Position numbers and translations under genes: made by a program
Notes under the pieces: model-generated
What the model saw: the letters and a program-made list of their open reading frames with translations, nothing else
What the model was told of the DNA's origin: nothing
Databases searched by the model: none
NCBI GenBank assembly: GCA_039621445.1
Contig: CP154954.1
Location: 13,014,716-13,078,715 of the forward strand
Reading direction: 5' to 3'
Source: Euglena gracilis
Lineage: Eukaryota
DNA length: 64,000 bases
In this document: piece after piece, positions 1 through 64,000 of the stretch
How positions within the stretch are numbered: the stretch's first letter is position 1
Layout of the letters: every line of letters begins with the position of its first letter

Positions 1-3000
1 AATCAGCAATTCATCAAGCGTTTTTATTGTGGCCAACCAACCCACGACCCCCACACTCAAGAGAAGTTTGGCCAGCTATTTTTTTTGTTTCTAACGTCTT
101 TCTACAACGAGTTGCATGGTCGTCAGGGCATTTCTTTTTGTAAGTGTGTGTCGTAAATGTTATGGCGTAATGTACACCACTTTTTTTCTCAAAAAGGAGT
201 TTGAAGTCAATTCCTTCAGTATTATTTTTAGGTTTGCTTGGAAACCAATTTGCAAAAATTTTGTCATGTTGATACCAGGGACTGCGCCAACGGACCCCGT
301 GCCATATGCTGACGACACATCCCAGCACCTTCCTCTCGGCCTGAGAATGGAACGCCAAGTAAAAACCCTTGTGTTATCAGTGGGGTTTGTCACCAAAGAC
401 ATTGGCTGAGCAATGTATAATTTAATAAGGGACAATCAAAAAAGGCTTTGGGTGATATACAAAAGGCTTTGGGTCAATATTTCAACCTCATTGTGCAAAG
501 TGCATAACCCCCCAGGAGCACCAGGAAAAAACAGCGCACATGCCCTTGCGGGGGGGGGGGGTAAGCAAAAAATGACTCAGAAAAAATTGCTGTTAAGGAA
601 TTTTCTTTTGTCGGTGCGAATGCTCGCAATGTTTTTCTACGACCATCCTGTGTGTCCGCTCTATGTGCAATTTTGTATGTTTTATCTCCTTCACCAATCA
701 TTTTCATGAAAATGATGTAAAAACAGAGCTATATTATATTTTTTTTTGCATGCAGCTGTTCTTCGTTTTCACATTGCACACTGTTCCCATTCACAAACCT
801 TAAACAATTTACACTGAAAACAGGAAAAAAGGTAGCTGTACATTTCATGAGGCAAACGAAAGAACAAGCAGCATGTTTTCCACAATTTCAGCCGAAGGGA
901 TGGATTGCGCAAATGCGTTACACTGACCATGTGCATATTTGCACACACCATCCATTTGTGTACAGACCCCGAGGCAGGTAAAAGCAAAAACGTTCATCAA
1001 AAATTCCAGGGAGAAGCAGGAGAGAAACAATGGGTGTAGGGTGTGTGTAGGGGGGAGGGTTCCGGGACTGTCGTGCATATCAGGGATTTTGTGTCGTGCA
1101 GAAATAAAAAAGCCAAAAAAAGAAATTCGGCCAAAGTTGTGGAGTGACAGCCCCAAAAAAAGAGAATTCGCTCAGATCTCTCGCACTCGTGAACCCCCTC
1201 GATCCAATTTCTCAAAGTTCTTGACTTCCTTGCGAAGAAATAAAATTCCGGACGTGTATGTGTTTGCGCACACCAAACAAAAGAAGTTTATTTGTGAGTT
1301 ATGCCGTCCAAGTCAGTGAAAAAAGTGTGCTCCTGGCATTTCATTCAGTTTCAGTTCCAGGTTAAATCAATTTCAATTCAAAATCAGTTTCAATCAATTT
1401 CAGTCAGTTTGGCACCCACCCACCCACTGTCGGAAAGGGCTGTTGGGGCCAATATGGCTTTGGTCTTTACATTCCATTGGTCGGCCATTCCCATGTTTTC
1501 CCTCCACCGCGTGTCCAGATCACAGCCTCGGTAGCCATATAGCCACCGTGCAGGCCATGTTTGCCGCCTTTTTTTTTAGGTCACCCCTCCTGCTACAAGT
1601 TCACATGTGCTGCTTCTCTTTTCCAGTCACTCCCATTGTCCATCACCCTTTCTTATCTCCCCCAATTCTCTTTCTGGATTCTGTTTCTGATTCTTTCTTT
1701 TTTATATTTATATTTATTTGAATTATTTTAATGCCAGAAAATAGAACAACGTCAGTGGGATGTGGGGAAAATTGCGATTCTTTTTGGAAGAGCATTTGGA
1801 AGGCCCCTCACACATGCTCCCATCAACAACTATCCCAGATGATTCTGGGCCTGTTCCACTGGAACTTGGTGCTCCAGATTGGCGGATGTGTTGCAAGTGT
1901 GTTATTTGGGCAGCCAGACAGACAGGCAGACAAATAAACCGAGACAGAAAGAGTGAGAGGGAGGGGTGGGATAGGTGGGTCTGGGGCTTTCGGGAATCCC
2001 CAAACCCCAATGGGTAATGGGCGGTGGGTGGGGTGGTCGATCCCCAGGGGCGGCTGCACGGGCAGGTGGGATGGTCGACCAGATAGGTGGTCGACAACCC
2101 ACCCATCCAAGCCCGCAGAAAAAATTCTGACCTTAAAACCAGTATTATGGGAAGGCCTTGCAGGTATGGGGGGGGGCACAAGGCTCTTGGGGTCCCCTGC
2201 TGGAATGCGAGGTTCGGGCTATTTTTGGCACGAAACACAGACTTTTTCTAACCCCCGAAATGTGGGGAACTGCTGGGAGAAACCCTGGGTCGGTGCGCCT
2301 GGCAGGGGGCATGGGTACCTTCCCCTGGTCTCTGAAAAATACCTGATTTATATGCAAGAAAGGGAGGCAGACAGAGAGACAGATATTGGTTGTTGCATGC
2401 ATTGCGTTGCATTTTTATAATGTCAATGTTGTTATCCTCTGACACAAATTGACCAAATATTCCAGTACCTGGGGCATGGCATTTTCCAAACCTTTTTTTT
2501 GCACCGTTGCTTTTTGACGTTCGGGCAATCACCGTGAAGAATCTCGATGTCTGCTGGGTGGGAGAGAAAAAGGAGGTCTCCCCGCAACAGGTCTCCCCGC
2601 CCTGTTGCCATCACTCAGCGATTGTCGCAAAGTCCATTTTCAGTCCAGATGATAGTTGAGAAGAACGGATAGCTCCGGTTGCCACAGTATTTTTTTTTAT
2701 ATTTAAGTTAAAACAGGCGCAATGAACCTGATGGGTGCAGCAGAGCAGGAGCACACCACGCCGCGGACCAGTTGCCTGGAGCCCTTTCGCGAACCCGCCC
2801 AAATTATTTTAGACCCCCCGCGTGATAGCTGACCTTCAACCTGCCGGCCAGTATCAGCCCACAAGACAAGGAGCCTGGCTTCTGATTCTGTAACGGATAA
2901 TTCATATATGACGTCAATCTCCCACATTTAATTTGGAGTGGTTGTTTCCTAGACATGAATGAATTGAAGCACAGACCCATATCTGAACAAAGAATTTTTT

Positions 3001-3945
3001 TTGCCTTCGTCGTATTTTTGAAAATAAAAATTCAGCGGCATGTGTCAGGGATTGGTGCTCATACCTAAGAGATAATTACGGATGATTACAGACAACTACG
3101 GATAAGCCCATTTTTTTGGTTGTTGAAGCCAATTTTTGGAATTGTAGGCCATTTTTCGCTGCTGCTTCTGGGTATTTTGACCACTTTTTGACTGCCTTTG
3201 CCTGCTTTTTGGGCAATTTTGGCCTCCTTTAGCAGGTTTTTTGTCATTTTTGGGCATTTCTGACTGCTTTTGGTTGCCTTCGGTCATTTTTATATTTTTC
3301 TGACTGTTTTGCCGCTTACCATTTTTAGCCCACATTTTGGCCATTTCTGGCTGTTTCTGGCCGCTTTCAGCCATTTTGTGGTCATTTGGATTCTTTTTTG
3401 ACTAGGTTTAGCTTTTTGTGCTTTTGGGGGGGGGGCGTTTTACTGCTTCTGGCTGCTTCTAGTTGCTTTTAACTGATTTAGTCATTTTCAGTGATATTTT
3501 CCTTATTGTACGCATTTCTGAGGCGATGTTAGGAGCCATTTCTGGGTGGATGTGCCCAGTCAGCACAGGCATTGTTGCAATTTTGAATAATTACGGGTAA
3601 TTGCAGATAGCAACGAATGTTTCCCCATGCTCTTATATTCGTCCTAATGCCCATCTCTCAATAGCAATGCGAGGCTTGCAGCCGTCACTCAGTCTCCGCT
3701 AAGATCCCGTGCCCTGGTCGCCATTGTATTGCCGTACCCGCGCCAGGTATGCAAGGTGTAAACAGCCTATCGGCTCATGACCCATCTCTGTTCACTCCCC
3801 TCGTTGTTTGACGAGGTGTCTCTCGCATTCCAGGCAGGGCGTCGCTTAAGCCTAAGGGCACCTCATCCCCGGGTGGGATGGTCCACCAGCCAGCTGCCTT
3901 TTTCAGTCTCGGACCCCCCTATCGAGGGGTTTGATTTACTTTGCA

Positions 3946-4922
3946 CTTAGGCGGCCTAACTTGCACTTCAGGTTTTGATCTTTGCATTGCGCCTAAGCGC
4001 AATGTTTGCAATCTTTTAAAACGGCAGTGAAACCCACCCTTTTGACCCTTTGGCCCCACGGAGACCCTCCATGGTGACAGCTGCATCATTTGCCGATGTT
4101 GGGACCCATGGAACAGGCCCAATTTTGGTGTTTTTTCAGCCTGTTCACCGTTTTAAAATAAGGTTCAAGACCCAGTATTTGAACTCCGGGACACGTGAAT
4201 ATTCCCAAAAAAAAGTCCCAAAACCCCATTGCGAGTTCCTCTTTTTTGAAGCCTTGTTTGTGTTCCCAGGTGGTGCTACACAGGCCGGGTGAAATTTGGC
4301 CCTTTTTTTGCTTTTTTAGGTGCGATATGTCTGTGAAGGGTTGACTGCTAAGGCATCCAGAGAGTGGACTCTGCACACACATTGTGAACAGTTGGCACCA
4401 TAGAAATACAATTTTTAAAATTCTAATGCAGCGTGGTTGTAGCGCCGATGCGCAATGTTGACCCAATTTCAAGACAATGTGACTGAGAGTTTCCTTCCAC
4501 CTGTCCTAAGTTTTGTCCTCTGTCCCCTCTGGTGTTCATGAATGTGCCCGTTACGCGGATGCGCAATGAAAACACATGTTGACAAATATGTTTTTGTTAT
4601 TGTGCAAGTGCGCAATGATCAGCCACATGTATAATTACAAAAAAAATTAAACATCACGTAGGGTGTACGGACACATTAATTCGGATTGTACTGAACCTCA
4701 GGCCTAGATGTTCCAAAACAGGCCTGTTTGGGACATCGGCGAATTTTTTCAGTCATTTTCAAAGCTAATTTTGTACCCCAGCCCTGGGGGTACAGCTAGA
4801 AACTAATTCGGACTGTCCTCAACCTCAGGATTCGGTGTACCAAAACAGACCTTTTTGGGAAATTGCGCATCAGCGAAATTTCCAGTCATTTTCAAAGCTA
4901 AGTGCGAGTTTGGCCGCCTAAG
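3946..4922. mobile_element. Non-autonomous TIR element (~977 bp) with a 5-bp TSD candidate
   Basis: Termini CTTAGGCGGCCTAACTTGCACTT / AAGTGCGAGTTTGGCCGCCTAAG; TTGCA at 3941-3945 and 4923-4927. Related ends at 49216-49238 and 50516-50765. Internal ~125-bp tandem repeat at 4680-4900. Confidence 0.75.
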
Positions 4923-6153
4923 TTGCAGCCCCAGAAGGAAGGCTGGACGGTGAAATATTCTTTTTTTTGAGGGGCACAAACGGACCAAATAACGCGCTAA
5001 AACGACCGGAAAAATTCCTGGCGAGCGCAATATTTGAGTCAAAAATTGATTTTTTTATACATATTTGGCCTTTTGGACAAGTGTTTTTTGAAGTTTCGAC
5101 TTTTTTTTCCTGCCCAGTTCGACCCCGGCAGCCTTTGACCAGCCAGCCCAAATTTTCCAGCCACCTGGGCGCGGGGGGAGGGTCCTCGGGCGATGTCCTG
5201 TTTCCAAATCTCTGTTCTTTGTAAGCCTCAGCTCCTGTGGCGGTTCAGAGGTCTTCCTGAATGCGATACTCCAACATGGCAACTGTCCGAATGTGTCCCA
5301 CTCCTAGGCTGAGGGGGAGGGTGGATGGGACCACGGAATGCTTCCCTCATCCCAGGGGTCAAATGTGTTTTATATTTATTAAGTCGCGGGATACACTCAG
5401 TGAATGTTCTGATTAGTTGTGTTCTTTTTTTTGATCCTATCATTCTTGGATATTTTCAAAATCTTTTAAAGGGTATTTTCAAGCCTTTCTGTTTTTTTTC
5501 CCTTTGCCCAGGTTCTGGGGGAAAATTGCTTCTGGTTATTGGCTGGTTTGATATCAAAGTTCTATGGGCACGTGTGATAATAGAAGAAGCAACTCCTTTT
5601 TTTGTTTTTATTGCATTAGCCATATCCTATTTTGCGGGTACCTGATTTGCTTTTAATCTCCTCGTTCTTTTGTGCCGCACCGATAATCCGTCACGCCACA
5701 GTTTAGGCGGGGGGGGGGGGCGCTCCTTGGCTCCTCAAACCATAAGATGGACCACCGCCTGGCTTTGTGTGTCCAACGCTGGGTTGGCTGCCTTGGAAGC
5801 CTTCCCAAACAGTCAAATGCACTTCGCCGCTGCCGTACTACAGCACAGGCGGGTATCTTGTGTGAACAACACGTTAGTTCCTGTTGTGCTGCTGCTGACC
5901 GTTTTCTGTACGCCCATCCAAGACCCAGAAGCACATCAGTGGAGCACTGGACCACTCTCTGCACACACATTCTTGCCGAAAAAAGGCAGCTTTTCCTGTT
6001 TGACGAAATGCAGCTTCGGTGATGTGAATCCATTTCAGCAAGTCTTCGTTTTCAGAAGGTCTTCAACTGGCATGATTTGTGAATTGACAAGACGACCAGA
6101 GATTCAAGTCCAATGCGCTCTTGTTGGATATTTTGGCTCCATGAACATGTTTT

Positions 6154-6335
6154 TTTCACTAAAAAAAAAATAGTAAACCAACAAAATATCACAATAAAAT
6201 GCTGAAAATGATGATCACGAGCAGAAAGGGTAACCTATTACTCAAAATGCTTGTGTTTCACTAAAAAAAAAATAGTAAACCAACAAAAATATCACAATAA
6301 AATGATGAAAAAATGTGATCACGAGCAGAAAGGGT
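6154..6335 (+). repeat. ~103-bp tandem duplication
   Basis: TTTCACTAAAAAAAAAATAGTAAACCAAC...GAGCAGAAAGGGTA occurs at ~6154-6231 and ~6257-6335. Confidence 0.85.
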
Positions 6336-7020
6336 ACTGAATGTTAAAGCTGGACACTGTCAAGCTGGCAAAAAAAATTGACATCTGCTTTCTAAAACGT
6401 GCCAGAAATGGCAAATTTGGTCAAAAATATACCATAAAAACGGTAAATCAAATCTCATATACGGTAAAATATATATGTAATTAATATTATTAGATATATA
6501 TATGTACATATATACACATATATGTACATATATACACATATATACACATATACACATATATACACATATATACATATATACATATATATACATATGTAGA
6601 TATAAACAATCCTAAAAATAAGACACCCCACATCAAATGGAACCCCCACCAAAAATAAGACCCCCCCTGGCCGGTCCGAGCAAAATCCATGAAATGGACC
6701 CCCCCATGAATATAAGACCCACCCCTGCCGGCGCGAAGCGCCGGATTTTTGAAAAATGGTACATTTTTGGGGGGAAAATCGGCTATTTTGGGACTGTTTT
6801 CACACAATTCAGCATATTTTATCCTATTTGTCTGGCGCGAAGCGCCGAATTTTTCGAAAAGTGGTATTTTGGGGTGCCATTTTTGGACATTTAGGGGGTC
6901 GAAAATTTTTCCAGCAAAAATCCATAAAATGGACCCCACGAATAAGACCCTATATATGAATGTATATATGTATATATATGTATATATACGTGTATATATA
7001 CATGTATATATATATAAAAA

Positions 7021-7314
7021 TATGGCAAGTGTTAAGTTCAGTACCCCCCCCCGGGGGGGGTACTGAACTTGACACCGGGTTGGGTACCCCCTTAATGAAA
7101 GGTATAGGGTTAGGTGCGCACATGCTGATTTGCGCTCATCGGCAACGTAGCGCTAATCGGCAATGTTGCGCAACATTGCCGATTAGCGCTACGTTGCCGA
7201 TGAGCGCAAATCAGCATGTGCGCACCTAACCCTATACCTTCAATAACGGGGGTACCCAACCCGGTGTCAAGTTCAATACCCCCCCCGGGGGGGGTACTGA
7301 ACTTAACACTTGCC

Positions 7315-7318
<4 letters not shown>
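7021..7318. mobile_element. Near-perfect ~300-bp spacerless palindromic (foldback) element inserted in a (TA)n tract
   Basis: Arms are reverse complements from TATGGCAAGTGTTAAG to CTTAACACTTGCCATA, centred on GTTGC|GCAAC at 7169/7170. Each arm holds its own AAGTTCA-C(n)G(n)-TGAACTT sub-palindrome. Confidence 0.92.
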
Positions 7319-7377
<59 letters not shown>

Positions 7378-7425
7378 GAGATATATATATATATATATAA
7401 ATAATATATATAATAATATTATATA

Positions 7426-7499
<74 letters not shown>
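7316..7499. repeat. (TA)n microsatellite
   Basis: Direct inspection; TA/CA-rich tracts also at 6490-6600 and 6950-7020. Confidence 0.97.
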
Positions 7500-7501
<2 letters not shown>

Positions 7502-7824
7502 CACCAGGCGTTTGCCACCCCTCCCAAGCTCTTCATCACCCATCATCTTTCCCCCCTCCCTAAATTTTGGCTCCTTGTGTTTAAGGTTTTTGGCTTCTTT
7601 TACAACTAGCACACCAAATTTCTAAAGTTACAATTTGGCCCCCCTAAGGTTGCCCCCTGGCACGGGACCAGGTCCCAGAGGAAGAGAGGAATGGCGAAGT
7701 TTTCCCCGTTATGGGCTCCCCTTCCCTTCACTGGTCTGTGGACCCCAAGGTATTGACCCTTCAATTACCCCCCAAACGATATGACCCTTCAATTACGAGA
7801 TTCCCCAAAAATAAATGCGATTGA

Positions 7825-8191
7825 CAGTTGGGGGGGATTGATTTCCAATATTTATATATCCAATATCCAATATATAACCAATATTTTTATGTTCTTTTTT
7901 GCCGTTGTCCACAATTTTCGCAATTTTTCCTCAATTTTTCGCAGTTTTTTTCCGTTCTACAATGAATTCCGGCAATTCCTTGAGCGTTCCACAAGGGAAC
8001 CGAGAAATTTCCAGTATTTACAATTTTTGACAAAATTTGTAAAAACTGCCCCCTCCAGCAGAAGTGTAAAAATACAAAAAAAACACAATTTCCGCAATTT
8101 TTTTGCGCAACTTTTCCGCAATTCCCGCAATTTTACATCAATTTTTCCGCAATTTTTCCGAAGGCCTCCGATATCAATTTTTCACCTCCTG
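7825..8191. mobile_element. Degenerate CAG...CTG TIR element with CCGCAATTTT-type subterminal repeats; paralog at ~11468-12016
   Basis: Flanks GCGATTGA / GTGATTCA (6/8 TSD match). The paralog shows clearer TIRs CAGGGGAGGAATTGATAT / ATATCAATTCCCCCTCCCTG. Confidence 0.65.
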
Positions 8192-11100
8192 GTGATTCAG
8201 CAAAAATTCAAACGAGAACCCCCCAAATAAGACCCCTGGTGCGAAGCGTCGGGGAGGGCGAATTTTTTCCTGAAAATTTTTGGGGTTTACCCCAACGATC
8301 CCTCATTTCTATGTGGGATTGTTTTTGGGCGTAGCGCCAGAGGATATTTTGTTTGTTTCTTTTGAAACCTGCCAAGGAGGGGGTTGCGGTCCAGGAACCC
8401 TCCCAACGTCTGGGGAGGGGGGCTACCACGTCACCCGCGGGGTAGGGGGGCGGACCCCCCACCACCTAACTCAAAACTGAAGGGCTTTCCATCTGTTCCT
8501 GAAAGTCCACTAGCCAGCCATTCTGCTAGCCACTAGAAAAGTTTCCCAGGACTACCGAACCCTGCTCAATTCTTGACACAAAAATGACGAAGTTTCAAAA
8601 AATTCTAGGGTTTTTGAAGTGAAACCCCCCAAAAAATTCGTTTCTTTAGGAACCTGAAAATAATGATTATTTTGGGCTCTAGTTGCTCAGGAAAACATCC
8701 AAATATTAGACCCCCCCCGAAAATAAACCCTCCTGGAGGTTTCCAGCAACAGAACCAAGAACAAGTCGTTTCGATTTTGGGGGGGGGTCAAGTGAATGTT
8801 GGTTTTGTACAGAGAATTCCAAACCACCCCCCTCCCTCTTCAAACTGATGGGAGGGATTCCGCTGACAGACTAGGCTTTTTTTTTTACAAGTGACCGACG
8901 CGAAGCACCAGAAAATTTTTGTTTGACCCCCCAAAACCTGTCAAAAATGCTTTTTGCTATTTTTTGGGGGGGAACAAAACCAGCCGAAAAAAGCCACACC
9001 AAAAACCCATTTTCACCTGGGCGAGCAGGCAGTTGGGGTGGGTATTCCAGACCAGGACCCTGGAGCTCCCAGGAGAAAGGGGTCCAGCCAGTGGCTTTTC
9101 TTGTGGCTAGTTTTCGGACCGCCTGGGGTCCCAAGACAGATCCTGGCTCTGATAATGAAATAGGTGTGTGTTTGTGTGTGTGTTTATGTGTTAGTGTGTT
9201 TGGTTTTTGATTACAGGTCTTTATTTTTCATTGCAAATTGTCCCATCATGCTGCACTGGTCCTGCACCTTTACCCCTGCGATCTGACACAAGGTTTTCAA
9301 AGTTCATTTGTGTTCGGCCCTGCTTGCTGGAGTACAGTAAGAGAACGCTTTCTTCCTTCCTACCTCATTCGTTGCACTGCGACCACTTTGGCCGTGCCAT
9401 GTCTTTGCCTGTGGGAACAGAGGGCTTTGTTTGTGGGTCAACTGAACTGCACTCGAACCATCCACTCCACTGGTGAGGTTGTGATCAAAACCTGCTTTTT
9501 GCGTTTTTCCCTTGTTTGACTCCCTGTGCGCGTGTTTTCAGGTGCCTACCCCCGCATCTGTAATGAACAGGGGGTCCGGACCTTCCAGTTTGTCAGCTTT
9601 TATAGCAATCAAATGCCATACACTCACGCTCAAAGAATTAGCCCATTTCGGAATCTCTAGATTTCATTTTGGTGTCCATTCGGCTTGGCAATCCCCCAAG
9701 CCCAATTTTGGGGGCTTAGGGGAAAATAATATTTCATGGGAGGTCCATGAAATATTATTGCACAATAAATATTGACTTTCCTTTTTATAGATTCCAGAAC
9801 ATTTCACATTACCAAGTAGTCAACCAACGATGGTGGGTGACGTGTGAACCGTCACTGCTTGATGGGACAAGATGCCGGAATATTTGGCACAATGCAGCTT
9901 TCGTGGCATCGCGCCTTTCCAACCCATCATGGAACCATGGCAACCTGCTAAGGTATATTTTTTGCAGTTTCAACTTTTTCTCCCCAGTTCGACCCCAGCA
10001 GCCTTTGTTCATTCAGCCCTCAGCCAGCCCCCCCCTCGGGGGGGTCCTAAAGCTACGCCTAAAGCTGATCTGAAATTAAAGCTGAGTGTATCCTATGACT
10101 CAAAAATATATAATACATGAGATGAGGTGTGCATTCCGGTGGTCCCATCCACCCTCCCCCTCCGCCTAGGAGTTGGACACATTCCGACGGTTGCCATGTT
10201 GGAGTATCGCAGGCAGGAAGACCAAAGCATTGCCACAGCAGCTGAAGCTTCCAAGAACAGAAATTTGGAAACAGGGTTTATTTTTTTGATCTGATCGTTT
10301 TTGGGTATTTTATTTATTTTATTTTTTTAAACTCTTTCCTTCTTTTGGTAATTTCGAGCCTCTCTGTTTTGCTTCAGAACTCCTGGCGCCTTTTTTTTCC
10401 CTCCGCCCAGGTTCTCGGGGGGAAAAAAGCTTCTGGTCATTAGCTGGTTTGATATCAGAGTTCTTTGGTGATGTGTCTTACGCTCCCATCAAGGCAATAC
10501 ATCTTGTGGTATTTCTCAGCAGGAAAACACACACACACACATCCGGGTTACCCTCTAATGAACACGAAGAAATTATTGTAAATTAATAATGTATTGTCCC
10601 AAAAATTTTTCTGATAGCAGAATTGGGGCTGGATAATAGAAGGAGAAACTCCCTTTTTTGTTTTTACTGTATCAGCCACATCCTATTTTGCGGGGCCCTG
10701 TTTTGTTTTTAATCTCCTCGTTCTTTTGTGCCGCACCGATAATCCGCCACGCCACAGTTTAGGCGCGGGGGGGGGTCACTCCCCGGCTCCTCAAACCGCA
10801 AGGGTTAGATGGACCACCGCCTTGTGTGTCCAACGCTGGGTTGGCTGCCTTGGAAGCCCTCTCAAACAGTCAAATGCACTTCGCCGCTGCCGTCCCAGCG
10901 CAGGCGGGTGTCTTGTGTGAACAACACGTTAGTTCCTGTTGTGCTGCTGCTGACCGTTTTCTGCACGCCCATCCAAGCCCCCATCGTCAGAAGCACACCA
11001 ATGGAGCACTGGACCACTCATTGCACACACATTCTTGACGAAAACAGGCAGCTTTTCCTGTTTGACGAAATGTAGCTTCGGTGACGTGTGTGTTTCTGTG

Positions 11101-13464
11101 GTCGGCTCGTCAATTCACAAATCATGTCAGTTGAAGACCTTCTGAAAACGAAGATTTGCTGAAATGGATTCAAGATGAGGTTATGTGCCACGACCTCCCC
11201 CTCTTCAGGTCCAATGCGATCTATTTGGATAGTTTTGGTCGTGAAAATCAAAATAAAACAATTACAACACATTGCTCAAAATGTCTTGGCTTGAATTTTT
11301 AAAAGCAGCTTCGCAGGAGGTGAATTTCAAATATGGCGAAGTTTTCCCCGATCTGGGCTCCCCTTCTCTCCACTATTTTGTGGACCCCAGGGTATTAATA
11401 CTCCCAAGTGGTATGACCCAATCCAATAATGAAACACCCCCAAAAGTAACCCACCATGAACCGAGCGACAGGGGAGGAATTGATATGTGCAATGTTACCA
11501 ATTTCCGTAATTTTTCGCAGTTTTTCCGCAACTTTCGCATTTTTCTCTCAATTATCCCACAAAATTTTTTTTCCCGTTCCACAATGAATTCCGGCAATTC
11601 CTTGAACGTTCCACAAGGGAACCGAGGTGTTATTTTGTTGCAAATTTGCCGAAATTTCCAATATTTTCAATTTTTGACAAAATTTGGCGATTATCGCGCC
11701 TTTTTCGGCTTTCCCCAATATCTTCTGCAGAAACAGCATGTTATCAAAATGCCAGTAGTCATGCTTATGGACCTTTTTGGTGGAAGGATGTGAATTTCTC
11801 TTACGAAGGATGTGAATTACGGCTCAAAATTTCCATCGATATTGCAAAATGAGGAATTTTGTGAATTTTTTCTGCCCCCTCCAGCAGTAGTGTGTTAATT
11901 ACCAAAACCGCAATTTTCGAATTTTTTTTGCGCAACTTTCCCGCAATTCCCGCAATTTTTCAGCAATTTACCCGCAATTTTTCTGAAGTCCTCCGATATC
12001 AATTCCCCCCTCCCTGCGATGAGCAAAAATTAGCCCCCTGTGCGAAGAGTCGGGGACGGTAATTTTTTCCTGAAAAAACTGGGGGGTTTAACCCAACAAT
12101 CCCTCATTTCTATCTGGGATGCCTTTGGGCGTAGCACCGGAGGAAAATTTTTCGCATCTTTTGAAACCTGCCGAGGAGGGGGTGTTTGCGGTCCAGACAC
12201 CCCCTCCCAACGGGGGGACTGCCACGTCACCCCCAGGGGTGGATGATACAAGAACGACTGAAAAAACAAACAAACAGAACAAAGAGAGAAGGCGCAAGGG
12301 GACGAAGCCTTTGGGGCTTAGCACCGGAGGAAATTTTTCGCATCTTTTGAAACCTGGCCGAGAGGGGGTGTTTGCGGTCCCAGATTCCATACCCCTCCCA
12401 AGGCGCGGGGACTGGCCAGGCGTCACCCAGGGGGTGGTCCAGATTCCCATCAAATTGTTCAGATTCCCATCAAATTCAAGGCTTCCCGTCTATCCCTGCC
12501 TGGGGGTCCCTTTAGCTGGCCACTAGAAAAGGTTCATTGAAGTTAAAAAAATTCTAGCATTTTTGGAAACGGACCCCCGCGTGTTATTTTTGGGAGGTGA
12601 AGTGTTTGTACAGGGGTGTTCCAGACCACTCCTCCCGTCTTCAGACTGTTGGGGTCTGGGACCCCCCAGGAACTAAAAAAAAAAATGTTTGTCCTCCTGC
12701 GCTTTGCGCCAGAAATACACACAAACAAACAGGAAAACACAATTTTAGGCCTTTTTCAAGTCCGAAACTTTTCCGTCCTTTTTTTCCCCGGGAGAAAGTA
12801 CAACCCCCCCCCCTCTGGGGGTGTCCAGCAGCCCCCCCCCCCCCCTGCCCGCTCTCTTCATAACCTGCTCGACCCCACTCCTCGTCAGAGACAAAAAAAA
12901 ATGGTTTAGCGACCGCCTCCCTCGTCGCTGGACGAACATTCATGTTCGTTGGACAGGGGGATGGGAGGTTGTTGGGTGTTGAGAAAACGTTCAGACCAGG
13001 CTGGACGCCAATTAACAATGCAACCCCATTCCTGGTGATCAGGCTCCCCCATGAGGGTTCACAGTACAACCCTGGGGGGGTCGACTGCAGCTAGTCCAAA
13101 TTTGGCTTGGACCCCTGGGGGAATTCTGCTTGCAGGATAGGTGTTTTTTTTAAAAAAAAAAAAGTGACCAGCGCGAAGCACCAGAAAAATTGACTGGCCA
13201 AAACCTGCCAAAAAATGGCCGTTTTGCAATTTTTGTGTATTTTTTTTGGAACAAAACCAGCCGAAAAAGAAAAAAAAACACTCCAAAAACCCGTCTCCAC
13301 CTGGGCCAGCAGCCAGTTGGGATGAGTTTTCCAGTTGGAAGACCTGGGGGACCCAAACCCCGGACCTCCCAGCAGAGAGGGGTCCAGCTAGTGGCTTTTC
13401 TAGTGGCTAGTTTTCGGACCCCAAGGCAGAGCCTGGCTCTCATAATGCAATGTGTGTGTGTGTT

Positions 13465-13503
<39 letters not shown>

Positions 13504-16500
13504 GTGTTTGTGCATTTAGTTTTTGATTCCAGGTGTTGATTTTTCATTGCAAATTGTCCCACCATGTTGGTTTTTCACTGGCACTCGATTCGGCTGCATT
13601 GGTCCTGCACTTTTACACCTGCAATCTAACCAAGTTTTTCAAATTTAACTTTCGTTCCACTTGCTTGCTGGAGTATAGTAAGGCAACACTTTCTTCCTTC
13701 CTACCTCATTCGTTGCACTGCGACCACTTTGACCGTGCCATGTCTTTGCCTGTGGTAACAGAGGGTGCTTTGTTTGTGGGTCTGTGTGCAGTGTCGACTG
13801 AACTGCACTCCAACCCTGCAGCGTGAGTGTATGGGTTGGATTGCTATAAAATCTAACAAACTGGAAGGCCCGGACCCCTTTTCATTGGGCAAGGGGTGGG
13901 TGAGTAGGCACCTCAAAACACACATAGGGAATCAAACAAGAAAATAAAGCAAAACGCAGTTTTTGATCACACTCTCACCAGTGGATTTCATTTTTGTGTC
14001 CCTTTGGCTTTGGGAGGGGGGGGGTCTATGAAATATTATTGCACAATAAAAATCAACCTGCGTGGATCCCAGTGCATTTCACATTCCCCTTTGGAAAGTG
14101 GTCAACCAACGATGGTGGGTGAGGTGTGAACCGTCACTGCTTGATGGGACAAGATATTGGAAGATTTGGCACAATGCAGCTTTCGCGGCATGGCGCCTTT
14201 CCAACCCATCGTGGAACCATGGCAACCTGCTGAAGCGTCCCCCACTGGCTGCATCATTTGTTGACCACTGGTAGCAGTCCATTTTATTTGAGTTGGATTG
14301 GTCCATCTATTGAGTTCGATTGGTTTCGACGGTCAATCTGAATGAGATTCTTACCTGCAGCTAACCCCCAACATGTTCAGGATGCGCAATGAAAATACAT
14401 GTTGACACGTATGTTGCTATCATTGTGCAAATTGACTTTTTCTGGTGAAAACCGTTATATCCCCAACAAATTTTTTCTGCTTTCTCCTGAATGGTACCAT
14501 TTTGCGGGCTTTTTTTTTGGGGCGGGCTATTATATTTGGGGGGATTGCAATATTTTTGTGTACGACCCCCTGAAATTCTGGGACAAGGAGGGGGCTTTCA
14601 GAAGTAGTGAGTGTGACTGGTTCAGCCTGCGTCCATCAACCAATCGCCCCCCGCCGACACCTAATTGTACAGCTTCCCACGTTTTCCCCTGCTTCGGGCC
14701 CAGGCTTCTTCAGCTGTTCTGAAATGCTGAATTGGTGAGTTAACTTTGAAGTCAAACCTGGTGGGTCACGAGAGTTATGTGCGGATTTTGTGCATAGCCA
14801 TGATTTCGTAGTTTTTGCATTTGGGGAGAGGAATCCAGACCGAATCTCGGTATGCTTCGGAGTAGTAAGAGAGTACGAATTCACCAGAAGCCCCAAAAAA
14901 CTCTGATTCTGAAGAAGTCTCTCCGCATTCCTTTGGGAGTCGCTGCCCGGAAGCCGTGCGGCAAGCTTGCTACCATTGAGGTGTGGTGCGGAAGCTGCAG
15001 GGAATCCTGCTCAGTAGTTGACTCCATGGGCTGTTTACCACAGCTGCCTTTGCTTTTGGCTTTTGCTGGCTTTTCTATGGGTTTCCTTGGTTGGGATCAA
15101 CCCGCGTGCGAGCACCTATAGTTAAAATGCCCGAACATGGCCTAAAATTTTTTTTGACCCGCTGTTGGTGGGGGTCCGCAAACTGAAGCCATCAGGTGAT
15201 GATTTCTGTGAAAGTGGATGGCAACCGGTGGATATGGTGGACGATGGTTGTGCAACCTGCCCCTTTGACAAACAAGCAAGCCCATTTAGTGCCCATTTGT
15301 GTGAAGATAAAAATACATTGATATCTGATCGTACACATTGCAACCAAGCAGTTACAGCAAAAAATGGCCTAATAAGGCCTAAAATGGCTTAAAAATGGCC
15401 CAAAATGACCTAAAATGGCCCAAAATGGCCCAAAATGAAAAAAAAATTGCGGCGCGAATGTGTTATGACCCATTGAATGTTTTTGTTGTGAGTGGAGCTT
15501 GAAACAGCTTGAATGACTTTTTGACCTCCTGAAAATGTGAAATGGATTCCAACAGCTTGAATGGTTTATGTGGCAAATGATTGTCTCTTCTTATATAGGG
15601 TGGGATCCATGCTCATGGCTTCAGCAAGCTTCTCCTGCAAGGACCTAAAACCGAGGCACCTGGAACATTCTGTTAAATTTTATTAAAAAGGCAAGCAATT
15701 GAATTGAAAAAATAAGTGATTTCCCCACACCTTCAGCTCTATTTAGCACGTTTGCTTTGAGCAATTGTCCCACGATGAATGTGTGTGTATATGTGTATAT
15801 ATTATATTGTAATATATATAATTATTTAATTCTATAATAAATAATATAACAATATATTTTTCAATTTTTGAAGTTTTTGAGCTGTTTGGAATCAGCGCTA
15901 TTGTATTTCCTCAGAACAGGGTTTTGCATCCATACCAGACAACATTTTGTCCAACATTTTTTTTCACAGGATTTGTTTATGTCCAATAGTTTTCATCAAA
16001 TGCACAGGAGTTCACTGAACCATGATGTTTTTTTCTTTTGGTCCCATGCTTAATTTTGGCCCATCCAACTAGAGGAAGTTGTGAGGTTTGTGTGCTCCGC
16101 TACGTTCGTACACCTGCGGCATCTAGGTTTTTCCCCCAGTGGCACACTCCTCTTAAAAGCATGAATGCATGCATACATGCATTTGCAAAAGTTTGCAGGA
16201 AAACACCTATGAAATGACTGGGCACTACTGGGCGCACTGTTCATGAGTGGGGCGACTGGCTTTGCTGACACTCATAGGTGGGGTTCCGTGCATACATTCA
16301 TTTAGTGACTGGGGGGGGAACTTTTTCCCGGGCCTACCCACACACCCACTTTTTTTTATAAAAAAATGACCAATCCATGACCCCCCCCCCAGGATGGTTA
16401 ACACCCACCTGCCCACCCAAAATCGGGCCAAAATCGACGGGGCCTCTGGAACCACCCGGGGGGGGGGGGTGCGCCATGGGTCAGAATTTCGCAGCATTTT

Positions 16501-17429
16501 TTTGCTTCTTCGGCAACCGACCCACCCACTCTCGAAATCCCCCCGGGGGTGTGGTCGCATAGGTGTTAAGGTAAGGTTCCATGACTGGGCGTGATTTCGG
16601 CCACATCTAGCCACGTTTGGCCACATTTATCCTTTCATCTCCCTTTTTGTCCGCTTCTGGCCATCTTTCCGTTTGTTACCTATGCCTGTTTTGGAGTATT
16701 TTCGGTCATTTTTACCCACTGTTGACCTTGACCACTTTTGGCCTGTTTTGACCTTTTCTGAAACTGGGATTTCTGTGTGTGGACTGGTTGTGAGTGAGCG
16801 TGACTGGGCATGACTGAGCGTGACTGCGTCTGGGATTCTGGATGACCATAGGTGCTTGGTGGGGGGGAATAATTCCTTAAAAATTTCTTTTAACTCGCGT
16901 TCACACACGTTTCGATGTGTTCTGGTATAAATCCTGAAAGTGAAATGTGGAACCATCCCACAGGCCACAAAATGGGGTATGCCGAAGACAAGACGTAGCA
17001 CACATCATGTCTGCCAAATAATTGCAAAAAAGTCTGCAGTTGCTGCTCAAAAGCGAGTGGAATATAGTGAAGGTTGCTCCGTGCTCTCAGATGGTGCTTG
17101 TGTAATTTTTTTTTACATTCTAATTATACGTGTATCTCAAAGATTGCGATGTTTGCGAGCATTTCAGAGGTCTTTCCTGCTGGGGGCTTGAAAACGTGTT
17201 GTCTAAAGAAAGGGGGGGGTCCACCGGTTGGCAGTTGGACCCGGTTGGTAAAAACAAGCAAACAAAGTTCAAATACATTGGGCTTGTTGGGACTTTTCGG
17301 TGAATCTTTTGAGTATATATTTGAATATATTGAAAAATATAAAAACACTTAATAATGCTGTTGTTATGCGCCATTTTTTGTCTTTGATGATTTGCAGCAA
17401 ATAGCTGTTGATCAAAACCTGGTCAATTA

Positions 17430-18340
17430 GGGCACCAGGCGAGGCGCCCCCTCCGCCCCCGGGGGAGGGGGTCCAAGACTAAAAAAACCCCTGGGCTGGA
17501 CATTGAGTGCGTAGGTTGGGGGAATTGCATCCCTGGGGTCTGGGCGAGCCCTTTTCTGTTTTGAGTTGAGTTTTGAATTTTGTGTCACCGGGGTGCAGAA
17601 TGCCACCCTCTGCCTCCGGCGGAGGGGGGGTAGGGGGGGTGGGCAGGGTTCGATATAAGGAGGGCGTACATGGTTTAGGTGGGGGGGGGGTGTCCCTGCC
17701 CTCCCCCCCCCCCCTCCTGTCCCGCAGGGGGGGGTCCGGACCCCCCCCCCCCCCACCTGCAAGGGGGGTCCGGACCGACCCTCGGGGGCAAAAATTGACC
17801 CCCCCCAAAAAGGGTCAATTTTTTCCTCCGGCGCTTCGCGCCGAAAATTTTTTGCATTTTTGGCACATTTTTGCCCAAAAAGTGCCCAAAATGGCACTTT
17901 TGGTCGTTTTGTGGGGTCAAAAATTTTCGGCCCGGCGCTTCGCGCCGGGCCGAAAATTCGGCCACCCTGACCGCGCACCTGTTTAGGTGGGGGGGGGGTG
18001 TCCCCCCCCACCCCCCCCCCCTCCTGGCCCGCAGGGGGGGGGTCCCGGCCACCCCCCCCCCCACCTGTCCTTATATCGAACCCTGGGGGTGGGTCCCTTG
18101 TACCCCCCTCCCACCCCCCCGGGGGGGTGGGGGTAGGGGCTGGTGGGTATCTTTTTCGGCGCCGAAGGCGCCGAAAATTTTGAAAAAGGTGCTATTTTTA
18201 GCATTTTCGGGCAAAAATGGGTGGGTCCCCCGGGACCCCCCCCCTCCCCTGGGGGGGCACCCTGGGGGTGGGTGGGTGTGCCGACCCCTTACCCCCCCCC
18301 CCCCCTCCCCCCCGGTCTTAAAAAAACCCCTGGTCCAGCC
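17430..18340. mobile_element. Outer hAT-like MITE whose left end has been inverted
   Basis: Right end AAAAAACCCCTG|GTCCAGCC (TSD 18333-18340). At 17481-17501, AAAAAAACCCCTG|GGCTGGAC is the reverse complement of the expected GTCCAGCC|CAGGGGTTTTTTT left end. Confidence 0.75.
17644..18085. mobile_element. hAT-like MITE (442 bp), 8-bp TSD
   Basis: TIR CAGGGTTCGATATAAGGA / TCCTTATATCGAACCCTG; TSD GGGGTGGG at 17636-17643 and 18086-18093. Short relative at 47127-47273. Confidence 0.9.
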
Positions 18341-21300
18341 TACCTCTCAGCATTTCAGCATTGAAATGCCCTGCACCGATTCAGTTCTTGTATGCCTGGG
18401 GGGCACACCTCTTGCAATCTGAAGTGTGCCACTGGTTGAATGACTCTCCTTCCCAGCCTGCCACGGGGTTGCCTCCGGGCTATGTCGGACCTCCTTCCCC
18501 CCCCCAACCCTGACCGCTTTGTGTGCACCAGTGGTGCTGGTTTGACCTCGCTGAACCATCAAATGTGCTGGAGGGAGCCGCCCGTGGGACGCTTCACAGG
18601 CGAATTTGCACAATTCCAGTGATTTCCAGTGATTTTTTTTTGTTTGGGAGAATGGCGAATGTCCAATAATCGGGAAGCGGTCAGTGCTGTATGAACCAGG
18701 CATTTCCCCCTGACCATGGGATAAAAAATTGCAAGCGATGTAAAGAAAATCTCGGAAATTCAAACAGAACCGCCATGGAGGCCTTTCAAACCCACGGGGA
18801 CGTGTACCTCCCCACAACATGGGAACGTGCCTTCGACCATGTTGCCTGCCAGAACAGAAGCACAAAGGAGTTCCCATAGAGATGGCATTTCCCCCCCGGC
18901 ACTATCTGTGTCGGGTGTGCCGCCCTCTACTCCTGTGACATCCCCCTCCCCTGGCGAAGGGGGCCGTGCTCGGGGGGGGGGGTGACCTGGTTTTTTTAAA
19001 GTATCCGAAGCATATCTTCGAATACTTTTCCACGCTGTTTTCTTTTTTCTGCTTTTTTCAAGCTTGCAGATCCGGGGCTGGCAAAGGACAAAAGCCCCAG
19101 ATTAACGAATTATTTACGTATTTTTTTTCTTTTTGCCGTTTCCCCCCTCAATCGATCAGAAATTCCCCAAAGGAGTGGGAATGTCTGCTTGTCTCCTCCC
19201 CCTTCGCCGGAAAATTGCCGCCATGGCGTCCACGTCGTCATTCGCCTCCCAGTCATGTGCGTGCCGCGGGCACTGTACCAGCCCCTCACTCGCCCCGGCA
19301 CACTGTATTCCGCCTCGGTCGCCTCCATCCCCAGGGTGGGACACGCCGCCGGTTGCCCAGGCGTGGGGATGCCATTTTCCAGAAAGGGGCCAATGGAAGC
19401 TGAGTACCAGCCTCGGTACGTCGTCGTGGATTTGGCCTGCCTGTCTGAACCCCGGATATCAGGATATTCACCTCGCACTTTCTTTTTGACAATTCAGGAT
19501 TCTTTAATAATGAAGGTGTCCATTGTTATTTTTCCCCATTAGACCACAGAGCCCCCCCATCAGGCTTATGGTTGGGACAATTTAGTGTGGTATATCATTT
19601 GCGGTTTTCGGACGCTGTTCCTCAAACTCTTTTTTTTGTGTAGGTTGTTTTATTTTTGCAAGGTTTTGTTGTATGTGCGTGTGTTGATTTTGAGAGTTTT
19701 ATTTGGAAACTGATTCAATTTTCTGATTTGGGATCCAATTTTCAGCTGAGACCTTTTTTTCCAGAATCGAAGTTTTCAAATCTTTATCTTCCCAATAATA
19801 CAAACGTTCTGTTTCTTGACAACAGCACTTTTCTTTTAGGTGGCCCAATCGTTTAGTCTGGAACCGATTTTCTGCGTAATTTCCGAATTGCTTTGCATCT
19901 CGTTTCTAGCTTATTTTTTTCTACAGCTAAATGTATTGTAGATCGTTTGTAAAATTTCTGATCCACAAATATTCACCGCAATCGACGGACGTGCGACTTT
20001 TGCATTTCAACTCAGGCAAACAAAAATGTGATTTGATGTGAACTCAGGGAGTGGGTTCGGATTCCCCCTCGGGTCGCCCAGTCTCCCCCAGTCCACCAGT
20101 CCAGTACGCTCCACCAGTCCACGGCCACAGGGATCTGTGAAAATTGACGGGGCGAAACTTTTTTGTTTTTTTTTCCCAATACAAATGGTGAAACCGCGGC
20201 TCGTATTTTTTGTGTCCCGTTCTCCGCTGGCGCTGCCGGCCCACCCTGGCGGTCTCTCCCTCCCGCCGTCGTGCCTCTGCCACTTGGCTGGGACGCTCCC
20301 CCCTCCGGTCTGCACGGCAGCGCTGACTGCACCGCCAGCGCGCCGGGCCTTCCACACGCGCTCAGCCGCCGCGAGTCGCGCACTCTTGGGTGGCAAAGAG
20401 ACCTTTCTTCCCCTGGACTGACCCTATGTAGAAAGCCATCGACAACCGTTCATATGTCTCTGTCTTTTGCTCTTTGCCAATTTCATCATTTTAATGCATT
20501 TTTTCCCGAAATTTTTACGGCTTTTTAAGGCTTTTTTTTTAAGGCATTTTAGGTCATTTTAAGGCTTTTAAGGCGCTATTTTCCAGGATGGTCTACGGGC
20601 TATCCAACCACCGTTTTTGATTTTGAATGTTCTCCAAAATCAAAAAGTCTGAGGAACACATTTTTTTTTGAGTTTTGGTTCGACAAATAATGTTTCAGCG
20701 ATGCCAGAAATTTTTCTTACTGGAGTTCGCTCATTTTTGGCGAGATTTTGCGCCTTGCTATTTGTTCGGTCGGAGAAAATTCTGCCAGTCCAAAATTTTA
20801 AGGCATTTTAAGGCGTTTTGGCAAAAAATTTCTGGTATATTTTAACGCATTTTTAGGTTTTTTAAGGTGCCTTAAAAGTAATAATGCCTGGCCAGGAGGA
20901 AGGTGCTGGGGGTGAACTGGGCCAGCCAGATGGGGCCAGACGGAGTCAGACAGGAAACACCACAGCAAGTCCCGTGAAAAAATAATCCACCCAATGAAAG
21001 CAACCCTTTTGTGAGTAACCTTCAAATTTCCGCAACCCTTTCAATAATTTGGCCTGAAACCTAAATGCAAGCAACCTTCAAATAGAAACAACCCCTAACC
21101 AGATGCCATGAAGAAAATTTTTAAGAAAATTGCATTGGAGCGACTGAAAAAAGCATTCCAAATTTGAGCAACCCCCAAATTTTGATCAATTTAAGCCCTT
21201 TTTCGGAAACACATATGTGGGACTCGTGTTTCGGGGGATTTAGCAATCGAAGCAGATGTTTTCCAAGGGAAAAACATGCCTTTTTCTCCTCTTCTAAGAT

Positions 21301-23020
21301 ACAATGTGCCATTGCTTGCCCGTGCCAGGAACAACACACACAAAACATTGACGTGTTTTGAACAGGGGGGCGCGTTTCCCTCTGAACAACCCCCTCCCTC
21401 AGCGCTTCGCCTTTTGGCTTGTTTTGCTCGTGGCCCAAAAAAAAACCGGTAACCAGCAAAATTGTCCTCTTAAGATTCATCCCCCGGCCTGCCCTTCATC
21501 TGTGCCGGAGCAAAGCGCCGGGTGGGGTTATGTGAAAAAAGCACTGCAATTTTGACTAGGCGGAGTGCATCTTTTTACACTGCGCTCTCAGCCTGGCCAT
21601 GGTTCTGATATGCAAGTTGAATTATTACTTTTTTTTTTTGCAAAACCCAAAACTGTAAAATTTTGGATTGTTTTGTATATTTTTATTTTTCTATTTTTTG
21701 GGGGGGGGAACTCGCCAAAATGAAGTTGCATAAAACATATTTTTCGACCGATTCCATATCAGCAGTAATTGCATCATAAAAAATGCAATTACAATTGCAT
21801 CATAAAATATGCAATTTGTGCAAACCAACCATGCCATTTTGCAAATTCCGTGTCAGGTTTTCTTTTGGTGAAGCATTTTTGCTGTTTATTCGTTGTTTTT
21901 TTTTTAAAAAAAAATTCAAAAAAATTGATTATGTTGTGTTTATGTTATGTTAAAAAATGGTTGTGTTGTGTTATGTTTTTTTTAATCCTGGCACAGAAAA
22001 GTGCAAATAATTGTCTGAAAAACGCACTGTGTTTGCTTATGGTGATGGTTTATTTGCAGCATTTGCACACATTAATCACCCAAAGACACCAGCAATGTTT
22101 GTGTGGACAGGGTTTATATGAAAACAAGTGAAATAATAACACAGTTTCATCACATTTATTTTCCAGCTCCAAACATTAAGGCTCTTGGTTTGTTTTAAAG
22201 TGGTTGGGGCACAAATGTGAATATCGTCCATGTATGCAGTTGCGGACATTGACATCATTTTATTGTGGTGTGGGTGTCACAGAGTTTGGATATTAGTGGA
22301 ATAGTAATAGTCACTGAACTCTACTGGTAACCGATTGCAGTTCTCCTATGCGTTTTATCCCCTCATCAACCACCAGTGGCAGATTTAACAGCCCCTTCTA
22401 CCTATTTATTTTGTTGCATGTGAACTTCCACTCCTTTCGTAACCAAAAACCTTCACAACGCAGGGCTTCGGAAAGCAACCAAAAGGGTGGGCATGTTACC
22501 CCACCCCCGGAAAACCACCTCCCGCTGACAGTAGTTTATGTGTAAACATGCATACAAAACATACACATATATGCCAGATATATGCCATACATTTATAGGT
22601 ATGTGCATATACACGTACGTATATGTACATATACACGTACGTATATGTACATATACATATGCACAAACAGCTGCCATGTGTATACATATACACATGCATA
22701 TACATATGTATAATGTATATATGTATACATACACATGTATAATTGCAGACCAAATGTAAAACAACGACTCTCCCAAAAATACCTGTCATTGTTTGCACAA
22801 CCATTCATGATCACACAGTTGTATGTCCGTTTTGGCGTCTGACACAGTACAATAAGCAACCCTTTTTGTTGCCGGGTCCGTCCACAGGGCTTTTTGTTCC
22901 TGCGACGCGTGCCGATGACCGCCAGCAAAACCACTTCGCCACGGCCGCCCCAGCCCGCCGACCTCGATTGCCTGAAGGGCCCGGCTGCCAAGCGGGCCGC
23001 GACCAGATGGGCCCGGGGGG

Positions 23021-24442
23021 CAGGCACGTATAGCTAAAATGGCCTAAAATGGCCTAAAAGGCCTAAAATGGCCTAAAATGGCCGAAATGGCCTTGAATGG
23101 CCTAAAATGGGAAAATTCTGTTGCACAACATTTTTTTTGTGAACAATTGAAGCCATTCAGGCAATGATTTTCGGTGTCTTCTGTTAATGTGGACGGCGAA
23201 CAGTGGGTTTGGTGAAGGAGAACAACCCCACAAAACCCATTTTTTTTTATCCCAACTAATCATAGTATCAGTCCAAATCCACAGTCCCCAACCTTCTTTT
23301 GATAGCTGAATATTGAAGGGTTGGACAGCTGTATTTTTTTGTACTCCCATGTCTGTTTCGCAAATAATGAAACAATGCAAGTTTGGAGGCATGGGGAAAA
23401 AGGCAAGAAAAAAAGATGAAAGATGTTGGAACAATCTCAATTGAAATATAAGATAATAGTATGATTATAAATTTATAAATTTAATCATAAATTTTTATTT
23501 TAATAATAAATTTTAATTTAGTAATAAGAAAATTTTATATTTATTTTTATGAATAGATATTTTATTGTTGTAGAAATTCTATATATTTAATGTGGATATT
23601 TAATGTGGGTGTATTATTATCAATTTCATTAACATATTTTTTCCATATTGATATAAATTTTATTATTATCAATTTTTACAACAGATTATTATCAATTTTT
23701 AATTTAATGTGATGTTTTATAACATAAAGTATACATGTTTTTTTTTACACAATTTGAGTTATAAAATAAATATAAAAAGTTAAAGTTATGAATATGTATA
23801 TATATGCAAATATGTATATATATGTAAATATGTATATATATGTGTGTGTGTGTAAATATGTACATATATATTAAGTAAAAATTATATTGACACAGTATGC
23901 AATTGTACAATAATAATTATTAATGCTACTTTAAATCACATTGTTAATTAAAACTGGCATATATAATATGAATATAATATATGTTATTGGTTAATAGGTA
24001 CATATACAACAATTCATAATGGTACTAACTATAATGATGCTATGATTCTTTATTAAAGATATTAATAATATTTTTACTATGTATAGAAGTATTAATTTTT
24101 TATGTATTGGTTATATCCAATGATATATCATGGTGATCGTATGCAATTTTCACTGCCTAAATTCTTGCTGTTCAGAATTTCCCATTGTTTTGATCAGTGT
24201 TCATGAATTTTGCATGCTTTTTTGGATGTACATTTGTTATTATTGAATAAGAGAAGGTTTGCACACATTACGATAGAGTTTTCGGGACAAAAATGACGAA
24301 AAATTATGATTTTCAGAACCCCCACCTATACCTTAAAATGGCCTAAAATGGCCTAAAATGGCCTTAAATGGCCTAAGATGGCCTAAAATGAAATAAAAAG
24401 GCCTAAAATGGGGAATTTTTTGGGCTTGATGAGAGGTGCCTG
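23021..24442. mobile_element. ~1.4-kb insertion with CAGGCAC/GTGCCTG ends, (AAAATGGCCT)n subterminal repeats and a very AT-rich core
   Basis: Absent at the paralogous site ~53725-53740. 10-mer arrays at 23035-23110 and 24335-24410; AT-rich low complexity 23440-24130. Confidence 0.7.
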
Positions 24443-24952
24443 TGGGGGGGTCCGCCACCTCAACTCCTGGCAAAAACCTCCAATGTGTCAGTGTCGCATT
24501 TCTGGGCGGCTTTTCTCGGGTTATTTTTAGGTGTTTTTTTTTTACCCCAGTGAAGTCCGTTGTTTATGGTGTCGTGAATTTATGGTGCAGGATGACACCC
24601 CCCCCAGTGATTCTAAATGTAAAGGTTGAAGAATTTGGGTGAATTATTGTCTTCAAATTGACACAAATAGTGAATTAAAATGCTGGGAAATAAATTGCAT
24701 TATTCCCCCAACACTGTGGATCCCTCGAGCTCCTTTGACGACGTCTTCATCCTCCACATCCATCAGCGGGAGCACACACCAGCAGCAGGGGACTCACTTG
24801 TGCTTGTTTGGAGGCGGTTGGGCATGTTTTTTGTAGCCTCTCAATTGACCACCTCACCACCGTCCAGAGTCATTGTCCTTTACCCTTGTCCCCTTGCCCG
24901 CCGACCACATGTACCGCGTGGCACACCGCGTGCCCCGCGTCCGCGTGACATA

Positions 24953-24993
24953 AGTGATGGAAATTTGTGCAATCTTCACAAATTTCCATCACT
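24953..24993. repeat. Perfect 17-bp-stem hairpin
   Basis: AGTGATGGAAATTTGTG-caatctt-CACAAATTTCCATCACT. Confidence 0.9.
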
Positions 24994-25599
24994 ACCCGTT
25001 TTGTAGTTGAGTTCCATACATTTTTTCCTGGCTTTCTGCAAATCAGCAACTTTTGGACTTTTTTGACATTTTTTTGGTCATTTGGACCACTTTTGGCCAC
25101 TTTTGGTCACCTTTTGCCGCCTTGGGCTGCTTTTGGCAATTTAGAACATTTTTGGCTGTTTGAATGCATTTTTGGCTCATATATATAAAATTTTGGCTGC
25201 TTCTGGCCATTTTTGCGCATTTGTGGCGATTTTAGGCCCCCTCTCAGTGCTTTCAGCCATTTTTACCCATTTTTGACAATTTTTGGCCATTTGTGGTCAC
25301 TTGGACTTGGTGAGATCTGGTGGCAAAACCAGATGATTTGGGCCAAAAACAGCGAAAAATAATCATTTCACCCAAGATGCTTTTCTGTTGCACGATGGGC
25401 GCTGTTGCTCATTCAGTCATTTTAGGTTGCACCTTATTCATGTCATGTGCTGCCACGCGGTGCACACGGTGCGAGACACAGCTGGCTGCAAAAAGTGGTG
25501 AAAAATTTTTACTGCAAGGTGATAAACTAAGAAATTTCGGCCCACAAATTTAACACAAACATTTTTGGAAAGATGGACGATTGGGCTTGGTAAGGTATG

Positions 25600-25760
25600 C
25601 GAAGGGTCGCAATTCTGGGAAAGGGGTTTGTATTCAGATTTGGAAATGGTGGGGTTCGGTGCAGGGAATGGGGTTTGGGATGAGATGGGTTAGAATTTAA
25701 AGGTTGAGGATGGGGATAGGATTCGGGTGGGGACAGAGTCAGTCAAAGAATAGGATTAGA
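25600..25760 (+). repeat. Degenerate TTAGGG-like hexamer array near the right end of copy 1
   Basis: 6-nt periodic G-rich units (TTTGGA, TTTGGG, GATAGG, TTAGAA); homologous to 54530-54680. Confidence 0.6.
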
Positions 25761-27787
25761 AGAAGGTCGGCAGTTTATTCTGAAAATATGTTGTTTTTCA
25801 ACAAAAAAATGATATTGGGGATTGAGGTGATACCTTCTTTGAAGAGAATTTAGACAGCCGGGAATGCATTTTTCACTTTTGGTGTTTTTTTTTTGCGCAC
25901 CTGCGTATTCATTTTTTGACCAACTGTGTTTCCATCATTTCACGGGGCGGCGGACCTGACGAGCCGAGACGAACAAGTGGGGACGTGTAGCTCAACCTCC
26001 GGCGTCTGATGACGACTCCCATTATTCACCTCTTGCGCAACCTGTTTTTGGCTTCCACTGGCATGGAGAAACACCCCGTCAAGCGAAGCAGGTGCGACGC
26101 GAAACACTGCTTTTCAGGGAGCCCCATCCGAGGAAGGCATAGTACCTGCCGGCTCCCCTCATTCCCGGTGGCCTCGGTTTTGCGCAAATGCGCAGTCACC
26201 CCACCCAGCTTCTATTTTTTTTTTGATTTGGGCACAAAGCAGAGGCATTTTCTTCAGACAGTTTTCCCTCCCTGAGGTGGTCCCTCCCCTGTCCCTTTCC
26301 TTGCGTCATGGGTCCTGGGTCCGATATAGGGGGGAAGGCGGGAGAGAGTGCAGGGTATGCGGAGTTGAGTGTGCACGGGGTCAGATACAGTGGTACGGCG
26401 CACAGGTCGACAGGGGTATGCGGTGCACGGTTTGAAAGGGAAGGTTCAGGGGTGTCTGGGCCCGTCTGCCATGTGACTGCCATGCCTCGGCTGGTGGCCG
26501 ACCGCCGCCAGCGCTGCCCAAATCCCCAGCGCAGCGCAGCCCGCCCCGGCGGTCGCGCTGGTGGGTGAACACCTGTGGCCCCTCACTCCTGTGAGAGAGG
26601 GGTGTGCCCGCACCTGACCCACCCCCAGGGGGGCATCTTCGAGTCGCCTCGGCTGTGCCACGCTGACCCAGTGGGCCTGTGTACGCTGGCTGTGTGCCGG
26701 TGCTAGCTGCCGGTGTGCGTGCACCCTGCAGCAAACCAAATTCAAAACCAAATTGTTCATTGAAGAGAGGGTGTGCATTCGCATGTGCACATTCTTTTGT
26801 CCACAACACCGTGTGTACTGAGCAGTTGGAATGGGGATAGTGCATGCGAGAGGGGTTGAAGAGTCGGAGGAATTGTTTCCCAGAAGAGAGGGTGTGCAGA
26901 GGAAACAACGCGCATGCGCGCAATCAACACACTGTGATAAGAAGAATGCGCATATGCGCTACGTTGCACAGGGAATAGGATGATTTGGCAGAGTGGGGAG
27001 TGGAGTGCAGCAGACTCCCCAGCAGACTCATTTCTCCGTGCAGGAAAAGGCAGCAAGATGATTTTGCTGGTCCGCTCGAAGAGGGTGGTCCACACTCGGG
27101 GGGGTGGGCTGCTGTGGAGGGGTCGTGGCTAGTGATTGGGCTGGGGATCGGGCACCGGCCGGGGGTTGGGGGGCGGCTAAAGGGGGCCTTCACCTCCAGG
27201 TTCTGCTTTAGCACCACACCCTTCCCATGCACAGGGATTATTCGATTTTGTTCCCTTCAGTAGCAAGGGGGATGCTTCCGCACTGCCTGCACCTCTTAAA
27301 TTCACCTTTCTCCAAGAATCACGCCACCTGAATCATGCCAGATACATGCCACCACCATCCACAGCAGCTTGCACTTCTTCACCGCGTCCTGCAGCAGCTT
27401 CCAGCTGGGCAACCCCATGTAGTCCTCCAGACAGGCCTCCTGCACCGCGTTCCGCATGTTTTCGGTGTACTCAGACAGCTGTACCTTCTCCTTCCCCGTC
27501 AGTAGCGCCACCATGTGCAGGGGGCAGGGTTTCCCGTTCAGCAGGTGGTCCACCCGCACCGCGGACGGTAGCTGCAGCAGGAGGAAGGTGTCCACCGCTT
27601 TCCGCCAGAGCAATCACCGCCCCGTGCAGTGCATCCGCGGAGCCGTTCGACATGTGGTCCCAGAGCATCACGAGGGGGGGGGATCTGAGACGGGTGGAGA
27701 CGGGACATTGCGCGTGTGCGCATTCGAACACAGCATCGTATGCATCGGTAGCTAGAGGGATATGAAATGCAACCGCTTACAAACGCA

Positions 27788-28060
27788 AGAATGCGCACCT
27801 GCGCATTCATTCCCATTGGGATGAATGCGTAGGTGCCAGGTTTTTTTTTTCGTGAGTCCGGCCTAGCCCCTGCCCCCGCCCCCCAGGGTGCCCCCAGGGG
27901 GGAGTGGGGTAAACTTTTCGATTTTAAAACGTATTTTAAAACGTGCTATTTTTCGCGATTTTTTCCATTTTGGGGTGAATTGAGTGGGTCCCCGGGACCC
28001 CCCCCCCCGGGGGACCTCCCCCCCCCAGTCTTAAAAAATCCACCGGTAGGTGCGCATTCT
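27788..28060. mobile_element. Small hairpin element interrupted by a 209-bp hAT-like MITE (27837-28045)
   Basis: TSD GTAGGTGC at 27829-27836 and 28046-28053. Removing the insert restores the hairpin AGAATGCGCACCTGCGCATTCAT...ATGAATGCGTAGGTGCGCATTCT. Confidence 0.85.
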
Positions 28061-28189
28061 AAGTTATACTACCCACTAGCCTGCCACCCAGTCTGAATTA
28101 TGCATTCAGACTGATTTCACATTTTTATTTTTTCATATTTATACAGTATATATTTTTATATACCGTGGGTTCTGTGTTGGCGGTGTGGT

Positions 28190-28306
<117 letters not shown>

Positions 28307-31300
28307 ATTGAGCCTCTCAGTATCGTCCAGGAGTCTGTGGAGGGAGAATTTCACCGGCCGTTTGTGCTGCGTCCTGAACCCCACCCCGTCCGTCCTCACC
28401 CAACTCTTTACATTCAGGTTGTATTTCGTCACGACACGGTGGTGGAGGTGCTCCCTGGTGGCGAGGGCCAGGGCGGGTAGGCCAATGATGGCCACCAACA
28501 AGTTGCAGGTTGAGGAAGCCCTCAGTGCAGTGAGTTTGAAGCCATGGGCCACCTTCATCCAGCACCATTGGGGGTTGGGGTATCTCTCCATTTGACCGGG
28601 GCAATGCGGGGGCGGTAACAGGGATACGAGTTCAAAGGGTACCAAAGTTGCTTGGTGCACCGTGGTAGCATGGTTGTGCGGGTTGGCAGCGGGCCCCACC
28701 CCCCAGCTGCCCCCCACATTCTATTCCCATACCCAAAACAGTGTTCAAAATTGACGTTTTTGGATGGTTTCAAAATCACTTTTTGGAAAATGTGCTTGAA
28801 ATTGACCAATTTTTTTGCGAACATCCAAAAAAGCCAAAAATGACCCCCTTTGGGCTGTCCTGCATCGGGGATGGGGACAGCTCGGGGGGGGGGGGGGGGC
28901 TAGGTCCCCCCCCCTCAACTATCCCCCACTGTTCCCATTGGGCCGTAAAGGGTTTCAGGGACAGGGAAAGCAACATCTATATCAACCACCTCCGCATGTG
29001 CTCTACCTCTACGGGCCAAAGGACCCCCTAAATGCTCAAATAGGGGGGGTGTTAAAAGGGGGGGGGGTCGTAGGGGGGTGTAATTTGGATTTGAGAGAAG
29101 GAAACTTTTTACAGTGTGTCCGTCGACTAAATTTTTTCACCAAACCCCATTTTTAAAAAAGGGGGAGGGTCAAATAAGGGTGGGGAAGTTGGAAATAAGG
29201 AAACCATTTTGGGTAGATACGAGCCAAAAGGCCAACTTTGACAAATTCAATACAATTTCTGAAACATTACTTTAAATTTTTGACATCGCGAGAAGGTGAA
29301 GGTTGAAAACCTCCACCCCAACCTCTACCCAGTGTGGCGCAAATTTGGATTTTTTGAATTAAAAAAAATTACTGCGGCAATTCGATGCCGTCGTCAACGT
29401 CTTTTTCAGTCATTTTCACCTGGAAAAAAAATCACTGGTAAAAGATACGCGATCGGACGTGAATCCAATTTTGCACCTTTCTAAATGTCAATTTTTCTTA
29501 CATATCACATGACTGTAAAATCAGTCTTACCTCAGGAAGCTCCTGTAGGGGGAGGGCATTGTTGTTGCCTCAATTGTATTTGTTTTGTGTATTCTGGCTT
29601 TTCATATTTTCGAATTTTCTTGGCAATGTTACATATTCTAATCCATTTGTCAGTTGTTTTTATTTATTATTCAGTTCAGAGCGTTACTTAATAAAATTTG
29701 AGCCCCCCCCCCACCTGCCCAGCCAGCAGCCCTTTTCCCAGCATCCCCCCAACAATGAGATTAATTTATTTGACTCCGCCCAAAGGGCGGCTGAATGTTA
29801 ATGGATTTCACGCTTTTAGGGGCACAACAATGGGCGAAAATGTGTCGGAGAGCAGTTGTCAAGGATCAGTTCCAGCTAGCCCACCAGGGCCAGAAAAAAG
29901 TGGTTGCAGCCACGGCAGCCCACCGAGTGCGAGGCTGCTCGACCTCCAGCAGATGCCTTCATGGCCTTTGCGGTTTTGGCTGCCATAGCCTCGCTGAAAA
30001 CCCTTTTTTCCAGCCAGCCATAGTTTTCCGGCCTCTTAGTCGGTAGTCGGGGGGGTCATTTATCAACGCCCCGATTCAGTTGTTTCGTCATTGGCTTTGC
30101 CTTTTTTTGTCAGACATTTTCATCTGGGTGGCTCGTTGGCTCCCAAAAACCATGTATCTTTAAATCGCTGTCCTCAAGTTTGACCCTTGATCTGTTGTGG
30201 CCAACACGAACACAAGAAGAGAGCATTTAGCCTCATCCCAGACTTGGACGGCATTTGCAACATTCCATCCCCCCCCACCCCCACGTTTTCCCAAGCCACA
30301 CCCTCAACAAAATGCTCTCCTCTCTGTCGCTGCCCTGCGGTGCCGATGTGCAGGTTGAGTGGACGGGCTCCAGAGCGGCTCGGACGGCGTGCAGGCGATT
30401 GCCGTGTTTAGCCGAAGGTTGGTGTGGTATTAACCTTCCCTGGATGGGTATGCTCTTTATGGTTGCATTGGATTGCATACAATTTGGAAATATTAGACAA
30501 ATATTACGCAGGCTCGGTGACCGTGTTTTTGCATGGGTCTGCCGCATGCCATCGTCAAGTGCTTCCGGGCCAACAATCAGCAAAAATTCTTATCGGTTCT
30601 TCGTCCTTTTTTCTCTGGAAATTTCATTTCTGAAGTTTAGTTGTTGTGGTCGTTGGGTTTAGCTGTTTGGAGACACCATTGGCCTAGTTGGCCCGACCAG
30701 GGCCAACCAGGGCCGACTTTCAGATCGCCATAGGTGGGATTACGACCAGGGCCGGCGGGGGTGGGGAGGGGGGATCCTGCCACACCATGTGTGGCACCGC
30801 ATGCACCGCGTGGCGCAGTGCGCACCGTGTGGGAATTTTCACTCATTTCCAACATTATTGGAGTTTTTTCTTTCATTTTAAAGTGACCAACAGTAGCATC
30901 AAAATGGCTCAAATGGGAAACGATACATTGAAACATTTTTAAATTGCAAAAACAGTGGCCAAAAAGTGACCAACAGTCGCATCAAAATGGCTCGAATGGG
31001 AAACGACACCAAATAAGGCAAAAAAAAAGCCAAAAATTGACAACAAATAGCCGAAGATGGAAAATTGGCCACTGTTTTGCAATTTTAACAGTATTTCAAT
31101 TTTGAACTTTTTTGGTCATTTTTTTTGCCTGTTGTGGTGGTTGCAGATATGGTGGCACAGAGTGCCACACGTGGTGCATTTGCGGCACAATGCGGTGCGT
31201 GAAACATGTGATGCACGCGTTGCGGAAGCGTCCCCACACCAAATATGAAAAAATTTCCGCCTATTTGGTGGAAGTGACTGTGAAGCTTTTATGCCCTGTT

Positions 31301-32095
31301 CCCTATCCATCTCCACTGATTTCTCTCTTGTTTATTCTGAAAGTGAATCTTGTGAAGCCTGCTGGGGTTCAAATCAGAGTAAAGTATTATTGAGGATTGA
31401 TGAATTTAAAATAATGGCATTATTGATCAGGAAAGGCCTCCACAGGGGGATAAAATGCAGGAAATGTGTCAAGTGTCAAGAAGATCTCATGAGGATAATG
31501 CAAAGAGAAAAACGTGATTGATTAAAATGCATCTATTTGGGCCTCCGCCTTCTTCCATTCTGACCAACTTCATTCAGAAACCTAAAAAAAGGAGATGTGG
31601 CCAACAAAATTTAATTTGTCTCAGGGTCATGTAGAAAGAAGATTTGTTTTGTGCTTGAAGCAGGGGTAGTCTTAAGCCGTAGGGGAACCAATCCGTGGGG
31701 GGTTTCAGGCAGCACCACAGGCCAAAAGGGTTAGGGTTAGGGTTATTTGGAAGTCTGCAAATTTGGAAGTCTGCAAAAGGGAACCAACTTTTTTACGTCC
31801 AAAAAAGGCGTGGATTTGTGAGGGTTGTCGTTGAGTTTCCCAATGGTCCCACGTCTTGCCATGCCAACAAAGGCATCGCGAGACCTTTCCTCGCACTCGT
31901 CTCTGTGCAACAGCATGCCAGTTCCTTGTGCCACTTTGCCGCTTCCCACTCGTGCAGGTATTACCTGCTTCCCTCCTGCTGGGCTGCAGACCTCCCTTTT
32001 GTCTGGAGTTTTGGTTGTTCTTTGATTGAGAACATACAATTTGAATGTGATTAGGAAACCATCAAGACCGTGCCGGTTGAAGCCTTTTCTTGGTA

Positions 32096-32242
32096 CCCGC
32101 CCCCACCCCCCCTAGTCGTACGACCACCCCTCATTTACGACCACCCCCCAGTCACAGGTTGCAGGTCATGGGGGTGTTGTGACCCCCCCCCCGGTCACAG
32201 GTTGCAGGAACCCGGTCTTACGACAAGGGGGGGGGGGGCGGG
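32096..32242. mobile_element. TA-flanked MITE (~147 bp), Tc1/mariner-like
   Basis: TA|CCCGCCCCACCCCCCTAGTCGTACGACC ... GGTCTTACGACAAGG(G)nCGGG|TA; similar ends at 46250-46351, 60479-60609 and ~63639-63761. Confidence 0.8.
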
Positions 32243-34724
32243 TAATAGAGTGGTAATAGAGTGGAAACACAAGAACACCACGATGGAATTGCGAGCCATC
32301 GATCAGATGGAGCAAGTTCGAAGGATGGCTCAAAATGGTGAAATTGGTTTGAAATTCAATTTTTCAAAATTACTTGAAAGTTGCTGGAAAAATGGCTCGC
32401 CGTCGCAAATGGCAAAGTTGCAAAATGAGCTAAAACTGGACCTCTGGGTATAAATTCGTTGTTGAAGAGAAGCAACCTTTCGAAGGCAATGTAGCTTCTT
32501 AATTGAATGAAATGCATCTTCCTTCCTTCAATTTTTTCCCCAGAAATTACATGACAATACGACAGTTGAGTTTGTTGTTGTTGAAGCTGGAAAAACAGTG
32601 CTGGCTGGACCCCCTGGAGGATGGGGGGGTCAAGGGGGGTGGGTCCCAATCAGATGCTGGGCTGGACCAGGCTTACACCCGAAAGGAGACAAAATGGCCC
32701 AAAACCACCTCCCTTGGGTTTTTTTTTTCAACCAGATTATTGAGGTGAAACCCCCCCCAAAAAACGACCTAAAATGCAAAAAAAGGTCATTTTTGACCAT
32801 TTTGGACCCCTTTTCATCTTTTTTTCTTCGGTTCGGATTCACTGGCCGCCTGAGGTTTTATTGTCATTCACCCCCCTGGAAGGGGTGGGGGCGTCCGCTA
32901 TGCGACTGGCAGGAGTTGGCTGGGAAAAACGGTGCTGGCTCGCTGGACCCCCTGGGGGGGGGGTAGGGTGGTCCAGCTTAAGAGATTCCCTGGAATGGGG
33001 GCACAGGTTTACGATGTGGCTGAAGACATCAAAAATTCAAAGAAATCGAATTGTCGAATATTCAAATTATTTGGTTAAAAAAGCAAATAGTATGGCACAT
33101 TCTGCGACAAATTCCCAGAGCTTCTGACGGCCAAAAATGAACGAGAATGTCACAAGTATCATTGTGCTTTTGAATCATGATTGTTTTGTTTTGATATACG
33201 CTCCTCAACCTCCGACCAATTATTTGCCGGCTAGGGTCAACAATGGCCGGAGCACCAATTTCGGAATGAACCATGGTGCATTAGGAGTTGTGTAAGAGAC
33301 CACATTTGCACAGTAGCCTGGGGCTGCTGAAGCTCTTGCAATCCCATCACCACCAGTTGGCTGTCCAAGTCCGCAGGGCTTTTGCAGAAAGCCAAGGTGC
33401 ATTTATTACCTTTCGAACTCCAAGCCTCCAAGCCGAAACAAAACAGAAGCACCCTTGTTGGGTAACAATTTTATTATTTTTTCATAATTATGCTATTCCC
33501 GGGCTCTAATTATTCTAGGTCCAATCCATCTGCAATCTAATTTTCGCCTAATTTTTTTGGATCTTTTATGCCATGCAGGGCTCCTAGTTTCAAACGTACC
33601 AACTCCCTCCTCTTTTGGTTGGCCTAGTTCAATTGAACCCAATGTGTGTGATTGAGCACCTTTGCAACTGTTTGATCCACCGCCCATGTGTGACGAAAAA
33701 ATGTGAGTGCTTTCCCCCATTTTTTGGGTGGTTCTAATGACGTGTCTCGTTGTTGGTTTCTTTCTGTCTTTTTTTGCTGCATTTCGCCAGGAAAGAAGCA
33801 AATTGTGAAACGTTTTATGAGTCATCCTCAAGTCAAAGCGCGGCCATTTTAATGTTCCAAAGCGGCAAGGGCTCTTCAAGGACAAAAGGACATCCCCAGC
33901 GACATCTCTTTTCATGTCCGTGAGCCCCAGGTTCCATTCCCTGCCTGGTATGTTATGCTGTAGTGCAGGGTTCTCCTGTGTATTAACAGAGTGGTTATGA
34001 GGACCTCCCTCTCTCTCCCCCCTCTTTTCTCGTTGTGTGTGTGCACGTGAGTGTGATTGTGTGAGTGCGTGTCTGTGTATGAACAAGCACATGGACTGGC
34101 GTCCGAAGTCGGGGGAAGTCAGGGGGCACATTATTGTGAAGTTCATCATTTGATCATGATATGAAAAGGATTGATATCCACATTTTCATTTAATTTCAGA
34201 AATTTGCAGCTTTTTGATATGCGTTTCATTATTTGTTGATGTTTGTTCCAGGCATTTTTTTTGCCAAAATATGTTTGTTGTTTTATGTGTGTTTTTTTTT
34301 GAAGAAAAACGGATGGTTTTTGCATTTATTTTGGGGGGATTAAAATTTTGGCAAACAAAGTCCCTGGGCACGGTCCATTATTTGGGGATATTTGGGAGGG
34401 GCGAGCATGATGGTGATGAATGGTTGTGTTAATTCACAACTGTGTAGCAGGGTGAAGTCTATGCCCCCCCAAGGTTGTCTCATGCTTATTGAAGAATATA
34501 TTACGGATGCAATTTTCAGGTCTAAGGTTTCTGTGTTTAATTCTGGGCAATATGTGCGCATGAATAGCACAGAATTTTTATTCTCGCATGGGGCAGGGGA
34601 TTGGTCAGGATCAGGTTTACGGTTCCCCCTGTTGGCGTTCTTTACGTCCCAGATTTGCTGGATCTCGGGTTGGCTAAGTTCTCGCTGACAGTGTCAGGAC
34701 AATAAGAACTCAGAATAGTCTTAT

Positions 34725-34763
34725 ATGTGTGTGTGTGTGTGTGTGCATCTGCATATATACATA

Positions 34764-34803
<40 letters not shown>

Positions 34804-34825
34804 TCTCTCTCTCTCTCTCTCTCTC
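34725..34825. repeat. Compound (TG)n-(TA)n-(TC)n microsatellite
   Basis: Direct inspection. Confidence 0.95.
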
Positions 34826-35003
34826 ATTCATGTACCATTTTTTCACCATTTGGGTTTCGTCTAGCTTTTCCGAGGTGTGCATCCGTGCTGGGGGGCCCCT
34901 TCATGGATTCCGCACGGCTTTCACGCCACCCCCGGACCCTGACCCCAGGGACCCAGAGATGCCACCGCCGGCCAGCCCCCCACCCCCCCTCCCAGTGTAC
35001 ATC

Positions 35004-35438
35004 TCAGCCTGGTGGTGGGTTTTGGGGACCTCGGCCACATAGTCGTCGGGCTCCGTTGCGTCGTACGCGCCCCGTTTTCCATCTGGTTGAGCTCTTGCTG
35101 CATTTTTTTTGCGGCGCTCGTTGTGGCTCCTGCGGTGCTTCTGGAGGTCTTTTCGGCCGCTCTTTGTGGTGTTTGCCACCCCTTGTTATGGAGTTGGCTC
35201 TACTGGCCTCCTGGTTGTCTTTGCTGCCATTGCTGGTGGCCGGCTTTTTCCTGCTTTGCCGCATCTTTCTCCTCCATTTCTCTCTTTTGGGCTCGTTGCC
35301 CCCCCTTGGATTGGCTTTCTTACACCTGTGCGGGGGTGGTCCGGGGTTCTTGGCTTCACTGATGCGTGACCAGTCATACTGGTCTTGGCTTCTGCTTCTG
35401 AGGACGGATGCTTCGTTCCTTCGTCCCGTTTGGTCCAC
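35004..35438 (-). mobile_element. Possible N-terminal fragment of a non-LTR retrotransposon ORF with a 2A-like RISEAKNPGP motif
   Basis: The 144-aa ORF contains RISEAKNPGP (35366-35337) followed by a basic low-complexity tract; no endonuclease or RT follows. Confidence 0.45.
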
Positions 35439-35689
35439 GCAAGGATTGCCGAGCGTGCTGTGCCTACTGGGCTAATCTTAAATATTTTTATATCTGTATC
35501 CACAGCCTGCCTGGGAGGGCTGGCTGCTGGATGGCTGGTTGGACTCCCCGAGGGTGGGCCCCTCCGGCTCTTGCATACACTACCCCACTGGCACTGTTTG
35601 TTCATTCGTTTTGCAGTTGTAGTTGGTCCGTTTGCTATATCAGTGTCGTTCCACCCAGCAGGAACAGCGAAGCGGCCTGCCGATGATAA

Positions 35690-35810
35690 CCAGTCTCCGC
35701 CTTCTCATTACGCCTTTGGTTCCCATGTCACACCTCTGCCAATTGCGACCCATTTGTTTGTTCATGACCCCTATTCTTTCAACTGTCCCTGGTTTAATGC
35801 CAAAAGAATT
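35690..35810 (+). CDS. Coding fragment containing FVHDPYSF
   Basis: Same octapeptide as 55696-55719, with four differences, all at third codon positions. Exon limits unknown. Confidence 0.4.
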
Positions 35811-36534
35811 CCTCATTTTCTTTTCAGAGGAGCCTTGGAGGCACAATCAACATTTTCTTTCAAAGGATTTTGCAATTGCTGTTTTCCAGCATCCCCCACC
35901 CAAGCAGCAGTTTCTGATCTGATTTTGGCTTGCTGGACCCCCTGGGTCTGAAACAGCTGGAGAATCAGCGCCTGGTTCAGTGATGGCTCAGTTCATTTGA
36001 TAAAATAATGAGAAACATGTTTATAAAAGTTTTATTATGGCCCACCCACCCACCCACGACCCCCACACTCAAAAAAGTTTGGCCAGCTCTTTTCCTTTTC
36101 TAAATCTTTTTATGGCCAGTTGCTGGTCCTTAGAACAACTTTAAGTGCATGTTGTAATTGTTATACCATTAAGTTCATTATTCTTTTGCAAGCTGTTTAG
36201 TGTCTGCTTTTTGTACTTTTGTTTGTTATTTTCCAAAAAAAATGAATTTAAATTCAATGTATTCAGTGTCTTTTTTTAGGTTCGCTTGCAATAGTTTTAT
36301 CACGTTGATCCCAGGGATTGTGCCAATGGACCCCATGCCATTTGCTGACACCTCCCATCATCTTCCTCCCAGCCTGAGAATGGACCGCGAAGTCAAACCC
36401 TTGTGTAATCAGAGAGTTTTGTCACCAAAGATATTGGTTGAGGTACGGATAGTTTTATCAAATCAAATGAAAAAATGTATTATACAATGGATAATTTCCT
36501 ACCCAATTTGAGGTTGTACACCGGATATTACAGC

Positions 36535-36951
36535 CAGGGGTTTAATCCAGCCACCAGCCCAAATTCGGGCTGGGAGCCCCCCCGGGGGGGGGGGGGGGCG
36601 TCGATTGAAATAAAGTTGGGTCCAGCCCGGCCGGAGGCCGGGCCAGCCTGCTGCAGACTGGCCAGCCAAATGGGCTGCCCAGCTCACCTATCCCTCCATT
36701 TTTTCAGTAATTAGGCTGTTCCTCCAGTCCCGATCCAGCCTTGATCTAGCTCCATCCTTCAAAATGTCGAAAATAGCAATTTTTTTCAGAAATTTTTGTT
36801 TTTTGTCGACCCGGCCCAGCCCAGCCCCCTCCAGCCCCGGACCCCCCCTATTCTCCCGGGGGGGGGGGTCCAGCCAGCAGCTCATTTCCAGCCAGCAGCC
36901 TTTTTGCCAGCCGGAGGCTGGACCCCGGGGGGCTCTTTAAGTAAACCCCTG
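36535..36951. mobile_element. hAT-like MITE (417 bp), 8-bp TSD
   Basis: TIR CAGGGGTTTA / TAAACCCCTG; TSD ATTACAGC / ATTACCGC. Inverted relative at 52956-53403. Confidence 0.85.
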
Positions 36952-38393
36952 ATTACCGCCGACATGCACAATTGTTGGACCCGGCCGGACATTATCGTTT
37001 GCCACCGCCGGGCAGGAAATGGGAGAATGGAGGATATCTCTATAGGGCCCCCCACGATATGAATAGTCGAACCTCTGACCCATGAAATTTTGGCCCCGAT
37101 GGACAAGTTTGCAGGGAAACCTGTCTGAAACAATCTGAACCAAGGAACTTAAAATTACATAGCAGATGCTAAGATTCAAATGAAATTGGTCTCGAGTCTG
37201 CATACTGATCATGCAAGATCATTTTGCGTCTTCCACCCAAAAGGTTGGGCAAAGCTGGCTCTCAAAATTTCACAACTGTGGGAGGCGAAGGAATCTTCCA
37301 ACGGCTGCTTCTAAGCTGTTCCTCGCTGTCTCGCACTGGAATGTCATTAATTTACACAGATGGCCACATTTTGCAGAAGCTTCCCAATTTTTTATCTGAC
37401 AACAGTTCTAGGGTAACAATAAAAACCTGTTCTAGTTTTCTCTGACAGCAAAGCCAGGGTACAAGCAACCTCTTCTCAAACCATTCCTAAATTTTGGGCT
37501 GGAAAAAAAGCAGCTTTGCGATCACTGCGCATCATGCAAGCACGAGGCATTGTGACGGCTATGTGACGGGACGCACTGTTTTCAAAAATATTTGAGACAA
37601 GTGGTGGGTGGACAATTTGGCACCCACGCACCCACTGCTGGAAAGGGCGGGCTGTTGAGGCCAACATGGCTTTGACCTTTACATTCCAGTGGTTGGTCAT
37701 TCCCATGTTTTCCCTTCCACATCACAGCCTCGGTAGCCATACAGCCACCGTACCACCGTACCACCGTACCAGCCACCATACAGATCACCGAAGTTCCATT
37801 TTGTCAACCGGGAAAAGCTGCTTTTTTCGGCAAGAATGTTTGTGCAGAGAGTGGTCCAGTGCTCCATTGGTGTGTTTCTGATGATGGGGGCTTTTGGTGA
37901 GCGTGCATTCAAGAAACCAATCGGCAGCACAACAGGAACTAACGTTTTACACAAGACACCTGTGTAGCTGGGACGGCAGCGGCGAGTGCATTTGACTGTT
38001 TGATGGGGCTTCCAAGGCAGCTAACGCAGCGTTGGACACAGAAGGCTAATCAGAAATTGAACACTGCCTGGAGTATCCCATGATTTACCAAACATATGTG
38101 TGTTTCTGTAGTCGATTTTGTATGTTGTTTAGTCGATGTATATGTGTGTTTCTGTAGTCGATTTTGTACATTTTCACAAATCATGTAAGTTGAAGACTTT
38201 CTGAAAATGAAGATTTGTTGAAATGGGTTCAAGAGGGTACGCAAGACGAGATTATGTGCAACAACCTCCCTCTCTTTTGGTCCGATACGAGGGATGATGC
38301 GAGGGATCTTTTTGGATATGTTGGCTCTATAAATCTGTATATATTATCACAACAAAATGCTTGAAAATTTCAATATAACGAGGAAAAAGGGTA

Positions 38394-38800
38394 CCCCCCC
38401 CCCGGGCAATTGTCACCCCTGGCTGTGCCGGCGAATTTGTCACCCCGGGAAATTGTCACCCCCCTCCTCACTGCCCCACAGTATTGCACTGTGTACTTTC
38501 TTTTCGCCAACACGACTCGATTGATGTTCTATGTTGCTACAACGTGCTGAGAGCTTTCGCATACCAAATGCTCTGCACAATATCACGACCATAGCTGCAT
38601 TTTTGCTGCGTTTTTCAGATGGTGTTCTTGGTCATTTGGTTTAAATGTGGCTTTCATGGGTGGCCAATTGACGCCCCTGGGCAATTACGCCCGCGGGCAA
38701 TTGTCACCCCCCTCTGTGCCGGCCAAATTGTCACCCCGGGAAATTGCCACCCCCCTCCGTGCTGCCCAATTTGTCGCGCGACAATTGCCCAGGGGGTGGG
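38394..38800. mobile_element. TA-TSD MITE (407 bp)
   Basis: TIR C(n)GGGCAATTGTC / GACAATTGCCCAGGGGGTGGG flanked by TA; empty site GAAAGGGTA-ACCTATTACTCAAAAT at ~6223-6248. Confidence 0.88.
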
Positions 38801-40241
38801 TAATAGTTACTCAAAATACATAAAAGTGACGTGAATTTTTAAAGCAGCTTGACATTATGCAAGCTTGCAACAAATGGCCAATTTGCATTGGCACTCGATT
38901 CGGCTTCACTGGTCCTGAACCTTTACACCTTTACACCTTTACACCTGACCATTTTCAGAATTCATTTTCATTCCACCTTAGTTATTTTATATGCTGTAGG
39001 AAGAGAACACTTTCTTCCTTCCCTCCTCATTTGTCGCACTGCGGCCACCTTGACCGTGCCATGTCTTTGCCTGTGGTAACAGAGGGTGCTTTGTTTGTGG
39101 GTGTCTGTGCAGTGTTGACTGAACTGCACTCCAACCCTCCCCTCCACTGGTGAGAGTGCGATCAAAAACTGCTTTTTTTCTTGTTTGACTCCCTGTTTGT
39201 GTCTTGAGGTGCTTTCCCCCCCCCATGTGTAATGAACCCACTTGCCCAATGAACAGGGAGTCCGGACTTCCAGTTTGTCAGCTTTTATAGCAATGCAAAT
39301 GCCCATACACTCACACTCAAAGAATTTACCCAATTGGAAACTCTCTAGATTTCATTTTGACGTCCATTCGGCCTGGGTAGGGGGGAGGTATATGAAATAA
39401 AATTGCACAGTGAAAAACAACTTGTGTTTTATGGATTCCAGAGCATTTCGCATTCCCCATTGGAAAATTGTCAACCAACGATGGTGGGTCAGGCGTGAAC
39501 CGTCACTGCTTGATGGGACAAGATGCCGGAAGATTTGGCACAATGCAGCTTTCGCGGCATGCGCCTTTCCAACCCATCGTGGAACCATGGCAACCTGCTG
39601 AAGCGTACCCCACCGGCTGCATCATTAGCTGAACACTGGTTGCAGTCTATTTTATTTGAGTTGGATTGGACATTGCGATGGTCCATCTGAATGAGAACTT
39701 AACCTGCAGCAACCCCCCCCCCAATATATTCTGCTCCTGCAAATTTCTATTTTGGTTGGTTTTTAAACAAAATATTGGGGGAAGTCAAATTTATCTGGGT
39801 GACCCATGCAAAATTTGTTGTGCATTCTTATTTCCCCCAATAATGCGCATTTTTTGTCCAAGATGGACGTTTTCTGGTGAAAATGGTTATATATACCCAT
39901 CCGATAAGCTTTCTATTTTCTTCTGAATGGCACCATTGGCGGGCTATACGTTTGGGGTGAATGGGGGTTTTTGCAATATTTTTGCGTACAATTTCCTGAA
40001 TTTCTGGGACAAGGAGGGGGTTGGCTTTCAGAATTTGAAATAGTGAGTTTGACTGATTCCATCAACCAATCGCCCCCGCCGACACCCAATTGTACAGCTT
40101 CCCACGCTTTTCCCTGCTTCGAGCCCAGGCTTCTTCGGTTGTTCTGAAATGCTGAATCGGTGTAAGGAGAATGAGGGGCAAGTACCCGAGAGGGGAGTAC
40201 CAAGTTCAAAAACTACGACAAGTGCGCAAAAGTGACCCAGC

Positions 40242-40702
40242 CAGGCATTTGCTTAAGGGATTGCAGTACCCGCCCGGGGGGGGGGCTGGACTGCAGCTAG
40301 TCCAAATTTGGCTAGTGGGTTTTCTAGCAGACCCCCCCCCCGGGGGGGTCAGACCCCCCCCGGGGGGGTCTGCTAGCAGGGCTAGCTAGTGGAAAAATTT
40401 TTCCAGTGACCGGCGCGAAGCGCCGAAAATTTTTTTTGGGACCCCCAAAAATGGCCAAAAATACCCGTTTTTGGCCATTTTTGGGAATTTTTGGAACAAA
40501 ATCAGCCAAAAACCTGTTAAAAACCTCATTTTTTCCTCTGGCGCGCAGAGCCGGAGGAAAAAAAATTTTCCAGTCCGGGGGACCCCCGGACCCCCCCCCC
40601 CCCCGGGGGGGGGAGGGGGGTCTAGCTAGTCCATTTTTTCCAGTGTCTAGCCGATTGGCTAGCCAGTACCCCCCCCCCGGGGGGTCCTTAAGCAAATGCC
40701 TG
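40242..40702. mobile_element. hAT-like MITE (461 bp), 8-bp TSD
   Basis: TIR CAGGCATTTGCTTAAGG / CCTTAAGCAAATGCCTG; TSD GACCCAGC at 40234-40241 and 40703-40710. Confidence 0.92.
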
Positions 40703-41482
40703 GACCCAGCGGCTTGATTTCAAACCTAACTGACAAATTGATATTGACCACCCCCAACGTTAGTCCTTATGCGCATGGCCGCCGTTGTTGTTAACACGCA
40801 AAAATGGCCCCCCTGAGGTTGGCCCCCCGGCTTTACCTTCAATCATGGCCTGGGCCAAGTGCCTGGGGGGGGGGGGGTGAGTGGGATCCAGGTCGAAGCT
40901 CGGCATGTTTCGGAGAGAACTGAATTCACCAGAAGCCTCGTAGTCTGTTTCCGAAGAAGTCTCTCCCCATTCCTTTGGGAGTCGCTCCACGGAAGCAAGC
41001 ACCTCTGATGATGCAGGGCGATGCTGGGCGATGCTGGGCGATGCTGGATTTTTGGAGACCAGAGGTGGGGTTCCGATGCTGGGCGATGCTGGGCGATGCT
41101 GGGCGATGCTGGCATATTTTTGTATATTTTGGAGAATTGAACCATTTTTGGGATAATTTTCCCACAAAGCTCCAGTTTGACACCCATTTTGGCCATTATG
41201 GGTCAATTTTTGCTAATTTGGAGGCTATTTATCACTGATTTGGCAAACATTGGGCTAATTGGGGCCTTTTTGAGCAGATTTTATGGCATTTTTGGCCATT
41301 TTGCGCCTTTTTGGTGATTTTGGGTCAGTTTTCACAATCTTTTGTGGACATTGTTGGCGTTTTTGGGCAATTTTTGATTATTTTGGTTGCTTTTTGGGGC
41401 TTTTTGTGGTCAATTTTGGGCGTTTTGTGACCAATTTTTGGGCTTTTGTGATTATTTTGGCTTGGTCAGGAGCCAACGGATG

Positions 41483-41790
41483 AATACTGGACAGATACTG
41501 GACAAGATGCCGATGCTGGACAAGATGCAGATTCTGGACAAGATGCAGATACTGGACAAGATGCCGATGCTAGACAAGATGAACTGGATGCAGACATTGG
41601 ACAACATGCAGATGGTGGACAAGATGCAGTTGCTGGACAAGAAGCAGATGCTGGACAAGATGCAGATACTAGACAAGATGCAGATACTGGACAAGATGCA
41701 GATGGACAAGATGCAGATGCTGGACAAGATGCAGATGCTGTTCAAGAAGCAGATGGTGGACAAGATGCAGGATGCAACGGATGCAGATGG
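41483..41790 (+). repeat. 18-bp minisatellite (CTGGACAAGATGCAGATR)n
   Basis: Tandem units translating as LDKMQ(I/M); lies inside 40996-42674. Confidence 0.92.
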
Positions 41791-42054
41791 ACAACACAAT
41801 CGACTGGTCGGATACAGCCACACTTTGCCGTGTCTTTCCTTGGTTGTGCTGTTTTAACCTCTGAACACGTACACTCGCCGCAGATCCAGCCTGGTCTGGG
41901 CAGGGTGTTGGGTCGACACCCCGTTGCTGTTGCAGGGGTACCACCCTCCACCCTCCAGCACAACTGTTTTGGATTTTGTTTGTCTAACCGGCAAGAGGCT
42001 TGCAACTTGCACTCGATGTTGCCATCTCACAGGCCTGCACCACATCCTGTGCCG

Positions 42055-42530
42055 GCAAAAAGTAGCAAAAGTGGTCAAAAAGTGGTCAAAAAGCAGGCAG
42101 AAGTGGGGTAAAAGTGGTCAGAAAGCAGCAAAAGTGGGCAAAAAAAGGTGAAAGTGATCAAAAAGCAGCAACAAGGCCAAAAGTAGGCAAAAAGTAGCAA
42201 ACGTGGGCAAAAGTGGTCGAAAAGCAACAAAAGTTGTCAAAAGTGGTCAAAGAGCAGGCAAAAGGGGTCAAAAGTGGTCAAAAAGCAGCAAAAGTGATCA
42301 AAAAGCTGCAAAAGGTGGTTGGAAATGGGCAAAAGTGGGCAAAAAGCAGCAAAAGTGGTCAAGAAGCAGTCAAAATTGGTCAAAAGGCAGCAAATGTGGC
42401 AAAAGTGGTCAAAAAGCAGTCAAAAGTGGTCAAAGTGGGCAAAAAGTAGTCAAAAGTGGTCAAAGTGGTCAAAAAGCAACCAAAGATGGCCAAAAGTAGC
42501 CAAAAGTGGGCTAGAGCGGCAAAAGTAGCA
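42055..42530 (+). repeat. Degenerate ~10-bp satellite (AAAAGTGGTC/AAAAGCAGC)
   Basis: Direct inspection; similar A/T-tract-phased arrays on the opposite strand at 3110-3500, 25050-25310 and 41140-41460. Confidence 0.85.
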
Positions 42531-45500
42531 GGCATTACAGGTACACGTTCAAGGGCTCCAAAGGCGATGCTGGGCGATGCTGGGCGATGCTGAGCGATGC
42601 TGGGCGATGCTGGGCGATGCTGGGCGATGCTGGGCGATGCTGGGCCGAAGGGCATGGCTGACCAGAGGTGCTTGCACGGAAGCTGTGCGACAAGCTTGCT
42701 ACCATTGAGGTGTGGAAGCGGCACAAGCTGCAGGGAATCCTATTCGGTGGTTGCCTACATGGGCTGTTGACCATACCTGCCTTTGTTTCCTCAGTTGGAA
42801 TCAACCTGTATGTAAGCACCTAAAGTTAAAATGGCCTAAAATGGCCGAAAAAGTCTTTTTTGACCTCTACAGGTGGGGGTCCCTTAAATGACCTAAAATG
42901 GCATAAAATGGTCTGAAATGGCTAAAAATGCCCTAAAATTGGAAAATTCTATTGCACAAGATTTCCTTTCTGCAGACAAATTGAAGCCATCATGTGATGA
43001 TTTGTGTGTGTGTGTGTGTGTGGATGACAACCGGTGGCTTTGGTGGACGATGGATGACAACCTGCCTCTCTGACAAACAAACATATTTAAGGCCTAAAAT
43101 GGACAAAAATGGTCCAAAATGGCCCAAAATAAAAACAATTTTTGAACAACCACCCATAGATTAAAATGGCCTCCAACGTGCTTAATAAACCAATGGCAAC
43201 TAAAATGGCAAATTTTTTGGCTTGATTATTGTTCTTTTCTGGTATGCCTTTGGTCCACAATTTTGCTGCCTGAAGTTCCCTGCAGATGCCCGTCAGTTAG
43301 TTTCACAGGGTTTATGTCCAATAGTTTTCATCAAATGTACAGGAGTTCATTGACCACGATGATAATCTCTCTCGGTCCTCCCTTGGACGTTGGCCCATCC
43401 AACCAGAGGAAGTTGTGAGGTTTGTGTGCTCCGCCACATTTTTCGACCTGCAGCATGTGTGTTTTTCCCCCAGCGGCACATTCCCCATTAACAGTGACCA
43501 TTTCAGTGAAAGCATGCATGCATTGCAAATGTTTGCGGTGAAGCACCTGCCCCCCCATCCGGGCGCTTGCCCCCCCCGGCCCGGGCACTTGGCCCCCCTC
43601 CTCCTTACATGCAAACTTGGCCTCCCTAAAGTTGGCCCTAGGCCTTTTGTACACGGCCGCCAAAACTCTTAAAATGCAAGTTTGGCCCCCCTAAGGTTGG
43701 TCCCCTCGCCTTACCTTCAATCATGGCACGGGCCAAGTGCCCGGGGGGGGGGAGTATGAAATGACTGGGCAGGACAGGGTAACTAAAGGGCGTGACTGGC
43801 TTTGATGACAGTCATAGGTGGGGTTCCGTGCGTAGGCTCATTCCGTGACCCAAGAGGGAAACGTCAACGAATGAATTGTCCACAAAAAGGGGGAAGGGGA
43901 GTGGCAGGGGTCAGTGGAGCAGGATGTGGGGAAGGTCTGGCTGGTGCTGGCTGGAGACCCGGCCCGCTTCAGCGGAGAAAGATGGGCAAAAAAAAGAACT
44001 AAGCCCTCATAAATCCTGCTTTTGACCGCTTATTTCCCAAGTTTCAAAAGGAAAACCACCCAGCCCAGCGAGCCCCATTTTTTTTCCGGCCCCAGGAGGG
44101 GGGTCGGAAGTTTGGCTGGGAGCTGCTCCATGGGAGGGATCAAGACGTCATTCTCACAAGCCATGCCATATGGTTGCGAACATTTGGCGCCTCCACAGGC
44201 AAATGTTACCCCCACCCCCCCGACACCCCTATGCCCCCATCCCCACATCCCTCACCGAAGGCCATTGTGGTTCCATTATTTTTCTGAGCGAAATGGCAAA
44301 ATGATTGAAATTTTGGCTGTGCACAGACAGCATTCTCCCAAAAAAGGTCACTGGAATCGTGGGAATTCGCCTGCGACACGTCCCACGGGCGGGCTCCCTC
44401 CAGCACATTTGATGGTTCAGCGAGGTCAAGCCAACTTCCCCGCAAGGGTCGTCGGGGCCGATTCAGCCCGGAGTCCATCCTACGGCAGGCTGGGAAGGAG
44501 AATTCATTCAACCAGCCAACACTTTTTTCCCAGTCGGGGAAACCAGAGCAGGTCCTTTACTCACCTTTGAGCGTGTTATCAGTTGTTTCATCAACAACTG
44601 ACTTTTTTGCAATTATTTGGGAGCCATAATGTGTGCTCGTCTTCTTCATCTTCCGCTGGGCATACCCTGTGGGGTGGTTCCACTTTTCACTTTCAGGATT
44701 TGTACTGGAACACCTCGAAACATGTGTAAACGTGAGGAAGTGTTTTGTTTTCTTGAGCACCCCAAAGGTTCTTGTTCCAATACTCGGGAAGTCGTCAGTT
44801 GTATGAACCGGTGTTTCCCCATGGAAAGGTAATTGCAAGCAACAGAGTTATGTGAAGAAAATCTTGGAAAGGCCGCCATGGAGGCCTTTCAAACCCACCA
44901 CGTGGGAACGTGTTTTCGGCCATGGTGTGCCAGAGCTGAAACACAAAGAAGTTCATGGAGATGGCATTTTGCCCCCGCCCGGCACCGTGTCGTTATCCGT
45001 GTCGGGTGTGCCCCAGAACGGCTCGTGCAACAGGTTGACGCTAAAAAAGAAGTAAAACAATTTGGAATATGACAAAAAAAAGTCACCAAAAATAAGAACA
45101 ACGACAAAAAAATAACTCAAATGAACAGACAGAAATATGTAGATAGAACGGCATTGTGCAAACCATAAAAATATGACATAATTGAAATAATATAACAAAG
45201 TTAAGCAAAATAAAAATAAATAAAGTAGAACAGGCAGTACCTGGGAGCATAATTTGTGTTGCATCTTCTTTGAAGTTCTGGGCGCACCCCATTCTTGTCG
45301 GCTGGTTCCACTTTTCACATTAAGGACCACCTCCAATTGTCTAGCACATTTGGAATTGTGTGTGAATCTGAAGCAGTATTTTCTGACGGATCCCAAAGGG
45401 GAGTCCAGCCCTCCGCTCATCCGCTGCAAAGGTGCTGGCTGGACCCCCCCCCCGCCCTTTTTCAGCTGAAAGATTAAGGTAGTAACACCCACCCCCAAAA

Positions 45501-46249
45501 CACCCGCTTTTGACCATGTTTTGGCCTCCTGAGGTGGTCAGACAGATGCCCCAAAGGAGTGGGGGTGTCGGTTTGTCTCTCCTCCTCCGCCGCGGGGCCC
45601 ACACAGTCGGACACCCCCTCGTTTGGTGCGGGGCCCCGGTGCATGCGCCAGCCCCTCGCTCGCCCCCGCAGGCGTGCTGCATTCCGCCTCGGTCGCCTCC
45701 ATCCACAGGATGGGACGCACCGCTGGTTTGCCCAGGCGTGGGGATGCCATTTTCCAGAAATAGACCACCGAAGCTGAGGACCAGCCTCGGTCCGTGTCGC
45801 GGATTTGGTCTCCCCTTCTTGACCCTGGGTTTCACCTCGCATTTTTCCTTTTGACAATCAACAGGAAGATGGAGGTGTGCATTGTTCGTTTGTTACCTAT
45901 TCGACCACAGAGTCCCCCCCACCAGGCTTAGGGTTAGGACAGTTTATTGCAATATAATTTGCGGTTACAAGACGCTGTTCTTCAAACTCGCTTTTGTGTT
46001 GGTTGTTTATTTTGGCAAGGTTTTGTTCTGTGTGTGTGTGTGTGTGTAGGTGGGTGGGTGGGTGGGTGGGTGGGTGGGTGGGTGCGTCGTTTTTGAGAAG
46101 TTTGCTTAAACATGATTTCCATTCAATAGAATTTCCTGATTTGGGACCCAATTTTCAGCCAAAACCTTGTTATGTTTCTTTGTTGTTGTTTTTTGCTAAA
46201 TTTTTTTGCCAGAAATCGAAATTTTCAAATCCTTCTGTTCCCGATAATA

Positions 46250-46351
46250 CCCCCCCCCCTTTGTCGTTGACACGGCGTGTCGTTGGCACACCCCCCGTGT
46301 CAACGACACTTTTCTGGAACATTGGCATGCCAACGACAAGGGGGGGGGAGG
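46250..46351. mobile_element. TA-TSD MITE (102 bp)
   Basis: ATAA-TA[C(n)TTTGTCGTTG...CAACGACAAG(n)AGG]TA-CAAACGTTC versus the empty site ATAA-TA-CAAACGTTC at ~19795-19809. Confidence 0.92.
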
Positions 46352-47126
46352 TACAAACGTTCTATGTCTTGACGATTTCATAAACAGGACTTTTCTTTAT
46401 GTGGCTCTAACGTTCAGTCTGGAACCAAATTTCTGTATAATTTCCTAACTGACGCATCTCGTTTCTACAACAATTCATGTCATTTTGTAAATTTCCTGCT
46501 GCCCAAATCCCCACCCCAATGGGAAGGGACGGAAGTGCTTCTTTTGCATTTCCAACTCAAGCGAATTTGTACTGTTTGATTTTTTTTGCAAATGAAAATG
46601 TTGGAAATGTCGCGTTTGGCGTCCCGTTCTCCGCCGCCGCTGTCGGTCCACCCTGGCGGTCTCTCCCTCCCGCCGTCGTGCCTCTGCCACTTAGCCGGGA
46701 CACTCCCCCCACTGGTCTTTACCGCCAGTGCTGACTGCACCTCCAGCTCGCCGGGCCTTCCACACTCGCTCAGCCACCGCGCTTCGCGCATTGTCGGGTG
46801 ACAAAGAGACCTTTCCTCCCCTGGACTGACCCCGCATCGAAAGGCATGCAGGACAACCGTTCACACGTGTCTCTCTTTTGCTCTTTTCCAAGAGGAGGCA
46901 TTATTATTTTAATCCATTTTTTTCCTCGAGATTTTAAGGAGTTTTCAGGCATTCCAAGGTTTTTTAAGGAGCTATTTTCTGCCCTTTCAGCTGTTTCCCC
47001 GCTAATAAAATACAACCCCAGAAGGACAAAATACATGTTTATGGGCGCAAATGCGTGCACAAACAAAATTATGTTGGTGCGCGCATTTGCATCCATAAAC
47101 ACGTTTTTTACCTTCAAGGTTGGGCT

Positions 47127-47273
47127 CAGGGTTTGATATAAGCAGGGCGTACATGGTTTAGGTGGGGGGGTGTCCCCCCACCCCCCCCCCTCCTGGCTGC
47201 TATGCTCCTATGCTCCTGGCCCGCAGGGGGGTCCGGACCACCCCCCCCCCACCTGTCCTTATATCGAACCCTG
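47127..47273. mobile_element. hAT-like MITE (147 bp), 8-bp TSD
   Basis: TIR CAGGGTTTGATATAAG / CTTATATCGAACCCTG; TSD GTTGGGCT at 47119-47126 and 47274-47281. Confidence 0.92.
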
Positions 47274-47919
47274 GTTGGGCTTCTTCTTCCGGGTTCTTTG
47301 CAATCAAACTGGTTGTGCAGGTCCCGGGTATAAGTTGGGTGGGAGACACCCGTCCCTTTCTTCCCCTCTGAGCATCCCTTGCCAAACACCCAGTAAACCC
47401 ACCAAATTATGTTTCTGGATAGTGGCTGGTCCGCGCCGTCACAGCCCATTTGTCACGCCGTTTATCGACAGTGTCAGTTCATGAAGTCAGGTCAGTTCAG
47501 TGAGGTGTGTTTGGGTTGTTTGTTAAAGCGCGGGGAGGAGGTGCGGGGGTGTGTGGGTGTGGTATGATCAAGCTGGCGGGAACAACTGTCACACTGTTTG
47601 TCAACAGTGTAGTTCATTGGCGCTAAACCATGCTCAAACAAAACATTGGCTTGTGCGCGCAAATGCACGCACCAACAGAAGTTGTTCTGAATGGTCGAAA
47701 TGGTATGACAAAACAAACGACAGTATCATGGTTCAGGTGCACTAAAGCACGCATCATGCTGTTGGGGGGCACGAATGCGCAAATGAACCTCATACAGAAA
47801 TTCCAGAATTTCAAAGGTTGCGCATTTGCGCATTTGCGCACACCAACGACGTGACACGCGCTTTAGAGCAAACGAACCACCTATGTAGGAATAAAAAATT
47901 TGGCCCTGCAATAACCCAC

Positions 47920-48003
47920 CGTCTCTGGCTTCTGAAGGTGTTCAACCTCGACGACCGCACCGTCTCCTCCAACTCCTTGTATTTTGGGGGCCATTTCTCC
48001 TCT
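47920..48003 (-). CDS. Candidate isolated 84-nt exon (EEKWPPKYKELEETVRSSRLNTFRSQR)
   Basis: GC3-biased codons; upstream CTG-TGAGT|A nonconventional-type 3' boundary and downstream CG|GTGGGT donor. The antisense frame is also open, so the strand is uncertain. Confidence 0.35.
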
Positions 48004-50074
48004 ACTCACAGGTCCCAGGAAAGGTTGAGATAGAGGATCTGAAGATAACGGAGCACGCCCACCGGCACGTTGCCCCACAACTGGTGTGAGACGGGGCGAT
48101 GGGTGCCAGCCCTGAAAGCCCGTCTTTTGGGTTAAAGTTCAACCTCTACCACTCGATTGGTTGCATGAGATTGCATGAGATCGGTGGGATTTTCCCAGCA
48201 CAAATCATGCACAGAAACTGGTGTGTTTTACGTTTTACAGGAGAAAAAACGAGGAGTGGTGGAGAATACCGGAAACTGATGCCGGCCCAACCCGTCCCGG
48301 GAATTTCAAGTACCAAAATTTGAATTCTTGTAATTCAGTATTATTACAGAAAAAACGTCTGACAGTAACAGGTCGTTTGCACGTCACCAATTTGTTACGC
48401 TTATCTGCCAAACGGATGACGCCAAAACGACCGACTGTGCGGGGAAGCAGTGCAAATGTTCACACGTAAGGCAGGCAAATTTTCGCCCGTCAGATGCCGT
48501 GTTCAAGTGAACATTACACAACACCTCTCACCACAAAATTCATCACGTAAAAGTGATGCAATTCAAGGGTTGGCGTGCCGAATTGCGTTCGCCAGCTGTC
48601 ACCGACGAGGAGATGGTATCGCACAACCGATGAGTGTCATGGTCCTCATCAGTGTGCTTTTCCATGGACATGCTATTCGTTTCCACCCATGCATAAACCA
48701 TCTACATACCAGTTTCCCCAAGAGGTTGGTGCGCGCATTTGCGCACACAAACAAAATTTGTTTGTTGCCTCATTTGCGCCCACAAACATGTCATTTCAAC
48801 GTCAACGTTTTGTGCTGTGTGCGCGCAAATGCGCCCACAAACACACATCACTTGCGTGACAGCTGGGCTGACGTAGTCTGTAGTACGTGATGTAATAAGG
48901 CTCCGCGTTTCTTTACAAGCGGCTGTAGTACCCAAGCCAGTTCAGTCAGCACATCAGCACCAGTACCAATTGTCATAACAGCGGGTGTGTGCTTCTCACC
49001 TGTTTGGCATACAAGAACACCAGTCTCACCCTCCGCCCTCTTTGCGTCACTCGGCAAGTAACTTGCATACAAAACCACCCGGAGTTTGCAACCCTTCAAC
49101 ATAGGGTCGCAACTGTTCATAAGCCGTTCTCTGTGAGTCAGGTTACAGGGTTCCATATTTTTTGCAGAATTTGTAAATTTCCGCAAATGCGCGGATTTCA
49201 AAAGAAAAAACCCTTAAGTGCGAATTCGGCCGCCTAAGTGGCTCGTTTTTAGGGAGATTTTGTGGTTCGATTTTTGTTTGGTCGGAGAGAATTCTGCCAG
49301 TCCAAAATTTTAAGGCATTATGAGGCATTTTAAGAGATTTTAAGCCCTGAAATATAAACAACCAGTCATTTATATTTGTTTTTCCAAAAGGTTGCCTGTG
49401 TCAGGGACGCATTTCCCAAAATATTGCCATGTTTTGAACGGGGCTGTTTCCCTTGCTAGTTTTGGGGAGCGTGCCTCTCCACTGAACCACCCCCCCCCAC
49501 TCTCCCCCCCCTCCTCCATACATGCATGCTTGCCCCAAAATTGGACCCTCGGCTATAAGTTGTGCTTTTCGCACCGTATTTTAACATTTTGGCTTTTTCT
49601 GTGCAAAATTCTCAACATTCATCCCCCGGCCTTCCCTTCATTTGTGCCCGGGCAAAGCGCCGGGTGGGGGTGCGAATAAAACACTTCAATTTTGACAAGA
49701 GGGGAGTGTATCTCTTTACAGCTCTCAGCCTGGCCATGATTCAGGAGGTATATGCAAGTTGAATAATTTGCATTTTTTGCATAATCCAAAATCTTAAATT
49801 TTTGCATTTTTTTGCATCATAATACACAATTGCATATTAACAGTAATTTGCATAGTGACACATAAGTGGATGCAATTGGGCAAACCAGCCACGTTATTTT
49901 ACAAATTCACATCACGTTTTTTTTTGGTGTGGCGGTTTTTTCGGTGTTCATTCATTTTTTTGAGAGTATTGTGCTTTTTTGTGTGTGTCCTGACAGAGTA
50001 AAGTGCAAATATATATATTTGCGCACATCAATCACCCAAAGCTGCCAGCAATGTTCGTGGGGACAGGGTCTAGC

Positions 50075-52088
50075 CAGGGGCAGGGAGATATTCCAGTCCG
50101 GAATCAACCAGAATAAACCGGAATAGCGAAAACCGGAATAAACCGGAATAAACTGGAATAACCGGAATAAAAGTGCCAGCCAATGGCTTGAAAATTCTGC
50201 AAGGCACAAAGACAATGAAGGTGAAGTTTGATATATTTTTAGGTTTCAAAATCGCGAGGGCAACAAAGCAGCGCAAGCGTAGCACAGTCGACACGTGATA
50301 TCAGGAGCACACCTTCATTTTGCCTGTTTTTACCCCTAGTTGAATGTATTTTTTGTTTGGATTTTATCCCCACTTGTGGAGCTGCACTTAGTGAATGTTT
50401 GTCCCTGAGTTCTTTTTAAAGGGACATGAACTAGGACAACATCAACGCCGATTTTTGGGGGCAGGCATACCATTGGACAAAGTGAATCATCTTTCAAACA
50501 GGGGGTAATAACACTCTTAGGCGGCCTAACTCGCATTTAAGGTTTTGATATTTGCATTGCGCTTAAGCGCAACGTTGCATTCTTTTCGAAACCCTGCGGT
50601 GAAACCCACCCTTTTGGCCCTCGGGTTCTGTGGGGGGCCCTCCACGGTGGCACGTACATCATTTGCGGTTATTCTGACCCAGGAAACAGGCCTTTTTTGT
50701 GTTTTTAAGCCTGTGATCCATTTTGAAAAAGGTTCAAAATCCAGGTTTGAACGCCTGGACACGTGAACAGCAACACTGGCCTGATGCGCACTTTTTGAAA
50801 GTGTAAAATTGCGTCGATGCGAAATCTTGCAAAAAGGTTCTGTTATCGAACACCGAGGTGTGAGACAGTCCGAATTAGTGTCTCCCTACCCCCAGGGCTT
50901 GTGGACGAAAATAACGACTTGGATCTCTACAGTGTACAGGCACAGGGCTCCCCAGGCCCAGTGTGCATAACCCCAAAGCGCCAGGTACTGAAACAAGGGA
51001 ACTCCATTGTGCAGTTGCACCATGGCAGAAAAGATTTTTTCATTACAAAAGTGAAAAACATTGCGCTTTGGCGGAACGTTTTTTTTTTTTTGCATTTCCA
51101 AATGTGGGGAATCGCAATCAGGCTGTATTTTAGTCGGGTGCCGACCCCACCCCGCGCGGGGTGGGTGCCTGACTGGGCAGGCACTCCAAGGCACTCCCGA
51201 TCCGACCCCCCCCCAGGGGGGGGTAGGGCACACGGCCAAAAGTACCCTAGCACAAGAGCCAAAAATGGCTTATTTTCAAAGGAACGTGCCTGGGCACAGG
51301 CCATCCGACCCCGGGGGGGGGGGGGGTAGTGCCTGCCTGGGCAGGCACTCATAGGCACTCCAGACCCCCCCCGGGGTTGGTAAAAAACTGCCTGATCGCA
51401 ATAATAACAAAATATGCGTCAATGTGTGTTTTCATTGTGTGTTCGCAAGGAAAACACGCTCATGTAGAATGAAATTTTATAAGTTATATTGCGCCACGGC
51501 GCAACAGAAATACAATTTTTTCCTTCAAAATTTGCATGGCTGTTGCGCCGAAGCGGACACCTCAGCAGGTAAACCTTCATGGACAGATTGCAGAGCCTAA
51601 AACAGCAACAAAACGGACCAAAAGTCACCTGGCCTGTGTAGCACCATCTGGAGAACACAGTCAAGGCTTCTAAAATGAGGGAGACACAGCAGGGCCTAAG
51701 ACACCCAGCGTTGTCCCTTCCTGTTTCCTTCCTGTTTTTGGGAAGGAAACAGATAGCGGTGCCAGGGACCCGCCTCAAGAGAAAACCCCGAGCACCAATT
51801 TTCATTGTTTGTCCTGGAAAGGCCGGGGTCTGCTGTGGTGTGCAAACCCGCATCACCGCAAAGTGACCACTTGGCGGGGTGGGGCAACCAAAGAATGCAT
51901 CTCTATTCTTGAAGCCCGGGTGAGTGCCTCGGCCCAATTGTATTTCAAATAATACTAAGTCCATTCAGACAGAAATTGACCGGAATAAACCGGAATAAAT
52001 CCCGGAATAACCCGGAATAACCCGGAATAAATTGGAATAAACCCCCGGAATAAAAATTTCGGTTGACCGGAATATCTCCCTGCCCCTG
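50075..52088. mobile_element. ~2-kb TIR element with (CCGGAATAA)n subterminal repeats
   Basis: 20-bp TIR CAGGGGCAGGGAGATATTCC / GGAATATCTCCCTGCCCCTG; flanking repeat GTCTAGC (7 bp); absent at paralogous ~22110-22125. Confidence 0.9.
51119..51394. mobile_element. hAT-like MITE (276 bp), 8-bp TSD, nested in 50075-52088
   Basis: Ends CAGGCTGTATTTTA / TAAAAAACTGCCTG; TSD ATCGCAAT at 51111-51118 and 51395-51402. Confidence 0.9.
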
Positions 52089-52955
52089 GTCTAGCACCAG
52101 AGGAAAACGGGAAATAATACCACAGTTTCATCACATTCATTTTCCTGCTCCAAACACACTGAAGTTCTTGGTTGGCTGTAAATTGGTCAGTGTGCTCAAC
52201 TGCACACATCGTCCATATATGCAAGTGCACACACCGACATCATTTTTGCTGTTTTGTGGGTGTCAAGAGATTGAAAATTGGTGGTATTGTAATAGACAAT
52301 GTATAAGACATAGACAGCCAATGAACTCAACTGGTAACTGGTGGCAGTTCTCCTGCGTCTTCTTCACCTCATCAACCACCAGTTGCAGATTTCTCTAACA
52401 GCCTATTTGTACCTATTTTATGTGTTGAATGTTAGAAACCCTTCAACGCAATCTGCGGACAGACCCGGCAAAAATAAGTTCGTGTGCCAGACACCAAAAG
52501 GGACATACAACTATGTAATGATGAAAGGTTGTACAAACAACAACAGGTATTTTTGGGCTCGCCGTTATTTATCTAATTTAATAATCTAATTCAAATATTA
52601 TGTAACTCTTCTTAACATGTGCGCACACCATCACAAAATTTTGATATAATTTTTGTTTTGGAGGGCTGGGCTCAGGTTTTTGAGCTGTCTGTGACACACC
52701 ATCTCTTTTTTCATTGATGTCCACAAGCGTCCAGCGGTGACAGCTGGGAGAATGGCGCAAATTTTGAAAGTTTGAATGTCGCAGAGGTGACATTTGACAG
52801 GGAAATTTGGGTCCGGGCCCAAATGCGGGGGGTCCAACCCCCTCCCCTCTGTCAACAACTGGGCCCTCCGCCCCCGGGAAGTCAAAGGCTGCCACACACA
52901 CACAGACACACACACACACACACACACACAACACACACACACACACACACACACA

Positions 52956-53403
52956 CAGGGATTTTCTTAAGGACCCCCCGGGGGGGGGGTCCAGCCTCCG
53001 GCTGGCAAAAGGCTGCTGGCTGGAAATGAGCTGCTGGCTGGACCCCCCCCCCGGGGGGGATGGAGGGGGGTCTGGAGCTGGCTGGGCTGGGCTGGGTCGA
53101 TCAAAACCAAAATTTTCTAACATTTTTTTTGCTGTTTTCGACATTTTGATGGATGGATCTGGATCAAGGCCGTGATGGAGGAAGCTGTAATGAGGGGAAA
53201 ATATGCGGGGATAGGTGAGCTTGGCAGCCCAGTTGGCTGGCCAGCCTGCGGCCGGCTGGCCCGGCCTCCAGGACCCAATCACCCGACCCCCCCCGGGGGG
53301 GGGGGGCCTCCCAGCCCCAATTTGGGCTGCTGTCTGGATTTGAGCTGCTGGCTGGCTGGACCCCCCCCAGGGGGATGGGGTGTCCTCCGGCTTAAGAAAA
53401 CCC
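52956..53403. mobile_element. MITE of the 36535-36951 family (inverted), inserted in a (CA)n tract
   Basis: Ends CAGGGATTTTCTTAAG / CTTAAGAAAACCC; 52987-53045 is the reverse complement of ~36865-36925; (CA)n at 52893-52956 and 53404-53505. Confidence 0.8.
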
Positions 53404-53449
53404 ACAACCACACAACCACATACACACACACACACACACGAACACACAC

Positions 53450-53508
<59 letters not shown>

Positions 53509-54529
53509 CCTGGTACTCACAACCCCTCCCTTTCCTGGATGACAACTGCCAGCAGGTGGTTGTCTGGGGGGTGGTTGACATGTCCACCTCTTTGGCAGGG
53601 CGTCTTGTTCTTGAAACCTGCCGATGACCGCCAGCAAAGCCACCGCGCTGCGGCCGCCCCAGCCCGCCGACCTCGAAGTCTGCCTGAAGGGCCCAGCTGC
53701 CAAGCGGGCCGCGACCAAAGGGGCCCGGGTTGGGTCCGCCGCCTAAACTCCCCAGGAGCAACCTCCACGTGCCAGCATCGCATTTCTCGGGTACTTCCAG
53801 GCATTTTTTTTTAACCCCAGTGAACTACGAAGTTAAGTTATGAGCATTTTTGCGGGTCATTTGGTTTGCATTAATTTGACAACATAATATTTCTCCCCAA
53901 ATCTTCAACCTTTCCACCTCCAGGAATCAACGACGGGGGGGACTGTCAGTTAAATTGAATTCCCCCCCAAGATTGTGACCCCTCCCCGAGCTCTTTTGGC
54001 ACCGCTCTTCATCCTCCGCACCCATCAGCGGGAGCACACACCGACCAGCAGCAGGGGACTCACTTGTGCTTGTTGGGAGACGGTTGGGGCTTGTTTTTAT
54101 GGCCCCTCGATGGTCCACCTCACCACCGTCCAACGTCTTCGGCATTTGCCCCCTCGTCCACCGACCACTTCTTCACGTTGCAGGTCAGGGGTACATATGA
54201 CCCTGGTCAGGGGTTGTTGGCCCCGGTCGGTGGGCATGGGGGGGGTACACTTATTATTATCCATCCCCAAAAAGGATTATCAACCCCTTTTTTCTGGAAC
54301 CGAGGAATGAAGGCAAATGGTGGATTCCCCACGCACCGGAAGCACGTCCCCCTCATTGTTGTCTCCAATCGTCCACCCTTCCAGCAATGTTTGTGTCAAA
54401 TATTTGGGGCCGACACACCTTTCTAGGTTTATCAACTCGGAGTACAAAATCGTCAGCATCTTTGGGAGTCTCCTGCTCGTAAACCCCCCTCTCTCCAAGA
54501 GTCACGCCACCTCCCAGATACCTGGTTGT

Positions 54530-54680
54530 TGGGTCACAGTTAGGGGATAGGGTTTGGATTCGAATTTGGAAATGTTTGGGTTTGGTGCATTCGGAACTGG
54601 ATTGGGATAGTGTTAGAATTTGAACGTTGAGGATAGGGATAGTGTTCAGGTGGGCACAGGGCCACGTCGATGAACAGGAT
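54530..54680 (+). repeat. Degenerate TTAGGG-like hexamer array near the right end of copy 2
   Basis: TTAGGG, ATAGGG, TTTGGA, TTTGGG and ATAGTG units; the reverse strand translates as PNSNPNPIP. Confidence 0.65.
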
Positions 54681-55110
54681 TAAAAGGTCGGCTGTTTGTT
54701 CTGAGAACGTTGGATTGAAGTGATACCAGTGATATATTATATACATATACATATATATTATACATATATATTATTGAATATATTATTATACATAGATATA
54801 TATATATTATTGAATATATATTATATGATATATATTATACATATATATATATATATTATTGAAGTGATACCAGTGATATGTTATATACATATACATATAC
54901 ATCTATATATATACATATTATATACAAATATATGTGTATATTCATATTTTTATATACATATACATATACATATATATACATATTATATACATATGTGTGT
55001 GTATGTATATGTGTGTATGTGTATTAAGAAATATGTTCCCGGAACTGCTGACCCCGTATTTCCTCTTTTTAGGGGGGAGCCGGCATTTAGTGAGCGTTGG
55101 TTTTGCCCAG

Positions 55111-55750
55111 GGGCGGCGGGTCAGCCGGTCAGACCACCCCCTCCCTTCAAGGGGGCCCCCCGCCCCGGGCCCGACTGCCCCGGCCTCCTCCCCGCCCCGC
55201 CCGCCGCGGCCCCCGCCCGCCCGTCGCATCTCCCGGCCGCCGCCGCCGCCGCCGCGCTGCCCTTCGCGGCACTCCTCGCGGCCGGCGACCGCGACCCCCG
55301 CCGCACGTCCCGCGCCCTACGGCTGTCCTCCGCTGCCCAGGCTGCCCCCGTCGGAGAGTCTTCTGGGCGGGGGGGGGGGCGACACAAATTTTTGTGTGGG
55401 TTTGCATTTTTTGGGATTTGCACACTTTTGTGTCTACCGTGTTGTTGTGTGTTGTTTTCGGAGGGTTCATGTTGTGTCCCCCTGGTGTTCTTATGCATGT
55501 ATGGATGGATGGATGTATATGTATATATGTGTATCTGTTTTACACACACACCCTCTTTCACACATATGCATTAATGCATACCCGGGGCTGCCGGAGCCCC
55601 CTGCGGCCGACTCCCGGGCCATGCTGGCGGCCCTCCAGGCCGCCACCGGCAACCCACCAGCGCCTCCCCTCCCCTCCCCGGCCCCTGCGAAGCGCTTTGT
55701 CCATGACCCGTACTCTTTTGCTGGTTCCCAGGCATCGCCGCCGGGGGGGG
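55111..55750 (+). CDS. Two-exon Pro/Ala-rich coding fragment with an HDPY motif (gene fragment, product unknown)
   Basis: Extreme GC3 bias in ~55111-55365 (PFKGAPRPGPDCPGLLPAPPAAAPARPSHLPAAAAAAALPFAALLAAGDRD...) and ~55580-55750 (DSRAMLAALQAATGNPPAPPLPSPAPAKRFVHDPYSF), separated by AT/microsatellite-rich sequence. Confidence 0.65.
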
Positions 55751-58700
55751 TCAACCGCCAAAATGATTGTGAAATCAGAAAGTCCATGTTTTGGATTATG
55801 TATATATTTTTATTTTTATATACATATACATATATATACATATTATATACAAATATATGTGTATGTATGTGTATATATATGTATGTGTGTGTATTCGTAC
55901 TCAGAAATATGTTCCGGCTTTTTCTGGAAAAATGAAATTTGGAAAATATTTCCTAAATGTGCAGCCCTTTGTAGAAGATTGCGGAGAGCACAAAATGGCG
56001 CAACCAACCCGTTTCCACTCTCCAACTCACTCTGGGCATGGACAAGACATCATGTCAGACAAAAATCATCATCCGCCATACTTCTTCCCCGTCTATCATA
56101 AAATACGCCGGTGGCAACACCCAATCCTTGCGAGTATTTTAGTCTTTTTCCATAATTACAGGCCATAGCATTGCTTCGTGTGAGCACAATCCCCACCTAG
56201 GCCTGAATGCAGTTTTTTGGGGGCTATTTCGCCCGGGTGGGGGGTCGAACAACAATGTCCCCAAGTGCCAATTCTGTCGGGTGGCCAGTGTGTGTGAGCC
56301 GCCTCCCGCGGAGGGAGGGTCCGTCGGGATTGTGTGCCAAGGAGGCTGCCCCGGGAACCGCATCAACGGCCCATACGAGGTGGAGTGAGAGGGCCGCCCC
56401 CCACCCCCCACCCCCGCCCCTCCCCCCACCTCGCCGCCCAAATCTGCCGCCTCGTGTGTGTGCCCTGGCGCTGCACGTGCCCCGCGGTCGGGCCTAGACA
56501 GCGGGCCCGAAGCCGGGCGGGCCACGCAACCGCGACGCTGCACGTTTATCAAAAAACTGCGCCGAGGGCTGGCCTGGGGGGACGCGGTGGGGCAGGGCCA
56601 ACCCGGGGAAAAGTGTCAGTGTTGAAAGTGTCACATGGGAAGCCCTTCGGCGTTGGGATAATTGCCCAGAAAACGGGTGGGGCTTCGACATCCCCTGACC
56701 CCGTGTGGCGTTTTACTTGCGGACAGACCTGGCCCATCCCTTGGTTGTTTTTTTTGTGGCCCAAATTGGCCATTTGGTCTGCTTTTGGCCGACCGGTCAA
56801 CTGTCCTCTTCCCTCTGTCCCCGCCGACCTGTTTATGAAAAATTTTCAATTTCCCCTGTACCCAGTGATTTGTCCGGGGACAATTTCCCCAGGGGGGGAT
56901 AGGATTGACACCTACGTCAGCAGTAATTCTGTTTTATTTGACTATTGGGTTTTGTTATTTAATTTATTTCTTCATTATCGCTCTCCTAAGGAGAATTGCG
57001 GATTCCTGGTGCTGAATCGTTGTTCTCCAACGATGTTTCATTTGTCTAAGTCGAAAGATTTGAGGCCCAAAATAGCCAAAATAAGACACAAACAAGGACT
57101 TTGTACGGTTTGAAAACGTACACAATTGAACTTTTTCCCACTTGATGTGCTGACTAATGTCGGACCAGCTGCAATCACCCCCCCAGGAGATTTCAAATTT
57201 TAATCAGATGTCTGATAAGAGAGCCCACTGGTCCAAGTAGCAATTTGTCTTTGCTCCACCAGGAGCATGTTTTCTGGATCTGGTCATTTTATTCGGAAGC
57301 AAAAACAATTTTCAAAAACACAGCGATGAGAGTTATTTTTATGAAGCGTCGTGTCACACACCAAAGTAAACAAAGCCTCACACACACAAAATGGACAGCC
57401 CTCCAGTCAAGCGCCTGCCTGCCAGTCCCAACCTTATGATGGTCTGTGTTGCCCTCCGCCTTCACAGTGTTCTGGACACACAGCGGCCGTTTGCCTGAAT
57501 CCGCAGGGAGAGTTTGTGTGTGTCAGGATTGGGGGGGGGGTAAGGGTTGTCGACAGGTGAAAAATGACAGTATCTTTTAAGTTTTAGGAATCCCACCACC
57601 CTCCCTTATCCTAGACACACCTTGTCGTTAACACCACATCTTTGAATGGTTTTTTGAAGAAAAGAAAAACGTCAAAATCTCGAAATTGAAATTATTTGGT
57701 TGTTTTCAGTATTGATTTGATTTTGTTTGAGATTTTCAAAATTTTTGATTTCTTTTCATTTGTCTCCCAAGGATAACCCCCCCCCCCGGTTGATCAGTTT
57801 AGGGTCCCGGACTTATCCGACCCAGGCAGGGGGTGTCAACGACATGGTATGTCTACAGGATGGCACTGGCAATGGACAGCAATGGGAAAAAACCCATTTT
57901 CATATGATTTTGGCTTTTGTTTGGAGCAAGCCCCTTAAGAGAAAAGCATCTGTGTGCCTCCTCCCAGCCCGTCAAGGCACAACGCCCATGATTTAATGGG
58001 ATTCCTCAAAATGGCATCACAAACACACCAGTACAGGAGGAAAAAACTATTTGAGCTTTCCAAGGCGGTGGTGGCATGTCCGGGGTTGTCGTCAAAGCCG
58101 GAGGGAACTCCACCGGGTGGGGGGGGGTCCAGCCAGCCAACGTCTTTTCATCCAGCGTCAGCTTCTCTTACCCCGTCCCTCCCCAATGATGAGTTTCAAT
58201 TCCTGTTCAGCCGCCCTACGGGCGGTTCAACCGGAACAGATTTTGTGCAGGATGGACCAGAAATGGGTGGGAATGGGAAACATTTCCCCTCCTCTGGTGT
58301 TTGCAGTCCCCCCCCCCGGGACCACGAACACCAAAGGAGGGGAGGGCAGCACTCCCACCGTTTAGGGGGTTTGTCCCCGATCCACACCACCAGCGCAAAG
58401 GGAGAACCCTTCCGCCCAGCAAGCCCCGGAGGAGAAAGTTGGCCAACAGCAACGGCCGGGATTCGGCCACACTCCCTCCCACCGCCTTACTCTCGGCGCA
58501 CGACCCGGGCGAGGCGCCCCCCCCCCCCTGCGTCCCCGGCCCAGCCAGACCCCGCCGCCACAGACGTGCGCGGCGGCTCGCAGGCATGCTGTTGCTGGCC
58601 AATGGCCGGATTGGGGACTGCGTCTCTCACGTTTGGTGATGGGACAACAAAAGCCACCGCAGCACCTTTCCTCCTGCCAGTAGCTCCCGTAGGAACCCCA

Positions 58701-59435
58701 AATGGGCTTTCATCCGTGAAAATAAAATTCAGACAGCCCAGAACAGCTGGGATTGGGTTTTTTTATCGGTCCAAAGCGCTAAAGTTTTTGCAGGTGGGAA
58801 AAAATGACAAAAAATGGTGTTTTTGAGAGTCTTTTTTTCTTGTTTTTGATATTGTTTTTTGGTCTAAGTTTTCACGTAAAAAATACCAAATCTGAACCCT
58901 TTTTTTTTCCCGGTTCGCTGAAAGAAATTTTCCCTGCACGAAGTTGTGATGGGTCTGGCGGGTCCGACTCCCATCCAAAACTTCCCGTTAACCCCGAGGT
59001 CCTGCTTTGGTGTTGCATTGCTGCCATTCCCCACAGTGAGACTTTCTTCACCAAGTGGAAGAATGAGGCTCCCCGCTGACACGCAGCACCGGCGTGGGGG
59101 CAAGGTTCCCACCCCTGCATCCCTGACCTGCCCATTTTCTAACGGGCCTTCCCAGCTGCCCTTCCAGCATGCGGTGTGCACTGTGACCCTAGTGAGTTGT
59201 CGTTTTCACTGGGCGATCCCCGCCTCTCTGTAATCTGATTTTGTGACTTCTCTGTATGAGGGCAGGAGGCGGAAAAATGGAAAGGAAAAATGCACACGAT
59301 TGGGGAGTTCTTTAGGTATCATTGGTCAATACCCAAAACCCTAACAGTTTCTTGGGAACTCCCCACAACCCCAAGTCTTCGCTTCTCCTTTCAGTGGGCC
59401 CAGGCTGGCCCCTGTGGCGGTTTCTATACTCCTGT

Positions 59436-59449
59436 GGTGATATATATAT

Positions 59450-59510
<61 letters not shown>

Positions 59511-59596
59511 TGGTGATATATATATACATATACATATACATATACATATATATACATATACATACATGTACATATACATATGTACATGTATATGTG

Positions 59597-59665
<69 letters not shown>

Positions 59666-59864
59666 ATATATATACATATATATATGTATATAGATATGTA
59701 TATATATATGGATATGTATATGCATATGTATATGTATATGCATATGTATATGTATATATATGTATGTATATATACATATACATAGACATATACATATACA
59801 TACATATATATTATATATATGGCAAGACTAACTCAAGACTATATATATACATATATATACATAC

Positions 59865-59897
<33 letters not shown>

Positions 59898-60203
59898 AAT
59901 ACATTCTATACCCCTGTGGTGATACCTATTGGTATATATATATATATATTATATATATATATATATATGGCAGGGGGGTCCAGTAGTTATACCTGGGAGG
60001 CCGAAATCCCCGGTAGGTACAACGACCGGAGGGAGGGCCAGGGAGTTAGTCTTGCCATATATATAATACATATATTTATATGTATATGTATATGTATATG
60101 TAAATGTAGATGTATAGGTATAGGTATATGTATATGTATGTATAGGTATAGGTATATGTATATGTATATGTATATATAACATATACATATATATATATTA
60201 TAT

Positions 60204-60234
<31 letters not shown>

Positions 60235-60365
60235 CACCACAGGGGTATATATATATGTATATATATATGTATATATATACATAATCTTGAGTTAGTCTTG
60301 CCATATATAATATATATATATATATGTATATGTATATGTCTATGTATATGTATATATATGTATGT
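59436..60365. repeat. Complex (TA)n/(TATATG)n microsatellite field containing inverted GGCAAG-ended element termini
   Basis: GGCAAGACTAACTCAAGA at 59821 versus TCTTGAGTTAGTCTTGCC ending at 60302, with a second partial end at 60043-60056. CCTGTGGTGATA at 59431 and 59913 versus TATCACCACAGG at ~60232-60243. Confidence 0.85.
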
Positions 60366-60424
60366 AAGTTGGTTGCAATGACCTTTCACCCCACCGGGTT
60401 ATTTGGGGGTGTTATCATACATAT

Positions 60425-61160
60425 GGCAAGTGGGCAGGTTAATACCCCCGGGGGGGTATTAACTGATTAAACTTCCTACCCGCCCCCCCCCCCCGGGGCA
60501 ATTGACGCCCCCGGGCAATTGTCTCTCCCCTCTGTGCCGGCCAATTTGTCACCCCGGGAAATTGTCACCCCCCTCCGTGCGGCCTGGTTTGTCGGGGGGG
60601 GGGGGCGGGTACTGGTTTGGGCACGGGTACCCTGGGGTTTTTGAAGGGCGCAGGGTTGAGGACCCGCCGGCCTGGGTTCGGCCGCGCGCGCGACGTTCAT
60701 CCTCTCTTCGCAAGTGGCATAACATTATCATTATGCACCTTAAATGCATAATGAACAGTTTTTGGGGGCATTGTTGATGCGTTGTTTTATTGTTTGGGCA
60801 TTCTTGAATTTTTTTGTTCCCGGCTCGACCCCCAGTTGATTCCAGGTTCCACCTGTGGGACCCCTGTGGGGGGGGATGGGAGAGTCAGCCAGCAGCCTTT
60901 TTCCAGCCTCTGAGCTGGACCTCCGGGGTTTTTTAAGCAATGCCCTGCATGCTGTTGGATACATCCAGTCATCTTTTGGCCGTTTTTTTTTTGTGATTGC
61001 CACCGTTTGCCGTGCTTTTTTGAATGTTCCCTAACATAGGAACCCAGGCCAAACAGTCCTCTCCCTAAACCTGCACCTTTCACTGACTCCAGGGTACCCG
61101 TGTCTACCCCGCGTTGGGAAGTTTAATCCCCCCCGGGGGGTATTAAACTTCCCACTTGCC
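60425..61160. mobile_element. GGCAAG-ended TIR element related in architecture to 7021-7318
   Basis: GGCAAGTGGGCAGGTTAATACCCCCGGGGGG / CCCCCCGGGGGGTATTAAACTTCCCACTTGCC; internal inverted CACGGGTACCCTGG (60622) / CCAGGGTACCCGTG (~61089); TA-rich flanks. Confidence 0.8.
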
Positions 61161-64000
61161 TTAAATATATAAACATATATTACGTTATATGTATTATACA
61201 TAGACATATATATTATTTGTGGGTGTGTGCATACAATGATATGGTTTGTATGTATATAATCACACACATATATTGTATCATATATCAATGATAATTATGT
61301 GGTAATATTACCATAGTGATTTCTCAGTCATCGATATTCCGCGGAACTGGCGCTCCGCGGGCCGAAGATCAACTACCCTGTCCCAGGCGTTGCCCCCGGC
61401 CGGTTGCCCCCTCCCGTTGCGTGAGGGGCATTCCAGTCCATCGTCCATCGCTGCGCCCACTGGTGCCGCCTTTGGCGACGTCCAGGCCCTGGCAAGCCCC
61501 GGCAACAAGAGGAACTTCACACACCCAGGGGCGATGAATCAATCCAAAATCAGCTTGTACTCCGTAATTCGCGGTCTTATTTACGCTGTCACTGAAGATA
61601 GTATCGCACCAGTCAATATTGTCGTTCTTGTTGTCGCACGGTATAATATGTATGATTCTGCCTCTTTATGTGTATTTCCAAAGTACATATAACCCCCCGT
61701 ATTTTATTGCTTTTCAGCCAACATGACCCATACCGTCAAGATGACTGGTCGTCAAACTGCGCCCGCCGTCCCGCAGCCTGCCACCGTGTGAGCCAGCAGC
61801 TTCCACAACCCCTCCCTCACCCCCATTAAAGTGTCCACGCTGTAGGCCCATTCCCATTGCCCCGCTTCGGATGTGGCTGTCTGTCAGCCTATGCTCAAAC
61901 CCAGCTGCCACAGTGGTGTTCAGCCTCGGGGCCCTGACTGAGGAACACAACAGTCCCCCTGGTACAAGGACAATATCTGGTGGAACAGGTGGTGGAACGT
62001 CCCTGAACCTGTCAGCTGTGGAAGGAGGTCTGTAGTTGGTGGCAAGTTGTCCACACTGCCCCCCTTGTTAAGTTTTCTGTGACACCCGCTTTTCGGCGCC
62101 GAAGGTGCCGAAAATTTTTTTTGAAAAAGTGGGTGCCCCCCCAGGGGGTGGGTGGGTGGGTGGGAGGGGACCCCGCCTCCCGCCCCCCAGTCTTAAATAA
62201 TCCCCAAGGGATGCATTGTGCCTCATTTTTGGACTAAAAATTTGGGGTCCTAGAGGGCACTTTAAATTTGAAATTGTGAGGATAAATCCTGGAAGTGCCA
62301 TTTCTTTTGATCTTTCAGGGGTGAAAAATTAGTTTTTTTGCAGGCTCAAATTGCAATTTTGTGTTGTGTTTAAGATTTACAAAGTATCTCTCACCCAAGG
62401 ATGCGCGAAATTCCAGTAATGCCGCATTCTCTAAGTGGGGTTTGTGTTAAATTTTGAAGTTGCACAAGTGGTTGGTGTGCGCAAATGTGCAAACCGACCA
62501 GACAAATCATCTGTGCTATGTTTGCAAACAAATTATTTCCAGTTATTCCCGTTTTCACAACATTCAAATCTCAGCCGGCACATACGGCCGGTTTACACAC
62601 GTGTGCACAAATGGACCATTTGCGCAAATGCACACACCAACTGCCAATTTTCTCATGGTGGCATGTGAGTCCAAGGATGGAAAAACTCCAGAAAGTGACA
62701 CCCCTCCTCTGTTGGGCCCAATTTGACCAGGTCCAAATACATGGGCGGGGCGGGTAGCACAATTTTTGTATCTGGAATATTCAGCAACGGACCCAAAAAG
62801 TGGACTTGGTGGATGCATATTTTGAAGCCTTGAAGCCTCCCCCCGTGGTTCAGACACAAAATGCCACTAATTTAATCATCCTGATAAAAAATCACCCTCT
62901 CCCCCGGGGCCTTGGTTCCGCCCTGCCGGTGGTCAACGGCCCAGTCCTCGTCTGGTGTGGGTCCTGCTCATATCTACCCATACACTGGGCTGCATGCTGT
63001 CTGCCAAATGAACCGACATGACCAACGACAGGGCGGGAAAACTATTGTTAGATATTTTGGTTTTTGAAATATTTTAAAGATTGGCGACCTGTGAGGGGAG
63101 GGAGGGGTTGCCCCCCCCCCCCCCACCGACCTGTGTCTGGGGGTGGTTGGGTGGTTGGGTGCCGAACCTCCTCCCCTACTTTTTAATTTGGGTAGGTCTG
63201 CCCCTTGGCTGAGGGGGTCTCAGGCCTATTTGAATGGATGAAAGGCGGGATTTTTTGAAGTTTGGAACCCTGGTGGGTTGGGTGTGTCTGCTGGACTCCC
63301 TCCCCTCCCTTCCAAGGGCCAGTCCCTCTGGCAGAGGAGGGTTTTAGTCATTTTTGGTCTATTTTTTAACCATAAAATTGGCCCCGCAAAAAAAAGTGGG
63401 TCCCCGGACTCCGCCCCGTCGGTGGGGAGGTAGCTGCAGAGGTAGCCCCTGCGTTGTTGGGGGGGACCACCCCTTAAAACAAAATTCCACATGGGGGGCC
63501 TTAACTCTGATCCGCGCAGCCTGGTGGGCCGCGACGCAAAGCCTGGCGGGTCACGTTGAAGCCCTGAAGGAGCGTCGCCTCCGCTACAGTCATCTCCTCT
63601 CCCTTTGCACTGGCACCGCCTTGCGCCGACCCACGATACCCCCCCCTCCCTTGCCCACCGACAACCCCCGGTCGGGGGTTGCAGGTCAAGGGGTGGTTAT
63701 GATCACCCCCCTCTGGTCATTGTTGTAGTAACCGAGTCATTGACAAGGAGGGGGGAACGGGTACCGTACAACAACCTACCAGGGCATACCCAAACAAACA
63801 AAACATTCCAAACATGTCCGACGGGGTCGGAGATGTGGGTTCTCGATCCGAATGCAGGGAGGGAGGGGAGGTTTTCCACAGCTTTTATGCCAGTCGGACG
63901 TGGCAGTCTTTTAAGATGGCCCATTTTTTTGGCTTTGTATCCATTCATCCAGCCTTTACGGTCCCCCCAAACCGACCAATTTGATGCAGATATTCATCCC

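What the first reader, a model, noticed from the sequence alone, without database searches (positions are those of the whole stretch)
40234..40710. CAG...CTG elements with 8-bp TSDs have the exact geometry of euglenid nonconventional introns (potential intron-generating MITEs)
Seen: at least six elements start with CAG, end with CTG (one mutated to CCG) and carry 8-bp TSDs: 17644-18085, 27837-28045, 36535-36951, 40242-40702, 47127-47273, 51119-51394. Established: euglenid nonconventional introns typically pair CAG at +4..+6 with CTG at -8..-6 and have pyrimidine|purine junctions; 8-bp TSDs are typical of hAT elements. Inference: 3 nt before CAG plus 5 nt after CTG equals 8 nt, exactly one TSD, so splicing would restore the pre-insertion mRNA seamlessly. 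Examples: GACCC|AGC-CAGG...CCTG-GACCC|AGC, ATCGC|AAT and GGGGT|GGG all give Y|R junctions. Some TSDs (GTAGGTGC, GTCCAGCC) do not fit, and the sample is too small to claim target bias. A MITE-intron link has been suggested before; this window gives clean examples of the arithmetic.
Basis: partly seen in the sequence, partly recalled or inferred. Interest (0 to 1): 0.8.

Follow-up and report, generated by a model that had tools for sequence, protein, structure and literature searches.

The report
Transposons shaped like Euglena introns
Several small jumping-DNA elements here are real, and their ends and 8-base flanking duplications fit the published cutting rule for Euglena's odd introns, but in this stretch they lie in silent, gene-free DNA and none is shown to act as an intron.

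Summary
Five CAG...CTG elements have 10-18-nt terminal inverted repeats and 8-bp target-site duplications (four perfect, one 7/8). A sixth has a perfect duplication but poor repeats. Fifty decoy geometries gave 0.02 hits on average against 5. They are miniature non-autonomous DNA transposons of an 8-bp-duplication superfamily, most likely hAT. P is a live rival.

It matches the Euglena nonconventional splicing code shown by experiment in 2025: 3 nt + CAG ... CTG + 5 nt + purine. Passages I read add support. A recently gained E. agilis intron has eight-nucleotide junction repeats. The conserved R-A-C at the start of downstream exons corresponds to positions 6-8 of the hobo/Hermes target motif.

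Nothing here shows splicing:
- 424 of 456 ORFs carry no Pfam domain.
- RNA reads laid on 34810-52800 are sparse and about 92% run on into unlike sequence, so they come from other repeat copies.
- No read joint removes an element.
- The organism is coded and could not be named.

MITE origin of these introns has been in print since 2013. The 8 = 3+5 link to a superfamily was not found in the library searched. Verdict: real ordinary MITEs, a good testable idea, untested here.

The parts
40234..40241 (.). left target-site duplication GACCCAGC of the focal element
40242..40702 (.). focal MITE, 461 bp, with a 17-nt perfect TIR CAGGCATTTGCTTAAGG. The interior is made of nested C-run/G-run and A-run/T-run palindromes.
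   Evidence: RNA fold of 40239-40707 gives -289.2 kcal/mol, z -14.45. Summed contig depth in run X15 is 1601.7 in this bin, against 0-15.4 in the seven bins 43210-46809.
40703..40710 (.). right target-site duplication GACCCAGC
17644..18085 (.). MITE, 442 bp, TIR CAGGGTTCGATATAAGGA (18 nt), TSD GGGGTGGG on both sides
47127..47273 (.). MITE, 147 bp, of the same family as 17644 with an internal deletion. TSD GTTGGGCT. It lies at a non-corresponding place of the paralogous segment, so it is an independent insertion.
   Evidence: An X15 contig diverges exactly after 47273 (table 5c).
51119..51394 (.). MITE, 276 bp, ends CAGGCTGTATTTT / CAGGCAGTTTTTT, TSD ATCGCAAT
   Evidence: RNA reads with unlike flanks stop exactly before 51119: 19 reads in X21, 17 in X22, 2 contigs in X15 (table 7).
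36535..36951 (.). MITE, 417 bp, TIR CAGGGGTTTA (10 nt), TSD ATTACAGC/ATTACCGC (7 of 8)
   Evidence: The empty site in the paralog is only weakly alignable.
27837..28045 (.). probable degenerate member, 209 bp. It reads CAG...CCG on +, which is CGG...CTG on -. TSD GTAGGTGC is perfect and the TIRs are poor.
52956..53400 (.). further degenerate copy of the 36535 family (82% over 298 nt, inverted), inserted in a (CA)n array. The left end is CAGGGATTTTCTTAAGG and the right tip is eroded.
40996..42674 (.). 1679-bp non-autonomous element with CAAG...CTTG tips, a perfect 12-nt TIR and TSD CACGGAAG. Internal 18-mer and 10/20-mer tandem arrays. It is not a CAG element but has the same 8-bp TSD class.
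   Evidence: The paralog near 14944-14954 carries one copy, CCCGGAAG, and runs straight on, so it is a clean empty site.

Best explanation
These are miniature inverted-repeat transposable elements: short, non-coding, non-autonomous cut-and-paste DNA transposons. They form a few related families that share CAGG tips, a T-rich stretch, TTAAGG and a C-run/G-run palindrome.

A transposase encoded elsewhere in the genome binds the terminal inverted repeats and inserts the element across a staggered 8-bp cut. Repair of that cut leaves the 8-bp duplication. The superfamily is most likely hAT (inferred, about 0.6). P is second and Merlin is unlikely.

The copies in this window are recent insertions into old, diverged, gene-free repeat DNA, and they are not acting as introns here. 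Because the tips are CAG/CTG and the duplication is 8 = 3+5 bp, any such copy transcribed in a Euglena-type cell would meet the published nonconventional splicing code in either orientation and would be removed without a scar. That last step is inference. It is not shown here.
For: Shown here:
- TIRs plus 8-bp TSDs are far beyond chance: 5 hits against a decoy mean of 0.02, with a TSD-length control.
- One 8-bp-TSD element has a clean empty site in the paralogous segment.
- Two members of one family sit at non-corresponding places with different TSDs.
- Repeat boundaries seen in reads and contigs coincide with element tips at 51119, 40996 and 47273.
- Summed contig depth is far higher over the elements than over the neighbouring sequence (table 2).
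- There is no coding capacity: 0 of 424 ORFs reach a Pfam cut-off.
- No unique RNA cover: 433 of 453, 292 of 303 and 509 of 531 laid reads are only partly on the stretch.

Fit to the splicing code:
- The CAG/CTG pair sits at +4/-8 in the MFE fold for 5 of 6 elements.
- The code itself is in PMC12501133 (passages).

Literature in line with descent:
- An eight-nucleotide direct repeat at a recently gained gapC intron (PMC4770533).
- 129,984 of 157,875 CAG-CTG introns are slidable, meaning they carry junction repeats (Dataset S7).
- Downstream exons start with a purine in 55 of 55, A in 43 of 55 and C in 30 of 55. Compare hobo GTNCGNAC and Hermes nTnnnnAn.
- All 5 of 5 natural introns used as cassettes start CAGG after the 3-nt spacer, although CAGG to CAGT did not hurt splicing.
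Against: - No transposase is in the window, so the superfamily is not proven. CAGGC tips and the seven TSDs fit the nTnnnnAn motif poorly: T at position 2 in 4 of 7, A at position 7 in 2 of 7.
- An empty site could be shown for only 1 element, and that one is the CAAG element, not a CAG element. For 40242, 17644, 47127 and 51119 the paralog is not alignable across the site. For 36535 the alignment is weak.
- RNA reads that cross element tips with unlike flanks show that some copies elsewhere are retained in RNA. That neither supports nor excludes splicing.
Confidence: 0.8

Rival explanations
1. One reading: the genome is a euglenid's, these families are the still-mobile source of nonconventional introns, and copies that land in exons are cut out 3 nt before CAG and 5 nt after CTG (TSD position 5|6), which restores the mRNA.
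For: - The arithmetic and code match.
- Eight-nucleotide junction repeats occur at a newly gained intron.
- The R-A-C exon start matches positions 6-8 of hAT target motifs.
- 82% of CAG-CTG introns carry junction repeats.
- The 17644-family tip shares its first 8 nt with E. agilis intron EaNC-INT1. The 51119 right tip shares its first 9 nt with EaNC-INT3 (compared by eye, post hoc, suggestive only).
- Contig sets of the DNA runs are 984-2274 million letters, against published Euglena assemblies of 1.54 and about 2.4 Gb.
- Gene-free, repeat-rich DNA without transposon protein remnants fits the published E. gracilis repeat make-up.
Against: - No copy here lies in a recognisable gene.
- The organism was not identified.
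- The geometry is generic to CAG-tipped 8-bp-TSD elements.
- The purine rule at the exon start is met by only 4 of 6 copies on each strand.
- The tested natural introns are 50-100 nt, while these elements are 147-461 nt with extreme palindromes.
Confidence: 0.3
2. The elements belong to another 8-bp-TSD superfamily (P, or Merlin), not hAT.
For: - P elements make 8-bp TSDs with target motif GTCCGGAC (PMC3276498 Table 4).
- A CA-type terminal motif is quoted for the P superfamily in PMC2820524.
- Two Merlin families with 8-bp TSDs are reported in E. gracilis (PMC8101967).
Against: - Merlin tips are 5'-GG, whereas these start CA.
- No THAP, P or IS1595 transposase domain is in the window.
- As I recall, hAT is much the commoner source of CAG-tipped MITEs. 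No call here tested that.
Confidence: 0.2
3. The organism is not a euglenid, and the likeness to nonconventional introns is only the generic signature of this transposon class.
For: - The name is coded.
- There is no rRNA, tRNA, snRNA or protein marker in the window.
- 14 DNA runs each hold at least half of the sampled words, which would also suit a commonly sequenced animal or plant.
Against: - CpG observed/expected of 0.63 is not vertebrate-like (the vertebrate value is recalled).
- There are no reverse-transcriptase or transposase remnants in 64 kb.
- The tips match Euglena introns.
Confidence: 0.35
4. The repeats are chance or recombination products, not mobile elements.
For: Relaxed criteria give as many decoy hits as true ones: 7 against 1-9.
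Against: - Strict criteria give 5 against 0.02.
- A clean empty site exists for the CAAG element.
- Read and contig boundaries fall at the tips.
Confidence: 0.02

Closest known systems
hAT-superfamily MITEs (non-autonomous relatives of hobo/Ac/Hermes-type elements)
   Same: 8-bp TSD, short TIRs with CAG tips, subterminal repeated motifs (GTCCAGCC 17 times), no coding capacity, high copy number
   Different: No transposase or autonomous partner was seen. The interiors are unusually extreme nested C-run/G-run palindromes. The TSDs do not clearly follow nTnnnnAn (n = 7).
Euglenid nonconventional introns (PMC4770533, PMC12501133)
   Same: CAG/CTG that pair with each other, 3-nt and 5-nt offsets that sum to the TSD length, ends brought together by a stem, CAGG start as in 5 of 5 tested natural introns
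   Different: They are not in genes here and no RNA junction was seen. They are longer and far more structured than the tested introns. The purine at the exon start is met in only 4 of 6 per strand.
Introner elements of Micromonas, Aureococcus, Polarella and Amoebophrya (reviewed in PMC11282704)
   Same: MITE-like transposons whose TIR/TSD supply or restore splice signals, so that insertion creates an intron
   Different: Those have 3-5-nt TSDs and are removed by the (modified) spliceosome at GT/GC-AG-type sites. Here the cut would be set by TIR pairing and fixed offsets.
Merlin elements of Euglena gracilis (PMC8101967)
   Same: 8-bp TSD, near-perfect TIRs, reported in a euglenid
   Different: Merlin tips are GG...CC. 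The CAG elements do not have them, although other palindromic elements in the window (7024-7314, 59821-60056, about 60424-61160) do start GGCAAG.
P-superfamily elements
   Same: 8-bp TSD and CA-type tips
   Different: No THAP/P transposase was seen, and I do not recall a report of P elements in euglenids (not searched for).

Membership tests
MITE (non-autonomous TIR transposon) | terminal inverted repeats flanked by a fixed-length direct duplication | tested here: met
   5 elements at the true geometry against a mean of 0.02 in 50 decoys. Sequences.
MITE (non-autonomous TIR transposon) | short, non-coding, multi-copy | tested here: met
   147-461 bp. No Pfam domain was found, but ORFs across the 17644 element were among the 32 not scanned. 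There are two or three members per family in the window. Summed contig depth is far above the neighbouring sequence.
MITE (non-autonomous TIR transposon) | empty site with a single copy of the duplicated target | tested here: inconclusive
   Clean for the 1679-bp CAAG element. Not alignable for 40242, 17644, 47127 and 51119. Weak for 36535.
hAT superfamily | 8-bp target-site duplication | tested here: met
   5 perfect and one 7 of 8 among the six, plus the CAAG element.
hAT superfamily | transposase with hAT dimerisation and BED domains, or an autonomous partner with the same tips | tested here: not met
   0 of 424 scanned ORFs. The rest of the genome is not available.
hAT superfamily | target preference nTnnnnAn / GTNCGNAC | tested here: inconclusive
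   T at position 2 in 4 of 7 TSDs and A at position 7 in 2 of 7. The sample is too small.
hAT superfamily | CA-type terminal motif | tested here: met
   11 of 12 tips start CAGG. I recall the consensus as belonging to hAT, while PMC2820524 quotes it for P, so this feature does not discriminate.
Merlin superfamily | terminal 5'-GG ... CC-3' | tested here: not met
   Tips are CA...TG and lie directly next to the TSD.
Euglenid nonconventional intron | lies between exons of a transcribed gene | tested here: not met
   No domain-bearing ORF. On 34810-52800 RNA depth is mostly below 2 per strand and 92-93% of what was laid runs on unlike.
Euglenid nonconventional intron | CAG at +4..+6 pairing with CTG at -8..-6 | tested here: met
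   When written with 3 nt and 5 nt of TSD, 5 of 6 elements pair this way in the MFE fold. 27837 has the CGG-CTG variant on the minus strand. This holds by construction for any such element.
Euglenid nonconventional intron | purine as first base of the downstream exon | tested here: inconclusive
   4 of 6 on the plus strand and 4 of 6 on the minus strand.
Euglenid nonconventional intron | removed from RNA (junction reads or circles) | tested here: not met
   No joint removing an element and no end-to-start back-joint appear among the 15 listed joints; 3 more were not shown. Power is very low at this depth.
Euglenid nonconventional intron | host is a euglenid or diplonemid | not testable with these tools
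   The organism is coded, no whole genome is held, and there are no marker genes.

The most novel reading that the evidence does not exclude
Euglenid nonconventional introns are insertions of one class of 8-bp-TSD transposon (hAT-like). The splicing machinery reads the paired transposon tips and cuts at offsets of 3 and 5 nt, which together equal the transposase's 8-nt target stagger. On this reading every new insertion, in either orientation, is born as a scarlessly removable intron.

This would also explain three things at once: why both junctions share the same Y|R pair, why most such introns are 'slidable', and why downstream exons begin R-A-C (the tail of the hAT target motif).

The families in this window would then be the free, still-mobile source population that workers in 2013 said had not been found.
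Probability: 0.3. Interest if true: 0.85.

Novelty: new member of a known kind. Interest (0 to 1): 0.5.

Why it matters
The origin and removal mechanism of euglenid nonconventional introns have been open since the 1990s. In E. agilis they are 71.8% of 649,158 junctions (PMC12501133).

A MITE origin has been proposed since 2013, but no transposon family or superfamily has been named. If the window is euglenid, it supplies concrete intergenic families with the predicted tips and the predicted 8-bp duplication.

That makes the idea directly testable genome-wide:
- by family clustering of the annotated introns,
- by the length distribution of junction repeats,
- by the target-motif logo,
- by presence/absence alleles,
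- by the published knock-in assay.

As it stands, the window itself shows only ordinary MITEs in silent DNA.

Tried and rejected
- Whole genome: none held.
- tRNA and Rfam scans: 0 hits.
- Pfam: 424 of 456 ORFs of 70 aa or more were scanned. I left out 32 ORFs that lie in TA/TG microsatellites (6.4-7.6, 13.15-13.5 and 59.3-60.4 kb) or across the 17644 element. Only two sub-threshold hits came back: Zip at 16.5 bits against a cut-off of 35.1, in an ORF encoded by (CA)n, and DUF6480 at 20.4 against 25. Exons shorter than 70 aa would be missed.
- The look-up of sequencing runs: no RNA holder listed. The organism is coded.
- Read laying: no support for splicing. No joint removes an element. The 'goes back 335' joint (36878 to 36544) and the skips at 39606-40073 and 40121-40969 carry other letters between the sides or also stand in the contig run X15. 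I read them as differences between repeat copies, not splicing or circles.
- Metagenome scan with the 17-nt TIR: 46 loci, each with a single match. 0 of 46 extend beyond 22 nt of likeness to any element, so these are chance matches.
- Protein Atlas with the ORF across the 17644 element: best score 0.76, meaningless.
- Trinucleotide-only test of CAG...CTG plus an 8-mer repeat: swamped by satellites (CAG 8, TAT 35). Not used.
- Relaxed TIR/TSD scan: 7 hits against 1-9 in decoys, so no further elements are claimed.
- The repeat finder for inverted repeats: dominated by the TA microsatellite.
- Empty sites for five CAG elements: none clean.
- The SI Appendix PDF of PMC12501133, which holds the sliding-distance figure, cannot be read here.
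Full report
THE OBSERVATION

The focal element is exactly as described. GACCCAGC lies at 40234-40241 and again at 40703-40710. Between the two copies is a 461-bp element that begins CAGG and ends CCTG, with a perfect 17-nt terminal inverted repeat.

The other five claimed elements are these:
- 17644-18085: perfect 8-bp duplication.
- 47127-47273: perfect 8-bp duplication.
- 51119-51394: perfect 8-bp duplication.
- 36535-36951: duplication matches at 7 of 8.
- 27837-28045: perfect duplication, but it ends CCG and its inverted repeats hardly align.

I ran two controls against chance:
- I asked for a 16-nt inverted repeat with at most 4 mismatches and flanking 8-mers with at most 1 mismatch. The true geometry gives 5 elements. 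Sliding the flanking 8-mers outward by 1 to 50 bases gives 0 in 49 cases and 1 in one case.
- Among other duplication lengths (4-7 and 9-11), CAG-started pairs number 0 or 1, against 5 at length 8.

With looser thresholds the decoys catch up, so I claim no further members by that route.

By eye and by BLAST there is one more eroded copy of the 36535 family at about 52956-53400, inside a (CA)n array. There is also a 1679-bp CAAG...CTTG element at 40996-42674 with a perfect 12-nt repeat and the 8-bp duplication CACGGAAG.

WHAT THEY ARE

The tips are related to one another: CAGG, then G or C, a T-rich run, often TTAAGG, then a C-run/G-run palindrome. A subterminal motif, GTCCAGCC, occurs 17 times in the window where 1.8 are expected.

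The elements carry no recognisable protein. Across the whole window, 424 of 456 ORFs of 70 aa or more gave no Pfam family at its curated cut-off. The 32 ORFs left out lie in microsatellites or across the 17644 element.

A self-comparison showed that the window holds two old, colinear, 77-93% identical paralogous segments, about 1-25.8 kb and 36.0-54.7 kb. This gave one clean proof of insertion. The paralog of the 40996-42674 site carries a single CCCGGAAG and runs straight on into the sequence that follows the element. For the CAG elements the paralog is too rearranged at the sites to give an empty site.

Two members of one family, 17644 and 47127, lie at non-corresponding places with different duplications. 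That means separate insertions after the segments diverged.

Reads and contigs of public runs support the same boundaries:
- Reads with unlike flanks stop exactly before 51119 (19 and 17 reads in two RNA runs).
- Reads with unlike flanks also stop exactly before 40996.
- A contig diverges just after 47273.
- Summed contig depth is 1601.7 over the focal bin, against 0-15.4 in the seven bins 43210-46809.

These are therefore multi-copy, non-autonomous cut-and-paste transposons that make 8-bp duplications.

SUPERFAMILY

An 8-bp duplication with CA-type tips fits hAT best, but not only hAT:
- P elements also make 8 bp (PMC3276498, Table 4).
- Merlin families with 8-bp duplications are reported in Euglena gracilis, though with GG tips, which these elements lack (PMC8101967 passages).
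- The terminal-motif consensus that I recall as hAT's is quoted for P in PMC2820524.

No transposase is in the window. I put hAT at about 0.6.

THE INTRON READING

- The positions +4..+6 / -8..-6 and the Y|R junctions are in PMC4770533 (passages).
- PMC12501133 (passages; Datasets S6-S9) showed by knock-in that splicing needs four things: CAG and CTG, exactly 3 nt before CAG, 5 nt (6 tolerated) after CTG, and a purine at the start of the next exon.

So 3 + 5 = 8 is a true statement about the code. An element with CAG/CTG tips and an 8-bp duplication would be removed without a scar. Written that way, 5 of 6 elements pair C4-A5-G6 with the CTG in the minimum-energy fold. The focal one folds at -289 kcal/mol, z = -14.5.

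While reading I found further published facts that the model explains, and I did not see them tied to it in those passages:
- The one intron caught as a recent gain (gapC intron 4 of E. agilis ACOI 323) has eight-nucleotide direct repeats at its junctions. The authors ascribed these to break repair.
- 129,984 of 157,875 CAG-CTG introns are 'slidable', meaning they carry junction repeats.
- Downstream exons start with a purine (55 of 55), then A (43 of 55), then C (30 of 55). Under the model these are positions 6-8 of the duplication, where hobo's target motif GTNCGNAC and Hermes' nTnnnnAn have A, or AC.
- Both junctions share the same Y|R because they are the same two duplicated positions (my inference).
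- All five natural introns used as cassettes begin CAGG after the spacer, although changing that G did not hurt splicing. Conservation beyond what splicing needs is what a transposase-binding tip would show. Two of those introns share their first 8 and 9 bases with tips in this window. That comparison was by eye and post hoc, and is no more than suggestive.

WHAT IS NOT SHOWN

- Nothing in this window ties these copies to genes or to splicing.
- On 34810-52800, which holds four of the six elements, three RNA runs gave 453, 303 and 531 laid reads out of 8-13 million read. 92-93% of what was laid runs on into unlike sequence, so the reads come from other copies of the repeats. No joint removes an element and none joins its end back to its start. 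At this depth that has almost no power.
- The organism is given only as 'organism A'. The contig sets of its DNA runs (about 1.0-2.3 billion letters), the lack of genes and of transposon protein remnants, and CpG o/e 0.63 are compatible with published Euglena genomes, but they do not identify it.
- A scan of metagenome contigs with the tip found only chance matches.

PRIOR ART

- MITE origin was proposed in 2013 (PMC3935182).
- It was repeated in 2016, 2024 and 2025.
- The 2024 review already labels CAG/CTG as 'TIR' and the junction repeats as 'TSD-like' (PMC11282704).
- In searches, and in the passages read, I found no paper that names a superfamily, links the 3- and 5-nt spacers to an 8-bp duplication, or describes free intergenic families.
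- Subscription papers, the SI PDF of the 2025 paper and the supplement of the 2016 paper (closed) were not seen and may bear on this.

VERDICT

The elements are real, ordinary MITEs.

Noticed in passing
window 1-25800 and 36000-54700: The window holds two colinear, diverged (77-93% identical) paralogous segments. This is an old segmental duplication broken up by later insertions, and it can serve as an internal empty-site reference.
   Followed up: partly
window 40996-42674: A 1679-bp non-autonomous element with CAAG/CTTG tips, an 8-bp TSD and a clean empty site in the paralog. Inside are an 18-mer array (41492-41775), 10/20-mer arrays (42056-42526) and a 10-mer array (42563-42645).
   Followed up: yes
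window 7024-7314, 59821-60056, about 60424-61160: Palindromic MITE-like elements whose tips start GGCAAG and end CTTGCC, sitting in TA-rich microsatellites. GG...CC tips are the Merlin signature quoted in PMC8101967. The duplications cannot be read in TA repeats.
   Followed up: partly
whole window: C-run followed by G-run (C5+G5+) occurs 16 times, but G-run followed by C-run only once. A4+T4+ occurs 27 times against T4+A4+ 9 times. Most of the C/G palindromes lie inside or beside the MITEs.
   Followed up: no
window 15360-15437, 23034-23110, 24334-24411: Short arrays of a 10-bp unit, AAAATGGCCT or similar. The same word recurs inside the focal MITE.
   Followed up: no
window 41855-41919: In RNA run X24, 29 molecules begin at 41855 and 177 reads leave the window sequence after 41919 with one identical continuation. 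So an abundant RNA from another copy shares about 65 nt with the inside of the 1679-bp element.
   Followed up: no
window 40122-40968: Other genomic copies of the surrounding repeat lack these 847 bases (which include the focal MITE) and have one G instead. This was seen in RNA reads and in a contig of X15, so it is a DNA difference between copies and not splicing.
   Followed up: partly
whole window: No tRNA, no Rfam family, and no Pfam domain in 424 of 456 ORFs. Tandem repeats cover about 5% of the window.
   Followed up: yes
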